A DNA stretch of 64,000 bases. It comes from Streptosporangiaceae bacterium (GTDB taxonomy: Bacteria; Actinomycetota; Actinomycetes; Streptosporangiales; Streptosporangiaceae). Every line of letters begins with the position of its first letter. Positions within the stretch are counted from its first letter, which is position 1. This document shows positions 1 through 64,000 of this stretch, piece after piece. The stretch is taken from contig JBEKGC010000014.1 in assembly GCA_050013055.1 (NCBI GenBank), positions 195 to 64,194 of the forward strand. Reading direction: 5' to 3'. Both the position numbers and the translations under genes were made by a program. The notes under the pieces are model-generated. The model had not been told where the DNA came from. It saw only the letters and a program-made list of their open reading frames with translations, and did not search any database.

Positions 1-349
1 ACAATACGGCCATGCTCGCCACCACGGCCGCATACAGCACCCAGGCGGTCCGGCCACGTACAAGCAGCAAGACCGACCCCGCCAGGAACCCGGCGATTCC
101 CATCCAGTCCTCACCGAGCCAAGGCAGCGGGAGATAGGTGACGGCCACCAATGCCGTCAGCATCGCCCAGCGGCGCCAGGCCGGCCAGCTCACCGCGCCG
201 GCAGAGGAATTGAAAAGCTGCATGACGAAGATGGCGGCCAACGCCGGGAGGCCGACCCAAAGGGAGCGTTCCTGCGACTCCGCCGGATACAGGACGATGT
301 CGAGCGCCGCAACTGAGATGAAAGTACTCAGGACCGCCAGCAAGGTCAA
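1..349 (-). CDS. Partial CDS (5' part only, continues past the left edge): membrane N-terminus of a probable two-component sensor histidine kinase
   Basis: This ORF is absent from the ORF track because it has no stop inside the window. My own minus-strand translation reads ...LTLLAVLSTFISVAALDIVLYPAESQERSLWVGLPALAAIFVMQLFNSSAGAVSWPAWRRWAMLTALVAVTYLPLPWLGEDWMGIAGFLAGSVLLLVRGRTAWVLYAAVVASMAVL. It shows several hydrophobic helices with G/C-rich third positions and resembles N-termini of actinomycete NarL-class kinases. The catalytic domains lie outside the window. The start is uncertain (possibly TTG at 349-347). Confidence 0.35.
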   Translation of the reverse strand, partial: MTLLAVLSTFISVAALDIVLYPAESQERSLWVGLPALAAIFVMQLFNSSAGAVSWPAWRRWAMLTALVAVTYLPLPWLGEDWMGIAGFLAGSVLLLVRGRTAWVLYAAVVASMAVL

Positions 350-867
350 CCCAGCGATGCGGACTCCGGAAAACTCGCCGTCTACGGGAGGTACGGGTTG
401 AACGAACCTGGCGCCCTTAACGGTGCCGTCCTCCGGGTTGCCTGCCGCCAGCCATCCCGTCTCCCTGCTCCAGGTAACCAGCCGTCAACCCCCGCAAGTG
501 ACAATGCCGCATTTGCCGTTCCTAGTATGGCACACGAGCGGCAGTAGGAGCCGACCTCGCGCACTGCAATGATAGAGCAGAGAATCTGCACCCCCAGCCA
601 CGCATTCGAACAAAATTAGTCAAAAAGAACACGGCCCCGACCTTCGCAATCATGCTCTGCTGTCTCCCGGGCCGCGCGGAGGGCATGAATTTCCCGAATG
701 TAAGCAGGTCAGGGCGAGATTCGTACATCCGGCAGGTATGAGGACGCGACTGAGCTTAACAGTCGTGTCACAATGTCTCTTTGGCCAAAGTTGATCGTGA
801 TTCCCGCGGGATGCCGGTGGCTGGTGTTTTAGGCGTGGCATTGGTCGTGCCATGGTCGGCCCGCCCG

Positions 868-2220
868 TCATCCCCAAGCCATCGGGAGCCAGGTGGAGTG
901 GAACCCGCGTGGCCCGACCGACGGCAGCCAGATCTCGGCGACCGGATCCCCGGAAAAGTCGGCGGTGTCGAGCACCACGAGCTTTCTCGCGCCGCTGCCG
1001 AGGCCGCGGACGATCGTCATGACCCAGCCGTCCCCCTCCTGCGTCTCCGCCGAGCGAGGAATGAACACGGGGTCGCCCGCCTCGTTTCCCTGACCGAAAT
1101 CGTGCACCTCGGCCGTCCCGGACGGCAGGTTGTGGCGCAGCAGCGAGTGGCCGCCGTAGGGAGCAGATTCGGGGTTCATCCCGGTGGTGAGGCCGTAGCG
1201 GCACGGGCAGCCCTTGAAGCGCTCGTCAACGACCGGGAACTCCTGCGGGCGGTCATCGAGCTGCTCGGCATGCATGGTTTCCCCGCGCAGGTCGACGTTC
1301 CATCGCCATAGCGCGGGCGGCGTCTCACCAGGATGCGCCGGCTTGCGGTCGAAGGCACGCTCGTAGCGCACCACATCAAGCACGAGGTGGTCTTTGTCGG
1401 TTTCGTAGGCATTCATCGCGTGGAACACGTAGCAGGGCTCGATCTCGATCCACCGCACGTCGCAGTCCGCGCCTTCGCGCGGCAGGATGCCGAGCCGCGC
1501 ACCGTGGCTGTCATCCCAGGCGTAGGGGACCCGCATGCCCGCGGCGGCCGCGGCCGGGCTGAAGACGACCGGCAGGTCGTACAGGATCGCGTAGTGCTCT
1601 GTGAGCGAGTACGCGTGCATCATCGAGGGGCTTTTCAGCGAGATCGGCTCGGCGCGGCGGACGCGGCCGGCCGTGTCGACGATGATGTGCTGCGCGTACG
1701 GTGCCTCATGGTGGTAAGCCACCGCGTACAGTTCGCCGGTGACGGGATCCCGTTCCGGGTGGGCGGAAAATCCGCGGGGCAGAGTGCCGTCGAAGTCGTG
1801 GCGTGCCCTGGTACCCAGATCCGCGCCGAGCTCGTAGGGCAGCACGCCGCCGTCACCGAGGGCCAAGATGCGTCCGGCGTGCCGTATCACGCCGCCGTTG
1901 GCATCGTCAGAAAGCCCTCGCCGGGGACCCGGCGCGGGCAGCTCGCCGAGGGCGCGGCTGACCCGATCCGTGCGGACCCACGTCGTCCTGGCCCATTCGG
2001 CGCGGCCGCCCCGCAGCCGGAGACCGGTGGCCAGGGGATTGCCGCTGAGCGGCTGGCGCCATGCGCCATCCGGGCCGATGCGGAGGAACATGCCGTCGAG
2101 GGTCTCGGGCAGGTGACCATCGACGGGCAGCGGGCCGTGGGCCATCTCCTCGGAGGCGGGTATCCAGAGTCCGGAGCGCGAGCGGCTGGAGCGGGACGGG
2201 GGGTGGTGCGTGGGGATCAT
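868..2220 (-). CDS. Carotenoid cleavage dioxygenase (RPE65/carotenoid oxygenase family)
   Basis: 450-aa ORF starting at ATG 2220. It carries the four His-containing blocks typical of the family: FSAHPERDPVTGELY, MMHAYSLTEHYAILYDLP, VFHAMNAYE and GFHSTW. Confidence 0.85.
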   Translation of the reverse strand: MIPTHHPPSRSSRSRSGLWIPASEEMAHGPLPVDGHLPETLDGMFLRIGPDGAWRQPLSGNPLATGLRLRGGRAEWARTTWVRTDRVSRALGELPAPGPRRGLSDDANGGVIRHAGRILALGDGGVLPYELGADLGTRARHDFDGTLPRGFSAHPERDPVTGELYAVAYHHEAPYAQHIIVDTAGRVRRAEPISLKSPSMMHAYSLTEHYAILYDLPVVFSPAAAAAGMRVPYAWDDSHGARLGILPREGADCDVRWIEIEPCYVFHAMNAYETDKDHLVLDVVRYERAFDRKPAHPGETPPALWRWNVDLRGETMHAEQLDDRPQEFPVVDERFKGCPCRYGLTTGMNPESAPYGGHSLLRHNLPSGTAEVHDFGQGNEAGDPVFIPRSAETQEGDGWVMTIVRGLGSGARKLVVLDTADFSGDPVAEIWLPSVGPRGFHSTWLPMAWG

Positions 2221-2426
2221 CGTGAACCCCTCCTATTGAATATCGATGTTACATAACGGTGTTATTCAGAAAATACGTCGGCACCGTCGCGATGTCAAGG
2301 GCAGGATGGCCCGAATCCGTGAGTAAGCCAGTGACACAAGTCGGCACACGCCGGCAGGTGCCGGTAGGTGCCGGTAGGTGCAACTCGGCGCGCTACTCGC
2401 GGAACCGGATCTGAGGTGGCACGCAA

Positions 2427-2465
2427 AAGCGCCACATCACCGGCTTCACCGGCGATGTGGCGCTT
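2427..2465 (-). terminator. Rho-independent terminator candidate downstream of the SDR gene
   Basis: A 12-bp perfect stem pairs AAGCGCCACATC (2427-2438) with GATGTGGCGCTT (2454-2465). On the minus-strand transcript the stem is followed by TTTTG. It lies 21 nt after the SDR stop. Confidence 0.55.
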
Positions 2466-2485
2466 GTCTTATCTTGGCCGCGGCG

Positions 2486-3328
2486 TCAGGGCGCCGGGAA
2501 CTGGCTGCGCACGAACTTGTCGAACAACGTGTCAGGCAGGAAGCGACGCAGCATCAGCGCACCCCGGCCGAGCATGCCGACGACGTAGCGAGGCCGCGGC
2601 CTGGTGGCGATGACGGCGCGCTCGACCGTGGCGGCGATCTTTTCCGGCGGGACGGCGTAACGTCCCGTCGTGGTGTGCCCCTGCGCTACCTCAATGGCCC
2701 AGTTGGCCAGGTCCGTATAGAAGTCCGCGTAGGGCGTTCCGGGCGGGCCGGCGAACTGATTGATCGCATTGGCGAAGAACTCGGTGCGTACGGTGGCCGT
2801 CTGGATCACTGACACCCCGACGCCGAAACCGGCTACCTCCAGGCGCAGTGCGTCGCTGTAGGCCTCGACGGCGTGCTTGGTCGCGTGGTAAAGGCCCCCG
2901 CCCGGCGGCGAGAAGCGCCCGAGGATCGAGGAGACATTCACGATCCGCCCGTACCCCTGGGCCCGCATGCCCGGGAGTACAAGCTGGGTGAGACGTACCA
3001 TGCCGAAGACGTTCGTCTCGAACGAAGCTCGCGCCCGCTCAAGCGGCACGTCCTCCACCGAACCGTAAACACCGCTGCCCGCGTTGTTGACGAGGATGCC
3101 GACCGCACCATGGTCGTCGACGACCCGCTTGACCGCAATGGCCATCGACTCCTCGTCGGTGACGTCCAGAGCGAGCGTCGTGATGCCCTCCGCGGCCAGT
3201 CCATCAAGCGTCTCCAGGCATCGCGCGGTGGCATAGACGGGCAGGCCAGCCTGGTGCAGACGAATAGCGGTAGCGCGGCCGATACCGGTGGAACAACCTG
3301 TAATAAGAACGGCGCGGGAGACAGACAT
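2486..3328 (-). CDS. Short-chain dehydrogenase/reductase (classical SDR)
   Basis: Start trimmed to ATG 3328 (MSVSRAVLITG), with AAAGGGGG 8 nt upstream. Motifs seen: TGCSTGIGRAT (TGxxxGxG), NNAG and YHATKHA (YxxxK). Confidence 0.85.
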   Translation of the reverse strand: MSVSRAVLITGCSTGIGRATAIRLHQAGLPVYATARCLETLDGLAAEGITTLALDVTDEESMAIAVKRVVDDHGAVGILVNNAGSGVYGSVEDVPLERARASFETNVFGMVRLTQLVLPGMRAQGYGRIVNVSSILGRFSPPGGGLYHATKHAVEAYSDALRLEVAGFGVGVSVIQTATVRTEFFANAINQFAGPPGTPYADFYTDLANWAIEVAQGHTTTGRYAVPPEKIAATVERAVIATRPRPRYVVGMLGRGALMLRRFLPDTLFDKFVRSQFPAP

Positions 3329-3597
3329 CCCAGCGGCCCCCTTTCCCGAAGCTAAAGGCTGGGTCGAAGCCAGCTTCCGGCACCGGTTCCGGCGCAAGCC
3401 ACTCGCTGCGTGCGGTCGGCGGATTTGGCTGGGACCACGGCATGCGGGAGAAATGCTGAGGTTCTTCTCGTTTGCTAAGCCGGCTTGCGGAAGGCTGTCT
3501 TTTTGCCCAGCCGCAATGCCAAAGAAGCGCCTTTCTACCAGTGCGTAGATCTTGTTGCGTATGCCCAGCCAGTTAAATCGCAGGAAAGGTAACAAAG

Positions 3598-5568
3598 TTG
3601 CGCTCAAGACTACGCACGCTCGTCCCGGCGCTGACGGCTATCATCGCGCTGGTAGTCGCCTACCTTGTCGCGGGCGACCCCGCGCATGCCAGCGGCGCGA
3701 CGCAGACTGCCGCACAGTACTCGTTCAAGCAGCTACCAATTGCCATGCCGCCCGGCTACAACGATCAGAAGATGAACACCGTCCGGCAGGTCAACCCCGC
3801 CTATTACCACATCCGGTCGTGGATCTCCGCGGTCGGCGCGTCGGTGGCCATAAACGACCTAACCGGCCACGGGCGCTCTGACGGTATGTGCATCGTGGAC
3901 ACCCGCACCAACGATGTCATTGTCACCTATACGCCGACCGCGCCGGAGGAGGACCGGTTCACCCCGTTCGTGCTGAACCCGGCACCACTGCCGGTCAACA
4001 ACACGATGGCTCCCACTGGATGCGTGGCCGGGGACTTCACCGGAAGCGGCCTGATGGACTTGCTGGTCTTTTACTGGGGCCGCAGCCCGATCCTCTTCCT
4101 GCTCAAACCAGGGGCGAAGACCCTGTCCGCGAGCGCGTACCAGCCCCAGGAACTCCTGGGCGCGGTGGACTCGGGCGGCCAGTACACCGGCCCGCTGTGG
4201 AACACCGACGCGGTCGCCGTCGCGGACCTGACCGGCAACGGTCATCCGGACATCATCGTCGGGAACTACTTCCCGGACTCACCCGTCCTTAACACGCACG
4301 GCGCGAACGATGTCGTGATGCCGAACTCGCTGGCCAACGCGACCAACGGCGGCGGGGTGCAGGTAATGCGCTGGGCCGGCGCGAGCACGGGTTCGCACCC
4401 CAGCGTGAACTACGTCCAGCAGAACGGCGCTATCCCGTTCACGGACACCACGGGATGGACCCTGGCGCTCGCCACGGCTGACCTGACCGGAGACGGCCTG
4501 CCAGACCTCTACATCGGGAACGACTTCGGTCACGGCCATCTGCTCTACAACGAGTCCAGCCCGAACCAGATCAAGTTCATCGAGGCAACCAACGACCGGA
4601 CTCCGACGACGCCGAAGTCGTTCGTGATGGACAACGGGTCGTTCAAGGGCATGGGCGTCGACTTCGGGGACATGAATGACAACGGCAGGTTCGACTTCAT
4701 GGTGAGCGACATCACCCAGCCATGGGGCCTGGAGGAAAGCAACCTCGTCTACGTCAACAACGCCTCCAGCGACGCGCAGATGACCAAGGACCTGAGCAGC
4801 GGGAACGCACCCTTCACGCAGGACGCCCAGCAACTCGGCCTGGCCTGGAACGGCTGGTCCTGGGACGTCAAGATGGGGGACTTCCTCAACAACGGCAACC
4901 TCGAAGTCGTCCAGGCCAACGGATTCCTGAAAGGGACCATCAACCGCTGGAACTGGCTCCAGGAGATGGCCATGATGAACGACGACCTGCTGAGCAGTCC
5001 CGCCACCTGGCCGAATGTCGAGCCCGGCGACGACATTTCCGGCAGTAACGCACTGGGCTTCTTCGCCAAGAACTCCTCTGGCCAGTACGTCAACATCGAC
5101 AAGCAGCTCGGCCTGGCGGTGCCCACACCCACCCGTGGCGTCGCGATGGCAGACACCACGGGAGACGGACGCCTCGACTTCGCCGTAGCCCGCCAGTGGG
5201 CAGCGCCCGTCTTCTACGAGAACACGGCACCAGCCATCGGCAACAACCTGACCCTGAACCTTTACCGTCCGGCGGCGGGTCAGGACCAGGGTCCGCTGGC
5301 CGCCATCGGCGCTCCGGCCTACGGCGCCACGGTCGCCATCGCGACACCAGGGCACGAGCAGATCTCGCAGCTTGACGGTGGCAGCGGCCACGACGGTTAC
5401 CGCAGCTTCCAGGTGCGGTTCGGTCTCGGCTCCTACCACGGCCCGGTCACCGTGACCATCCAGTGGCCGGACAATTCGGGCGTGTCGGTCAAGCAGACGA
5501 TCCAGCTTTCTCCTGGCACGCACAACCTGATGCTGACCAGCACCGTGAAGGAGGTGTCCGGGTCATGA
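3598..5568 (+). CDS. unbV: UnbV-type enediyne biosynthesis protein (FG-GAP/VCBS repeats plus C-terminal UnbV_ASPIC domain), secreted or anchored
   Basis: 656 aa with a TTG start and GGAAAGG upstream. The N-terminal signal or anchor is LVPALTAIIALVVAYLVAGDPAHA. There are six or more D-x-(T/N)-G-(D/N)-G-x-x-D FG-GAP-like repeats: DLTGHGRSD, DFTGSGLMD, DLTGNGHPD, DLTGDGLPD, DMNDNGRFD and DTTGDGRLD. The C-terminal block is YGATVAIATPGHEQISQLDGGSGHDGYRSFQVRFGLG. Size and architecture match the UNBV family of enediyne cassettes. Confidence 0.85.
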   Translation: MRSRLRTLVPALTAIIALVVAYLVAGDPAHASGATQTAAQYSFKQLPIAMPPGYNDQKMNTVRQVNPAYYHIRSWISAVGASVAINDLTGHGRSDGMCIVDTRTNDVIVTYTPTAPEEDRFTPFVLNPAPLPVNNTMAPTGCVAGDFTGSGLMDLLVFYWGRSPILFLLKPGAKTLSASAYQPQELLGAVDSGGQYTGPLWNTDAVAVADLTGNGHPDIIVGNYFPDSPVLNTHGANDVVMPNSLANATNGGGVQVMRWAGASTGSHPSVNYVQQNGAIPFTDTTGWTLALATADLTGDGLPDLYIGNDFGHGHLLYNESSPNQIKFIEATNDRTPTTPKSFVMDNGSFKGMGVDFGDMNDNGRFDFMVSDITQPWGLEESNLVYVNNASSDAQMTKDLSSGNAPFTQDAQQLGLAWNGWSWDVKMGDFLNNGNLEVVQANGFLKGTINRWNWLQEMAMMNDDLLSSPATWPNVEPGDDISGSNALGFFAKNSSGQYVNIDKQLGLAVPTPTRGVAMADTTGDGRLDFAVARQWAAPVFYENTAPAIGNNLTLNLYRPAAGQDQGPLAAIGAPAYGATVAIATPGHEQISQLDGGSGHDGYRSFQVRFGLGSYHGPVTVTIQWPDNSGVSVKQTIQLSPGTHNLMLTSTVKEVSGS

Positions 5569-6614
5569 CCACAGCCACGGACCAGGCGCAGGCACCCAGC
5601 CTGCTACGGAAGATCGTGCAGGCACCCATCGTGTGCCAGCAGAAGTACTACCAGGCAAAAGCGAACGGGAACAACGACCCGCGCTACAAGGCGCTGCGGA
5701 ACTTCGCCATATCGATGAGCGTCTTCAACGTCTTCGGGTACACCTTGCTCGGCTTCGAGCAGATGTGGATCCTCCCGATATTCGCGATCATCACCGGCTA
5801 CACCACCGAACTGACGCTGGAGACCATCACCGCGTGGGCGCGCCGCCGCCGCCCCCAGTACCTGGGCCGCGGACCGCGGGGGGTATTCGAGTTCCTGCTT
5901 CCCGCGCACATCACCAGCCTTGCCGTCAACATGCTCCTGTACACGAACAACCAGATCCGTCCGGTCATCTTCGGTGTCATGGTGGGTGTCAGCGGCAAGT
6001 ACATCCTGCAGGCGCCCATCGCCGGCCGGATGCGCCACTTCATGAACCCGTCCAACCTCGGGATCGCGGCCACCTTCACGGTCTTCGGAAGCTGGGTCGC
6101 GATTAACCAGCCGTACATGTTCACCGAGAACACGAACCAGTTCTTCAAGATCATGGTCCCGGTGATCATCCTGACCGCGGGAACGGTGCTCAACGCCAAG
6201 CTGACCGGACGGACGATGCTCATCGTCGGCTGGATGGGCGGCTTCGCGATCCAGGCCTTCATCCGGCACGCGATCTGGGACGTTTCGCTCTTCTCTGCGC
6301 TCGGCCTGATGACCGGGGTGGCGTTCCTGCTGTTCACCAACTACATGGTCAGCGACCCCGGTACGACGCCGAGCAAGCCGATACCACAGTTCATCTTCGG
6401 CGCCGGGGTGGCGTTCTTCTACGCCATCTTGATGGAGTCGAACGTCGTATTCACGCTGTTCTTCTCCGTCGTGATCACCTGCGCGGTCCGCGGGGCCGGC
6501 TGGTGGGCCGTGCACCTGTACAGCAAGAACCGCAAGCGGCGCCAGGCGCGGCTCGACGAGCAGATCTCAACCGCAGTGGCCACTCCCGCACCGGTACAGG
6601 TCCCGGTCGGGTAG
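5565..6614 (+). CDS. unbU: UnbU-type enediyne biosynthesis integral membrane protein
   Basis: 349 aa starting at ATG 5565. The start overlaps the unbV stop as ATGA, indicating translational coupling. It has about 7-8 hydrophobic helices, and its size and position directly after unbV match the UNBU family. Confidence 0.8.
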   Translation: MTTATDQAQAPSLLRKIVQAPIVCQQKYYQAKANGNNDPRYKALRNFAISMSVFNVFGYTLLGFEQMWILPIFAIITGYTTELTLETITAWARRRRPQYLGRGPRGVFEFLLPAHITSLAVNMLLYTNNQIRPVIFGVMVGVSGKYILQAPIAGRMRHFMNPSNLGIAATFTVFGSWVAINQPYMFTENTNQFFKIMVPVIILTAGTVLNAKLTGRTMLIVGWMGGFAIQAFIRHAIWDVSLFSALGLMTGVAFLLFTNYMVSDPGTTPSKPIPQFIFGAGVAFFYAILMESNVVFTLFFSVVITCAVRGAGWWAVHLYSKNRKRRQARLDEQISTAVATPAPVQVPVG

Positions 6615-6858
6615 GCGGTAGCCGCGCGACGCCGGCGGGCGGGCCCAGGGTTTCCTGGCTCGCCCGTCGGCGTTCGCGTCTTTCTCCGCACCCTCTTTGA
6701 CCGATCGCTGACCGCCTGCCGCTTGCCGCGTGCCACGTGCCACTTGCCGCGCAGATCCGCAACGGCAGAGAGGCTGTGAATCCGGCGCATCGCCGACGAT
6801 AACGAAAAGGTCGGCAATCGATCTGCGACCAATCCGCATCCCAGGCTGGAGTTGGATA

Positions 6859-7848
6859 ATGGCAGCAACATGGCGGGCGCTTAGGCGGCGGATACTGACA
6901 CCCAATATCAGGGAGACAAAGCTCGCTACGCGTGGTTTTCATGAAAAGAGTCCCGAAGCGCGCGCACGGCTTGAGCGAGTCGGCGAGATGTTCCTTACCG
7001 GTTATGCGCTGGCCGCAGAGGCCCGTTCGGCTGCCGAGGCGGAAGAAGGGCTGGAAAAGCTGCCGTGGGAATTCCGCGGGTTCGCCTACGAGGGCGCCGG
7101 CATGGGATACGCCGTCCGCGACGGGCTGCCGTTCGGCGGTCGCTGGGTCAGGGAGGGCCTCGAGGGACGAGGTAACGAACACATCTATATGGTCTACGTC
7201 GGCGTCGGCTGGGCGATGGCCCGGCTGCCGAGGTTCCGCTGGGCGAAGGCCACAGCTGCGCTGACCGACCCGGTCCTGCGCTGGCTGGCGCTCGACGGCT
7301 ACGGCTTTCACCAAGCCTACTTCCACACGGACAAATACGTCCGCGGCCAGTACCAGGAGCCACGCTTCCCTTGGCCGCCTGAGGGCCCCGCCTGGTACGC
7401 GAACCGCGCCATCGACCAGGGCATCGGCCGGGCCACGTGGTTCGTCTGCGGGACAGACCCGAACCTGGTGGCCGACACCCTTGACGCATTCGACGCCTCA
7501 CGCCGGGCCGACCTGTACAGCGGCGCCGGCTTGGCGGCCACCTATGCCGGCGGAGTGGACGAGGCCGAGCTTCGGGTGTTCCTGGAGCGCGGCAAGCCAT
7601 ACCTACCGCAGATCGCCCAGGCCAGCGCGTTCGCCGCTACCGCACGGGTGCGGGCCGGACTGGTAACCCCGCATACCGAACTAGCGGCCAGGGTGATATG
7701 CGGCACGACTCCGGAAGGCGCCGCCCGCATCTGTGACAAGAACCTGCCGCGGCCATCCGAGGGCTCGGCCGATCAGGTGCCGGCATTCGAACTGTGGCGG
7801 CAGCACGTCGCGGCTAACCTCGCCGCGCTGCAGGCAACGAGCAAATGA
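6859..7848 (+). CDS. unbL: UnbL-type enediyne biosynthesis protein (DUF1702 family), copy 1
   Basis: 329 aa starting at ATG 6859 (MAATWRALRRRILTP), with GGAG 9 nt upstream. Conserved blocks are FRGFAYEGAGMGYAVRDG, VGVGWAMARLPR, WLALDGYGFHQAYFHT and RAIDQGIGRATWF. Size and neighbourhood (after unbV-unbU) match UNBL. The DUF1702 = UnbL equation is from memory. Confidence 0.8.
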   Translation: MAATWRALRRRILTPNIRETKLATRGFHEKSPEARARLERVGEMFLTGYALAAEARSAAEAEEGLEKLPWEFRGFAYEGAGMGYAVRDGLPFGGRWVREGLEGRGNEHIYMVYVGVGWAMARLPRFRWAKATAALTDPVLRWLALDGYGFHQAYFHTDKYVRGQYQEPRFPWPPEGPAWYANRAIDQGIGRATWFVCGTDPNLVADTLDAFDASRRADLYSGAGLAATYAGGVDEAELRVFLERGKPYLPQIAQASAFAATARVRAGLVTPHTELAARVICGTTPEGAARICDKNLPRPSEGSADQVPAFELWRQHVAANLAALQATSK

Positions 7849-7882
7849 GCAAGACGATTAACCTGAGGAGACGTTTATCAGC

Positions 7883-9172
7883 ATGAATAGGACGCTCGCC
7901 GGGATGGTACGGCTACCTGGCCTGCTGGTCCGTGCCTGCCGGGTAGGAACGCTCATTTCGGCCTACGGCCTGGTCTTCGGCGGCACGGCGGTGGCGCGCA
8001 AGCTGCGGCGCACCGGATCCGCCGATGCGGGTGAACGATGGGTGCGGATGCTGAACTCCCTTGGTCCGTCCTACATCAAGATCGGCCAGTTGCTCAGTAC
8101 CCGACGGGACCTGCTGCCGGATGACGTGTGCGCCTCGCTTACCCGGCTGACCGACTCGACGCCGCCACCGGGACGCGGGCAAATCGAGAAGGCGATCCGG
8201 CGCACCTACTCTGATCGTGACTGGCCCTTCGCCGCGTTCGAGTGGACCCCTGTCGCCTGTGGCAGCATCGCGAGCGTGCACCGGGCGGTCACTACCGATG
8301 GCAGAAAGGTCGCGGTCAAGGTGCGGCGACCTGGCATCGACAAGATCATGCGCCAGGATTTCGAGCTCATGTCCATGATGATGACGGCCCTCGGCGCGCT
8401 GCCACCCTTCCGGTCGATGCCGATGAAGGTCATGTTCAGCCAGGTGGGCGGGGCGATCCTGCGACAGCTCGATTTCGTTGCCGAACGCGAATCACTCGTA
8501 GCATTGCACGCGAACCTGGCGGGCTCGGCGGGTATCCGGATCCCGGCGCCGCTCATCGAGCTGTGCACGGACGAGGTCGTGGTGATGGATTTCATCGACG
8601 ACCTCGTCCATTTCGCGCCGGGCGATCTGAGTGCGACCGCGCGCAGCTCGGCGGCCCGCAAGGTCATGGGCCTCATCTACGAGATGCTTTTCGTGGACGG
8701 CCTGGTCCACTGCGACCTGCATCCCGGGAACCTCTACCTCACGCGAGACACGGAGGTCGTCATCCTGGACGCCGGCTTCGTGATCCGGCTGCCGGAGAGC
8801 GTGCGCATGTCCTTTGCCGACTTCTTCATCAACATGGCCATGGGGAACGGCCAGATGTGCGGGCACATCGTCATCGAGAGCGCCGCGCAGATCGCGCCAG
8901 GGGCCGACTGCGCAGGTTTCCGCGATGTACTGGCCGAGCTGATCACGGAGACGACCGGAGCGCGGTCCGGTGATTTCAGCCTGGCTCGCTTCGCCGGACG
9001 TCTATTCGACCTCCAGCGCCGTTACGGGCTCTACCCCGCCCCAGAGTTCGCCTTCCCGCTGTTGTCACTTCTGGTGCTGGAAGGAATGGTCAAGGGTTTC
9101 GACGCCGAGCTGGATTTCCAGGCTGAGGCCGTGCCGATCCTCAAGCGCCGTAACCTCGGACGCCCCGTGTGA
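7883..9172 (+). CDS. ABC1/UbiB/AarF-family atypical protein kinase
   Basis: 429 aa. Motifs seen: LGPSYIKIGQLLSTRRDLLP, VAVKVRRPG and LVHCDLHPGNLYL. GAGGAG lies upstream of the ATG. Confidence 0.85.
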   Translation: MNRTLAGMVRLPGLLVRACRVGTLISAYGLVFGGTAVARKLRRTGSADAGERWVRMLNSLGPSYIKIGQLLSTRRDLLPDDVCASLTRLTDSTPPPGRGQIEKAIRRTYSDRDWPFAAFEWTPVACGSIASVHRAVTTDGRKVAVKVRRPGIDKIMRQDFELMSMMMTALGALPPFRSMPMKVMFSQVGGAILRQLDFVAERESLVALHANLAGSAGIRIPAPLIELCTDEVVVMDFIDDLVHFAPGDLSATARSSAARKVMGLIYEMLFVDGLVHCDLHPGNLYLTRDTEVVILDAGFVIRLPESVRMSFADFFINMAMGNGQMCGHIVIESAAQIAPGADCAGFRDVLAELITETTGARSGDFSLARFAGRLFDLQRRYGLYPAPEFAFPLLSLLVLEGMVKGFDAELDFQAEAVPILKRRNLGRPV

Positions 9173-9218
9173 CCTAACGAGCCATAGCTGACTGTTAACC
9201 AATGGAAGAGGTCGTCTC

Positions 9219-9839
9219 ATGGATGAACAGATCGCGACCGCGGTCCGGGTGCCGCTGATCGGGGAGAGCGAGGCGGACGCACCTCTCGCAGAGCTTTACG
9301 AGCAGGTCAGGAGCGAGACCGGGCTGCCCTTCGTGCCGGACATGTTCCGGCTCCTGTCCACCAAGCCGGAGCTGCTGCAAGCCATCCTGGCCGGGTACAA
9401 CGGCACCTTCAACCACGGGGAGCTTCCCCGGGAGACCAAGGAACTGATCGCGGCCTGGACCTCCCGCCTGAACCAGTGCCCGTACTGCGTGGGCACGCAC
9501 AGTTTCTTCCTTCAGGTCTACGGGGGCAGCGAGGAACTCGCGAACGCGATCGCGAACTCGGCCGATCCCGACGAACTACCCGTGGAGGAGCGCACCCGCG
9601 AACTGCTCCGCCTGGTCACGAAAGTTACCATCAGCCCCTACAAGATCACCGATCGGGACTGGCAGCGGGTACTCGACGCGGGCTACACCACGGGAGAACT
9701 TCTCGAGGGCGTTTTCTGCGCGGCGCTGTTCAATTTCATCTGCCGCCTGGTGGACAGTACGGGACTGGGCACCTCGGTGACGATGAGCCGCGTTTCCCAG
9801 CAGGAAGTGCCGGACGGAGATCATGATGGCGCCGTCTAA
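9219..9839 (+). CDS. Carboxymuconolactone decarboxylase/AhpD-like family protein (peroxidase-related)
   Basis: 206 aa with the AhpD-type CxxC-H motif CPYCVGTHS. The RBS is GGAAGAGG. The 3' end overlaps the following SDR start. Confidence 0.8.
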   Translation: MDEQIATAVRVPLIGESEADAPLAELYEQVRSETGLPFVPDMFRLLSTKPELLQAILAGYNGTFNHGELPRETKELIAAWTSRLNQCPYCVGTHSFFLQVYGGSEELANAIANSADPDELPVEERTRELLRLVTKVTISPYKITDRDWQRVLDAGYTTGELLEGVFCAALFNFICRLVDSTGLGTSVTMSRVSQQEVPDGDHDGAV

Positions 9840-10701
9840 GGCCGTTCTGATCACTGGCGTGTCCTCTGTCACCGGCCTGTCCTCGGGGACCGGTCGCGCG
9901 ACCGCGTTGCGGCTGCACCGGGCCGGCTGGCCGGTCTACGCGACGGGACGAAGCCTGGCCGGACTTGAGGACCTGGCCGCAGAGGGCATCACCACGTTGC
10001 AGGTCGACGTGACCGACGAGGCGTCGATGAGCACGGCCGTGGAGAAGGTCTCCGCCGATCACGGTGCGGTCGGGGTGCTCATCAACAGCGCCGCCTACAG
10101 CCTCAACGGGCTGATCGGGGAAACCCCGGTCGACGAGGTCAGGCGCCAGTTCGAGACCAACCTGTTCGGGCTGGCGAGGATGACCCAGCTTGTCCTGCCG
10201 GGCATGCGCGAGCAAGGCGGCGGGCGGATCGTCATGATGTCCTCGATCTTCGGCCTTTTCGCTACCCCGGGCCGCGGTTACTACCAGGCCACCAAGCACG
10301 CGCTTGAGGCGATCAGCGATTCGCTGCGACTGGAGGTCGAAAGGGACGGGATCAAGGTCATCATCATCGAGCCGTCGCCGATCCTCGGCGGGTTCGTCCC
10401 CACGACCATCGGCGACCTGCGGCTGGCGCCGGGCGCCGGGCACGACAGGTACAGCGAATTCTGGGAAAGCTTCGTGGAATGGCACGGCGCCTACCGGGAG
10501 GCGGAGCATCCCCGCGGCCGCGGCCGTACCTCCATACGCGCCGACAAGGTCGCGCAGGTGGTGGAGAAGTCGATCAGCAGCACCAACCCGCGCATCAGGT
10601 ACAAAATAGGCATTCCGGTGCGCATGCTGCCCCGGCAACGGGCGCTCTTCGGCGAGCGCGCCTGGAGTTTTTTCGTGAAGGGCTTTTTCCCGCAGCCCTG
10701 A
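9826..10701 (+). CDS. Short-chain dehydrogenase/reductase, paralogue of 2486-3328
   Basis: MAPSKAVLITG...VTGLSSGTGRAT (TGxxxGxG preserved after a 6-codon duplication) and YQATKHA (YxxxK). It is alignable over its full length with the SDR at 2486-3328. The start could also be ATG 9823. Confidence 0.85.
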   Translation: MAPSKAVLITGVSSVTGLSSGTGRATALRLHRAGWPVYATGRSLAGLEDLAAEGITTLQVDVTDEASMSTAVEKVSADHGAVGVLINSAAYSLNGLIGETPVDEVRRQFETNLFGLARMTQLVLPGMREQGGGRIVMMSSIFGLFATPGRGYYQATKHALEAISDSLRLEVERDGIKVIIIEPSPILGGFVPTTIGDLRLAPGAGHDRYSEFWESFVEWHGAYREAEHPRGRGRTSIRADKVAQVVEKSISSTNPRIRYKIGIPVRMLPRQRALFGERAWSFFVKGFFPQP

Positions 10702-10792
10702 ACTTCCCGCAGCCCTGAACGGTGCAGTCGATAAACCGGGTCCCAGGCCCGTAACGCGCCGGCTACCGACATGGGTTGTCTGGCGTGCTGCC

Positions 10793-11563
10793 CTAGTGGA
10801 CGGCGCCGTTGTGGACGGCGTGCTTAGCCAGGGCGGGCGGGCCTGGTACCTGCGATTCCAGGCTCGGCACCAGCCCGTCCGGGGCGGTCCGCAGCGGCGG
10901 CGGGGGGATGTGGAACAATTCCACGAACCACGCAAGCAACCCCGGATTGCCCGGCCCGCCATCGGGCGCCCGCAGCCGGACCCCTCCCGTCTCCAGCGCC
11001 TCCCGCGGGCTTATCTCACCTGCCAGCAGAAGCTGCAGCGGCGGACCGGCCTCGATGATCAGATCCGGGTTCAGCAGGTGCCCCTTGCCGATCTGCGCCC
11101 GCCCGTCGCTGATGCACGCGTGCGCGACCATATCGCCGAACTCCACCACGAAGTTCAGGTGGACCGCCCGCGCCATCTCAGCACGGAACGTCACCCGCAG
11201 CGCCGTGATCAGGCCGTCCTCGGTCATGATCTCGTCGCGGCGGAGGTTCCCCAGCGTCCGCAGGCCCCACCGGCACAGCGCCACCACGATCTGCTCTAGG
11301 TCCGCCCCGTACTCGGTCAGCTCGAACACACTCGACTCCATCGACTCCAGCGCCCCGCAGCGCTGTATCACCCCCGCCCGCTCCAGCTCCCCGATCCGCG
11401 TCACCAGCACATCCGCCGGCATCTGCGGGAACCCTCGCCGGAAATCCGCCATGGTCTTCGGCTCTACGAGCAGATCACGGATCAAGAGCAGCGTCCACGG
11501 CTCACCGACAACCTCCATGGCATGCACGAGACCGCAGTGCTGACCGTACGTCTGATGTACCAT
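10793..11563 (-). CDS. HxlR-family winged-helix transcriptional regulator with a C-terminal extension
   Basis: Start trimmed to ATG 11563 (MVHQTYGQHCGLVHAMEVVGEPWTLLLIRDL). The HxlR pattern C-x7-G-x-W-x3-I-x3-L and ...FELTEYG are present. Confidence 0.8.
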   Translation of the reverse strand: MVHQTYGQHCGLVHAMEVVGEPWTLLLIRDLLVEPKTMADFRRGFPQMPADVLVTRIGELERAGVIQRCGALESMESSVFELTEYGADLEQIVVALCRWGLRTLGNLRRDEIMTEDGLITALRVTFRAEMARAVHLNFVVEFGDMVAHACISDGRAQIGKGHLLNPDLIIEAGPPLQLLLAGEISPREALETGGVRLRAPDGGPGNPGLLAWFVELFHIPPPPLRTAPDGLVPSLESQVPGPPALAKHAVHNGAVH

Positions 11564-11660
11564 CTCTACCTCTGGCTCGTTGACTTGACAGGCAAGGCGC
11601 AAAAGGCGGCCATTCATGCAGTTGCCGCACCTTGTTCAGACTGCCTCACTCGGCTCGGGT

Positions 11661-12059
11661 CTAACTAGAGGGAAACTGGATTCCCATCTTCGCGAACAGC
11701 TCACGGGCCACCTTCATGGCGTTGATCGCGCGCGGGACGCCGGCGCAGACGCTTACCAACGTCAGCGCCTCCACCACCTCCTCAGCTTTTGCTCCCACGC
11801 GCAGCGCGCCGCCGATGTGGAATGCCAGCTGCTGTTCACTGCCGCCGAGCACGGCGAGCATGCACACTGTCACAAGCGCGCGGGTGCGCATGTCCAGTCC
11901 GGGGCGGGTAAAGACCGCGCCGAGCCCATACCGCACCTGCGCGCCCAATCCGGGCGCGAATTCCGCCAGGTCCTCCCACGGCGCAATCGCACCGCCGCCC
12001 GACAACACTCCGAAAAGGTCGTCGGCGTTCCGGTCGATCTCATCAGTTACGTGTGACAT
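11661..12059 (-). CDS. Carboxymuconolactone decarboxylase family protein (PcaC-like, single domain)
   Basis: Start trimmed to ATG 12059 (MSHVTDEIDRN), with a strong GGAGGAGAA RBS. It shows the CMD-fold pattern ...RPGLDMRTRALVTVCMLAVLG...LAFHIGGALRVG. Confidence 0.8.
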   Translation of the reverse strand: MSHVTDEIDRNADDLFGVLSGGGAIAPWEDLAEFAPGLGAQVRYGLGAVFTRPGLDMRTRALVTVCMLAVLGGSEQQLAFHIGGALRVGAKAEEVVEALTLVSVCAGVPRAINAMKVARELFAKMGIQFPSS

Positions 12060-12350
12060 TTCTCCTCCATGGTGGCACCCCTTGCTATCACCTGAGCTCA
12101 CAGCGTGATGATGAGCAGGTGGGGCGTGGGTGATGCACCGCCATCCGCGTTCGGCCCGACGGTACCGACCCGGCTCAGGTGAGGGCGTCTCCTGTCGTGC
12201 GCTCGCAGGCCGGGCGACCGGCAGCGCGCAATCCGCGAGTAGGCGATGCACGTATCGGACTCGAGACTTAGCGCAGGCCGCCGCACTGACCGCGTTCGCC
12301 GCGGCGTGGGGTGTCACCTATTGTCGAAGCCATCACTGTGAGGGCCGCGA

Positions 12351-13901
12351 ATGACGACTCAATACGACGTCATTATCGTAGGCGCCGGATCGGCCGGCGC
12401 CGTTCTCGCTGCGCGGTTGAGCGAGGACGCGTCGCGGCGTGTATTGCTCATCGAGTCCGGTCCGGATTACCTGACGTCGGAGGAGACACCGGTAGACATC
12501 AGCAACGGCCGGACGATGTCTTTCCAGGACCATGACTGGGGGTTCCGTGCCGACGTCCGCGACGGGCGCAAGATTCGTTACCCGCGCGGCAAAGTGACTG
12601 GCGGATCGTCCTGTGTCGGCGCGACGGTAGCTCTGCGCGGAGTGCCCGCAGATTACGATGAGTGGGCCAAAGCCGGCAACCCTGGCTGGTCTTTTTCCGA
12701 GGTTCTCCCGTACTTCCAGCGACTGGAGGACGACAAGGACTTCGGCGGCGACGAGTTCCACGGGCGGGGTGGGCCGTTCCCCATCCGCCGCTGGCGTGAG
12801 TCTGAGCTCGCGCCGGGCCAGATCGCGTTTGTCGAGGCATGCCTTGAAGCCGGCTTCCCCGAGGTAAAGGATCACAACCATCCCGAGTCGACTGGCGTCG
12901 GCCCGATCCCGTCGAGCCGGTGGGACCTAAAATCCCGGGCCACCACGGCGAACGCGTACCTCACCCCGGCGGTAAGGCAGCGTCCGAACCTCGAGATCGC
13001 CGCGCAGACGACGATTGACCGGGTCGTATTCGAGGGATCGATGGCGACCGGGGTCATGGCGTCACGCGCGGGTGCCCCCTTTGAGCTCATCGCGGGGCGG
13101 CGGGTGATCCTGGCCGCTGGTGCGGTCGGTTCCCCGATGGTCTTGATGCGCTCCGGCGTCGGACCGGCCGAGGATCTGCGCCGGCTCGGTATCGACTGCC
13201 GCGCGGACCTAGCCGGTGTCGGCGCGAACCTCATAGACCACCAGCGCACGGGCGCATTTCTCGTGCCGCAGCCAGGAGCCTATGACCCGGCTCAGGCATT
13301 CCTGCAGGAGATCCTGCGGACCACCGCGCCCGGCTCGGCCGAGTTCAATGACCTGCAGTACTACATGGTCAACTATTTCGAGCTTGACCACTTCCCCGAG
13401 CTGCAGATGCTCGCCGGGGCAACGGCGATTCTCGGAATCATGCTGGTGTCGCAGCGACCGCGCTCTCGCGGGCGGCTTATGCTGACTTCCGCTGATCCCG
13501 CAGCTTCGCCGCAGATCGAGCTTAATTTCCTGGACTCGGACCGGGAGATGGACATACTCGTCGACGGCGTGCGAACCGCATGGCGCATGGCGAATCACCC
13601 CCGGATCCGCAGCCTCGGCCAGGGATTCGTCGTCTTGCGCGAGTCGACGATAGATAACGACGACATGGTGCGGCAGTACATCAAGATGAGCCTTGATAGC
13701 GCCTACCACCCGATGGGGACCGTCCGCATGGGACCCGCCGACGATCCTCGATCTGTGGTCGGAGAGCGGTGCGCTGTGCATGGTCTGGAGTCGTTGTACG
13801 TCTGCGACGCCTCGATCATGCCCAACACGGTGGTTGCCAACACAAACCTGACGTCGATCATGATCGGCGAGCGGATGGCGGACTGGCTGCGCGTTACCTG
13901 A
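12351..13901 (+). CDS. GMC-family FAD oxidoreductase (choline dehydrogenase-like)
   Basis: 516 aa. The N-terminal FAD motif is YDVIIVGAGSAGAVLAARLSED, and the C-terminal GMC signature region is AYHPMGTVRMG. Confidence 0.9.
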   Translation: MTTQYDVIIVGAGSAGAVLAARLSEDASRRVLLIESGPDYLTSEETPVDISNGRTMSFQDHDWGFRADVRDGRKIRYPRGKVTGGSSCVGATVALRGVPADYDEWAKAGNPGWSFSEVLPYFQRLEDDKDFGGDEFHGRGGPFPIRRWRESELAPGQIAFVEACLEAGFPEVKDHNHPESTGVGPIPSSRWDLKSRATTANAYLTPAVRQRPNLEIAAQTTIDRVVFEGSMATGVMASRAGAPFELIAGRRVILAAGAVGSPMVLMRSGVGPAEDLRRLGIDCRADLAGVGANLIDHQRTGAFLVPQPGAYDPAQAFLQEILRTTAPGSAEFNDLQYYMVNYFELDHFPELQMLAGATAILGIMLVSQRPRSRGRLMLTSADPAASPQIELNFLDSDREMDILVDGVRTAWRMANHPRIRSLGQGFVVLRESTIDNDDMVRQYIKMSLDSAYHPMGTVRMGPADDPRSVVGERCAVHGLESLYVCDASIMPNTVVANTNLTSIMIGERMADWLRVT

Positions 13902-13974
13902 CCGGCGGGCCAGAAAGGAGCGCGCCGCTCCCAGGCCGCGAAGGCGGCCATGCGTACCGCGCCGCCAGGCGTAG

Positions 13975-14011
13975 CCAAAGAGACCGGGGTTGAAAGCCCC
14001 GGTCTCTTTGG
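13975..14011 (+). terminator. Stem-loop terminator candidate after the GMC oxidoreductase
   Basis: A 15-bp perfect stem pairs CCAAAGAGACCGGGG (13975-13989) with CCCCGGTCTCTTTGG (13997-14011) around the loop TTGAAAG. It lies 74 nt after the stop. There is no clear U-tract, which is common in high-GC actinomycetes. Confidence 0.5.
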
Positions 14012-14304
14012 TCTCTTGGCACAGGACAGGAAGATCAGGCCGGCGCGCCGGTGGATGCTAGTGCCGCGGAGGTAACGTTCGCCCCGCTTCCAGCCGCCGC
14101 CGGCCCCGGGGCCGGCCCTATTACTACGACGGTCCGTTGGTGTTGCGGGTTCGCTGGTCAGGCCCCGGAGGCGGGTCCGTTGTGGTCGTGCTGGTGGCGC
14201 GGTGGCGGCTGGGGGTGGTGATGCGAGGTGTGTGCCGTGCCTCGTCCGGCCTCAGCGTCGTGCGGGCCGGGCCGCCGGTTTCGCGTGGAAGATCGGGCTC
14301 CTGC

Positions 14305-14340
14305 GGATAGTTCGGTACCCGATAGGGTACCGAACTATCC
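14305..14340. repeat. 36-bp perfect palindrome (16-bp arms, 4-nt centre) in a gene-free interval
   Basis: The sequence is GGATAGTTCGGTACCC-GATA-GGGTACCGAACTATCC. It lies inside the roughly 740-bp non-coding stretch 13902-14639. Coordinates were cross-checked against ORF-track frames. Confidence 0.6.
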
Positions 14341-14639
14341 AGGTAAGCCGAATATTCCACGATCTTTTTCGACCATTGTGACGGGTGGGTTGCGGGTGCG
14401 GGGAGAGGCGGGGTTGGCGGTGACGGCGGCTGGGATGCGGTGGTTCGGGCCCTCAGAGTGATTGCTGCGGCGCTAGCTGAACCTGGGCCCGGCCGACGAA
14501 TCGTTAGCAGGACAACCCGAAGAGGGCGTCAGCCGATTCGGAGGTCTGGCCGGACCCAGGCTCCCGTTCCGCTACCTGAACCGCGCAAACCGGGCCGGAA
14601 AGCACGGCACACATCGACAGGCACGAAGATCTGGGTGCG

Positions 14640-15452
14640 TCAGGCCGCCTGCGATGACTGCGCGTCCGCGAACTGACCGGGTTGGCGGCCTTCGCCGGCC
14701 GGCCCGCGGTACGCCTGGGCGATGTTCAGCCAGCGATCCGCCTCGGCGCCCACGGCGGTCAGGTCGAGGTCATCGCGATGCCGACGACGGGTGATCAGCA
14801 GGCAGAAATCCCACGCGGACCCGCGGACCAGCTGCGTGGCGTCCGCAGGGCCGAACTCCCAGCGGGCACCAGACGGGGCGGTCAATTCGAGCCGGAACTG
14901 CTCCTCCGGCGGCTTGATCCCGTGCGCCATGTAGCCGAAAGCGCGGGTATGCAGGCCGAATGCGACCAGGTGCTTGATCCGGTCGGTCCGCTCGCGGCGT
15001 ACCCCCAGGGCATCCGCGACGTCCTGACCGTGGCCGAAGGTCTCCATGTACCCCGCGGCCGCGAGCACCGACGGCGGCAGCGGGTTCACCAGCCACGGAA
15101 CCATCTGCCCGGCTGGGACCGCGAGGAGGGCTCCGGTCGCAGCCGACCGTTCGGAGCGCCAGCGGGCCATGACACCTTCCTGCCCATCGGCCATGTATTC
15201 CGCGAGGACAGTGTCCACAGACCCTTGGAAGTCGATCCGGGCGGGAGCCACTTCGGCTTCGAAGGCTGCGCCGTCTGACGCCGCCAGACGGGCGAGGTGA
15301 GCGATGAAGGCCAGGTGCGCGATCTGGTGCCCGATCGTCCAGCCGGGGGCTGGAGTCGGGGTTGCCCACGCCGCCACGTCCAGCTCCGCAACCAGGCCGT
15401 CGAGAGCGTTATCCTCGGCGGTAAGGTAGGAACATACTTCCTGCAACTCCAT
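14640..15452 (-). CDS. DinB/MDMPI-like metal-binding protein (TIGR03084-like, mycothiol maleylpyruvate isomerase N-terminal domain family)
   Basis: 270 aa. The N-terminus ...WATPTPAPGWTIGHQIAHLAFIAHLA is typical of the DinB-fold MDMPI_N domain. Confidence 0.7.
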   Translation of the reverse strand: MELQEVCSYLTAEDNALDGLVAELDVAAWATPTPAPGWTIGHQIAHLAFIAHLARLAASDGAAFEAEVAPARIDFQGSVDTVLAEYMADGQEGVMARWRSERSAATGALLAVPAGQMVPWLVNPLPPSVLAAAGYMETFGHGQDVADALGVRRERTDRIKHLVAFGLHTRAFGYMAHGIKPPEEQFRLELTAPSGARWEFGPADATQLVRGSAWDFCLLITRRRHRDDLDLTAVGAEADRWLNIAQAYRGPAGEGRQPGQFADAQSSQAA

Positions 15453-15790
15453 TACGGTGGGTCCTTTCTACCTGGGCTTGGCCGGATGCTTTCCTGTTTG
15501 CTTCGCTGCATCGCGGCATAGATCGCGAAAGGGGTATGTGCGTAATTTCGCCGATCGGACACCCCAACTCATGAGTATCCAGCGATATGGGGACAACGGG
15601 CTTCTCTGGACGTGCTGCCCTCACCCGGCACCCCGGCGCAGCTTGCAGACCGCCCCGATCCTCTGGAGGGGCCGAACTCCACAGCGGAGTTCGGCCCCTT
15701 CAAACGCAATCGGGAAGAGGCGGCGTGGCACGCCCGCGGCCGATCATCCAAGAGACCGGAGTTTTTCCTATCGAAAACAGAGGGGGATGT

Positions 15791-16777
15791 ATGGCCACGC
15801 TGCTCGGCTCGGTCCGCAGGCTCGTGTTCACGCCGTCGCTGACCGAGGTTACATTCGCCAAGCGCGGCTTCCCCAGTAAGCCAACTGAGGCCACCGACCA
15901 TTTGGAGCGAGTACCGCAGTCAGTGATCTGCGGGTTCGAATGGGGCATCGACTCACGCTCCCAGTGGGAAGTGGAGCGCCGCCTGGGCATGATAGAACCT
16001 GAACTCCGTAGTTTTGCTTATGAAGGCGCGACGATGGCATTTACGGTACGGGACGCGTTCGGCGGTCACCGTACCAGGGAGCTGCTCCTAGGCCCGGGAG
16101 AGAAGCACATATTCGTCGCCTACATTGGCATCGGCTTCGCCATGGCCCGGCTGCCTCGCCAGTTGTGGAAGAAGGTCGTGCCTGATCTGAGCGGAACTCC
16201 CTTTTATCCGGCGATTAGCTGGCTGGCGGTTGACGGCTACGCTTTCGATCGCGCGTACTTCGACACCCGCCGCTGGGTGGACAAGCAGATTCAGCCGCGA
16301 CCCTACCCGTGGGCTGGATACCCCGCTTATTTCCCGCGGGCTGTCGACCAGGGCATTGGCCGCGCGCTGTGGTTCATCCACGGCGGCAGAGCGGCAGACG
16401 TCGCCGCGGCCGTGCGGCGGTTCGCCGAGCCGAGGCGGGCCGACCTGTGGAGCGGCGTCGGACTGGCCGCGACGTTCGCCGGCGGCTGCGACCCGCAAGA
16501 GCTCTCTGAGCTGTACGAAACCGCGGATTCGTACCGGCCCGAGGTCGGCTTGGGGGCGGTGTTCGCCGTCAAGGCGCGGCACTATGCAGGCTTCGTCCCT
16601 GAGCATACGGTCGAAGCGGCCAGCGCCTTTGGCGGCCTGACCATCGAGGAGGCGGTTTCGATCGCCGACCGGGGCACAGCCGTCGACGCCGTCGAGGGAC
16701 CGGAGCCTGCGTATGAGATCTGGCGGCGCAGGATCCGCCTGGAGCTCGATCCTGCGGCCAGGTCACTTTCGACGTAG
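15791..16777 (+). CDS. UnbL-like DUF1702 family protein, copy 2 (divergent)
   Basis: Start trimmed to ATG 15791 (MATLLGSVRRLVFTP), with a GAGGGGGA RBS. It shares family blocks with copy 1: SFAYEGATMAFTVRDA, IGIGFAMARLPR, WLAVDGYAFDRAYFDT and RAVDQGIGRALWF. Confidence 0.8.
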   Translation: MATLLGSVRRLVFTPSLTEVTFAKRGFPSKPTEATDHLERVPQSVICGFEWGIDSRSQWEVERRLGMIEPELRSFAYEGATMAFTVRDAFGGHRTRELLLGPGEKHIFVAYIGIGFAMARLPRQLWKKVVPDLSGTPFYPAISWLAVDGYAFDRAYFDTRRWVDKQIQPRPYPWAGYPAYFPRAVDQGIGRALWFIHGGRAADVAAAVRRFAEPRRADLWSGVGLAATFAGGCDPQELSELYETADSYRPEVGLGAVFAVKARHYAGFVPEHTVEAASAFGGLTIEEAVSIADRGTAVDAVEGPEPAYEIWRRRIRLELDPAARSLST

Positions 16778-16963
16778 GCGGCCGGACGGGCCGCGACAAC
16801 GACACGTTATGAGCGTTGCGCACAACCGGTCGCGAGCGCGGGCCTTCTGGGCCTGCGCGAGCGATCGGTGCTGGCAGCGCGGGCAGTAGGTTCTTTGCAT
16901 AACGTGACTATTGCATAGAACACTATGCCGCGAAGTCAAGCGGCAGGCCGAGAGGAGAAAACG

Positions 16964-17947
16964 TTGGCCGTTTCATGGCGGGCAATCAGAGGACGTATTC
17001 TTACGCCCAGCAAATCAGCCACCAAATTGTCCAAGCGCGGCTTTTACGAGAAGAGCCCAGCCGCGCGTGATCTGCTTGAGAACGTCGGCGAGACATTCAT
17101 GAAGGGGTATAGTTTCGCCGTCGGGTCGCGTACCGTTGCCGAGGCGGAAGAACACCTTGAAGAGGTGCCGTGGGAATTCCGCGGATTCGCCTACGAGGGC
17201 GCTGGAATGGGGTTCGCGGTCCGCGATGGACTGCCGTTCGGAGGCCATTGGGTCGAGCGTTGCCTGCAGGGGCGGGGCGACGAGCACATCTACATGGTCT
17301 ACGTCGGCGTCGGCTGGGCGATGGCGCGGCTGCCGAGGTTGCGCTGGGCGAAGGCCACCGTCGGGCTGACCGACCCGATCCTGCGTTGGCTCGCGCTCGA
17401 CGGCTATGGCTTCCATCAAGCCTATTTCCACACCGAAAAGTACGTCCGCCGCCAGTACCAGGAGCTGGACTTCCCGTGGCCGGCCGAGGATCCGGCCCAG
17501 TACGCGAACCGCGCTATCGACCAGGGCATCGGGCGAGCCACGTGGTTCGTCTGCGGGTCAGACCCGAACCGGGTGGCGGACGCGTTCGACGCGTTCCCGC
17601 TGGAACGCCGGGCCGACCTCTACTGCGGCGCCGGCCTAGCCGCCACCTACGCCGGCGCCGTGGACGAGGCCGAGCTGCGCGTGTTCTTGGACCGCGGCAA
17701 GGCGTATCTCCCGCAGATCGCCCAGGCTAGCGCCTTCGCCGCGACGGCCCGGGTGCGGGCGGGGCTGGTGACCCCGCATACCGAACTGGCGGCCAGGCTG
17801 CTATGCGGCGTCACTCCGGAAGACGCCGCCCGCATCTGTGAGGAATCTCTCCCGCAGCCGTCGGAAGGCGGAGCGGTGCCGGGCTTCGAACTCTGGCGGC
17901 AGCGCATCAGCAGCACCCTCATGTCGCTGCAAGGGACGAATAAATAG
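16964..17947 (+). CDS. UnbL-like DUF1702 family protein, copy 3 (close paralogue of copy 1)
   Basis: The likely start is TTG 16964, with GAGAGGAG 6 nt upstream; ATG 16925 is the alternative. It shares long identical runs with copy 1: HIYMVYVGVGWAMARLPR, LRWLALDGYGFHQAYFHT, YANRAIDQGIGRATWFVCG and YLPQIAQASAFAATARVRAGLVTPHTELAAR. Confidence 0.8.
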   Translation: MAVSWRAIRGRILTPSKSATKLSKRGFYEKSPAARDLLENVGETFMKGYSFAVGSRTVAEAEEHLEEVPWEFRGFAYEGAGMGFAVRDGLPFGGHWVERCLQGRGDEHIYMVYVGVGWAMARLPRLRWAKATVGLTDPILRWLALDGYGFHQAYFHTEKYVRRQYQELDFPWPAEDPAQYANRAIDQGIGRATWFVCGSDPNRVADAFDAFPLERRADLYCGAGLAATYAGAVDEAELRVFLDRGKAYLPQIAQASAFAATARVRAGLVTPHTELAARLLCGVTPEDAARICEESLPQPSEGGAVPGFELWRQRISSTLMSLQGTNK

Positions 17948-18039
17948 CACGACGGTGGGCCGGCCCGGCACAGTCACCGGCGCCTGTGGCCGGGTCCGCC
18001 GCGGACGAAGACGGTCCCGCTCCTGCGGCGCATGCTGTG

Positions 18040-18345
18040 CAACAGGCCCGACTGCCGCGCTCCCGCTGGCGAAAAGGTGCTGCCTGATCTAACCGGTCAT
18101 CCGTACCATCACCCACGATGAGCTGGCTCGCAGTCGACGGCTTTACCTATTTCCATTCGCGTCGCTGGATCGATGGCAAGATCCAAAACCCTATCCATGG
18201 AGGGATGCCGGACTATTTCCCGGTGCCGCGGGCAGATCGCACCGAGGTCGCGGCCGGCGCGCTCGGGCCGGTATCGCCCTATGAGCTGCGGCGAAGCGGA
18301 ATCCGCGGGGCCGTCGCTGCGTCAACGGAACGTCTCCTCAACTGA
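18040..18345 (+). pseudogene. Decayed DUF1702/unbL copy (5'-truncated, frameshifted, internally deleted)
   Basis: ORF 18118-18345 reads MSWLAVDGFTYFHSRRWIDGKIQNP...YFPVPRADR...GPVSPYELRRSGIRGAV. This matches the copy-2 blocks ISWLAVDGYAFDRAYFDTRRWVDKQIQP...YFPRAVDQG and the C-terminal GPEPAYEIWRRRIRLEL, but about 130 codons between them are missing. Just upstream, another frame reads EKVLPDLTGHPYHHPR, matching copy 2 KKVVPDLSGTPFYPAI. There is no N-terminal third. Confidence 0.55.
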
Positions 18346-18484
18346 AACTGGCTCTGTCCGGAGGAAATTGCCTGCGGGTCTATGAGATGATGGCGGACGA
18401 ATGACGCCGAGCTGCGGAACTGCTTTCTAATTCCATAGCCGCCCCGCCCGATTACAAACCCGCTCTAGGAAGCCTCGGGACATC

Positions 18485-19204
18485 ATGACTGATCGACGAC
18501 TCACCTCCGCTGCCGCGGACCTGACGCCGCCCGACCGCCCCGCCACGATGACGACAGGTGGCATGACCGCGGCTGCGGTCGTGCTGACAGCGACGATCGG
18601 GCTGGCGGCCGCATCCTGGGTCATCGCGAGCTGGCAGATGAACGGGATGGACATGGGCGTCGCGACCCAGCTCGGCTCGTTCGCGTTCTTCGTCGCCGTG
18701 TGGCCGCCAATGATGGCGGCGATGATGTTGCCAGGCGCGGCCCCGGCCGTGTTGAGGCGGGCCCGAGCCAGCGATGGTATGCGCGCCGTACCGCTGTTTG
18801 TCGTGTCGTACCTCGCCGTCTGGACGCTTGTGGGCGTCCTGGTGTACGTGGCGTACCGCCCGCACGAGTCCCTGGCCGCCGGCATCATGGTGATCGCGGC
18901 CGGCGCCTACGAGTTCACCCCGCTCAAGCGGCACTTCCGGCGGCGCTGCCGCGAGAACCTCCGCACTGGTTTCGGGTTCGGGCTGTGCTGCCTGGGATCG
19001 AACATCGGACTGATGCTGCTGCCCGTGGCGCTGGGCGTCATGAGCATCGTGTGGATGGCCGTGGTCTGCGCGGTCGTCCTGGCCCAGAGGCTGCTGCCTG
19101 CGAACGCCGCCGTCGACGTGTCGCTGGCGGTTGCGATCGTCGGGCTCGGTATCTGGATCGTCCTGGCGCCCTCATCTGTTCCAGGACTCATGCCCTCGAT
19201 GTGA
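18485..19204 (+). CDS. DUF2182-family predicted metal-binding membrane protein
   Basis: 239 aa with multiple TM helices. The characteristic block is FFVAVWPPMMAAMMLPGAAP...AGAYEFTPLKRHFRRRCR. The start may be an internal Met. Confidence 0.7.
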   Translation: MTDRRLTSAAADLTPPDRPATMTTGGMTAAAVVLTATIGLAAASWVIASWQMNGMDMGVATQLGSFAFFVAVWPPMMAAMMLPGAAPAVLRRARASDGMRAVPLFVVSYLAVWTLVGVLVYVAYRPHESLAAGIMVIAAGAYEFTPLKRHFRRRCRENLRTGFGFGLCCLGSNIGLMLLPVALGVMSIVWMAVVCAVVLAQRLLPANAAVDVSLAVAIVGLGIWIVLAPSSVPGLMPSM

Positions 19205-19363
19205 GACGACACGCGGCAACGTGTGATCCCCGGGGCGGATCCGGCCGGTAGGTGGCGCCCGGGGTTTCTGGCGCGGCATGCTCGGAGTAGGCGAGGAGGC
19301 GGCCAATTCGAGATCATGATCTCGTACTCCGATGTATCAAGCGAATTCCGAATGGAGAGGACG

Positions 19364-19537
19364 TTGGTTAATGCCTCCGTGGCGCTTAGGCACCGGCTGC
19401 CGACATCACATATGTCGGCGACGAGGCTGCCGGTAGTCGGTTTCCACGAAAAGAGTCCCGAATCATTTAATCTGCCGGGATCAATCGGCGAGACAGTATT
19501 GTGCCAGATCGTTTCCGGAGAGGACGCGAAGCTATGA
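19364..19537 (+). pseudogene. 5' remnant of a DUF1702/unbL gene, now a 57-codon ORF whose stop overlaps the P450 start
   Basis: From TTG 19364, preceded by GGAGAGGA, the ORF reads (M)VNASVALRHRLPTSHMSATRLPVVGFHEKSPESFNLPGSIGETVL. This aligns with the copy-1 N-terminus WRALRRRILTPNIRETKLATRGFHEKSPEARARLERVGEMFL. Homology then ends. The stop TGA 19535-19537 overlaps the P450 ATG 19534 as ATGA. Confidence 0.5.
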
Positions 19538-20907
19538 CCGCTGTAAGCGTTGCACCCGTCGAGGCCCGTCGTGTGCCATCGGGGCCAGGGCGCATGGCGT
19601 CCATCAGCTTGCTGATCAAGATGATGCGAAACCGGGCCACGACCATGGCGGACGCCGCAGCGCAGTATGGGGACGCGGTCAAGCTGCCCATGGGCCCGAT
19701 GAGCCTGTACCTCTTCAGTCACCCCGACTACGCCAAGCATGTGCTGGCTGACAACCCAGGCAACTATCGCAAGGGCATCGGCCAAGTGCATGCTCGCCGG
19801 GCTATCGGCGATGGCCTGCTGACGAGTGAGGGCGAGCTCTGGCGCAGGCAGCGCCGGACGATCCAGCCCGCCTTCCAGCCTAAGCGGATCGCCAAGCAGG
19901 CCGGCGTCATCGGGGAGGAGGCGGCGAAGCTGGTCGAAAGGCTGCGGGCACACGAGGGCGATGGACCGGTCGATGTGCGTGAGGAGATGACCGGTCTCAC
20001 GCTCGGCGTCCTCGGGCATGCCCTGCTCGATAGCGACATCAGCGCATTCGACGCGATCGGGGAGTCGTTCGAAGCCGTCCAGGACCAGGCGATGTTCGAG
20101 CTGATGTCGATGAGCATGGTGCCGATGTGGGTCCCGTTGCCCCGGCAGCTTCGCTTCCGCCGCGCTCGCGCCTACCTCGAAGGGGTCGTTCAGCGACTCG
20201 TGGCCGAACGCAGCGCGCATCCCACCGACACGGGTGACGACGTCGTGTCGCGGTTGATCGAGTCAACCCGGCAGGAAAGCGATCCGCGGGTCGCGCGCAT
20301 CCAGATGCGGGACGAGCTGTTTACCTTGCTGCTAGCCGGCCACGAGACGACAGCCAGCACGCTCAGTTGGGCGTTCTACTACGCCGATCACCATCCGGAG
20401 GTGTGGGACCAGCTGCATGAGGAGGCGTCACGGGTTCTCACCGGCGACACGCTAAGCCACGAGGACCTGCGCGGCCTGACCTATACGACCCGTGTGCTCG
20501 AGGAGAGCATGCGCCTCCGTCCGCCGGTATGGCTGCTGTCGCGGGTGGCGCTTGCCGAAGACACCATAGGTGAATACCACGTGCCGGCCGGCGCTGACGT
20601 ACTGATCAGCCCGTTCATACTGCACCGTCACCCGGCTTTCTGGACGGAGCCTGAGCGCTTCGACCCGGACCGGTTCACCCCCGAACGGACCAAGGGGCGC
20701 CACCGCTACGCGTACATCCCCTTCGGGGCAGGTCCCAGGTTCTGCGTGGGGAACAGCCTCGGCATGATGGAGGCGACGATCGTGCTCGCCACCGTCGCCC
20801 GCGACCTGCGGCTGAAGAAGGTGCCCGGATACGTGGTCGACGGCGAGCCGATGCTGACGATGCGGGTCCGGGGAGGGCTGCCGATGACCGTCCATTCCCT
20901 GGGATAA
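19534..20907 (+). CDS. Cytochrome P450 monooxygenase
   Basis: Start trimmed to ATG 19534 (MTAVSVAP). Motifs seen: I-helix LLAGHETTAS, ExxR ESMRLRPP, and the heme Cys loop FGAGPRFCVGNSLG. Confidence 0.9.
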   Translation: MTAVSVAPVEARRVPSGPGRMASISLLIKMMRNRATTMADAAAQYGDAVKLPMGPMSLYLFSHPDYAKHVLADNPGNYRKGIGQVHARRAIGDGLLTSEGELWRRQRRTIQPAFQPKRIAKQAGVIGEEAAKLVERLRAHEGDGPVDVREEMTGLTLGVLGHALLDSDISAFDAIGESFEAVQDQAMFELMSMSMVPMWVPLPRQLRFRRARAYLEGVVQRLVAERSAHPTDTGDDVVSRLIESTRQESDPRVARIQMRDELFTLLLAGHETTASTLSWAFYYADHHPEVWDQLHEEASRVLTGDTLSHEDLRGLTYTTRVLEESMRLRPPVWLLSRVALAEDTIGEYHVPAGADVLISPFILHRHPAFWTEPERFDPDRFTPERTKGRHRYAYIPFGAGPRFCVGNSLGMMEATIVLATVARDLRLKKVPGYVVDGEPMLTMRVRGGLPMTVHSLG

Positions 20908-20956
20908 CGGTCATATGACCGTGGCCGCCACCACGTCCCTTTGTGGTGGCGGCCAC
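20907..20956 (+). terminator. Two consecutive hairpins directly after the P450 stop
   Basis: The first is a 16-bp perfect palindrome, ACGGTCATATGACCGT (20907-20922). It overlaps a 14-bp stem pairing GTGGCCGCCACCAC (20921-20934) with GTGGTGGCGGCCAC (20943-20956) around the loop GTCCCTTT. Confidence 0.5.
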
Positions 20957-21537
20957 CAGATTGTCCAGCTAAACGAATGGAATTGCCGGGCTCATTCTGG
21001 TCTCTTTCCATTGGTCTCTTTCCCCTCGCGTTTCACAGGTTTACCGGTGCCTGCGGTCTGCTCGGCTTGCCTTGGCCGACCGGGACGGGATGGCCGCTCC
21101 TTCTGCCTCAGCCGCCTACGGCGGGAGGGCCGGGTGCGGGCCGGTCCATCCTGGAGCCCGAGGTCCCGCCGGAGGCATGATTTGGGCACGATGTCAGACC
21201 CGGAAGCCTACGTGCCCATCTCCCATGGGCTCACCTCGGAGCTGAGCAGGGAAGATGTGCTCGATGCGGCCCGCCCGCTCCCGCCGAACGAAGACGCGGT
21301 CATTGAGAACCTGAGCGACGAACGTGAAGGATCTCGTCCTGATCACCAAGCTCGATCTGTAGATCAAGGCGTGGGCTCGCCCTCTCCGTGGAGGCAGATG
21401 CGCTGCGGCTGGCTCGTTCTCACGCTAACTCATAGAGCGAACGTAGCTTCGATTCTTAGCCCTCGGGCCTGGCCTGCAGGGGTGATGGATTTAGCCGAAG
21501 GCCCGATATCTCGCTGGCGCACTATATGGCGGAAATT

Positions 21538-22608
21538 TCAGGCGCTGGAGACTAGCCTGGTCTTTGCGCCGATGTGCCGGGCCGTCGTCAGGCTCGCCCA
21601 TGACGTCAGCCCCACCAGCGTCTCGTCGGCGGGCTGGGTGGCCCGGAACGCGTCGATGACGCCCTGGTCGACCTGGTATGAGGCGAACGCGGTCAGCAGT
21701 GCCAGCCGCCCGGCGGGCCGGTCGGCGTCGGACAGGGTACGCGTCGCGTCTTCGACCCACGCCCGGCTGAGTCCCTTGGAACGTCCGTTCCAGACCGCCA
21801 GCTCGGCAAACAGGAGCTCGCGGACAGCTGCCGGTACGTAGTCGTGGCCCGCGTCCTCGATGCTCGCGGCCAAGCGCGCGTATGCGCCGGCGATGCTGGG
21901 ACTTCCGGCCGCCCACGACATGTCCTTCGGCAGCGGCGCGTCTGGCAGCAGACTAAGGGACGCGCCGGGAGCGGCGGCGTTTCGTCCCGCCGACCGCATC
22001 AGCCGGCCGGCCACCCGCATGATCGGCCCGAGCACAGCCTCAGGCGCGGCCGGAGGCAGCGGAATCTCGCCGAGGAATATGTTGACCATACGGTTGAGGT
22101 AGTGAAAGGTGACCGCAACCCCCAGGAGCTCAGGAACGTGCTCGGCCGGAAACGGCGCCTCGGTTAGCGCCTCGGGGTCGGCGATGTTGCGTCCCCAAGC
22201 GGCGATCGCGGCTATCTGGGGATCGGATATCTTCTTCACCTGATCCGCGGCGAGCGCCGCGGCGTCCGGTCCGGGAAGCAGTGCCCGCATGACGCCGCTG
22301 TGGATGGTCACGCAATACGGACAGCTGTTGCTGACCGAGACGGCGGCGGCCACGGCCTCCTTCTCGCTTCGGGTGACCCTTCCTGGAGCGATCAGCGTCT
22401 CACGCAGGACCAGCCAGCAACCGGCGAGCACCTCCGGTAGCGGGGAATGCAGCGTGACCGGCGGTGCGAGCATGCCGAATTCCCGTTCCATCTGGCCGTA
22501 GACGCTCGCGACAAGGCCGCCCGCCTTGTTGAAGCGAATCTGGGGCACGTGCTTGACCTGCGCGAGCGACGAGCTTCGCAGCGCAATCCGGAGGAATCCT
22601 CCGCCCAT
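21538..22608 (-). CDS. Two-domain AhpD/carboxymuconolactone decarboxylase-like protein, paralogue of 48399-49511
   Basis: Start trimmed to ATG 22608 (MGGGFLRIAL), with GGGAG 6 nt upstream. The AhpD-type motif is CPYCVTIHS. It is collinear with the protein at 48399-49511, for example EFGMLAPPVTLHSPLPEVLAGCWLVLRETLI against EFGVLAPPMALHSPAPQVLAASWLMLRETLI. Confidence 0.75.
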   Translation of the reverse strand: MGGGFLRIALRSSSLAQVKHVPQIRFNKAGGLVASVYGQMEREFGMLAPPVTLHSPLPEVLAGCWLVLRETLIAPGRVTRSEKEAVAAAVSVSNSCPYCVTIHSGVMRALLPGPDAAALAADQVKKISDPQIAAIAAWGRNIADPEALTEAPFPAEHVPELLGVAVTFHYLNRMVNIFLGEIPLPPAAPEAVLGPIMRVAGRLMRSAGRNAAAPGASLSLLPDAPLPKDMSWAAGSPSIAGAYARLAASIEDAGHDYVPAAVRELLFAELAVWNGRSKGLSRAWVEDATRTLSDADRPAGRLALLTAFASYQVDQGVIDAFRATQPADETLVGLTSWASLTTARHIGAKTRLVSSA

Positions 22609-22704
22609 CGTCAACTCCCTGTGTCGCGACCGGCTACTCGAAACGACGTGAGGCCGGCCGCGGCGGTAAGCCAATACCGCCGCGGCCGGCCACTCCGTAC
22701 CGGG

Positions 22705-24360
22705 TCAGGCCCTGGCGAGCCGGGCGGCGGCCGTTTGGGCCGCCTGCCGGGCACTGGTGGAGCCGTCAGGCGCTGGTGCGCCATACCTGACATCGATCCC
22801 GCGCTCCCGCGCGGCCTGGACGATGCCAGGCATCGCGCGCTCGGCCAGCGCGGCGATGGTGAAGGCCGGATTAACCGTCAGCGCTCCGGGCACTGCGGAG
22901 CCGTCGGTGACAAAGATGCCGGGGTGCCCGCGCAGCTCGTGCCGGTCGTCAAGGGCGGAGGTCGCCGGGTCGTCCCCGACCCGGCAGGATGCGAGCGGGT
23001 GCACGGTGTAGGCACCCACCGGCTCGTTGGTCCATGGCATCACCCTCGCCAGGCCGTCCTTTTCCAGGATCTCCCGCACCTCGGCGTCCGACAGCGCCCA
23101 GCCACGCAGGGTGTTCTCGGTCGGCCGGTAACGGAGATTGCTGAAGCCGAGGAACTGCTGGGAGAGCCGTGCAGAGTTGCCGGTCGGCGGCGGGGTGCCG
23201 AAGACCCCCTCGTTGTCGTCCTCGACCATGGTGAAGATGGTCAGCCAGGAGCGCCACCGCTTGAGTATCTCCTTCTTCTCAACGCCGAACCACGTCGGGC
23301 CGGTGGCGTCGGGCACCTGGGCGAGGATCGTGCCGAGCCCCGGCGGGAAGTAGAGCTGCTCCAGCGAATAGCGCTCGTATTCCGGCAGCGACCCGTCGAG
23401 CCGGTCCCACGAGGCCACGGTCGGTCCTTTGCCGATCTGCGAGGCGGCGTAGGCCAGCCCGTCGCCGCGCGACAGGCCGAGCAGCTCGGCGACCTTGTCC
23501 TCGTTCAGGTACGCGGTGTTGAGCCGTTCCCCGTTGCCAGAGAAGTAGCGGCCCACGGCGTGCGGCATGGGGCCCAGGTCGGCCTCGGAGCGCTGCAGGA
23601 TGACCGGCGTGGCGCCCGCGCCGGCCGCGATCACGATGATCTTCGCGTCGATGGTGCCGCTATCCGGATGGATCCGGTAATCCACCTCGTGCACGGTGTC
23701 GTAGTGCACCCGGTAACCGCCGTCGCTGGTCCGGGTGATCCGCTGGACCTCATGCAGTGGCCGGATCTCGGCGCCGTGCGCCAGGGCAGCCGGCAGGTAG
23801 TTCAGCAGCAGCGACCGCTTGGCGTCGAACCGGCATCCGGACATCATCCAGTTGCAGTTGGTGCACAGCGCATCGTCGATGGCGGCGGGCACCGGATTCG
23901 CGGTGCGTCCCGCGCGGTCGCAGGCCGCCGCCCACAAGCCCCCCGCGTAGGTGGCCGTATTCCAGTCCGCCATGCTGATCGGCAGCGCCTCGGCCACCCG
24001 GTCGTACCAGGGTTCCAGGGCGTCACGCGTGATCGCAGTCGGCCACATCCGGCGGCCGATGCTCCCCTGCCGGTTGAAGACGAAGCCGGGAGCGCGGGGC
24101 ATCGCGGCGAAGTAAACGACGCTGCCACCGCCCACGCAGTTGCCGCCGAGCAGGCTCATCCCGTCGCCGACCAGGAAGTCAAAGATGCGAGTCGACGATG
24201 AACCGAATTTGAAATCGTGGTCGAACTCCTCGGCCGCCAGCCACGGGCCGCGCTCAAGCACGGTGACCCGGGCGCCGCCCGCGGCCAGGTGGTACGCGGC
24301 GATGGCGCCACCGAAACCGCTACCGATCACCAGCACGTCGGTGCTCTCCACTGCGGTCAT
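22705..24360 (-). CDS. GMC-family FAD oxidoreductase (cholesterol oxidase-like large subunit)
   Basis: Start trimmed to ATG 24360 (MTAVESTDVLVIGSGFGGAIAAYHLA). It overlaps the stop of the upstream small-subunit gene as ATGA. The C-terminal region is GMC-type: HPLASCRVG...FVTDGSAVP. Confidence 0.85.
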   Translation of the reverse strand: MTAVESTDVLVIGSGFGGAIAAYHLAAGGARVTVLERGPWLAAEEFDHDFKFGSSSTRIFDFLVGDGMSLLGGNCVGGGSVVYFAAMPRAPGFVFNRQGSIGRRMWPTAITRDALEPWYDRVAEALPISMADWNTATYAGGLWAAACDRAGRTANPVPAAIDDALCTNCNWMMSGCRFDAKRSLLLNYLPAALAHGAEIRPLHEVQRITRTSDGGYRVHYDTVHEVDYRIHPDSGTIDAKIIVIAAGAGATPVILQRSEADLGPMPHAVGRYFSGNGERLNTAYLNEDKVAELLGLSRGDGLAYAASQIGKGPTVASWDRLDGSLPEYERYSLEQLYFPPGLGTILAQVPDATGPTWFGVEKKEILKRWRSWLTIFTMVEDDNEGVFGTPPPTGNSARLSQQFLGFSNLRYRPTENTLRGWALSDAEVREILEKDGLARVMPWTNEPVGAYTVHPLASCRVGDDPATSALDDRHELRGHPGIFVTDGSAVPGALTVNPAFTIAALAERAMPGIVQAARERGIDVRYGAPAPDGSTSARQAAQTAAARLARA

Positions 24361-24926
24361 GCCAGGCTCCCGTTCGCGGTCGTGCCAGGGTGGAGCCGGG
24401 CGAGTGGCCGGCGGTATGAGTAGTCGGGGAACCGCCACAGGCCATCGTCGTCCGGCTGGGCGAAGCCCATCATGGTCAGGCCGACATGCCCGGACTTGAT
24501 CGCGTCGGTCGTGTGGCTGTGCGCGCCGGTGTCGAACGCCATGTTGCAGAACATCGCCAGCCCCACCCACTGGCCCTTCTCGGGATGATCCGGCGCGGTA
24601 AGTTCCTGGACCAGCGCGGTACGGTTGGCAAAGTCGAGCGCCACCAACGGCGGCACCGACTCGTCTTGGGGAAGCCCGTGCCCGGCCCGGTACTTCTCAG
24701 CGTGGTCATTCAGCATGCGGGCCAGGTCGTCGAGCGCTTGATCCAAGCCGCCTTCCGGCATCTCGAGCAGCTGCAGGGCCCCGGCCGCCACGGCCCCGCC
24801 GCCCTCGGCCGCACCTGCGACCGCCCTGTCTCCCGGCCACCTCTTCTCACCCGGCACGATCGTGTCGGCGAATGCTTCCAACGTCATGGTCATGACCTGC
24901 CCATCGCCCAGTTCATCTGGTCGCAT
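24357..24926 (-). CDS. Small partner subunit of the GMC oxidoreductase (gluconate 2-dehydrogenase subunit-3-like family)
   Basis: Start trimmed to ATG 24926, with a strong GGAGGA 7 nt upstream. The block LEAFADTIVPGEKRWPGDRAVAGAAEGGG resembles the family N-terminal motif. It is translationally coupled to the GMC gene. The family call is tentative. Confidence 0.6.
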   Translation of the reverse strand: MRPDELGDGQVMTMTLEAFADTIVPGEKRWPGDRAVAGAAEGGGAVAAGALQLLEMPEGGLDQALDDLARMLNDHAEKYRAGHGLPQDESVPPLVALDFANRTALVQELTAPDHPEKGQWVGLAMFCNMAFDTGAHSHTTDAIKSGHVGLTMMGFAQPDDDGLWRFPDYSYRRPLARLHPGTTANGSLA

Positions 24927-25126
24927 GGTGTTTCCTCCTGCCGTCCAGTTCATCGTCGAGAGAGAGCAATCCATTTCACCGGGATTTATTACCTGCCGGT
25001 CAATGGCGCCGCGAAATTTCTCGGTTTATCTGAAGACGTGTTTATGCGTTACTATTATTATGTCAGTATTGAGGCATAAGGCACCTTCCGCATTGCTGCG
25101 CTGATTCGTCGGCGAGAGCCGAAACG

Positions 25127-25166
25127 GACCACGCGCCCGGGCGCCGTGACGCCCGGGCGCGTGGTC
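25127..25166 (-). terminator. Stem-loop terminator candidate after the MFS gene
   Basis: A 17-bp stem pairs GACCACGCGCCCGGGCG with CGCCCGGGCGCGTGGTC around the loop CCGTGA. It lies about 105 nt downstream of the stop at 25271. Confidence 0.5.
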
Positions 25167-25270
25167 AGAAAGCAGCCCGCCTGATCGCGGCGATGACCGT
25201 TGCGGCAGAACCTGAGAGCGGGGATCTGCGGCCGGGGAGAGACCATCGCCGGTGTGACGAAGAAGGCGGC

Positions 25271-26752
25271 TCAGCGCACGCTGTCGGCTTCGACCGCAGC
25301 AACCGCATCGTCGGCGGGCGCCGGAACCACGCTCCCGGCGGAGGCCGGTGTGGCCGTGCGGCGGAGCACGACGGCGATTGTCGGCAGGGCGAGCAGAGCG
25401 ATCGCGCCGCCGACCCACAAGCCCCAGTGGAAGCTGTCGGTGAGCGCAATCTTCGTGGGCGTGCCCTGGCCGAGCAGCGTTTTGAGGTGAGTCACCGCCA
25501 CCGTGGAGGCGATCGCCACGCCGATCGCACCGCCTAGCTGCTGGGAGGTGTTGAGCAGCCCGGAGGCGAGTCCGGCCTCCCGCTCCGTGACGCCGGTCAG
25601 GCCGGCGATCGAGATCGGGATAAAGGCAAAGGCCGTGCCGGCGCCGACGACGAAGAACGGTGCCACCAGGGAGGTCCAGTAGTGCGCACCCACCGGCGCC
25701 TGGCCCGCCCACAGGATCCCGCCGCCGGTCAGTGCCATCCCGAGCGCCATCACCGGTCCCGGGCCCAGGCGGGTGACCAAGGTCTGCGACACACCGGCCA
25801 GGAGAGCGCTGGCCACCGAGCCGGCCAGCCAGGCCGCCCCGGTCTCCAGCGCCGAGTAGCCAAGCACCTGCTGCATGTAGAGGGTGCCAATGAAGACGAA
25901 GGCGTAGAAGCTGCCGCCGACCAGCAGCCCCACGGCGTTCGCCGCGGCCACTGGACGCAGCCGGAAGATCCGCAGCGGCATCAGCGGCGCCTCGGCACGG
26001 GCCTCAACGAGCAGGAACGCCACCAGCAGCGCCGCCGAGACGGCCAGCGATACCACGGTGGTAGTCGACCCCCAGCCGGACTGCGATGCCTTCGACAGTC
26101 CGTAGACCAGCAGCAGCAGCCCGCCCGTCACCGTGACCGCGCCGAGCGTGTCGAAACGGCGCGAGGCACTCTGGAGCCGGCTCTCCGGCACCAGCACCGG
26201 CGTCAGCGCCAGCGCGACGACCCCGATCGGCACGTTGAGGAAGAAGATATAGTCCCACCCGAGATACCGGGTCAGTAGCCCGCCCGCGATCAGGCCGATG
26301 GTGGCTCCGGCCATCCCGATGGCGCCCCACAGGCCGAGCGCCTTGTTTCGCTCAGAACCCTCGGCGAACATGTTCATCACGATCGAGAGCGCGGCAGGCA
26401 GGACGATAGCAGCCCCGAAGCCCTGCAGGCCGCGCATCGCGATCAGCAGGGCGTCGCTGCGCGACAGCGCGGCAGCCAGCGACGCGCAGGTGAACAAAGC
26501 CAGCCCGGCCATGAGTATCCGCCGCCGTCCGAGCAGGTCCGCGGCACGACCGCCGAGCAGCAGGAACCCGCCGAAGGTCACGCCGTAGGCGGTCACGACC
26601 CACTGCAGGTTCGACTCGGGGAAGTGCAGACTGCGGCCTATCGTCGGCAGCGCGACGTTGACGATCGTGAGATCGACGATCGTCATGAAGTACGCGACAG
26701 CCAACACGCTGAACGCGCGCCAGCGGTGAGTCTGGGTTTCCGGCCTGTACAT
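25271..26752 (-). CDS. MFS transporter, DHA2 (EmrB/QacA, 14-TMS) type
   Basis: Start trimmed to ATG 26752 (MYRPETQTHRWRAFSVLAVAYFMTIVDLTIVNVALPTIG). It has about 14 hydrophobic helices and the GRRRILMAGLALF motif. Confidence 0.9.
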   Translation of the reverse strand: MYRPETQTHRWRAFSVLAVAYFMTIVDLTIVNVALPTIGRSLHFPESNLQWVVTAYGVTFGGFLLLGGRAADLLGRRRILMAGLALFTCASLAAALSRSDALLIAMRGLQGFGAAIVLPAALSIVMNMFAEGSERNKALGLWGAIGMAGATIGLIAGGLLTRYLGWDYIFFLNVPIGVVALALTPVLVPESRLQSASRRFDTLGAVTVTGGLLLLVYGLSKASQSGWGSTTTVVSLAVSAALLVAFLLVEARAEAPLMPLRIFRLRPVAAANAVGLLVGGSFYAFVFIGTLYMQQVLGYSALETGAAWLAGSVASALLAGVSQTLVTRLGPGPVMALGMALTGGGILWAGQAPVGAHYWTSLVAPFFVVGAGTAFAFIPISIAGLTGVTEREAGLASGLLNTSQQLGGAIGVAIASTVAVTHLKTLLGQGTPTKIALTDSFHWGLWVGGAIALLALPTIAVVLRRTATPASAGSVVPAPADDAVAAVEADSVR

Positions 26753-26869
26753 CGCTGTTTCCTTCACTAACTGATGGCGTTCACGGCGAGCCGATGCTCT
26801 GGCCGTGCTTTTAGCGGTAGTGATCCGGCCCACGGCGGCGATCCAGGCGAGGCGCCGTCGGGTCAAGCG

Positions 26870-26907
26870 CCTCCACCCTGCGCGTGGTCAGGCGCGCAGG
26901 GTGGAGG
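26870..26907 (-). terminator. Stem-loop between the DHFR-like gene and the MFS gene
   Basis: A 15-bp perfect stem pairs CCTCCACCCTGCGCG (26870-26884) with CGCGCAGGGTGGAGG (26893-26907) around an 8-nt loop. It lies 50 nt after the stop at 26957. Confidence 0.45.
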
Positions 26908-26956
26908 GCGGTGACTCCCAAAAGGCGCTCGCCGGCCGATGTCGGCACAGAGCTAG

Positions 26957-27505
26957 CTAGGCGCCTCGGATGACCTCGTAGGTCAGGGATGTGAGGCCGT
27001 CATCGATGGTCTGGGCGTTGACGAGGCGCAGGGGCTTGGTGTCGGTGATTTCGCCGAACAGGCGCTCACCCGCCCCGAGCACGACCGGGTAAACCGTCAG
27101 CCGCACCTCGTCGGCGAGGTCGTGCTCTATCAGCGTGTTGACGAGCTGGAGGCTGCCGTAGACGACGATGTCCCCGGTTACCTGCTGCTTCAGCTTCGTG
27201 ACCTCGTTCACCACGTCGCCCGCCAGGACCGTCGAGTTGTTCCACTCAGGATTTTCGAGGGTCGAGGACACGATGTACTTGGGCTTGCTGTTCAGCCGGT
27301 CGGGCATCGGGCCGGTCATGGATCCGTACTGCGAGGCGAAGAAACCGTAGGTGTTACGGCCCAGCAGCATGGCCTCGGTGGCCATCGCCTCGGCGAACAG
27401 CGCCTTGGCCGCATCTCCCTTGATCTGGCCGACCCAGCCGAAGAGGCGCTCACCGCCCGCAACACCGTCGAGCGAGACAGTCTCGCTGATGATGATCTTT
27501 CCCAT
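26957..27505 (-). CDS. Dihydrofolate reductase-like (RibD C-terminal domain) family protein
   Basis: 182 aa, MGKIIISETVSLDGV...YPVVLGAGERLF, which is the typical family pattern. Confidence 0.85.
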   Translation of the reverse strand: MGKIIISETVSLDGVAGGERLFGWVGQIKGDAAKALFAEAMATEAMLLGRNTYGFFASQYGSMTGPMPDRLNSKPKYIVSSTLENPEWNNSTVLAGDVVNEVTKLKQQVTGDIVVYGSLQLVNTLIEHDLADEVRLTVYPVVLGAGERLFGEITDTKPLRLVNAQTIDDGLTSLTYEVIRGA

Positions 27506-27585
27506 GTCGATTCTCCTGTTCCTTGGTATTGCCCGAAGCTATTTATGCCGGTGCCGCGGCGCCGGGGATACCGATGGCGCGCGTG

Positions 27586-28380
27586 TCACTGGCTGCCGTA
27601 TTCGTTGTGGCGCCGTAGCCAGCTCAAGGGCTTGTTGTCTTCGTTACGGCCCTTGGGAGCGAGGTCAAGGATCGCGTAGTAACCCATCATGGGCTCGGTA
27701 CCTCGGGCATAGCTCGTGTAGCAGTGGAATACGGTGTCACCCTCGCGCGCGAACGTGCTCATGCCGTGTCCCTCGGAGAAATAGCTGTCGACGTCCGTCC
27801 CGGCCGCGGTCGCGTTCCGGGTGGCGAAAGGCGGCAGGTTCTCCAGGGTGGGTGGCGACTCGTTCAGCAGCTTGAGCGTCCCTGACTCGACGGGCTGGCC
27901 GGCCGGCGCTCGCCTGGCCCAGCCGTACGTCGGCTCGTGCGCGTCCGTCACGCCGAATTCGAGGTTGAAGTCGGTGTCGTAGCTGGACGCCCAGTTGAAA
28001 CTCCAGCCCATCCGCTCCCGGTAGGCGAGCAGCTTGCCGATCGGCGCCCGGGAGATGCAGATCATCTCCACGTCGCAGGCCTTGAGGTGGGAAAGGACGC
28101 CGTTGAAGCTGTCGGCGGTCGACGAGCAAATCGGGCAGCCGGCCGTGAAGTCGGGCCCGAACATGAAGTGATAAACCACCAGCTGCGAGCGGCTGCCAAA
28201 CAGCTGCGCCAGCGTCTTTGTCCCATCTGCGGTCTGGAACGTGTACTCCCCTTCGACCGGCACCCAGGGAAGCTCCCGGCGCCGCAGCGCCAGCTCATCG
28301 CCGCGCCTGGTATGTTCCTTCTCGGCCTTGAGCAGCTCCAGCCGGGCTGCAAGCCACTCTTGCCTTGTCCCAGTTTTCAT
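27586..28380 (-). CDS. DUF899 thioredoxin-like family protein
   Basis: 264 aa. The N-terminal block EWLAARLELLKAEKEHTRRGDELALRRRELPW and the CPICS motif are typical of DUF899. Confidence 0.85.
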   Translation of the reverse strand: MKTGTRQEWLAARLELLKAEKEHTRRGDELALRRRELPWVPVEGEYTFQTADGTKTLAQLFGSRSQLVVYHFMFGPDFTAGCPICSSTADSFNGVLSHLKACDVEMICISRAPIGKLLAYRERMGWSFNWASSYDTDFNLEFGVTDAHEPTYGWARRAPAGQPVESGTLKLLNESPPTLENLPPFATRNATAAGTDVDSYFSEGHGMSTFAREGDTVFHCYTSYARGTEPMMGYYAILDLAPKGRNEDNKPLSWLRRHNEYGSQ

Positions 28381-28453
28381 GTTGCTCCCATAGCCCCTAA
28401 CGGGGGTAGTTTCGCCTAGCGCCGCCGGCCCCGCCTGCTGGGCTTTCGCCCCA

Positions 28454-29335
28454 TCATCGAAGCGCGCTGATGACCTTGGCGAAGTCCGCCATGTTCGGCA
28501 CCCGCAGGGTGTAGTAGGAGAACCCGTACGTCTCGCGGTACCGGTGCAGATCTTCCGCGATCGCCTTCGGCGTGCCGCTGAGCACGGCGGGGATCTTGTG
28601 CAGCTCCTCCGGCGGCATGCCGCTGATGTTGGGGAACGACGGCACGGCCGAACGGTCCTCGGTGATCTGCACCGCGTGCACGAGCGTGTTCATCTCGATG
28701 GCTGCGTACCGGTCACCCGCGGTGGTCCGCACATACTCGCACTGATCGGCGAGCTCGGCGCTGCTCAGCAGCCGGGCAGGCGTGAAGGCGTCGCGTGACC
28801 CGGCGCCGATGAGGCTCACGATATCCGCCTCGGTAGCGGAGAGCTTGCGGACCCGTTCGTTGATGGAGTTGCCGATCAGTATCGGGGGCACTGGGTCCTT
28901 CGCCAGCTGCTTGTACTCACCGACCAGCCGTTCCAGCCTGTCGATACGTTCGCTGGCGGTCGCCCACGGGATGCCAGACGACTCGAAGTCGTCCTTCATG
29001 TAACCGACGCCGATGCCCAGTTCGAGGCGGCCGTTGGTGTACTGCTGCAGCCCGATGACTTCGCGATTCAGCAACGCGGGACGATAGAGGCTGGCATTGA
29101 GCGTATAGGTGCCGACCCGGAGGCTGGTGGCCTCGGCGGCTGCGGCCAGCGCCAGGAATGGTGACCATGTCGTCCAGGCCTGTATACCGGCGAATGGAAG
29201 CTCCAGCTTGACCTGGTCAGACGCGGTGATAATGTCGTAGCCCAGATCCTCTGCCTGGCGGCAGATCTGCTGTATGTCGGCTTTAGATCCGCTAGGTATC
29301 AGATTTAGTCCGAAGCGGAACGGTCGATCGGTCAT
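28454..29335 (-). CDS. LLM-class (luciferase-like) flavin/F420-dependent oxidoreductase
   Basis: Start trimmed to ATG 29335 (MTDRPFRFGLNLIP), with a GGGAG RBS. The block GRLELGIGVGYMKDDF is typical of the LLM family. Confidence 0.85.
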   Translation of the reverse strand: MTDRPFRFGLNLIPSGSKADIQQICRQAEDLGYDIITASDQVKLELPFAGIQAWTTWSPFLALAAAAEATSLRVGTYTLNASLYRPALLNREVIGLQQYTNGRLELGIGVGYMKDDFESSGIPWATASERIDRLERLVGEYKQLAKDPVPPILIGNSINERVRKLSATEADIVSLIGAGSRDAFTPARLLSSAELADQCEYVRTTAGDRYAAIEMNTLVHAVQITEDRSAVPSFPNISGMPPEELHKIPAVLSGTPKAIAEDLHRYRETYGFSYYTLRVPNMADFAKVISALR

Positions 29336-29635
29336 TCTTGATACTCCCTGAGAGATGGTCCTAGCTGTAGCGGTGACATTGCTTGACCGTGCGATTACCG
29401 GCAAGACGAGGTCGGCTGCTCAGTCGAGTCTGACATCCGGCACCCGCTTTTCACCTCTTTGAGGTTGCGGCTATGCTGCCCAGCGCAGCGCTCGGCCCAC
29501 GCCTGTGTCGACACCCTCGCGGATGGCTGCCTGGCGGCTTGACTCCGGCCAGCGTTCATCGCGCATGATGCGATAAGTTGCGCCGCCGAATCGGTCATAG
29601 AGTGCAACAGACATCGCGAAAGGAAGGTCGCCGAG

Positions 29636-30421
29636 ATGGGCAGCTCAATTGTGCAGGGCAGATACTGGGGAATGCGGGCGTCGGACTGGGCCGAATTCCA
29701 GGAAGCATGCGTCAAGGAGTGTTACCTGGACGTCATCGAGCTGTTCGCTCCGCTGGACGGCGTCCGCTTGCTGGACGTCGGCTGCGCCGCAGGTGTCTTT
29801 GCGAAGCTCGCCAGCGAACGCGGTGCGACGGTCGCCGGGATCGATGCGTCGTCTGAACTTCTGGAGATCGCCGTCAAACAGGCTCCGGGGGTCGATTTCC
29901 GGGTCGGTGAGATGGAGGAGCTGCCCTACCCGGACGACAGTTTCGACATTGCGACGGGATTCAACGCCTTTCAGTACGCCTCCGACCCGGTCAACGCCCT
30001 CAGGGAGGCGGCGCGAGTGGTCAAGCCGGGCGGCAAGGTGGTCCGGATGACCTGGGGGCGCCCGGACCAGGTTGAGGCGGTGGCGTACGTGCGTGCGCTG
30101 GGAGCAACCCTCCCTCCGCCCGAGCCAGGGAAACCAAATTCGTTCGCCTTGGCGGAGCCGGGCGCGCTCGAAGACGTCATGGCGAAGGCGGGTATGGAGC
30201 CCGGAGAACGTCACGAGGTCGCCTGCCCGTGGATATATGCCGACTATGACGCGGCGATCCGCGGCCTGCTGGCCTCCGGTCAAGCAACTAAGGCTATCGA
30301 GTACTCCGGGCTGGACGCCGTTACGGCGGCGATTTCCCAGGGACTGGAGCCGTTCCGCCAGGACGACGGTTCGTACGTGATGCGAAATGTCTTCCATTAC
30401 GTTGCCGCGACTGTCGTATGA
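29636..30421 (+). CDS. Class I SAM-dependent methyltransferase
   Basis: 261 aa. Motif I is LLDVGCAAGVF, with the post-I acidic residue in GIDAS and motif II in VKPGGKVV. Confidence 0.85.
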   Translation: MGSSIVQGRYWGMRASDWAEFQEACVKECYLDVIELFAPLDGVRLLDVGCAAGVFAKLASERGATVAGIDASSELLEIAVKQAPGVDFRVGEMEELPYPDDSFDIATGFNAFQYASDPVNALREAARVVKPGGKVVRMTWGRPDQVEAVAYVRALGATLPPPEPGKPNSFALAEPGALEDVMAKAGMEPGERHEVACPWIYADYDAAIRGLLASGQATKAIEYSGLDAVTAAISQGLEPFRQDDGSYVMRNVFHYVAATVV

Positions 30422-30599
30422 CTGTTCAGCCGTCCTGACCATGGTGGTGGCCCGTCCCCGGAGACCCGGGCGTTCTCACGTCATGAGTCCGAATGATGAC
30501 AGCGGGTTGAGGTAGTCGCCGCTGGCCTAGCGGACGACGGCGATGAGGTTCCAGCCCGTTATGGCTGAGGGCGCCGGTACAGGTTGCGCAGGATGGGAA

Positions 30600-31076
30600 C
30601 GTTCCAGGGTTGCGTGGCTCCTGACGGCGCCGAAGCGGCGGACCTTCACCGCGGCGTACAAGACGCGGATCCTGCGCGAGTATGACCAGATGGAATCCGG
30701 GCGCGAGCGCGGCGCGCTGCTTGGCCGCGAAGGGCTTTACTCCTCCCATATCGACGGCTGGCGCAAAGCACGTGACGCGGGCGCGGCAAATGGAATGACG
30801 GATAAGCCGGCCGGGCGGCCGGGACGCAGCACCGAGACGGTGGAAAACGAGCGGCTGTGCGAACTGCTCGGGAAATCGCGGGCGACGCTGCACCCGCCAG
30901 CGCAATCCGGAACCGGCCGCAGAGAAGGCGCCGCCCGGACCGCGGGCACCGCATCCCGCGGCGCTGTCCGGGGCCGAGCAGGCCGCGCTGCTGGCCGTGC
31001 TGGACAGCGAGCGGTCCAGCCTCGACCCGTACGACCAGCGGTCACTTGTCACCCAAGCCGCCGTAGCAGCCGCCGG
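30600..31076 (+). mobile_element. IS3-family transposase remnant (orfA-like HTH plus the start of orfB), degenerate and truncated
   Basis: One frame gives APKRRTFTAAYKTRILREYDQMESGRERGALLGREGLYSSHIDGWRKARDAGA, a typical IS3 OrfA pattern; the expected ATG reads ACG. A second frame gives PAALSGAEQAALLAVLDSERSSLDP..., like an OrfB N-terminus. There is no DDE domain, and the element is cut off by the convergent LLM gene at 31077. I found no inverted terminal repeats. Confidence 0.6.
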
Positions 31077-31961
31077 TTACAAGACCGCCTCGGCGAGCAG
31101 CCTGAGCTGGCCCGGGTCGGATCCGGTTGGGTCGAAGATGAGCTCGTCGCAGCCGCCCGCGGCAAAAGCAGCGGCCATCGAGCGGGCCATCTCGGCGCTC
31201 GTCACCGTGCCGGCCCTGAAATAGCCGGCCAAGTCGCCGTCCCAGTCGTAAAAATGCGGGATGTAGGCGTCGGCTTGCGCGTCGGCGTCGGGCCCGAGCG
31301 CGAAGTACGTCATCGCCAGCTTGCGCGGCTTACCCGAGCGTCCCGCCGCCTGCCAGATCTCGTCGAGATGGGCCGCGGCACCGGCGAACATGTCGGGCGA
31401 GCCGCCGGCCATGATCCACCCGTCCGCGAAACGGGCGACACGCCCGAAGGTGGCCGGGGTCGTGGCGGCGCAGATGAGCTCGGGGCCGCCCTGCCGCACC
31501 GGCTCTGGCCCGATCCCGCCGGCGTAACCGAGCTTTTCGCCGGACCAGATCCGCCTCATCTCGGCCAGCTGCTCATCGAGGTGCCGTCCCCGGCCGGCCA
31601 TCGGCACCCCGCTAGCGGAGTAGTCGTCATCGCGCCCGCCGAGGCCGACGCCGAGCACCACGCGCCCGCCGGACAAGCGGTCGAGGGAGGCAACCTGCTT
31701 GGCGAGCAGCGCGGTGTTTGCGTACAGCGGGGCGATCAGCACGGCGGAGGTGAGCCGGATCCTGCTGGTGACTGCGGCGGCGGCGCTAAGGGCGATGAGT
31801 TCCTCGTAGCTCGGGTAAACGATCCGGCCGATCGTCCCCAGGCTGCTGAACCCTGCCTCATCGGCGCTCCTCGCCCAGCCGATGAGGGTCTTCCCGTCAG
31901 TGCCGGGCACGGCGTTGGGTAGCCCGATTCCGATGTCCATGCCTGCCTCCGCAGTCGTCAT
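31077..31961 (-). CDS. LLM-class F420-dependent oxidoreductase
   Basis: 294 aa. The blocks LDRLSGGRVVLGVGLGGRDDDY and MDIGIGLPNAVPG fit the family. The start may be the internal ATG at 31940. Confidence 0.85.
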   Translation of the reverse strand: MTTAEAGMDIGIGLPNAVPGTDGKTLIGWARSADEAGFSSLGTIGRIVYPSYEELIALSAAAAVTSRIRLTSAVLIAPLYANTALLAKQVASLDRLSGGRVVLGVGLGGRDDDYSASGVPMAGRGRHLDEQLAEMRRIWSGEKLGYAGGIGPEPVRQGGPELICAATTPATFGRVARFADGWIMAGGSPDMFAGAAAHLDEIWQAAGRSGKPRKLAMTYFALGPDADAQADAYIPHFYDWDGDLAGYFRAGTVTSAEMARSMAAAFAAGGCDELIFDPTGSDPGQLRLLAEAVL

Positions 31962-32648
31962 AGTTTGTGCCTTTAGAGCTAAATCAAGGTGACGTCGTCA
32001 CGATGCCAGCGGGTAGCCGGTACGCCGCTGACCCAACCGGTCAAGAACCCAATTCACAAGCATTTGCCACATGCGGGCCATGGGCAACTCGGTACGTGCT
32101 AGCCCGAAGTTGCGATCACCGGTCCGGTGAATAGAAGTTCTTCGTGGAAGATTCGGCCTTAGTGGCGATTTTGGTACCCTATCGAGGCTGTCGCGTGACT
32201 CCTGGGTGTCCCGGGTCAAGAGTTCAGCCGTGGCGGTCCTCCCGCGTGCATGCCAGGCCGCCCGGACGAGGGCCGGGGAGCATGCGGGGCCGTAGGCTGA
32301 CAGTAGGCCAGGGATTGTGGATATTTAGCTTCTTATTTCGACGGTAACGATCCACAATCGCTGGCGGAGCAGGCGGGGCCGGGGCGGGAGGTTCTGGTGA
32401 GGGGGGCGGGGTGTGGGTGAACGGGGCCACCGGTGGCGGGTCGCCGGATAGCTCTGCGACAGCCTCTATCGGGTACCGGATCATCCGCAGAAGCCGAATC
32501 CTCCGTGATTCTCCCGGGGTTCCGTGCATCATGGGGCGCTGGCGTACCAGGAACCGCACCAGCATTGGCGCAGGACCGTGCCATCCGCAGCACGCGATAC
32601 CGGGCCGCTCGCCCGGGCAGACGTTGGCTGACGGGGCGCCGGCCTCCG

Positions 32649-32912
32649 CTAGGGCGCGAGCTCGAGTTCGATCTCCTGCACCTCGTCGGCGGGCAGCCCG
32701 GCCGCGGCGGCGTGGTCGCGGATGTGCTGGGCGGTAGGAGCCGAGTAGACGCAGTAGGAGGTCAGGCCGTCTGCGTTGCGGACAACATGCGAGTGCTCCC
32801 ACTCGATCTCCGGGAAGCTCTCGACGCGCACGCGGCGAGAGACCTCGGCAGCTGCCTCGACATCGGCTTCGGTAACGTCGCCAAGCACACGATGAATCAA
32901 GAAGCGTGGCAT
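32649..32912 (-). CDS. DUF4242 family small protein
   Basis: 87 aa, MPRFLIHRVLGDVTEADVEAAAEVSRRV...SYCVYSAPTAQHIRDHA, the family pattern. Confidence 0.7.
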   Translation of the reverse strand: MPRFLIHRVLGDVTEADVEAAAEVSRRVRVESFPEIEWEHSHVVRNADGLTSYCVYSAPTAQHIRDHAAAAGLPADEVQEIELELAP

Positions 32913-33002
32913 CGGTCTCTCCTTGCGTTCGAGCGCGGATACCTGGACTCGCCAAGTATGCCAAGGCGACGGCGTGGTTACCAGTATCCGGCTGCCTTCA
33001 GC

Positions 33003-33024
33003 TAGCGGGACTCGAGTCCCGCTA
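33003..33024. promoter_or_regulatory. 22-bp perfect palindrome in a divergent promoter region (operator candidate)
   Basis: The sequence is TAGCGGGACTC|GAGTCCCGCTA. It lies between DUF4242 (start 32912, minus) and the MFS gene (start 33061, plus). Coordinates were checked against the ORF-track frame. Confidence 0.4.
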
Positions 33025-33060
33025 TATCACCGCACATATCGGGATGGTTAGCCTGGTTAT

Positions 33061-34524
33061 ATGTCAGCTAGGTTTTCCGATGATTCGCGCCCGGGCCGCA
33101 TCGGGATAGTGTACGCAACTATCTACGCGGCAGTATTCATGTCCAATCTGGATCTGTTCGTGGTCAACGTGGCGCTGCCAGATATAGGCCGCGCCTTTCA
33201 TGGCGCCAGCCTGAACTCGCTGTCGTGGATCCTCAACGCATACGCCATCGTGTTTGCCGCACTGCTCGTCACCGCCGGACGCCTGTTTGACCGCTACGGA
33301 CACCGGCTCGGCTTTCTGATCGGCATTCTGGTATTCACGGCCAGTTCCGTCCTGTGCGCGGCATCTGACGAGCTGGGCTGGCTGCTGGCTGGTCGTGTTC
33401 TGCAGGCCGTCGGGGCCGCGGTACTGCTGCCCACCTCGCTCGCGCTGCTGCTCGTCACCGCCCCGCCCGGGCGGCGTGCCCGGGTGGTTCGCGCCTGGAG
33501 CGCGGTGGGTGGCGTGGCCGCCGCCCTCGGCCCGGTAGTCGGCGGCGTCCTGGTTCAGGCTAGCTGGCGCTGGGTATTCCTGATCAATGTTCCGGTCGGC
33601 GTCCTGGCTTTGATCACTGGATCGCGCGTGCTGCCGGCCGAACGCCGGCCGGAACGCGGCCCGGTGCCCGATCTGCTCGGCGCCCTGCTGCTGACCGCCG
33701 CCGTGGGCCTGCTGGCGCTTGGCCTGATCGAAGGCAACGACTGGGGGTGGACAAGCCCCCGGGTTCTGGGCTCGCTAGCCGCTACCCCGTTGCTGGTCAT
33801 CCTGTTCGTCGCCCAGTCGGCCAGACACCGCGCTCCCGTCGTAGAACTGCCGATTCTCCGGATCATCCCGTTCAGCGCCGCCAGCATCGCCACGGCCCTG
33901 TTCGCGGTGCTCTTCTCCGGCATGATTCTCTCCGCGTCCCTGTGGTGTCAGAGCGTATGGGGCTACTCGGCCCTGCGGACCGGCCTGGCCCTGGCCCCTG
34001 GGCCGTTGATGGTTCCTCCGATGGCCGCGCTCGCAGGGCCGCTCGCACGCCGGATAGGAAACGGTGCGGTGGCCGCTCTCGGCAATCTCCTCTTCGGCGG
34101 CGGCGTGCTGTACTGGGCGCTGCGCACCGGCGTCGCCACCGGCTATACGGCCGGTATGCTGCCCGGCTTCTTGATCGGCGGCGTGGGCGTCGGCCTGGCC
34201 CTCCCCACGATGACCGCGGCCGGCGCCACCGCGCTGCCAGCAGAGCGCTTCGCGACTGGCACCGGCGTCCTCACCATGGCCCGCCAGATCGGTGCCGTCA
34301 TCGGCGTCGCGATCATCGTGGTCATCATCGGTGCCCCGCACGGCCTGGCCGAGGCCCAGAACGCTTTCCGCCATGGCTGGTACGCGACGGCCGGCGTCGG
34401 CGTCCTAGCGGCCGTCGCTTCCCTGGTGATCCCGAGGTCTACGGCTAAGCCCCAGGCACTTTCCGCGCAATCCCCGGCCGCGGCACCCGTCGCGACGGGT
34501 GCCGCCATCGACCGTACCGGATAA
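33061..34524 (+). CDS. MFS transporter, DHA2 type
   Basis: 487 aa with 14 hydrophobic segments. The block MSNLDLFVVNVALPDIGRAF parallels the other DHA2 gene. Confidence 0.9.
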   Translation: MSARFSDDSRPGRIGIVYATIYAAVFMSNLDLFVVNVALPDIGRAFHGASLNSLSWILNAYAIVFAALLVTAGRLFDRYGHRLGFLIGILVFTASSVLCAASDELGWLLAGRVLQAVGAAVLLPTSLALLLVTAPPGRRARVVRAWSAVGGVAAALGPVVGGVLVQASWRWVFLINVPVGVLALITGSRVLPAERRPERGPVPDLLGALLLTAAVGLLALGLIEGNDWGWTSPRVLGSLAATPLLVILFVAQSARHRAPVVELPILRIIPFSAASIATALFAVLFSGMILSASLWCQSVWGYSALRTGLALAPGPLMVPPMAALAGPLARRIGNGAVAALGNLLFGGGVLYWALRTGVATGYTAGMLPGFLIGGVGVGLALPTMTAAGATALPAERFATGTGVLTMARQIGAVIGVAIIVVIIGAPHGLAEAQNAFRHGWYATAGVGVLAAVASLVIPRSTAKPQALSAQSPAAAPVATGAAIDRTG

Positions 34525-34549
34525 ATCTCGCGTTCGGGAGTGATCTTGC

Positions 34550-35269
34550 GTGGCTGTGGATGAGCATGGAACCCGCGCAGTAGGTCCGGTATGGACACAG
34601 GTCCCGTACTGGATCGCGTACCAGCGGGTCAGGCGGAATCTGACTGACTTGCTCCGCTATCACGACGGAGCGAGGGACCAGCGGGTACCCGCATGTCCGG
34701 ACTGGACCGTCAGGGATACGATCGCTCACCTGGTCGAGATCTGCCGCAGGACCGAGGCCAGCCTGGCCCTCGGGTCAGCCGGCCAGCCGGCCCTGGCCGA
34801 CGATATCGGCCAGCTCGATCTGAGCGATCTGCTGACGGAGTGGGAACGCAGCGGCCGCCGGCTCGAGATGAGCATGGCCCGGGCTGAGCAGGCCGGCCAG
34901 GGGGCGGTGATGGTCATGGACGCCTTCGCCCACGAGGTCGACATCAGGTGTGCGCTCGGGGCGCCGCGGCTGAGGGACCATCCGGCCTGCCTTCCGGCCC
35001 TGGAGGTTGCCATCAGGGGGTTCGGGGGCTCGATCACGTCCTATGGGCTGCCCGCGCTCCGGCTCACAACCTGGGGAGCCGCCTGGACCGCCGGAGACGG
35101 CGAGCCTGCCGCTGTCGTCAGCGCTTCGCCGCTTGACCTCTTCCGGTCGCTCACCGGGCGGCGCACTCACCGGCAGATCGAACAGCTCACCTGGACGGCC
35201 GATCCTGCACCGTGGCTTCCCGCGTTCACCTGGGGACCGTTCCTGCCGCCTGACCAGCCGGCCGGATAA
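34550..35269 (+). CDS. Maleylpyruvate isomerase-family mycothiol-dependent enzyme (DinB fold)
   Basis: 239 aa with a GTG start. The motif is CPDWTVRDTIAHLVEI. Confidence 0.7.
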   Translation: MAVDEHGTRAVGPVWTQVPYWIAYQRVRRNLTDLLRYHDGARDQRVPACPDWTVRDTIAHLVEICRRTEASLALGSAGQPALADDIGQLDLSDLLTEWERSGRRLEMSMARAEQAGQGAVMVMDAFAHEVDIRCALGAPRLRDHPACLPALEVAIRGFGGSITSYGLPALRLTTWGAAWTAGDGEPAAVVSASPLDLFRSLTGRRTHRQIEQLTWTADPAPWLPAFTWGPFLPPDQPAG

Positions 35270-35347
35270 AAGCGACTACGGCTGAGGTGGTTCCGGGAAA
35301 TGTGGCCATGGGTTGGCGGTAGTCGGTGTGCATAATCCGCCAGGTCT

Positions 35348-35373
35348 TGAAGTTCGCGATAATCTGAACTTCA
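35348..35373. promoter_or_regulatory. Operator-like inverted repeat flanking a -10-like GATAAT, upstream of the ACAD operon
   Basis: The sequence is TGAAGTTC-GCGATAATCT-GAACTTCA. It is followed at 35398-35430 by the direct repeats AGTGCGCCTCA x2 and the CTTGAG/CTCAAG inverted repeat. Confidence 0.35.
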
Positions 35374-35470
35374 GCCCATTTGCCTATTCGCTAGAGTGCG
35401 TCTTGAGTGCGCCTCAAGTGCGCCTCAAAGGCCGCGATCAGGCGGCAATTTTCGTGTAGCGTACATCGAT

Positions 35471-36664
35471 GTGCTGGCAAATGTTACCGATATCCCAGAT
35501 GGGCCGTCGTCTCAGCAAGTTGCCGACTGGGTCCGTATTCAGCTGTCTGGTTTTTTGTCCGATGTGGTCAACCCAGGGGCCGCTGACCGGGACGCGGCCG
35601 GCACGCCACTGACCGCTGCCGCCTTCGCGCCCGCCGCCGTGGCCGGCCTGTTCGGGTACCTCGTCCCCGCCGCCCACGGCGGCGCGGGCGGCGACCGGCG
35701 TACCTTCGGCCTGATACTTGAACACCTCGGCCACGCCTGCGAGGAGCTGGAATACGCCTCCCTGGTGTCCATGTACGCCGACATCCCTGCCGTCATCGCC
35801 GCCGCCGGCCGCCCCGACCTGACCGACCGCTACGTCCTGCCGATGATCACCGGGAAACGGTTCGGCACCATGGCTTACACCGAGCGAACTGACGCCTTCG
35901 ATTTCGGCTGCCGGGTCATCGCGGCGGGCGGCGGGTTCGAGGTGACCGGGGACAAGGTGCTGCAGACCGGCGGTCACCTTGCCGACGTGTTCCTCACCTA
36001 CGTCCGCGACGACCGCGACGACCTGCGGGCGTTCCTGATCGAACGCGGCGATCCCGGCGTCACCGTCGAGCCGGTCCCGACCTCCGGATTCAAGGCGGCG
36101 GGCCTGACCCGGCTAACCCTCGACCGGGTAAGCCTCGACGCGGGCCGGCAGCTCGTCCGCGTCGACGGGCTCAGCCACGCCCAGCTGTTCCTCAACCAGC
36201 GTCGGCTGTTCATCGCCTGTCCGATGGTCGGCCGGATGAGGGCGATCCTCGAGCACTGCGCCCGGTACCTCAGTGGCGTGATCCGCCACGGCCAGCCGGT
36301 CAACGGGTTCCAGGCCGTGCAGGCCAGGCTCGGCCGGATGCGAATTCGGTACGAGACCTCCCGCGCCGTCCTGCACGACGCCCTGGACCGGCTGGGCGCC
36401 GGTGACTACAACGGACTGTTCGACCCGGTCATCTCGGCGGCGAAATACGCCGTCGTTGACAACGCTATTGCCCTGGCCATGGACGCCGTCCACCTCACCG
36501 GGTGGATGGGTTACAGCCGCGAGCTTCCCTACGAACGGTACCTGCGCGGGTTCATGGGTGGCATCGCCGGCCAGACCGCGCAAGACGTCCTAGAAATCCT
36601 CCTCGGCAACGACGTGATAACCCAATCCGAGTTCGGCCGCCACCTCGAGGGAGTCCTACCATGA
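35471..36664 (+). CDS. Acyl-CoA dehydrogenase-family protein
   Basis: This is ORF 35396-36664. I prefer the GTG 35471 start because the preceding 25 codons have poor GC3 and the size then fits about 397 aa. The ACAD-like layout shows GYLVPAAHGGAGGD, a mid beta-domain and C-terminal helices ending ...GIAGQTAQDVLEIL. The stop overlaps the next ATG as ATGA. Confidence 0.75.
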   Translation: MLANVTDIPDGPSSQQVADWVRIQLSGFLSDVVNPGAADRDAAGTPLTAAAFAPAAVAGLFGYLVPAAHGGAGGDRRTFGLILEHLGHACEELEYASLVSMYADIPAVIAAAGRPDLTDRYVLPMITGKRFGTMAYTERTDAFDFGCRVIAAGGGFEVTGDKVLQTGGHLADVFLTYVRDDRDDLRAFLIERGDPGVTVEPVPTSGFKAAGLTRLTLDRVSLDAGRQLVRVDGLSHAQLFLNQRRLFIACPMVGRMRAILEHCARYLSGVIRHGQPVNGFQAVQARLGRMRIRYETSRAVLHDALDRLGAGDYNGLFDPVISAAKYAVVDNAIALAMDAVHLTGWMGYSRELPYERYLRGFMGGIAGQTAQDVLEILLGNDVITQSEFGRHLEGVLP

Positions 36665-36942
36665 AGATCGTGCTGTCCGGCGCCTTGGTGCGCTTTGCCG
36701 ACTACACGAAGGAAGTCGAAGTCGAGGCCACCACCGTCACCGAAGGCCTCGAGTTCCTCACCGCCCGCTACCCTGACCTCAAAACCGTGCTTCTCGACGG
36801 CGACGGCCGGGTCCGGCGTACCCACCAGCTGTTCCTCAACGGCGAGCAGGTCGAGCGGGGCGCGTACCCGCTGGGTGCAGCCCCGGTCAGCTGCGCCAAC
36901 CCGGACACCTTGTTCGTGCTGACCGCAGTGGCCGGAGGCTGA
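36661..36942 (+). CDS. MoaD/ThiS-family ubiquitin-like sulfur-carrier protein (C-terminal Gly-Gly)
   Basis: 93 aa, running from MKIVLSGALVRFADYTKEVEVEATTVTEGLEFL to ...NGEQV...PDTLFVLTAVAGG-stop. The beta-grasp pattern and terminal GG are typical of the family. The start is ATGA-coupled to the ACAD gene. Confidence 0.7.
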   Translation: MKIVLSGALVRFADYTKEVEVEATTVTEGLEFLTARYPDLKTVLLDGDGRVRRTHQLFLNGEQVERGAYPLGAAPVSCANPDTLFVLTAVAGG

Positions 36943-36943
36943 G

Positions 36944-37786
36944 ATGCCGCGGCGTACCCGCATCGCCTTGACCTCCGACACCTGCCTCTTCTCGCCGGTG
37001 CAGATGCACCCGGCCTCGATCCTGCGGGTCGGGATGGCCGCATTGGCGTCCTGCATCGGCACCCAGCTCACCGAATGGCGGGCCCTCAAGCTGGAGCATC
37101 GCACCACCGTCGTCATCATCGGGGTCACGCTCACCTACCTGCGCGACTTCGGTTTCTTCTCCGCCAGCCATATCAACGTCGACGCGGGCCTGACCACTCG
37201 CCGCGGCGGCCGGTTCCTCGAACTCGAGTGCGTCCTCGGGCCGGCCGACGACCCGTTCGCCGTGCTCACCGTCCTCAACCGGCCGGTCACCCTCAGTGGT
37301 ACCGAGGCCCTCGACGGAACCCCCGGTTCCCTCGACTCGGTCCTGCTGGCCCGCTTCGACGCCGACGAGCACGACGAGTCCCCGGTCGCCCGACCCGTCA
37401 TCGACGCCACCAAGGCCCTCGAGACCGGCGGTGAGCTGATCGACAAGGGCACGATGTCGTTCACCGTCTCCCGGGCCGACTGCGAGATCGCCGACCAATG
37501 GCAGAACGTACGCCTGCCCGACTGGTTGTCGATGGGCCGCGAACGGATGGTGTTCGCGGCCGCCGACCCCCGGGTCAAGACCGGGCTGCGGGTCCCCATG
37601 ACCCGCCTCTACGCCGAGTACCGTCGCCCGATGTACCTCGGCGACGAGGGGATCCTCGCCACCCGGGCTTACGCGACCGCCGGCACGGTGTCGTTCGTGC
37701 ATGAGCTGCGCACCGTCACATCCGGCGCTCCTGAAGGCGTCTGCGCGGTCGCAGTCGAGGAATTCGCCACCGGCGGGCAACCATGA
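36944..37786 (+). CDS. Hypothetical protein, possibly a double hot-dog (thioesterase/LnmK-like) fold
   Basis: 280 aa with high GC3. It starts 1 nt after the MoaD-like stop, and its own stop overlaps the next ATG as ATGA. The two halves each look like a hot-dog unit, for example FTVSRADCEIADQWQNVRLPDWLSMGRERM. The fold call is weak. Confidence 0.55.
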   Translation: MPRRTRIALTSDTCLFSPVQMHPASILRVGMAALASCIGTQLTEWRALKLEHRTTVVIIGVTLTYLRDFGFFSASHINVDAGLTTRRGGRFLELECVLGPADDPFAVLTVLNRPVTLSGTEALDGTPGSLDSVLLARFDADEHDESPVARPVIDATKALETGGELIDKGTMSFTVSRADCEIADQWQNVRLPDWLSMGRERMVFAAADPRVKTGLRVPMTRLYAEYRRPMYLGDEGILATRAYATAGTVSFVHELRTVTSGAPEGVCAVAVEEFATGGQP

Positions 37787-38847
37787 CCGCATCCGCCCCC
37801 GACCAGGCGAACCTGCAGGCACTCGCCGAGCGGATGACCAATGACGTGGGCGCCGCCCTGGCTTGCGCCGTGGTCGTCATCGGCGATCGGCTCGGCCTGT
37901 ACCGGGCGCTGGCCGACATCGGCCCGGTTGACGCAGGTAAGCTCGCCAGCACGCTGGGCCTCTCCGCTCGCATGGTCGCCGAATGGCTGCTCAACCAGGC
38001 TGCCCACGGCTACATCAGCTACGACCCTGGCGACCGCGCCTACTACCTGAGCCCTGAGCAAGAGGCGCTGCTCGCCGACGAGTCAAGCTCGTCGTTTCTC
38101 GCTGGGGCCTTCCAGTTCGCCACCGCGATGATCAAGGCTGAGGAGCGGATCGAGGACACGTTCCGCACCGGTGCCGGGATGCGCTGGGGCGAGCACCACC
38201 CGGAGCTGTTCGACGGCCTGGCGCGGTTCTCCCGCCCGATCTACGCTCACCGGCTTGTCGACGTGTTCGTCCCCGCCGTGCCGGGCCTCGCCGAACGCTT
38301 GGCGGGGGGCGCGGTCGTCGCCGACATCGGACCCGGGCACGGATACTCGACCACGCTGCTCGCACGGCGGTTCCCCGCGTCGCGCTTCTACGGTTTCGAC
38401 AACCATCCCGCTTCTGTCGCGGCGGCGCAGCGGCTCGCCGTCGCCCAGGGGCTCGGCGACCGGGTCCGTTTCGAGGTCGCCGAGGCCACGTCGTTCCCGG
38501 ATCACGGGTACGACGTAATAACGTTCTTCAACTGCATGCACGACGTCGCGTTCGCCGACGTCAGCGCCCGGCACTGCCACGAGGTGCTCCATCCGGACGG
38601 TTACGTCTTCATGGTCGAGCCGATCGGCGGGGATGAGGTGGAGGACAACTTCACCCCGGGCGGCCGGCTGATGTCCGGGGCGTCCGTGCTGTGCTGCACC
38701 CCGCACGGCATGGTCGACGGCGGCTGCGCGCTCGGCACCGTCTTCGCCGACAGCCGGCTGCGCGAGATCATGCTCGGTGCCGGGTTCTCATCCTTTGACC
38801 GCGTCATGACCACCCCGTACAACCGCGTGTTCGCCGCCCGGCCCTAG
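37783..38847 (+). CDS. Class I SAM-dependent methyltransferase with an N-terminal winged-helix dimerisation domain
   Basis: 354 aa. Motif I is VADIGPGHGYST. The N-terminus LGLYRALADIGPVDAGKLASTLGLSARMVAEWL resembles O-methyltransferase dimerisation/HTH domains. Confidence 0.85.
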   Translation: MTASAPDQANLQALAERMTNDVGAALACAVVVIGDRLGLYRALADIGPVDAGKLASTLGLSARMVAEWLLNQAAHGYISYDPGDRAYYLSPEQEALLADESSSSFLAGAFQFATAMIKAEERIEDTFRTGAGMRWGEHHPELFDGLARFSRPIYAHRLVDVFVPAVPGLAERLAGGAVVADIGPGHGYSTTLLARRFPASRFYGFDNHPASVAAAQRLAVAQGLGDRVRFEVAEATSFPDHGYDVITFFNCMHDVAFADVSARHCHEVLHPDGYVFMVEPIGGDEVEDNFTPGGRLMSGASVLCCTPHGMVDGGCALGTVFADSRLREIMLGAGFSSFDRVMTTPYNRVFAARP

Positions 38848-38857
38848 GAGGGATCGC

Positions 38858-40117
38858 GTGCCACCACCCGCGGACGGGTACCGGCTGCGCCTCGCCCATG
38901 GCACCGCGCTGCTGCTCGGCGCGGTGCTCGGACCGGGGGTGCTCGCCTTGCCTCATCTGGCCGCCGCCGCGGCCGGGCCCGCGTCGGTGATCGCCTGGGC
39001 GATCCTGATCGTAGTGAGCGTCCCGGTGGCGGTCACGTTCGCGGCCCTCGGCGCTCGCTATCCGGATGGCGGGGGGGTCGCGTCGTTCGCGGCCCGCGCG
39101 TTCGGCCGCCGGACTGCCGCCGCGGTCGGCTGGTGGTTCTACGCCGCGGTACCCGTCGGGTCACTCGCGGCCGCCACGATCGGCGCCCAGTACGTCACCG
39201 GCGGCCTCGGCGGCGGCAGCGTACCCGTGGTGGCGTGCCTGCTGCTCGGCTCCGCGTTCGCGGTCAACTATGCGGGCCTGCGGGTGTCCGGGTCGCTGCA
39301 AGTCGCCCTCGCCGGGCTGCTCACGGCGATGCTGGTGACCGCGGTCGCTGTCGCCGCCCCCGACACCCGGATCAGCAATTTCGCGCCGCTGCTGCCGCAC
39401 GGGACCTCCGGGATCGGGGCCGCGATCGGAGTGCTGATGTTCGCGTTCGTCGGCTGGGAGGCGGTGAGCTCCCTGTCGGCGGACTTCGCCGACCCGGTCC
39501 GGCATCTGCCCCGTGCCACCGCCGTCACCCTTGTCGTGGTCGGCCTCCTCTACTTCGGGGTCGCGGTGGTGACGATCGGGGTCCTCGGCGGCGCCGCCGG
39601 GCACTCTCCGGTACCGCTCACATTGCTACTGGAGCGAGGGATAGGGCCGACGGCCAGCCGGGTGACGGCGACCGGGGCGGCGCTGCTCACGTTGGGGGTT
39701 ATCAACACGTACCTGGCGGGAAGCGCCCGGCTTGGCGCGGCCATGGCCCGCGACGGGATGCTCCCCCGGTTCCTGTCCCGGGGCGGCGCACCAGGGCAGG
39801 TACCTAGGCGCAGTCTCACCGTGCAGGCGGCGATCGCGGGGTTGCTCACCGCGGTGTCGCTGGCCCGGCCGATCCCGCTGGACGCGCTGATGCGGGCCAC
39901 CTCAGCGTGCCTAGCGGCGGTCACCGTGGTCGGTCTCGCCGCGGCGGTACGGCTGCTGCCCCAGCGCGGATGGGGGCATCGCGGCGCGGTGGCGGCGATT
40001 ACGTTCACCGCCGCCACGCTCGCCACCTGCGGGGCGTTTCTCTTGATGCCCGTCCTGCTCGGTCTCGCCGCCGCAGGCTACGGTGCCCGTGCCCGCCCGG
40101 TGGTGGCTGACTCCTGA
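38858..40117 (+). CDS. APC-superfamily amino acid/polyamine permease
   Basis: 419 aa with a GTG start and about 12 TM helices. The typical N-terminal block is ...LGAVLGPGVLALP...AALGARYPDGGGVASF. Confidence 0.85.
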   Translation: MPPPADGYRLRLAHGTALLLGAVLGPGVLALPHLAAAAAGPASVIAWAILIVVSVPVAVTFAALGARYPDGGGVASFAARAFGRRTAAAVGWWFYAAVPVGSLAAATIGAQYVTGGLGGGSVPVVACLLLGSAFAVNYAGLRVSGSLQVALAGLLTAMLVTAVAVAAPDTRISNFAPLLPHGTSGIGAAIGVLMFAFVGWEAVSSLSADFADPVRHLPRATAVTLVVVGLLYFGVAVVTIGVLGGAAGHSPVPLTLLLERGIGPTASRVTATGAALLTLGVINTYLAGSARLGAAMARDGMLPRFLSRGGAPGQVPRRSLTVQAAIAGLLTAVSLARPIPLDALMRATSACLAAVTVVGLAAAVRLLPQRGWGHRGAVAAITFTAATLATCGAFLLMPVLLGLAAAGYGARARPVVADS

Positions 40118-40128
40118 CCGCGCTGCCG

Positions 40129-40569
40129 TCAGTGGACGGCGCCCTTCAGGTAATCGAGCAGCTCGAAGATCCTGTCCTGATTCGACAGTAGCTGCGCCTG
40201 GTTGCCGAGCAACTGAGCCTGGTTCGACTCGATCGTCGCCTGGTTGGCCAGCAGCCGGTCGAATTTTCCCTGGTTGCTCAGGATGTGCTCCTGATTGGCC
40301 AGCAGCACGGCCTGATTGCCGACGACCTTGTCAAGCTTCTCCTGGTTGCCCAGGATGCGCCCCTGGTTCGCCTCGATGGCCCCTTGGCCGGCCAGAACCT
40401 TGTCGAGCTTCTCCTGGTTGCTCTTTATCGTTGCCTGATTCACCAAAATCGTGCCCTGGTTGGAGACCACGGTGTCGAGCTTCCCCTGGTTACGCAAGAT
40501 CGTTCCCTGGTTCGCCAGGATCTTCTCCTGGTTCCTGACGACAACCGTTTCTTCAGTGTTCAAGGTCAT
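40129..40569 (-). CDS. NQ-heptad repeat protein (unknown family)
   Basis: 146 aa with GGAG 7 nt upstream of the ATG and high GC3 in this frame. There are 17 (N/G)Q units spaced 7,7,10 residues apart. I recognise no family. Confidence 0.75.
   Translation of the reverse strand: MTLNTEETVVVRNQEKILANQGTILRNQGKLDTVVSNQGTILVNQATIKSNQEKLDKVLAGQGAIEANQGRILGNQEKLDKVVGNQAVLLANQEHILSNQGKFDRLLANQATIESNQAQLLGNQAQLLSNQDRIFELLDYLKGAVH
40162..40533 (-). repeat. Imperfect tandem coding repeat (21/21/30 nt, giving a 72-nt super-unit, about 4.6 copies)
   Basis: The protein-level super-repeat is NQxxILx-NQxxIxx-NQxKLDxVxx. It appears as NQEKILANQGTILRNQGKLDTVVS, NQGTILVNQATIKSNQEKLDKVLA, GQGAIEANQGRILGNQEKLDKVVG, NQAVLLANQEHILSNQGKFDRLLA and NQATIESNQAQLLGNQAQLLS. 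Confidence 0.8.
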
Positions 40570-41437
40570 GACTTACTCCTCTAAGGACCCCCCCTTGGAC
40601 AAAATGCGGCCAGGGCCAGGCGGCCCCGTCCACGTGATGCACGGCCGAGGCGCGATCTGGCTGGCCGACTGCCGCCAGACTGCTCCTGTTACCCAGCGCC
40701 TGCCAGAGAAGTTGGTCCCGTCCGGCCAGGACGCTGGTCCCTCAGCGGTCAGGAACCAGCGAAGCTCGCCGGTCGGCAAGGCCGGAGAAGGCATACGCCA
40801 CTCCTCGCCTTCAGCCTGTTAGATGCGAGGGGTGCGGGAGTCCTTGGCCGTCCCCCGCTCAGCGCCCACGACCCGCCGGGTAAATTAGCCGCTCACCTTT
40901 GCCGCCCATGATAAGCAGAATTGCGGCGAATCCCAGATCATCAGGCTGAGGCCCATCGGCAGGCACCGCGCTTCTCTTCATTTCCGTTATCTCGGTACCT
41001 GGGATTTACGGATGGGCACTCACGAAGAAGAACGTCCTAGATCAGCCACCTGATACTACTTATCAATTGGATACACCTCCAATCACTAAATGACCGTATC
41101 GGCGCGGGCAGCTGGAACGGGCAGGTGCGATGCACACCTGCTACCGGGTTCCGCCCTGTCGATTTGTAACCAGGAGGGAATGCCCACCGATGGCAGCGAC
41201 TCGAACGAGGATGATCCGCAAACGGCTGACCGCGTCGGATACCGCAGCGGCCTCGTTCGCTGCGAGCCTCGAGGAAAAGGGCCTTGACGGGCTAGATCTG
41301 ATGTCCGCTGGAGAGGAGAAAACGGTGATTTCTGACATGCGCCATGGTGCGATGTCACGCCACCTATGCAGTATCTGCAATGCAGCGGCTGACCAGCCGT
41401 CGCAGCTGGATCGAGACGAAGCAGGGCAGGTGCGGGC

Positions 41438-44400
41438 ATGACTGGCACACGGATCGCTGTCGTCGGCGTCGCCCTGCGCTACCCCGATGCCGAGACCCCA
41501 GAGGACCTCTGGCGCAACGTCCTGGCCGGCCGCCGGGCCTTCCGGAACGTGCCCGACGAGCGGATGCGGATGGAAGACTACTACTCGGCCGATCCCACCG
41601 CACCGGACCGGCACTACACCCGCAAGGCCGCGGTGCTTGAAGGCTTTGAGTTCGACCGGGTGAAATACCGGATCGGCGGGAGCACCTTCCGTTCCACGGA
41701 CATGACCCACTGGCTGGCCCTGGACACCGTGGCCCGGGCGCTGGCGGATGCCGGCTTCGCCGACGGCGAAGGACTGCCGAAGACCAACACCGGCGTCGTC
41801 ATCGGCAACACCCTGACCGGAGAGTTCAGCCGGGCCAACCTCATGCGGCTGCGCTGGCCGTACGTCCGGCGTACGGTCGGGGCGGCGCTGCGCGAGCAAG
41901 GCTGGGACGACCAGCAGCTCGGCGTCTTCCTCGACCGGCTCGAGGAGCGCTACAAGACCCCGTTCCCGCCGATCGACGAAGACACCCTGGCGGGCGGCCT
42001 GGCGAACACGATCGCGGGCCGGATCTGCAACTACTTCGATTTCGGCGGCGGCGGCTTTACCGTGGACGGCGCCTGCTCATCCTCGCTGCTTTCTGTGGCC
42101 ACCGCGTGCAACGCGCTGACCGCCGGGCAGATCGACGCGGCCATAGCCGGCGGCGTTGATCTGTCCATCGACCCCTTCGAGGTGGTGGGCTTCGCCAAGA
42201 CCGGGGCGCTGGCGAAGAAGGAAATGAAGGTGTACGACCGCGACTCGCAGGGCTTCTGGCCGGGCGAGGGCTGCGGCATTCTCGTGCTCATGCGGGACGA
42301 AGACGCCCTGGATATGGGCAAGTCCCGGTATGCGACCATCGCCGGCTGGGGTTACTCCTCGGACGGCAAGGGCGGCCTGACCCGGCCGGAGGCCGACGGG
42401 CACCGGCGGGCGATCAAGAACGCCTATGAGCAGGCCGGGTTTGGCTTCGAGACCATCTCTTACCTGGAAGGCCACGGCACGGGCACGGCGGTGGGCGATG
42501 CCACCGAGCTGACCGCCTTCTCCGAAGCGCGCCGGGCCGCGGCCGGCCCGGCGGCACCGCCGATACCGATCGGCACCGTGAAGGGGAACTTCGGGCACAC
42601 CAAGGGCGCCGCCGGTGTGGCCGGCCTGATCAAGGCCATCCTTGCGGTCAAGCACCAGATCATCCCGCCGGCCACCAGCCACCACGAGACTCACCCCGTG
42701 CTGGCGGGCGACCGGCCCGCGCTGCGGGTGCCCGCCACCGCTGAGCTGTTCCCCGAGGGCAGACCGGTCCGCGCGGCCGTCTCGTCCATGGGGTTCGGCG
42801 GCATCAACGCGCACGTGGTCGTCGAGCACGCCGACGGTACCGCCCCCCACCGCATCGACCAGGCCACCCGGAACCTGGTGCGCTCGCGCCAGGATGCGGA
42901 GCTGCTGCTGCTTGACGCGGCCGGCATGGCCGAGCTGCGCGGCCAGGTCGCGCAGCTGGCGGCCCTGGCACCGCAGATGTCCTTCGCGGAACTCGGCGAC
43001 ATGGCGGCATCGCTGGCCGGCTCGCTGGACAACAGGCCAATCCGGGCCGCGGTCGTGGCCCGGTCCCCCGAGGAGGCCGAACAGCGCCTGGCCAAGCTCC
43101 TGAACATGCTCGACAACGGGGCGCGCTCGGTGCTCAACACGGCGGACGGCGTGTACGTCGGCAACGCCGGGGTGCCGCCGCGCATCGCCTTCCTGTTCCC
43201 CGGCCAGGGCGCGGGGCGGCGCGGCGACGGCGGCGCGCTGCGGCGGCGGTTCGCGGAACTCGACGTGCTGTACCAGAAGCAGAGCCTGCCCACCGACGGC
43301 GACCTGGTCGCCACCGCGGTGGCCCAGCCGCGCATCGTGACCGCCTCCGTAGCCGGCCTGCGGGTGCTCTCGGCCCTCGGCATCGAGGCGGTGACCGCGG
43401 CGGGCCATAGCCTCGGTGAGCTGACCGCGCTGCACTGGGCCGGCGCGATGGACGAGGAGACGCTGCTGCGCGCGGCCGCCACCAGGGGCGCCGTGATGGC
43501 CGAGGCCAGTGACGGCGGCGGCACGATGGCCGGCATCGCGGCGGCGCCCGAGGAGGTCACGCCGCTGCTGGCGGGCGAGCCTGTGGTCATCGCCGGCTAC
43601 AACAGCCCCACCCAGACCGTGATCAGCGGACCCGTGGACGCGGTCGACCGCGTGTCGGCTCTCGCGCAGGCTCGCGGGCTCGGCGCGGGCAGGATCAACG
43701 TCTCGCATGCCTTCCACTCCGCGGCCGTGGCGCCCGCCGCCACCGCCTTCCGCGCCTACCTCGAAGACCAGCAATTCACGCCGCTGGAGCGCACCATGGT
43801 GTCGACGGTCACCGGGGAGCACCTGCCGCCGACCACCGACGTGCCGGAACTGCTCGCCCGGCAGGTGCTTGACCCGGTCAGGTTTAGCGACGCGGTGCAG
43901 GTCATGGCGACCGAGGCGGACCTGTTCATCGAGGTGGGCCCCGGACGCATACTCCGCAGCCTGGCCGCCGAGACGGTTGCGGCCGTCCCGGCGATCTCGA
44001 TCGAGTCGGACAGCGACTCGCTGGCCGGCCTGCTGAACGCGGTCGGCGCCGCGTACACGCTCGGCGCCCCGGTGCAGTACGACGTGCTGTTCCAGGACCG
44101 TTACACCCGGCCATTCCCGCTGGACAAGGAGTTCAAGTTCCTGGCCAGCCCGTGCGAGTCCGCGCCGGAGGGCGACTTCGCCACCAGCGGGCCAGGTGCG
44201 CTGGCCGGATCCGCCGGGCCGGACGCCCCGGCCGCCGCCGCCGCGCAGCCCGCCGGGGGCGAACCCCTCGACAGCCTTGAGGTGCTCCGCAAGCTCGCGG
44301 CCGAGCGGGCCGAGCTACCCCTGGAGGCGGTCCAGTCGACCAGCAACCCGATCGACGAGCTGCACCTGAGCTCGATCACCGTCGGGCAGATCGTCAACCA

Positions 44401-47290
44401 GGCGGCCCGCGATCTGGGCCTGCCGGGCGTGGTCACCACCTCAGCGTTCGCCACCTCCACCCTGGCCGAAATCGCGCAGATGCTCGATGAGCTCGGCCAG
44501 ACCGCGCAGCCCGACGAGGCGGGCAAGGACACCGTTCCCGGTGTCGGGCCGTGGGTGCGCGCGTTTGACGTGAGCCTCGTGCCGGCCGACCCCGGCTCGC
44601 CCGCCGGCCCGGCCGGGGCCGGCCGCTGGGAACTGCTCGCACCATCACCGCACCCGCTCGCCCAGCCTCTTCTTGACGGGCTGCGGCAGGCGGACCTCGG
44701 GGACGGCGTGCTGCTCTGCCTGCCCCGCCACGCGGACGTGGAGCATATCCCGCTCATGATCGACGCCGCGCGCGCCGCGCTCTCGGTGACCGGTGACGTG
44801 CGGTTCGTCGCAGTCGGCGGCCGCAAGGGCGCCGCGGGCCTGGCCAAAACCCTGCACCTGGAGGCACCGAACGTCGCGACCACCCTGGTGATCCTGCCGG
44901 TGCCAGAGGACCCGACGCAGCAGCAGGTCCAGGAGATAGTGGCCCGCATCACCGCCGACGTCGCCGCGACCGACGGCTTCAGCGAGGTTCATTACGACTC
45001 AGCCGGCACGCGGACCGTTCCGATCCTGCGGCCGCTTCCCCGGGCCAGCCGGGCGAGCATTACCGGCGTCGGCGGTGCCCTGACCGAAGCTGACGTGCTG
45101 CTGGTGACCGGCGGCGGCAAGGGCATCACGGCCGAGTGCGCACTCACGCTCGGCCGTGAATCAGGCGCCGCCATCGGGATCTTGGGCCGCTCGGCCCCGT
45201 CGGCGGACGCCGAGCTCGCGGCCAACCTGGAACGGCTGCAGAAGGCCTCGGTGAAGTTTCACTACGCCCAGGCGGACGTGACCGCACCGGACCAGGTCAA
45301 GGCCGCCGTCGACGAGATTCAGCGGACGCTCGGAGCTGTCACCGCGGTGCTGCACGGGTCGGGACGCAACGAACCGCAGGCGCTCACCAACCTCGACGAG
45401 TCCTCGTTCCGGCGCACGGTCGCACCGAAGATCACCGGCCTCGAGAACGTGCTGGCCGCAACCGACCCTGGCGCGCTGAAGCTGCTGATCACCTTTGGCA
45501 GCATCATCGGCCGCGCGGGCCTGCGCGGCGAGGCAGACTACTCCACCGCCAACGACTGGCTCACCGACCTGACCAAGCAGACACGAGAGCAGAATCCCGG
45601 CTGCCGGTGCCTCGCGCTCGAATGGTCAGTATGGGCCGGCGCGGGCATGGGCGAGCGGCTCGGGGTCCTCGAAGCACTCATCCGCGAGGGAATCGCGCCC
45701 ATCCCGCTGCAGGACGGCATCGACATCCTCGTCGAACTGCTCGCCGATCCGACGACACCGGACGCCGTGGTCATCATGGGCCGCGCGGAAGGCCTGCCGA
45801 CCATCACGCTGGAGCAGCGCGAGCTGCCGCTGACCCGCTTCATCGAACGGCCCCAGGTGCACTACGCGGGCGTGGAACTCGTGGTCGACGCGGAGCTGAC
45901 GGCCGAGTCCGACCCGTATCTCAGCGACCACCTGCTCGACGGCGACCTGCTGTTCCCTGCCGTGATCGGCATGGAGGCCATGACCCAGGCCGCGGCCGCC
46001 GTCACCGGCCAGGAAGCGGCGCCGACGCTGGAGGACGTCGAGTTCCTGCGGCCGATCGTCGTCCCGGTCCGGGGCAGCTCCACCATCCGGATCGCGGTGC
46101 TGGCGGAGAACCCGGACACGGTGCATGCCGTCATCCGCAGCAGCGACACAGGATTCCAGGCCGATCATTTCCGGGCCACGCTGAGGTACTCGGGCCCGCG
46201 GCCGCAAGGACAGGTGCCGGAAATGGCGGACCAGTCCAGGCCAAGGGTCCCGGTGGATCCGGCCGCCGAGTTGTACGGCAGCGTCCTGTTCCAGGGTGGC
46301 CGGTTCCGCCGGCTGCTCGGCTACAGAAAACTGGCCGCCAGGGAATGCGTGGCGGAAATCTCCAACGTTCCCGGCGACGGCTGGTTCGGCGACTTCCTGC
46401 CACCGGACCTGGTGCTGGCGGATCCGGGTACGCGGGATGCCCTCATGCACTCGATCCAGTGCTGTGTGCCCGATGCCACCCTGCTGCCGGCCGGCATCGA
46501 ACAGCTTCACCTGACCGACCCCGGGCGCGCGGCGGACCTGGGCCAGGTGACCCTGCATGCTCGTGAGCGGTCCCGCGACGGCGATACCTACCTGTACGAC
46601 CTCGATATCTACGATCCGGCTGGCTCCGTGATCGAGCAATGGCGAGGCCTGCGCCTCCAGGCGGTACGCAAGGAGGACGGCTCGGGCCCGTGGGTTCCCG
46701 CGCTGCTCGGGCCGTATCTGGAACGCAACGTCGAACCAGCGCTCGGCGGCGGCCTGGCCACGGCCATCTACCCCGACGACGGGCCCCTGGACGGAACGGA
46801 ATCCAGGCGCCGCCAGACGGCGACGGTCCTCAGCGGGGCCCTGGGCCGGGTGGCCGAGGTCACCTACCGCCCGGACGGCAGGCCGCTGGTGGAAGGCATT
46901 CAGGTCACGGCGTCACACGGCGCGAGCGTCACCTTTGCGGTGGCGAGCCAGCGGCAGGTCAGCTGTGATGTCGAGCTGGCTGCGGACCGGCCGGAGGACG
47001 ACTGGGCCAGCCTGCTTGGCGCCGACGGGCTGGAGCTGGCCCGGCTGATCGCATCCGGGCGGGGCGAGAGCCTGTCGGTCGCGGCGACACGAGTATGGGG
47101 CGCCATCGAATGCCTGCGCAAGACCGGTCACGCCATCGTGACGCTGGTGGACGCGTCCGGGCCGGAGGCGGGCCGGTGGGTCGTGCTGAGCAGCGGCAGC
47201 GCCCGGATCGCCTCCTTCGCGACGCGCCTCAACGAAACCTCAGAACCGGTGGTCTTCACCATGCTTGCGGAAGGCGACGAGGTCAAGTGA
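41438..47290 (+). CDS. pksE: Enediyne-type iterative type I polyketide synthase PKSE (KS-AT-ACP-KR-DH-PPTase)
   Basis: 1950 aa. Domain markers: KS active-site Cys213 in VDGACSSSL (42074-42076); AT Ser658 in GHSLGE (43409-43411); ACP LHLSSI with Ser978/979 (about 44369-44374); KR Rossmann TGGGKG at aa 1224-1229 (45107-45124); DH His1498 in DHLLDGDLLFP (45929-45931); C-terminal Sfp-like PPTase region with CDVE (Asp1844) and WGAIECLRK. The residue numbering is almost identical to that of characterised PKSEs as I recall them (Cys about 211, Ser about 659). Confidence 0.95.
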   Translation: MTGTRIAVVGVALRYPDAETPEDLWRNVLAGRRAFRNVPDERMRMEDYYSADPTAPDRHYTRKAAVLEGFEFDRVKYRIGGSTFRSTDMTHWLALDTVARALADAGFADGEGLPKTNTGVVIGNTLTGEFSRANLMRLRWPYVRRTVGAALREQGWDDQQLGVFLDRLEERYKTPFPPIDEDTLAGGLANTIAGRICNYFDFGGGGFTVDGACSSSLLSVATACNALTAGQIDAAIAGGVDLSIDPFEVVGFAKTGALAKKEMKVYDRDSQGFWPGEGCGILVLMRDEDALDMGKSRYATIAGWGYSSDGKGGLTRPEADGHRRAIKNAYEQAGFGFETISYLEGHGTGTAVGDATELTAFSEARRAAAGPAAPPIPIGTVKGNFGHTKGAAGVAGLIKAILAVKHQIIPPATSHHETHPVLAGDRPALRVPATAELFPEGRPVRAAVSSMGFGGINAHVVVEHADGTAPHRIDQATRNLVRSRQDAELLLLDAAGMAELRGQVAQLAALAPQMSFAELGDMAASLAGSLDNRPIRAAVVARSPEEAEQRLAKLLNMLDNGARSVLNTADGVYVGNAGVPPRIAFLFPGQGAGRRGDGGALRRRFAELDVLYQKQSLPTDGDLVATAVAQPRIVTASVAGLRVLSALGIEAVTAAGHSLGELTALHWAGAMDEETLLRAAATRGAVMAEASDGGGTMAGIAAAPEEVTPLLAGEPVVIAGYNSPTQTVISGPVDAVDRVSALAQARGLGAGRINVSHAFHSAAVAPAATAFRAYLEDQQFTPLERTMVSTVTGEHLPPTTDVPELLARQVLDPVRFSDAVQVMATEADLFIEVGPGRILRSLAAETVAAVPAISIESDSDSLAGLLNAVGAAYTLGAPVQYDVLFQDRYTRPFPLDKEFKFLASPCESAPEGDFATSGPGALAGSAGPDAPAAAAAQPAGGEPLDSLEVLRKLAAERAELPLEAVQSTSNPIDELHLSSITVGQIVNQAARDLGLPGVVTTSAFATSTLAEIAQMLDELGQTAQPDEAGKDTVPGVGPWVRAFDVSLVPADPGSPAGPAGAGRWELLAPSPHPLAQPLLDGLRQADLGDGVLLCLPRHADVEHIPLMIDAARAALSVTGDVRFVAVGGRKGAAGLAKTLHLEAPNVATTLVILPVPEDPTQQQVQEIVARITADVAATDGFSEVHYDSAGTRTVPILRPLPRASRASITGVGGALTEADVLLVTGGGKGITAECALTLGRESGAAIGILGRSAPSADAELAANLERLQKASVKFHYAQADVTAPDQVKAAVDEIQRTLGAVTAVLHGSGRNEPQALTNLDESSFRRTVAPKITGLENVLAATDPGALKLLITFGSIIGRAGLRGEADYSTANDWLTDLTKQTREQNPGCRCLALEWSVWAGAGMGERLGVLEALIREGIAPIPLQDGIDILVELLADPTTPDAVVIMGRAEGLPTITLEQRELPLTRFIERPQVHYAGVELVVDAELTAESDPYLSDHLLDGDLLFPAVIGMEAMTQAAAAVTGQEAAPTLEDVEFLRPIVVPVRGSSTIRIAVLAENPDTVHAVIRSSDTGFQADHFRATLRYSGPRPQGQVPEMADQSRPRVPVDPAAELYGSVLFQGGRFRRLLGYRKLAARECVAEISNVPGDGWFGDFLPPDLVLADPGTRDALMHSIQCCVPDATLLPAGIEQLHLTDPGRAADLGQVTLHARERSRDGDTYLYDLDIYDPAGSVIEQWRGLRLQAVRKEDGSGPWVPALLGPYLERNVEPALGGGLATAIYPDDGPLDGTESRRRQTATVLSGALGRVAEVTYRPDGRPLVEGIQVTASHGASVTFAVASQRQVSCDVELAADRPEDDWASLLGADGLELARLIASGRGESLSVAATRVWGAIECLRKTGHAIVTLVDASGPEAGRWVVLSSGSARIASFATRLNETSEPVVFTMLAEGDEVK

Positions 47291-64000: not shown

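What the first reader, a model, noticed from the sequence alone, without database searches (positions are those of the whole stretch)
6859..19537. Expansion and decay of the UnbL (DUF1702) family: three intact copies plus two remnants
Enediyne clusters normally carry one unbL. This window has five traces. Copy 1 (6859-7848) is in the canonical position after unbV-unbU. A tandem pair follows 8 kb downstream: divergent copy 2 (15791-16777) and copy 3 (16964-17947), the latter very close to copy 1. A 5'-truncated, frameshifted, internally deleted copy lies directly after copy 3 (about 18040-18345). A 5' remnant that keeps the RBS, TTG start and first 45 or so codons lies in front of the P450 gene (19364-19537). 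The order (C-terminal fragment, DUF2182 gene, N-terminal fragment) shows that the two remnants are not halves of one interrupted gene. They are relics of separate copies, implying a former array of at least four tandem unbL genes. UnbL has no assigned biochemical function, so a lineage that amplifies and diversifies it is a useful handle on that function.
Basis: seen in the sequence. Interest (0 to 1): 0.7.

Follow-up and report, generated by a model that had tools for sequence, protein, structure and literature searches.

The report
Enediyne E2/E3 genes plus recombination scars
The five DUF1702 (UnbL) traces are real, but they are the already known E2/E3 gene pair of nine-membered enediyne clusters, one extra E3, and the decayed leftovers of a second E2-E3-P450 module that was spliced in by recombination, so this is not an amplified array of one gene.

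Summary
Observation confirmed. Three intact DUF1702 genes lie at the stated coordinates (Pfam E about 1e-130 each), and both remnants are significantly similar to the family.

Interpretation only partly supported. Copy 2 is an ortholog of enediyne protein E2. Copies 1 and 3 are E3. A copy-2-type gene lies upstream of a copy-1/3-type gene in 58 of 80 related genomes, nearly always directly. The literature already treats E2 as an E3 homolog that marks 9-membered clusters. "One unbL per cluster" is therefore a wrong premise.

The remnants are an E2-type then an E3-type pseudogene, in the conserved E2-E3 order. The E3 remnant sits exactly where E3 sits in relatives, with its stop overlapping the P450 start (ATGA).

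The 100 bp after copy 3 (17948-18047) is the 5' end of a P450 gene, fused directly to E2 codon ~119. The E2 remnant was therefore probably born truncated at a recombination junction.

Trees and dS values indicate that the two joined E2-E3-P450 modules were already diverged. A PpoB2 gene later inserted between the relics. Copies 1 and 3 are old paralogs (dS 0.70, dN/dS 0.22).

This is ordinary cluster evolution and modestly interesting.

The parts
3598..5568 (+). E4 (UnbV): FG-GAP / UnbV_ASPIC protein
   Evidence: Pfam FG-GAP_3 1e-21 and UnbV_ASPIC 1.4e-11. It is 71% identical to the Catenulispora E4.
5463..6614 (+). E5 (UnbU), with no Pfam family
   Evidence: A homolog was found in 53 of 80 GTDB loci, next to E4 in the arrangements seen. 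No Pfam hit.
6859..7848 (+). c1: intact E3-type DUF1702 gene of the 'Y' block (E4-E5-E3-ABC1 kinase-CMD-SDR-...-GMC)
   Evidence: Pfam E 5.8e-132. Closest relative is the E3 of L093 (78-80%), which is followed by P450-ABC1-CMD-SDR-GMC. dN/dS against c3 is 0.22. Its stop lies in an ATGA, and the next ~9 nt resemble the L093 P450 start.
15791..16777 (+). c2: intact E2-type DUF1702 gene
   Evidence: Pfam E 1.9e-136. It is 56-68% identical to the gene upstream of E3 in 58 of 80 GTDB loci and 81% identical to the E2 of L092. JGI names its orthologs 'enediyne biosynthesis protein E2'. dN/dS against the L092 E2 is 0.18.
16964..17947 (+). c3: intact E3-type DUF1702 gene with TTG start, partner of c2. 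Its sequence is mosaic.
   Evidence: Pfam E 9.2e-130. It groups with the L092 E3 in 91% of bootstraps. The 5' 180 nt are 0.81-0.82 identical to L092 and 0.61-0.65 to c1. The 3' third is 0.84-0.88 identical to L093 and 0.66-0.79 to L092.
17948..18047 (+). Pseudogene fragment: the first ~34 codons of a P450 (E7-type) gene that once followed c3. Its start codon is destroyed.
   Evidence: blastn homology with L092 and L093 runs about 100 bp past the c3 stop. The local alignment score against the L093 P450 5' end is 84, against 18.8 +/- 2.9 for shuffles (0 of 1000 reach it). Against L092 the score is 42 (0 of 1000). Against the window's own P450 5' end it is 18 (294 of 1000). The peptide PGPPRTKTVPLLRRMLCNR aligns to residues 12-34 of 65 P450s.
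18046..18345 (+). psiE2: E2-type pseudogene starting at E2 codon ~119. It has a stop, at least four frameshifts and an internal deletion of about residues 185-295, and keeps its C-terminal end and stop. NCBI calls a 75-aa hypothetical ORF at 18118-18345.
   Evidence: The E2 HMM scores 33.3 bits against 13.3 bits for the E3 HMM. The reconstructed peptide is 57% identical to c2 and 67% identical to the E2 of L073. Frame analysis is and the DNA alignment. The 75-aa ORF is MGD0602505.1.
18438..19211 (+). Inserted segment carrying an intact PpoB2/DUF2182 gene (18485-19204) and about 47 nt of the 3' end of the ArsR-type gene that normally precedes it
   Evidence: Pfam PpoB2 7.5e-25. The segment is 80% identical in DNA to L172 and L173 over 18567-19211, and 72% identical to L173 over 18438-18508. 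The usual context is AHSA1-ArsR-PpoB2-DUF899. No PpoB2 homolog was found in any of the 80 GTDB enediyne loci.
19364..19537 (+). psiE3: E3-type relic forming an open 57-codon ORF. It keeps the ribosome-binding site, the TTG start and about 46 N-terminal codons. Its TGA overlaps the P450 ATG (ATGA).
   Evidence: The E3 HMM scores 16.4 bits (E 2e-7), and the E2 HMM gives no homologous, N-terminal match; its only hit at this site is a non-significant, non-collinear one in another frame (-3.9 bits, E 0.31). About 33 nt upstream of the start are ~73% identical to the region upstream of c3. GC3 has fallen to 0.62. Homology of the last 11 codons to the E3 C-terminus is not supported.
19534..20907 (+). 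The only intact E7-type cytochrome P450 of the window, belonging to the same module as psiE2 and psiE3
   Evidence: Pfam p450 9.1e-80. The L092 and L093 P450s group together in 99% of bootstraps, excluding this P450. dS to them is 0.97-1.03, against 0.66-0.69 for c2 and c3.
41438..47290 (+). Enediyne polyketide synthase (PKSE), followed by the E10 thioesterase (about 47287-47763) and an E6-type flavin reductase (to 48346)
   Evidence: Pfam KS, AT, KR and DH domains. 4HBT_2 2.1e-8 and Flavin_Reduct 4.1e-41. The PKSE is 85-86% identical to Catenulispora PKSE fragments.

Best explanation
The window is an enediyne cluster of the E2-containing (predicted 9-membered) type, from an uncultured Streptosporangiaceae MAG.

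Its DUF1702 content has three layers:
1. The ordinary, ancient E2-E3 pair (c2-c3).
2. A second E3 (c1). It belongs to a separate E4-E5-E3-ABC1 kinase-CMD-SDR-GMC block. Relatives of that block carry their own P450 between E3 and the kinase.
3. The scars of a second E2-E3-P450 module.

The region 15.8-20.9 kb reads: E2x, E3x, P450x codons 1-34, then E2z from codon ~119 to its end (decayed), then an inserted PpoB2 gene, then the E3z N-terminus (decayed), then P450z (intact).

Proposed history. The fusion of a P450 5' end to the middle of an E2 gene is an illegitimate recombination junction. It joined two homologous but already diverged E2-E3-P450 modules out of register. Only one intact E7-type P450 (z) remains. 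The E2 of module z was dead on arrival. The E3 of module z was redundant with two other E3 genes and was lost by an internal deletion. A gene-sized PpoB2 segment landed in the E2z-E3z spacer. All intact copies remain under purifying selection.

Shown: family and subfamily assignment, the junction anatomy, the phylogenetic discordance, and the insertion bounds.
Inferred: the order of events, and which module was resident and which was incoming.
For: Subfamily assignment:
- 58 of 80 GTDB loci carry a c2-type gene upstream of a c1/c3-type gene, nearly always directly adjacent. The usual order is E2-E3-E4-E5-PKSE or E2-E3-P450.
- JGI names c2 orthologs 'enediyne biosynthesis protein E2'.
- PMC5181780 describes E2, E3 and R3 as one family, with E2 marking 9-membered clusters.

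Relic typing:
- psiE2 scores 33.3 bits with the E2 HMM and 13.3 bits with the E3 HMM.
- psiE3 scores 16.4 bits with the E3 HMM and has no homologous match to the E2 HMM.

Position: in 39 of 56 relatives the E3 stop overlaps the P450 start as (A/G)TGA. psiE3 keeps that configuration.

Junction: 17948-18047 is a P450 5' fragment. Its alignment score to L093 is 84, reached by 0 of 1000 shuffles. It abuts E2 codon ~119 at 18046.

The two modules were already diverged:
- The fragment is 72% and 66% identical to the L093 and L092 P450 5' ends, but only 47% identical to the window's own P450 5' end. That last value is not significant.
- The L092 and L093 P450s group together in 99% of bootstraps, excluding the window P450.
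- c2 and the L092 E2 group together in 97% of bootstraps, excluding psiE2.
- dS is 0.97-1.03 for the P450 against 0.66-0.69 for c2 and c3.
- The window P450 is no further from the outgroups L088 and L099 than the L092 and L093 P450s are, so it is not simply evolving faster.

PpoB2 insertion bounds and usual context.

Selection: dN/dS is 0.18-0.29 for the comparisons computed between intact genes (c1/c3, the window genes and their L092/L093 counterparts). GC3 has fallen in the relics to 0.62-0.71, against 0.78-0.87 in intact genes.
Against: - The relics are short (about 64 and 46 alignable residues), so their tree placement is weak. psiE2 groups with L073/L074 in only 36% of bootstraps. Long-branch effects on a pseudogene could push it out of the c2 clade.
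- c3 is itself mosaic. Gene conversion among paralogs has clearly occurred and could distort the trees used here.
- The anatomy E2-E3-P450(1-34)|E2(119-end)-E3-P450 is also exactly what a single in situ tandem duplication would produce.
- No donor or sister genome with an intact second module, or with PpoB2 between E2 and E3, was found.
- The closest relatives (L092, L093) are short metagenome contigs of unknown organism.
- The 'E3' label for c1 and c3 rests on profile, synteny and the published cassette order. I did not obtain a source annotation or a comparison with SgcE3.
Confidence: 0.68

Rival explanations
1. In situ tandem duplication. A single segment running from E2 codon ~119 to P450 codon ~34 duplicated head to tail within one cluster. 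The redundant second copies then decayed. The present divergence reflects age, relaxed selection and gene conversion.
For: The architecture is the textbook product of one tandem duplication with breakpoints inside E2 and inside the P450. Gene conversion between E3 paralogs is visible in c3, so sequence relationships may be scrambled.
Against: - The non-duplicated part of the P450 (codon 35 to the end) should be orthologous to the L092 P450 and about as close as c2 and c3 are. Instead it lies outside the L092+L093 clade (99% bootstrap). Its dS is about 1.0 against 0.66-0.69, with no sign of a faster rate.
- The dead P450 fragment is closer to L092 and L093 than the functional 5' end is.
- psiE2 lies outside the c2+L092 clade (97% bootstrap).
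Confidence: 0.2
2. A lineage-specific amplification produced an array of four or more tandem unbL genes. The array then diversified (copy 2) and decayed (the remnants).
For: Four DUF1702 traces lie on one strand within 3.8 kb.
Against: - Copy 2 and copy 3 each have closer relatives in other genera (56-68% and 59-65% identity) than they are to each other (42%). The split between them is therefore ancient and shared, not local.
- The traces alternate E2, E3, E2, E3.
- A P450 fragment sits between copy 3 and the E2 relic, so the unit was E2-E3-P450 and not unbL.
- Because of that junction, the E2 relic was most likely never a complete gene at this site.
Confidence: 0.04
3. The relic ORFs are not dead. 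The 57-codon psiE3 ORF may be kept open because its translation delivers ribosomes to the overlapping P450 start. The 75-aa psiE2 ORF may encode a small protein.
For: - psiE3 keeps a ribosome-binding site, a TTG start, a single frame over 57 codons, and an ATGA stop/start overlap like 39 of 56 relatives.
- psiE2, probably of about the same age, has at least four frameshifts in about 300 nt.
Against: - With the psiE2 indel rate, the chance of no frameshift in 174 nt is about 0.1. The chance of no stop in 57 neutral codons is of the same order (my estimates). Neither is significant.
- The P450 has its own GGAGAGGA ribosome-binding site 8 nt upstream of its ATG.
- GC3 of the ORF has fallen to 0.62.
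- The tail shows no detectable E3 homology.
- The 75-aa ORF spans internal compensating frameshifts.
- No diverged relative was available to test conservation. Every other copy found is at least 99.9% identical.
Confidence: 0.15

Closest known systems
E2/E3 (UnbL, DUF1702) paralog pair of 9-membered enediyne clusters (for example SgcE2/SgcE3 of C-1027), as described in the genome neighbourhood network of Rudolf et al. 2016 and Yan et al. 2016 (PMC5181780)
   Same: c2 and c3 form a head-to-tail E2-E3 pair, as in 58 of 80 related loci. Both are full-length DUF1702 proteins about 42% identical to each other. They are accompanied by E4, E5, PKSE, E10, E6, an E7-type P450, and E8- and E9-like genes in the same window.
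   Different: The cassette is scattered. E4-E5-E3(c1) lies at 3.6-7.8 kb, E2-E3 at 15.8-17.9 kb and PKSE at 41.4 kb. There is a second intact E3.
E2-less enediyne-type loci with E3-P450-ABC1 kinase-CMD-SDR-GMC (for example L093, L021, L057, L065)
   Same: The block c1-ABC1-CMD-SDR-...-GMC (6859-13901) is collinear with L093 and 76-82% identical to it.
   Different: In those loci a P450 sits between E3 and the kinase, overlapping the E3 stop. In the window it is absent. Only the ATGA and about 9 similar bases remain.
Other clusters with extra DUF1702 copies: L088/L089 (extra intact E2-type gene, divergently oriented), Actinosynnema L049/L067 (two E3 genes), and L097 (an E2 fragment upstream of E3)
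   Same: They show that duplication, and occasionally decay, of E2/E3 genes recurs in enediyne clusters.
   Different: None of them has the E2-E3-P450 fragment|E2 fragment junction, the PpoB2 insertion, or an E3 relic in front of the P450. Only one other candidate relic was found in 165 loci.

Membership tests
DUF1702 / UnbL (Pfam PF08012) | Full-length match to the family profile above the gathering score | tested here: met
   c1, c2 and c3 score 439.9, 454.6 and 432.6 bits (cut-off 25) and cover profile positions 2-318 of 319.
DUF1702 / UnbL (Pfam PF08012) | The two remnants are significantly similar to family members | tested here: met
   tblastn gives E 2.6e-9 and about 1e-4. The subfamily HMMs give E 1.5e-12 and 2e-7. 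The Pfam general model misses the single-frame relic ORFs at E<=0.01.
E2 subfamily (marker of 9-membered enediyne clusters) | Groups with E2 rather than E3 sequences | tested here: met
   c2 is 56-81% identical to the genes upstream of E3 and about 42% identical to E3 genes. Its orthologs are annotated 'enediyne biosynthesis protein E2' by JGI. psiE2 scores 33.3 bits (E2 HMM) against 13.3 bits (E3 HMM).
E2 subfamily (marker of 9-membered enediyne clusters) | Encoded directly upstream of E3 in the same orientation | tested here: met
   c2 ends at 16777 and c3 starts at 16964. The same arrangement occurs in 58 of 80 GTDB loci, nearly always directly adjacent. psiE2 precedes psiE3.
E2 subfamily (marker of 9-membered enediyne clusters) | The cluster makes a 9-membered enediyne core | not testable with these tools
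   No product is known for this MAG. The E2 rule comes from PMC5181780.
E3 subfamily (core enediyne cassette E3/E4/E5/E/E10) | Groups with the gene directly upstream of E4 (UnbV) in canonical cassettes | tested here: met
   c1 and c3 are 55-65% identical to the gene that precedes E4-E5-PKSE in many of the loci examined. The clade c1+c3+L092+L093 has 98% bootstrap support.
E3 subfamily (core enediyne cassette E3/E4/E5/E/E10) | Contiguous with E4, E5, PKSE and E10 | tested here: inconclusive
   All five gene types are in the window. The order is E4-E5-E3(c1), and PKSE-E10 lies about 34 kb away. The E4-E5-E3 order also occurs in L124, L137 and L145.
E3 subfamily (core enediyne cassette E3/E4/E5/E/E10) | Direct similarity to characterised SgcE3, CalU14 or TnmE3 | not tested
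Tandem gene amplification array | Neighbouring copies are each other's closest relatives | tested here: not met
   c2 and c3 are 42% identical, and each has closer relatives in other genera. psiE2 is not closest to c2. The P450 fragment is not similar to the neighbouring P450.

The most novel reading that the evidence does not exclude
The E3 relic may have been reduced to a 57-codon leader ORF that is kept open because it still drives translationally coupled initiation of the only remaining E7-type P450. More broadly, E3 and this P450 may be an obligate co-expressed pair: their stop and start overlap in 39 of 56 clusters. That would point to the long-sought function of UnbL/E3 as a partner of the P450 step in enediyne core maturation.
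Probability: 0.15. Interest if true: 0.55.

Novelty: new member of a known kind. Interest (0 to 1): 0.3.

Why it matters
For genome mining, the practical point is that two DUF1702 genes in tandem are the normal E2-E3 signature of predicted 9-membered enediyne clusters. They should not be scored as an expansion.

What is particular here is a readable recombination scar. A P450 5' end is fused to the middle of an E2 gene, followed by an inserted PpoB2 gene and an E3 stub. It shows that enediyne core-tailoring genes move and are exchanged as an E2-E3-P450 module. After such a merger the redundant parts are lost reciprocally: two E3 genes and one P450 survive out of three E3-P450 pairs.

It is also a small natural experiment. 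Both surviving E3 genes have lost the P450 they were coupled to, yet remain under purifying selection. The surviving P450 is coupled only to a dead E3. Physical coupling of a given E3 to a given P450 is therefore probably dispensable.

The widespread E3-P450 overlap is still a useful, testable hint about the unknown function of UnbL/E3.

Tried and rejected
- NCBIfam has no model for any of these proteins.
- The PDB sequence search with c3 found nothing at E<=1.
- An AlphaFold model of c2 is confident (pLDDT 90.3, pTM 0.90, all-alpha). Foldseek against the PDB gave no meaningful neighbour (best E 0.49, TM <= 0.27). No functional inference from fold was possible.
- I suspected that the last 11 codons of the psiE3 ORF (QIVSGEDAKL) were the E3 C-terminus (QRIVSG...). 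That would have meant an in-frame internal deletion. A shuffle test against 163 E3 3' ends did not support it (observed maximum 20, shuffle mean 20.1).
- I looked for flanking direct or inverted repeats that would mark a mobile element around PpoB2. I found only short matches at chance level.
- I looked for further P450 relics in the window and found none beyond 17948-18047.
- I hoped that close relatives would date the events. The GTDB species set has nothing closer than 65% to c1. The nearest metagenome relatives (L092, L093) are short contigs. The other copies of the relics are from the same population (at least 99.96% identity).
- A PpoB2 homolog on a 17,157-bp contig, the same length as a contig carrying an E2 homolog, turned out to lie in an unrelated context.
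- The key paper of Rudolf et al. 2016 (PMC4753101) and Gui et al. 2024 (PMC11658463) are not held.

Full report
**Source and setting**

The window is high-GC DNA (about 66%). Its proteins match an NCBI MAG labelled "Streptosporangiaceae bacterium". MGD0602495.1 is c1, MGD0602503.1 is c2, MGD0602504.1 is c3, and MGD0602505.1 is a 75-aa hypothetical protein. The contig is 65,767 bp. The same DNA occurs at 99.96-99.98% identity in six JGI and ENA metagenome contigs, so the arrangement is not an assembly artefact.

The window carries a full set of enediyne genes:
- E4/UnbV (3598-5568) and E5/UnbU (5463-6614).
- A PKSE with KS-AT-KR-DH domains (41438-47290), a 4HBT thioesterase and a flavin reductase.
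- A P450 (19534-20907).
- A CMD-like gene, a GMC-type oxidoreductase and a DUF5987 gene (21.5-25 kb).

**Checking the observation**

The three intact genes are full-length DUF1702 proteins (Pfam E 5.8e-132, 1.9e-136, 9.2e-130). c1 and c3 are 76% identical. c2 is about 42% identical to both.

A tblastn search of the whole window with the three copies finds exactly two further significant places:
- 18046-18222, best with c2: E 2.6e-9, residues 119-182, plus a collinear C-terminal piece.
- 19382-19531, best with c1 and c3: E about 1e-4, residues 7-56.

Reading the frames shows that the first relic has a stop, at least four frameshifts, and an internal deletion of roughly residues 185-295. It keeps its C-terminal end. 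The second relic is an open 57-codon ORF running from TTG 19364 to TGA 19537.

**What the copies are**

A scan of one genome per GTDB species returned 80 loci. In 58 of them a c2-type gene (56-68% identical to c2) lies upstream of a c1/c3-type gene (59-65%), nearly always directly adjacent. The usual order is E2-E3-E4-E5-PKSE, or E2-E3-P450. The c2/c3 split is therefore ancient and shared across many actinomycete genera.

JGI annotates c2 orthologs as "enediyne biosynthesis protein E2". Yan et al. 2016 (PMC5181780) state that all enediyne clusters share the cassette E3/E4/E5/E/E10. They also state that E2, E3 and R3 form one network family that separates at a stricter threshold. E2 is exclusive to predicted 9-membered clusters and R3 to 10-membered ones.

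So c2 is E2, and c1 and c3 are E3. The premise of "one unbL per cluster" is wrong for this class.

**Typing the relics**

I built profiles from 58 E2 and 82 E3 sequences. Relic A scores 33.3 bits with the E2 profile and 13.3 bits with the E3 profile. Relic B scores 16.4 bits with the E3 profile. With the E2 profile it gives only a non-significant match in another frame (-3.9 bits, E 0.31) to a non-collinear part of the model. The relics are thus E2-type then E3-type, in the conserved order.

In 39 of 56 relatives where E3 is followed by the P450, the E3 stop overlaps the P450 start as ATGA or GTGA. The E3 relic ends in exactly this way on the window's P450. About 33 nt upstream of its TTG resemble the region upstream of c3. 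The relic therefore occupies the ancestral E3 slot in front of the P450.

DNA alignment of the two closest relatives runs about 100 bp beyond the c3 stop. L092 carries E2-E3-P450, and its E2 is 81% identical to c2. L093 carries E3-P450-ABC1-CMD-SDR-GMC. Both alignments resume only at codon 38 of the window's P450.

The stretch 17948-18047 is the 5' end of a P450 gene:
- Its local alignment score against the L093 P450 5' end is 84. Shuffles give 18.8 +/- 2.9, and 0 of 1000 reach 84.
- Against L092 the score is 42 (0 of 1000).
- Its translation aligns to residues 12-34 of 65 P450s.
- Its start codon is destroyed.

At 18046 the fragment abuts E2 codon ~119. The local anatomy is therefore: E2, E3, P450 codons 1-34, then E2 from codon 119 to its end, then PpoB2, then the E3 stub, then P450. 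The E2 relic was most likely truncated from the moment the junction formed.

**One duplication, or two diverged modules?**

This anatomy is what a single tandem duplication would give. The sequences, however, indicate that the two halves were already diverged:
- The dead P450 fragment is 72% and 66% identical to the L093 and L092 P450 5' ends. It is only 47% identical to the window's functional P450 5' end, and that value is not significant (294 of 1000 shuffles).
- The L092 and L093 P450s group together in 99% of bootstraps, excluding the window's P450. c2 and the L092 E2 group together in 97%, excluding psiE2.
- dS between the window and L092 is 0.66 for E2 and 0.69 for E3. It is 1.03 for the P450 (0.97 against L093). 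The L092 and L093 P450s differ from each other by only 0.54.
- The window P450 is no further from the outgroups L088 and L099 than L092 and L093 are, so it is not simply faster-evolving.

I therefore favour an out-of-register, illegitimate join between two homologous but diverged E2-E3-P450 modules. An old in situ duplication remains a rival at about 0.2. The relics are short, and c3 is visibly mosaic: its 5' end is L092-like and its 3' third is L093- and c1-like. Gene conversion has therefore acted here and could distort the trees.

**The extra E3**

c1 and c3 differ by dS 0.70 and dN 0.15 (dN/dS 0.22). They form a 98% clade with the E3 genes of L092 and L093. Within that clade c3 pairs with L092 (91%) and c1 with L093 (73%).

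c1's neighbours (ABC1 kinase, CMD, SDR, GMC) are 76-82% identical to L093 and collinear with it. L093, however, has a P450 between E3 and the kinase. In the window only the ATGA and about 9 similar bases remain after c1.

The lineage thus once had three E3-P450 junctions and now keeps two E3 genes and one P450. In the pairwise comparisons computed for the intact genes (c1 against c3, and the window genes against their L092 and L093 counterparts), dN/dS is 0.18-0.29. The comparisons of c2 with c1 and c3 are saturated (dS above 1.5).

**The PpoB2 gene**

The DUF2182/PpoB2 gene (18485-19204) is intact, with host-like GC3 of 0.87. No PpoB2 homolog was found in any of the 80 GTDB enediyne loci. It has very many homologs at 70-78% identity. 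Their usual context is AHSA1-ArsR-PpoB2-DUF899.

DNA homology to those loci covers 18567-19211, plus 18438-18508, which includes the tail of the ArsR-type gene. A gene-sized segment therefore landed in the E2z-E3z spacer. It left 92 nt and 152 nt of spacer on its two sides.

**How unusual is this?**

Extra DUF1702 copies occur elsewhere:
- L088/L089 have an extra intact E2-type gene.
- Two Actinosynnema loci have two E3 genes.

Relics are rare. A scan of 165 other loci found a single E2 fragment, in L097.

**Function**

The PDB holds no sequence relative. A confident all-alpha AlphaFold model of c2 (pLDDT 90.3) has no structural neighbour in the PDB. The 2023 PNAS paper still calls E3-E5 genes of unknown function (PMC9992847). 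The only functional hint from this work is the widespread E3-P450 stop/start overlap.

**Verdict**

The finding is a new member of a known kind: an E2-type enediyne cluster with an extra E3 and a legible recombination scar. It is not a lineage that amplifies UnbL. Interest is modest.

Noticed in passing
window 17948-18047: The 100 bp after the c3 stop are the decayed first ~34 codons of a P450 gene. They are closer to the P450s of L092 and L093 than to the window's own P450, and they are fused directly to E2 codon ~119.
   Followed up: yes
window 7845-7882, compared with L093 921-2372: c1 ends in ATGA, and the next ~9 bases resemble the start of the P450 that follows the orthologous E3 in L093. 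That P450 is otherwise cleanly absent, and the ABC1-kinase gene starts 35 bp after c1.
   Followed up: partly
window 18438-19211 and 27589-28386 (-): The PpoB2/DUF2182 gene is a solo, gene-sized insert. Elsewhere it sits in a conserved AHSA1-ArsR-PpoB2-DUF899 operon (L172, L173). A DUF899 gene 49-52% identical to the L172/L173 partners lies 8 kb away on the other strand.
   Followed up: partly
window 16964-17947: c3 is mosaic. Its first ~180 nt are 0.81-0.82 identical to the L092 E3 but only 0.61-0.65 identical to c1. Its last third is 0.84-0.88 identical to L093 and 0.82-0.86 to c1, but 0.66-0.79 to L092. This suggests gene conversion between E3 paralogs.
   Followed up: partly
protein P0246 (Logan assembly, 1497-bp contig): This 329-aa protein has the N-terminal ~125 residues of c3 joined to the rest of c1. 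It is either an assembly chimera across the 32-nt identical stretch or a real recombinant allele.
   Followed up: no
56 E3-P450 junctions in loci L007-L165: In 39 of 56 related clusters the E3 stop codon overlaps the P450 start codon (ATGA or GTGA). This includes clusters that lack E2. It is a conserved translational-coupling arrangement that hints at a functional link between E3 and the P450.
   Followed up: partly
L088 8803-9783 (-) and L089 664-1644 (-): Another enediyne cluster (ENA ERZ1758400) has an additional intact E2-type gene (58% identical to c2). It is divergently oriented next to E2-E3-P450.
   Followed up: partly
L097 1106-1276: This is the only other candidate DUF1702 relic among 165 loci. 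It is an E2 fragment (residues 86-141, 64% identical) just upstream of E3 in a metagenome contig.
   Followed up: no
window 6859-13901 compared with 15791-24570: The window appears to hold two parallel tailoring sets. One is E3-(P450 lost)-ABC1-CMD-SDR-GMC, as in E2-less loci. The other is E2-E3-P450-CMD-like-GMC-like-DUF5987, as in E2-containing loci. Only one PKSE is present. The cluster may be a merger of two cluster types.
   Followed up: partly
window 19354-19363 and 19517-19526: The same 10-mer, GGAGAGGACG, forms the ribosome-binding site of the psiE3 ORF and that of the P450. It may be chance, because many 10-nt repeats occur in this region.
   Followed up: no
window 20915-21841 (+): This 308-codon ORF directly after the P450 has no Pfam match and overlaps the 3' end of the convergent CMD-like gene (21538-22674). 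It is probably not a gene. The 630 bp between the P450 and that gene remain unexplained.
   Followed up: no
window 49740-64000: From about 49.7 kb the genes are primary-metabolism types: biotin carboxylase, phosphoketolase, phosphotransacetylase, a GH65 phosphorylase and serine hydroxymethyltransferase. The cluster probably ends near 49 kb.
   Followed up: no

Follow-up and report, generated by a model that had tools for sequence, protein, structure and literature searches.

A rare three-protein core in an actinobacterial five-gene operon and its probable role in carrier-dependent sulfur insertion

Introduction

Several described systems share single components with the locus presented here. 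Small carrier proteins of the CysO type operate in cysteine synthesis by CysO-CysM-Mec+-MoeZ and in the BexX-CysO system of 2-thiosugar formation, whereas the mycobactin logic of MbtM-MbtL-MbtN joins an acyl-AMP ligase, a small carrier and an acyl-carrier dehydrogenase. Protein- or CoA-borne thioesters are the substrates of the double hot-dog proteins FatA/FatB and LnmK. Known thioacid pathways combine acyl-CoA with carrier-protein thiocarboxylates from primary metabolism, and the PtmA3/PtmU4 cassette found there also occurs in the clusters for thioquinolobactin, PDTC and yatakemycin, i.e., for thioacid- or thioester-containing products, yatakemycin being classed as thioester-containing (PMC6006322). 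Within the ACAD fold, loss of both catalytic glutamates defines Ch1CoA dehydrogenase (7P98) as well as 3-sulfinopropionyl-CoA desulfinase (AcdDPN7; PMC9293079), and the latter carries out non-redox C-S chemistry on a CoA thioester.

The operon described here combines a presumed sulfur carrier (SCP), an ACAD-fold protein (ACADc) and a double hot-dog protein (DHD). As a cassette, this core is absent as a curated family from Pfam and NCBIfam and unreported in the searchable literature, in line with the original prediction that a carrier coupled to an ACAD homologue fits no described pathway.

Results

Five genes in the analysed stretch of 64,000 nucleotides (hereafter the window) form a genuine operon around this rare, uncharacterised core (Table 1). 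A second in-frame GTG at 35396 is a possible start of ACADc, but the start chosen here yields a length in agreement with the 390–404 aa of its homologues. Neighbouring genes overlap by ATGA at 36661 and 37783, and the other two junctions are gaps of 1 nt (36943) and 10 nt (38848–38857); all reading frames, overlaps and gaps were exactly as originally predicted. The region upstream contains an inverted repeat (GAAGTTC-N10-GAACTTC, 35349–35372); the region matched nothing in Rfam and shares no conserved sequence with what lies upstream of other core loci.

Table 1. Features of the operon and of its surroundings in the window.
Feature	Coordinates	Strand	Basis or remarks
Upstream non-coding region, presumed promoter and 5' UTR	35270–35470	+	read from sequence
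ACADc, ACAD-fold protein	35471–36664	+	GTG start, 397 aa; Acyl-CoA_dh_N/M/1 above Pfam cut-offs
SCP, presumed sulfur carrier, 93 aa	36661–36942	+	beta-grasp MoaD/ThiS/CysO-type, Ala-Gly-Gly end
DHD, double hot-dog protein, 280 aa	36944–37786	+	AF2 model, Foldseek
Class I SAM-methyltransferase-fold protein, 354 aa	37783–38847	+	Pfam, solved relatives
APC-superfamily permease, 419 aa	38858–40117	+	AA_permease_2
PksE	41438–47290		
UnbV, enediyne-type gene	3598–5568		

The order ACADc-SCP-DHD was found in about 15 distinct loci of soil Actinomycetota, myxobacteria and the Streptomyces clavuligerus megaplasmid pSCL4, usually accompanied by a methyltransferase, and the core genes remain collinear and overlapping or nearly abutting down to 30% identity. 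In all related loci, SCP ends in GG immediately before the stop codon, with no more than 9 nt from there to the start of the DHD gene. Because gene order and tight junctions recur in all of them, the operon is more than a chance arrangement. The tight coupling of the genes originally proposed is supported. DHD is joined to ACADc in one library protein, which is a singleton.

The neighbours of the core vary and include a MoeB-type E1, SfnB, MetE-like proteins, APC permeases, SARP, ABC-F and a fatty-acyl-AMP ligase. A sulfur or thiol context is given by the SfnB-family gene directly upstream of the core in locus L010 (619 bits, cut-off 431), which has a GST downstream, and by MetE-like proteins beside three loci, in which the H-x-C...C zinc motif is intact. 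PaaI/MenI-like 4HBT thioesterases upstream in L014 and L029 and a fatty-acyl-AMP ligase directly upstream of the carrier gene in L026 place these variants in a CoA- or carrier-thioester context, and the SARP regulators, MFS and ABC-F genes flanking the cores of L014 and pSCL4 lend them the flavour of small-metabolite clusters.

The sequence of SCP ends in ...LTAVAGG, directly before the stop codon, and the predicted GG end is invariant among 18 homologues and in every locus. SCP scores just under the Pfam ThiS cut-off (20 bits vs 22.5) and below that of SAMP1 (30 bits vs 60); its profile match spans the whole of the CysO-type chains 4n6e_B and 3dwg_C, including the C-terminus. Foldseek placed the AF2 model (pLDDT 80) close to SAMP1, a MoaD-related protein and CysO (TM ~0.8), in agreement with the MoaD/ThiS-like beta-grasp fold proposed for it. 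Since GG-ending beta-grasp proteins also act as protein modifiers, SAMP1 is the top structural match and the curated sulfur-carrier cut-offs are not reached, SCP could alternatively be a ubiquitin-like tag, or else have a structural or regulatory part in a complex of ACAD and hot-dog proteins that serves ordinary acyl-CoA metabolism. We regard such a non-sulfur role as improbable: the best sequence relatives of SCP are actinomycete CysO carriers, E2-, E3- or JAMM-like genes were found in none of the loci, a MoeB-rhodanese gene adjoins the core in L004, and the family, with about 218 clusters among 1.84 billion representatives, is far too rare for a housekeeping component of beta-oxidation.

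Pfam scans of every plausible ORF revealed no ThiF/E1, JAMM or rhodanese domain in the window, and tblastn of the window with a MoeB-rhodanese protein gave no match, so that their absence, already noted in the original prediction, stands. This is no obstacle to carrier activation, since L004 carries a MoeB-type rhodanese-ThiF gene 570 bp upstream of the cassette (560 bits, cut-off 449) and in actinomycetes one MoeZ is known to serve several carrier proteins.

The best solved relatives of ACADc are short-chain ACADs and Ch1CoA dehydrogenase, the latter ranking among the top three. Neither canonical catalytic-base position holds a glutamate: the MCAD-type site reads I-A-G-Q-T, with Ala/Gly (A366/G367) replacing Glu, and the IVD/LCAD-type site is Arg244. 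Judged by this loss of both glutamates, ACADc is not a canonical dehydrogenase. Asp104, conserved in the family, is a candidate non-canonical base; HMMER aligns it to the catalytic Asp91 of Ch1CoA dehydrogenase, whereas MAFFT puts it two residues off, and it is missing in the most divergent branch (P0118 and S. clavuligerus).

For DHD, the AF2 model (pLDDT 88, pTM 0.88) and Foldseek agree with the double hot-dog fold assigned beforehand, the top matches being acyl-ACP thioesterases (2own, FatA/FatB) and LnmK (E 1e-14 to 1e-11). Pfam 4HBT_2 matches weakly and in the C-terminal half only (20.6 vs a cut-off of 25.5), and Acyl-ACP_TE gave no match. All variants keep the motif R-x-x-C-E-x-A-D-Q-W (Cys180, Glu181) just ahead of the central helix of the second hot-dog half, its Cys-Glu lying directly N-terminal to the 4HBT_2-matching stretch (from profile position 13). 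To our knowledge, the catalytic residues described for Fat enzymes and for LnmK differ from this Cys-Glu...Asp-Gln-Trp set.

The methyltransferase-fold protein comprises a class I domain and an N-terminal Rv2258c-like winged-HTH domain (Methyltransf_25/31/11/12 and HTH_65 in Pfam), and its best solved relatives are TnmJ (8g5s, 3e-48), an enediyne-pathway protein that uses this fold for oxygenation rather than methylation, and Rv2258c (5f8c, 3e-39). Every sufficiently long main-clade locus from actinobacteria has an Rv2258c-like methyltransferase after DHD; myxobacterial L029 has an unrelated UbiE/BioC-like one at the same position, and the L014, L030 and pSCL4 cores have none. The permease (AA_permease_2, 124 bits) is closest to the YjeH-type transporter of methionine and branched-chain amino acids, but with 188.5 bits it stays under the cut-off of NCBIfam PRK11021 (284). 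Its gene is accessory and does not belong to the core: of about 10 distinct main-clade loci, 4 have an adjacent orthologue, and L030 has a different APC permease upstream.

Besides pksE and unbV, the window holds three DUF1702 genes of enediyne type, and the operon is placed between these enediyne-type genes. The operon ends 1321 nt from the pksE start, consistent with the roughly 1.3 kb stated originally; the space between them holds a convergent gene plus 870 non-coding base pairs. It had been speculated that the neighbouring pksE cluster makes a product whose sulfur is supplied and methylated by the operon, and both the enediyne-type surroundings and the origin of TnmJ would suit this. However, pksE lies near the core in this window only, i.e., in one of the roughly 15 distinct loci, and L016, which is most closely related to the operon (80–87% identity), lacks both pksE and the permease. 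On a plasmid of Streptomyces sp. NBC_00887, the nearest pksE cluster (72.7% identity) is compact and contiguous, with the same accessory families, but lacks all five genes. Plasmids with a close pksE homologue carry no DHD homologue except pSCL4, where core and pksE are 730 kb apart. Together with the intervening gene and non-coding DNA, these comparisons make sulfur delivery to the pksE product highly improbable, and the core is independent of pksE. The evidence favours the second reading offered in the original prediction, an independent small-molecule pathway. The suggested link to enediyne sulfur, for which the methyl trisulfide had been given as an example, is unsupported.

Discussion

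The core probably inserts sulfur into a small acyl compound. As a full pathway, we tentatively favour a self-contained module in which sulfur enters an acyl thioester by way of the carrier and the resulting small sulfur metabolite is methylated and transported. A housekeeping MoeZ/MoeB-type E1 encoded elsewhere would adenylate the C-terminal glycine of SCP, leading to the thiocarboxylate. ACADc would bind an acyl-CoA or protein thioester, the acyl group probably being unsaturated already, and make or polarise an electrophilic carbon instead of performing an ordinary alpha,beta-dehydrogenation. Attack by the SCP thiocarboxylate on this carbon would give a carrier-C(=O)-S-substrate thioester, which DHD could split as acyl-ACP thioesterases do, regenerating the carrier and releasing a free thiol. 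In this window, the SAM methyltransferase may then methylate the sulfur to a thioether, and the product or an amino-acid-like precursor could cross the membrane through the YjeH-like permease.

That DHD acts on thioesters is suggested by its modelled acyl-ACP thioesterase/LnmK fold and by the Cys-Glu beside the 4HBT_2 stretch, and methylation presumably belongs to the pathway, as methyltransferases of two unrelated families follow the core. Several points weigh against the favoured reading: the SCP scores under the curated ThiS and SAMP1 cut-offs, the E1-, rhodanese- and JAMM-free window, the ambiguous and incompletely conserved Asp104, the oxygenation by TnmJ, the three cores free of a methyltransferase, and a hot-dog fold that fits an acyltransferase or (de)hydratase equally well. 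Moreover, the two fusion proteins are both singletons from metagenome contigs.

An alternative option is a thioacid route, in which DHD is an LnmK-like acyl-CoA:carrier-thiocarboxylate acyltransferase rather than a thioesterase and ACADc only tailors the acyl chain; a mixed thioanhydride would lead to a thiocarboxylic acid, and the methyltransferase would form an S-methyl thioester. Such a non-homologous counterpart of the PtmA3/PtmU4 cassette has a precedent in pathways joining acyl-CoA with carrier thiocarboxylates (PMC6006322) and is consistent with LnmK, an acyltransferase/decarboxylase, among the top matches of DHD, with the ligase upstream of the carrier in L026 and with the two methyltransferase families. 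We nevertheless consider it unlikely, as ACADc, always coupled to the carrier and once fused to DHD, would have no necessary part in the sulfur chemistry, a type III CoA-transferase is absent altogether, and most loci, this window included for the adenylating enzyme, lack an acyl-CoA synthetase and an adenylating enzyme.

Decidedly unlikely is the scavenging or catabolism of organosulfur compounds, i.e., of an imported sulfur-containing acid or amino acid processed as CoA ester, with the ACAD-fold protein as desulfinase or DmdC-like C-S enzyme and the carrier accepting the released sulfur or shuttling it to methionine or cysteine metabolism. The sulfur-acquisition gene sfnB and the GST of L010, the MetE-like zinc thiol-methyltransferase-like genes and YjeH-like permeases beside several loci, and the desulfinase among ACAD-fold enzymes without catalytic Glu would agree with such a role. 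Yet these sulfur-related neighbours occur at a minority of loci, the SARP, ABC-F and MFS neighbours of other variants suggest secondary metabolism, most loci lack a CoA ligase, searches detected neither a sulfur-responsive riboswitch nor any other known RNA element, and the only role of a carrier thiocarboxylate known to us is that of a sulfur donor.

Compared with described enzymes, ACADc shares with Ch1CoA dehydrogenase the ACAD fold and the replacement of both glutamate sites (N241/T363 there, R244 and A366/G367 here). However, the two are no more than about 27% identical, ACADc reaches about 60–66 bits with the cyclohexane-CoA dehydrogenase models of NCBIfam (cut-offs 575–650), and the Asp pairing carries the ambiguity described above. 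AcdDPN7, likewise an ACAD fold without the catalytic glutamate, is only distantly related (82 bits vs a cut-off of 600; PDB 5af7 at 4e-10) and, unlike ACADc, has no known carrier-protein or hot-dog partner. ACADc also scores against the acyl-carrier dehydrogenases RedW, PigA and AnaB. DHD shares its architecture with FatA/FatB and LnmK (TM 0.6–0.75) at an identity of 10–15%. In L026, an MbtM/FadD32-like ligase followed by small-carrier and ACAD-fold genes resembles MbtM-MbtL-MbtN, but all resemblances are far under family cut-offs, and the small protein is a ThiS-like beta-grasp instead of a phosphopantetheinylated ACP.

Like the proposed pathway, the PtmA3/PtmU4 cassette uses an acyl-CoA-type substrate and a carrier-protein thiocarboxylate as sulfur donor; it differs in its two-domain type III CoA-transferase and acyl-CoA synthetase, both absent from the window, in drawing its carriers from primary metabolism instead of encoding one inside the cassette, and in having no obligatory ACAD-fold protein. 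The CysO systems pair their carrier with a PLP enzyme or a thiazole-synthase homologue instead of ACAD-fold and double hot-dog partners, and the SCP operon differs further in its lack of a JAMM protease and in a carrier below curated family cut-offs. Nevertheless, the CysO-type carrier is the closest match to SCP in both sequence and structure and has the same ...AGG end, and in the BexX system the activating E1 can be encoded outside the cluster, as is proposed here.

Layout of the operon and its gene products

An ORF listing and inspection of the sequence itself bore out the original prediction of five closely packed plus-strand genes, which are joined by an ATGA overlap, a 1-nt gap, a second ATGA overlap and a 10-nt gap (see table). 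The first three encode an acyl-CoA-dehydrogenase (ACAD)-fold protein (ACADc), a candidate sulfur carrier protein (SCP) and a double hot-dog protein (DHD), in the following referred to as the core or cassette. The fourth product carries an Rv2258c-like N-terminal winged HTH (Pfam HTH_65, 38 bits vs. a cut-off of 24) and a class I SAM-binding domain, for which Methyltransf_25, _31, _11 and _12 all exceed their Pfam cut-offs. Among solved structures it matches TnmJ (3e-48) and Rv2258c (3e-39), the former, its best solved relative, being an oxygenase in a methyltransferase fold. The permease belongs to the APC superfamily (Pfam AA_permease_2, 124 bits) and is closest to the methionine/branched-chain transporter YjeH, yet its PRK11021 score of 188.5 bits stays below the NCBIfam equivalog cut-off of 284.

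At Rfam gathering thresholds, neither the window nor five loci scanned alongside it gave a riboswitch or leader RNA match, and the aligned upstream regions of six loci held no conserved element. Between 35000 and 41600, no promoter-like sites were detected, and terminator-like sites did not clearly exceed the shuffled expectation. In an AT-richer region upstream of the ACADc gene lies a perfect 7-bp inverted repeat (GAAGTTC-N10-GAACTTC, 35349-35372), which is not conserved upstream of other loci and could be an operator. The permease stop and the pksE start are 1321 nt apart; this interval holds a convergent gene ending 12 nt past the permease stop, followed by 870 bp of non-coding DNA. The convergent ORF (40129-40569, minus strand), which shows good codon bias and is preceded by a Shine-Dalgarno-like GGAG, encodes a 146-aa Asn/Gln-rich protein with short NQxxI/LxxNQxKLD-like repeats and no Pfam match.

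Coordinates of the operon genes, the enediyne-type genes and the right end of the window
Feature	Position (nt)	Strand	Region	Basis
ACADc (ACAD-like, 397 aa)	35471 (GTG; alternative 35396)..36664	+	operon	ORF listing and direct sequence reading
SCP, 93 aa, C-terminus LTAVAGG then stop	36661..36942	+	operon	ORF listing and direct sequence reading
DHD, 280 aa	36944..37786	+	operon	ORF listing and direct sequence reading
Methyltransferase-fold protein, 354 aa	37783..38847	+	operon	ORF listing and direct sequence reading
APC permease, 419 aa	38858..40117	+	operon	ORF listing and direct sequence reading
RPE65-like oxygenase	868-2220		enediyne-type cluster	
UnbV/CRTAC1	3598-5568		enediyne-type cluster	
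Three DUF1702 paralogues	6730-7848, 15587-16777, 16925-17947		enediyne-type cluster	
P450	19501-20907		enediyne-type cluster	
CMD, GMC oxidoreductase, DUF5987	21538-24974		enediyne-type cluster	
PksE	41438-47290		enediyne-type cluster	
Hot-dog thioesterase	~47287-47763		enediyne-type cluster	
Flavin reductase	47585-48346		enediyne-type cluster	
Biotin carboxylase/BCCP fusion, phosphoketolase, phosphotransacetylase, TauE/SafE sulfite-exporter-like protein, GH65 phosphorylase, MFS sugar transporter, DUF4262, SHMT	49815-55263 and 56143-63944		right end	

The putative carrier and the double hot-dog protein

The proposal of a ubiquitin-like sulfur carrier would have been refuted had the 93-aa protein failed to model as a beta-grasp fold. 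The protein does model as such (AF2, pLDDT 80), and a sequence profile matches the actinobacterial CysO chains 4n6e_B and 3dwg_C at full length, C-terminus included. In a Foldseek comparison with the PDB, the model reached TM values of 0.78-0.81 to SAMP1 (3po0), the MoaD-related 1v8c and CysO (4n6e_B/3dwg_C). The predicted Gly-Gly C-terminus is likewise present, with AGG directly before the stop in the window and an AGG/GG end at this position in 18 aligned homologues and every locus. SCP scores under its curated thresholds (Pfam ThiS 20.0 vs. 22.5 bits; NCBIfam SAMP1 30.3 vs. 60 and moaD_arch 24 vs. 49.5). As already noted from the sequence, no plausible ORF of the window contains a ThiF, JAMM or rhodanese domain, and domain scans of these ORFs together with tblastn found no cognate E1 or sulfurtransferase within the 64 kb. 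At a related main-clade locus (L004, 6790-7965), the gene directly upstream of the cassette encodes a MoeB-type E1 bearing a rhodanese domain at its N-terminus (560 bits vs. an NCBIfam cut-off of 449). A ubiquitin-like role of the carrier that does not involve sulfur has less support than sulfur transfer.

For DHD, whose structure was predicted with 21 aligned homologues as input, the confident AF2 model (pLDDT 88, pTM 0.88) and the Foldseek matches support the double hot-dog assignment made originally. The best PDB matches are the acyl-ACP thioesterases 2own and FatA/FatB as well as LnmK, the leinamycin acyltransferase/decarboxylase (E 4e-14 to 1e-10, TM 0.6-0.75), at an identity of just 10-15%. 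Pfam yielded a weak 4HBT_2 match only (20.6 vs. 25.5), restricted to the C-terminal half, and an NCBIfam scan gave no match; DHD stands outside every curated family. While DHD has the fold in common with these thioesterases and LnmK, it falls outside their sequence families, and its conserved residues form a distinct motif, R-x-x-C-E-x-A-D-Q-W, which is kept in all variants down to 30% identity and is not known to be the catalytic set of either. The motif immediately precedes the central helix of the second hot-dog half, directly N-terminal to the 4HBT_2 match (profile position 13 onward), a position which we take to be the usual site of catalytic residues in hot-dog enzymes.

Two fusion proteins occur as singletons in the representative library, one of a double hot-dog with ACADc (P0218, 682 aa) and one of a malate synthase with a double hot-dog (P0235, 810 aa). 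The latter hints at glyoxylate- or malyl-CoA-type substrates, but may also have arisen from an error in assembly or gene calling.

An ACAD-fold protein without the catalytic glutamates

ACADc displays the three-domain architecture of its superfamily (Acyl-CoA_dh_N, _M and _1 all exceed Pfam cut-offs) and is matched by about 75 ACADs of the PDB at E < 1e-5. Among its three best solved relatives is Ch1CoA dehydrogenase (Ch1DH, PDB 7P98), in which N241 and T363 take the place of both canonical glutamates and Asp91 acts as a new base at C3 (PMC9293079); the 3-sulfinopropionyl-CoA desulfinase likewise lacks the catalytic glutamate (PMC9293079). Mapping via the two Ch1DH residues and alignment to solved ACADs placed the MCAD-type site of ACADc at Ala366/Gly367, within the invariant motif G-I-A-G-Q-T, and the IVD/LCAD-type site at Arg244, in a near-invariant R244-R245 pair. 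Neither site holds an acidic residue and the replacement extends across the family; judged by these positions, ACADc is not a canonical dehydrogenase. The conserved Asp104 might serve as a Ch1DH-like base, which we keep as no more than a lead, because HMMER aligns it with D91 whereas MAFFT offsets it by two residues. It is furthermore missing from the most divergent ACADc branch (P0118 and the Streptomyces clavuligerus protein), and the Ch1DH-type models of NCBIfam fall far short of their cut-offs on ACADc.

Distribution and genomic neighbourhood of the cassette

The cassette is rare. The DHD family counts 33 members among 5.8 billion 90%-identity clusters; the carrier family has 25 and the ACADc subfamily about 60. 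When 1.84 billion representatives at 50% identity were searched with a profile, 218 relatives of the hot-dog protein emerged, 112 of which reached E 1e-30 or better. Gene neighbourhoods and a metagenome scan mapped by tblastn revealed the order ACADc, carrier, DHD in about 15 distinct loci, with the hot-dog gene starting at most 9 nt after the carrier stop in every one. A scan of GTDB species representatives returned at least one locus, identical to L001, which is a lower bound as the peptide patterns used fit the main actinobacterial clade only. Overall, the cassette ranges over Actinomycetota and myxobacteria, including two cultured organisms, Paraliomyxa miuraensis and the long-studied antibiotic producer S. 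clavuligerus ATCC 27064, where it resides on the megaplasmid pSCL4.

In the main clade, the core is always followed by the Rv2258c-like methyltransferase, whereas the myxobacterial locus L029, which adjoins an NRPS and whose ACAD is identical to an NCBI-named protein from Hyalangium sp., is arranged as 4HBT, core and an unrelated UbiE/BioC-like methyltransferase. Two unrelated families at the same position argue that methylation would be a real pathway step, despite TnmJ being an oxygenase. The contig of P0025 (JGI 3300041965) carries the cassette between two UbiE-type methyltransferases and, about 4.5 kb downstream, also encodes an UnbV/ASPIC FG-GAP protein; that this family also occurs in the enediyne-type cluster of the window may be coincidence, as it is frequent in soil bacteria.

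The YjeH-like permease accompanies the core in 4 of about 10 distinct main-clade loci (window included). Three loci of this clade have a MetE-like protein whose H-x-C...C zinc motif is intact, and L011 has a second, LCAD-like ACAD. At L010 (209-1405), likewise of the main clade, an SfnB-family sulfur-acquisition oxidoreductase is encoded directly upstream of the cassette (619 bits vs. an NCBIfam cut-off of 431). The SfnB and MetE-like neighbours suggest organosulfur scavenging as an alternative function, which we consider less supported than sulfur insertion into a metabolite. Variants other than the main clade comprise MFS, 4HBT thioesterase, core and SARP regulator (L014); LuxR, a different APC permease, core and DUF5995 (L030); and an MbtM/FadD32-like acyl-AMP ligase followed by carrier, hot-dog and two ACADs (L026).

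On pSCL4 (NZ_CP045850.1, ~1,157,200-1,168,600), for which the annotation combined tblastn with GC3-based ORF calls and sequence searches of the PDB, the core lies at ~1,161,726-1,164,180 and is preceded by a homologue of PgaE/OxyS-like (aromatic-polyketide-type) FAD monooxygenases and an ARE-type ABC-F gene, and followed by a SARP-type regulator of ~1100 aa. This core is a distant version, with a carrier ending in AIAGG, the hot-dog motif CELADQW and an ACAD lacking both glutamates, and the locus may constitute a silent mini-cluster.

Relation to pksE and the enediyne-type cluster

The original prediction had further speculated that the operon supplies sulfur to the pksE product, e.g., for a methyl trisulfide of the calicheamicin type. 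This part did not hold up: co-occurrence with pksE is not conserved, as no locus besides the window has pksE within 10 kb of the core (L001-L030 including L016, and pSCL4). In L016, the closest relative of the operon (80-87% identity), a MarR gene lies upstream, and permease and pksE are both missing. Conversely, the closest pksE homologue (72.7% identity) lies on a plasmid of Streptomyces sp. NBC_00887, in a compact cluster with the same accessory families as the window (RPE65-like oxygenase, CRTAC1/UnbV, enediyne biosynthesis protein, PKS, thioesterase, flavin reductase, two DUF1702 genes, P450, GMC oxidoreductase, DUF5987, CMD and a TIGR03084 protein) and none of the five operon genes. An enediyne role consequently has less support than an independent one. 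Together with the convergent gene and the 870 bp that separate permease and pksE, these comparisons point to no functional link with pksE, and the operon should not count toward the pksE pathway in annotations of the window.

Two specific connections were rejected. Similarity to TnmJ does not indicate an enediyne link, since loci that have no PKS at all also carry this conserved methyltransferase. A role in the origin of the calicheamicin-type trisulfide was discarded as well, given that members of the hot-dog and carrier families come only from soil metagenomes, myxobacteria and S. clavuligerus and that no close pksE plasmid carries them; the only hot-dog homologue among pksE plasmids is the distant one of pSCL4, 730 kb from the pksE of that plasmid.

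In the window, the enediyne-type genes are split into two parts (868-26866 and 41438-48346) on either side of the operon. Because the same families are contiguous on the NBC_00887 plasmid, the cluster looks rearranged and broken up by ~16-35 kb of other genes. Primary metabolism or transport genes occupy the right end of the window, and the right border of any biosynthetic cluster is therefore likely to lie at ~48.3-49.5 kb.

Proposed mechanism and comparison with known systems

We infer sulfur insertion to be the most likely reading of the cassette. A housekeeping MoeZ/MoeB-type enzyme would thiocarboxylate the carrier, and the base-less ACADc would bind an acyl, probably unsaturated, thioester and supply or polarise an electrophilic carbon, to which the carrier thiocarboxylate could add. 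DHD would then hydrolyse the carrier-borne thioester, like its acyl-ACP-cleaving structural relatives, and the freed thiol would be methylated, with the product or a precursor being transported.

Chief among the alternatives is a thioacid route that would have the hot-dog protein act as an acyltransferase, by analogy to the PtmA3/PtmU4 cassette. That type of cassette consists of an acyl-CoA synthetase and a two-domain type III CoA-transferase (PMC6006322); Pfam and NCBIfam detected AMP-binding or CoA-transferase domains in none of the five operon proteins. Organosulfur scavenging, a ubiquitin-like role without sulfur and the enediyne link are less well supported than this rival.

Returning to sulfur insertion, a more far-reaching version strikes us as possible, albeit less likely than not: the trio may represent a new way to make C-S bonds, in which an ACAD-fold flavoenzyme lacking its base, together with a Cys/Glu double hot-dog, thiolates an acyl thioester via a protein thiocarboxylate, and may form the heart of very small, mobile gene clusters making a sulfur-containing, possibly bioactive metabolite. 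In some clusters, the core is accompanied by SARP regulators, by ABC-F or MFS genes, or by methyltransferases of two unrelated families.

Our search of the literature on carrier proteins, ACADs, hot-dog proteins and thiocarboxylates found no description of this cassette. Since it is present in cultured S. clavuligerus ATCC 27064 and P. miuraensis, its chemistry and product are directly testable. To our knowledge, pathways depending on a sulfur carrier protein are few, comprising those to thiamin, molybdopterin, variants of cysteine and methionine biosynthesis, 2-thiosugars and thioacids, and each of them brought new C-S bond chemistry to light. The cassette appears to be a further case of sulfur transfer that depends on a carrier protein, with partner enzymes that have no precedent, namely a base-less ACAD-fold protein and a double hot-dog protein that has a conserved Cys-Glu motif of its own; neither is known to have been reported with a sulfur carrier before.
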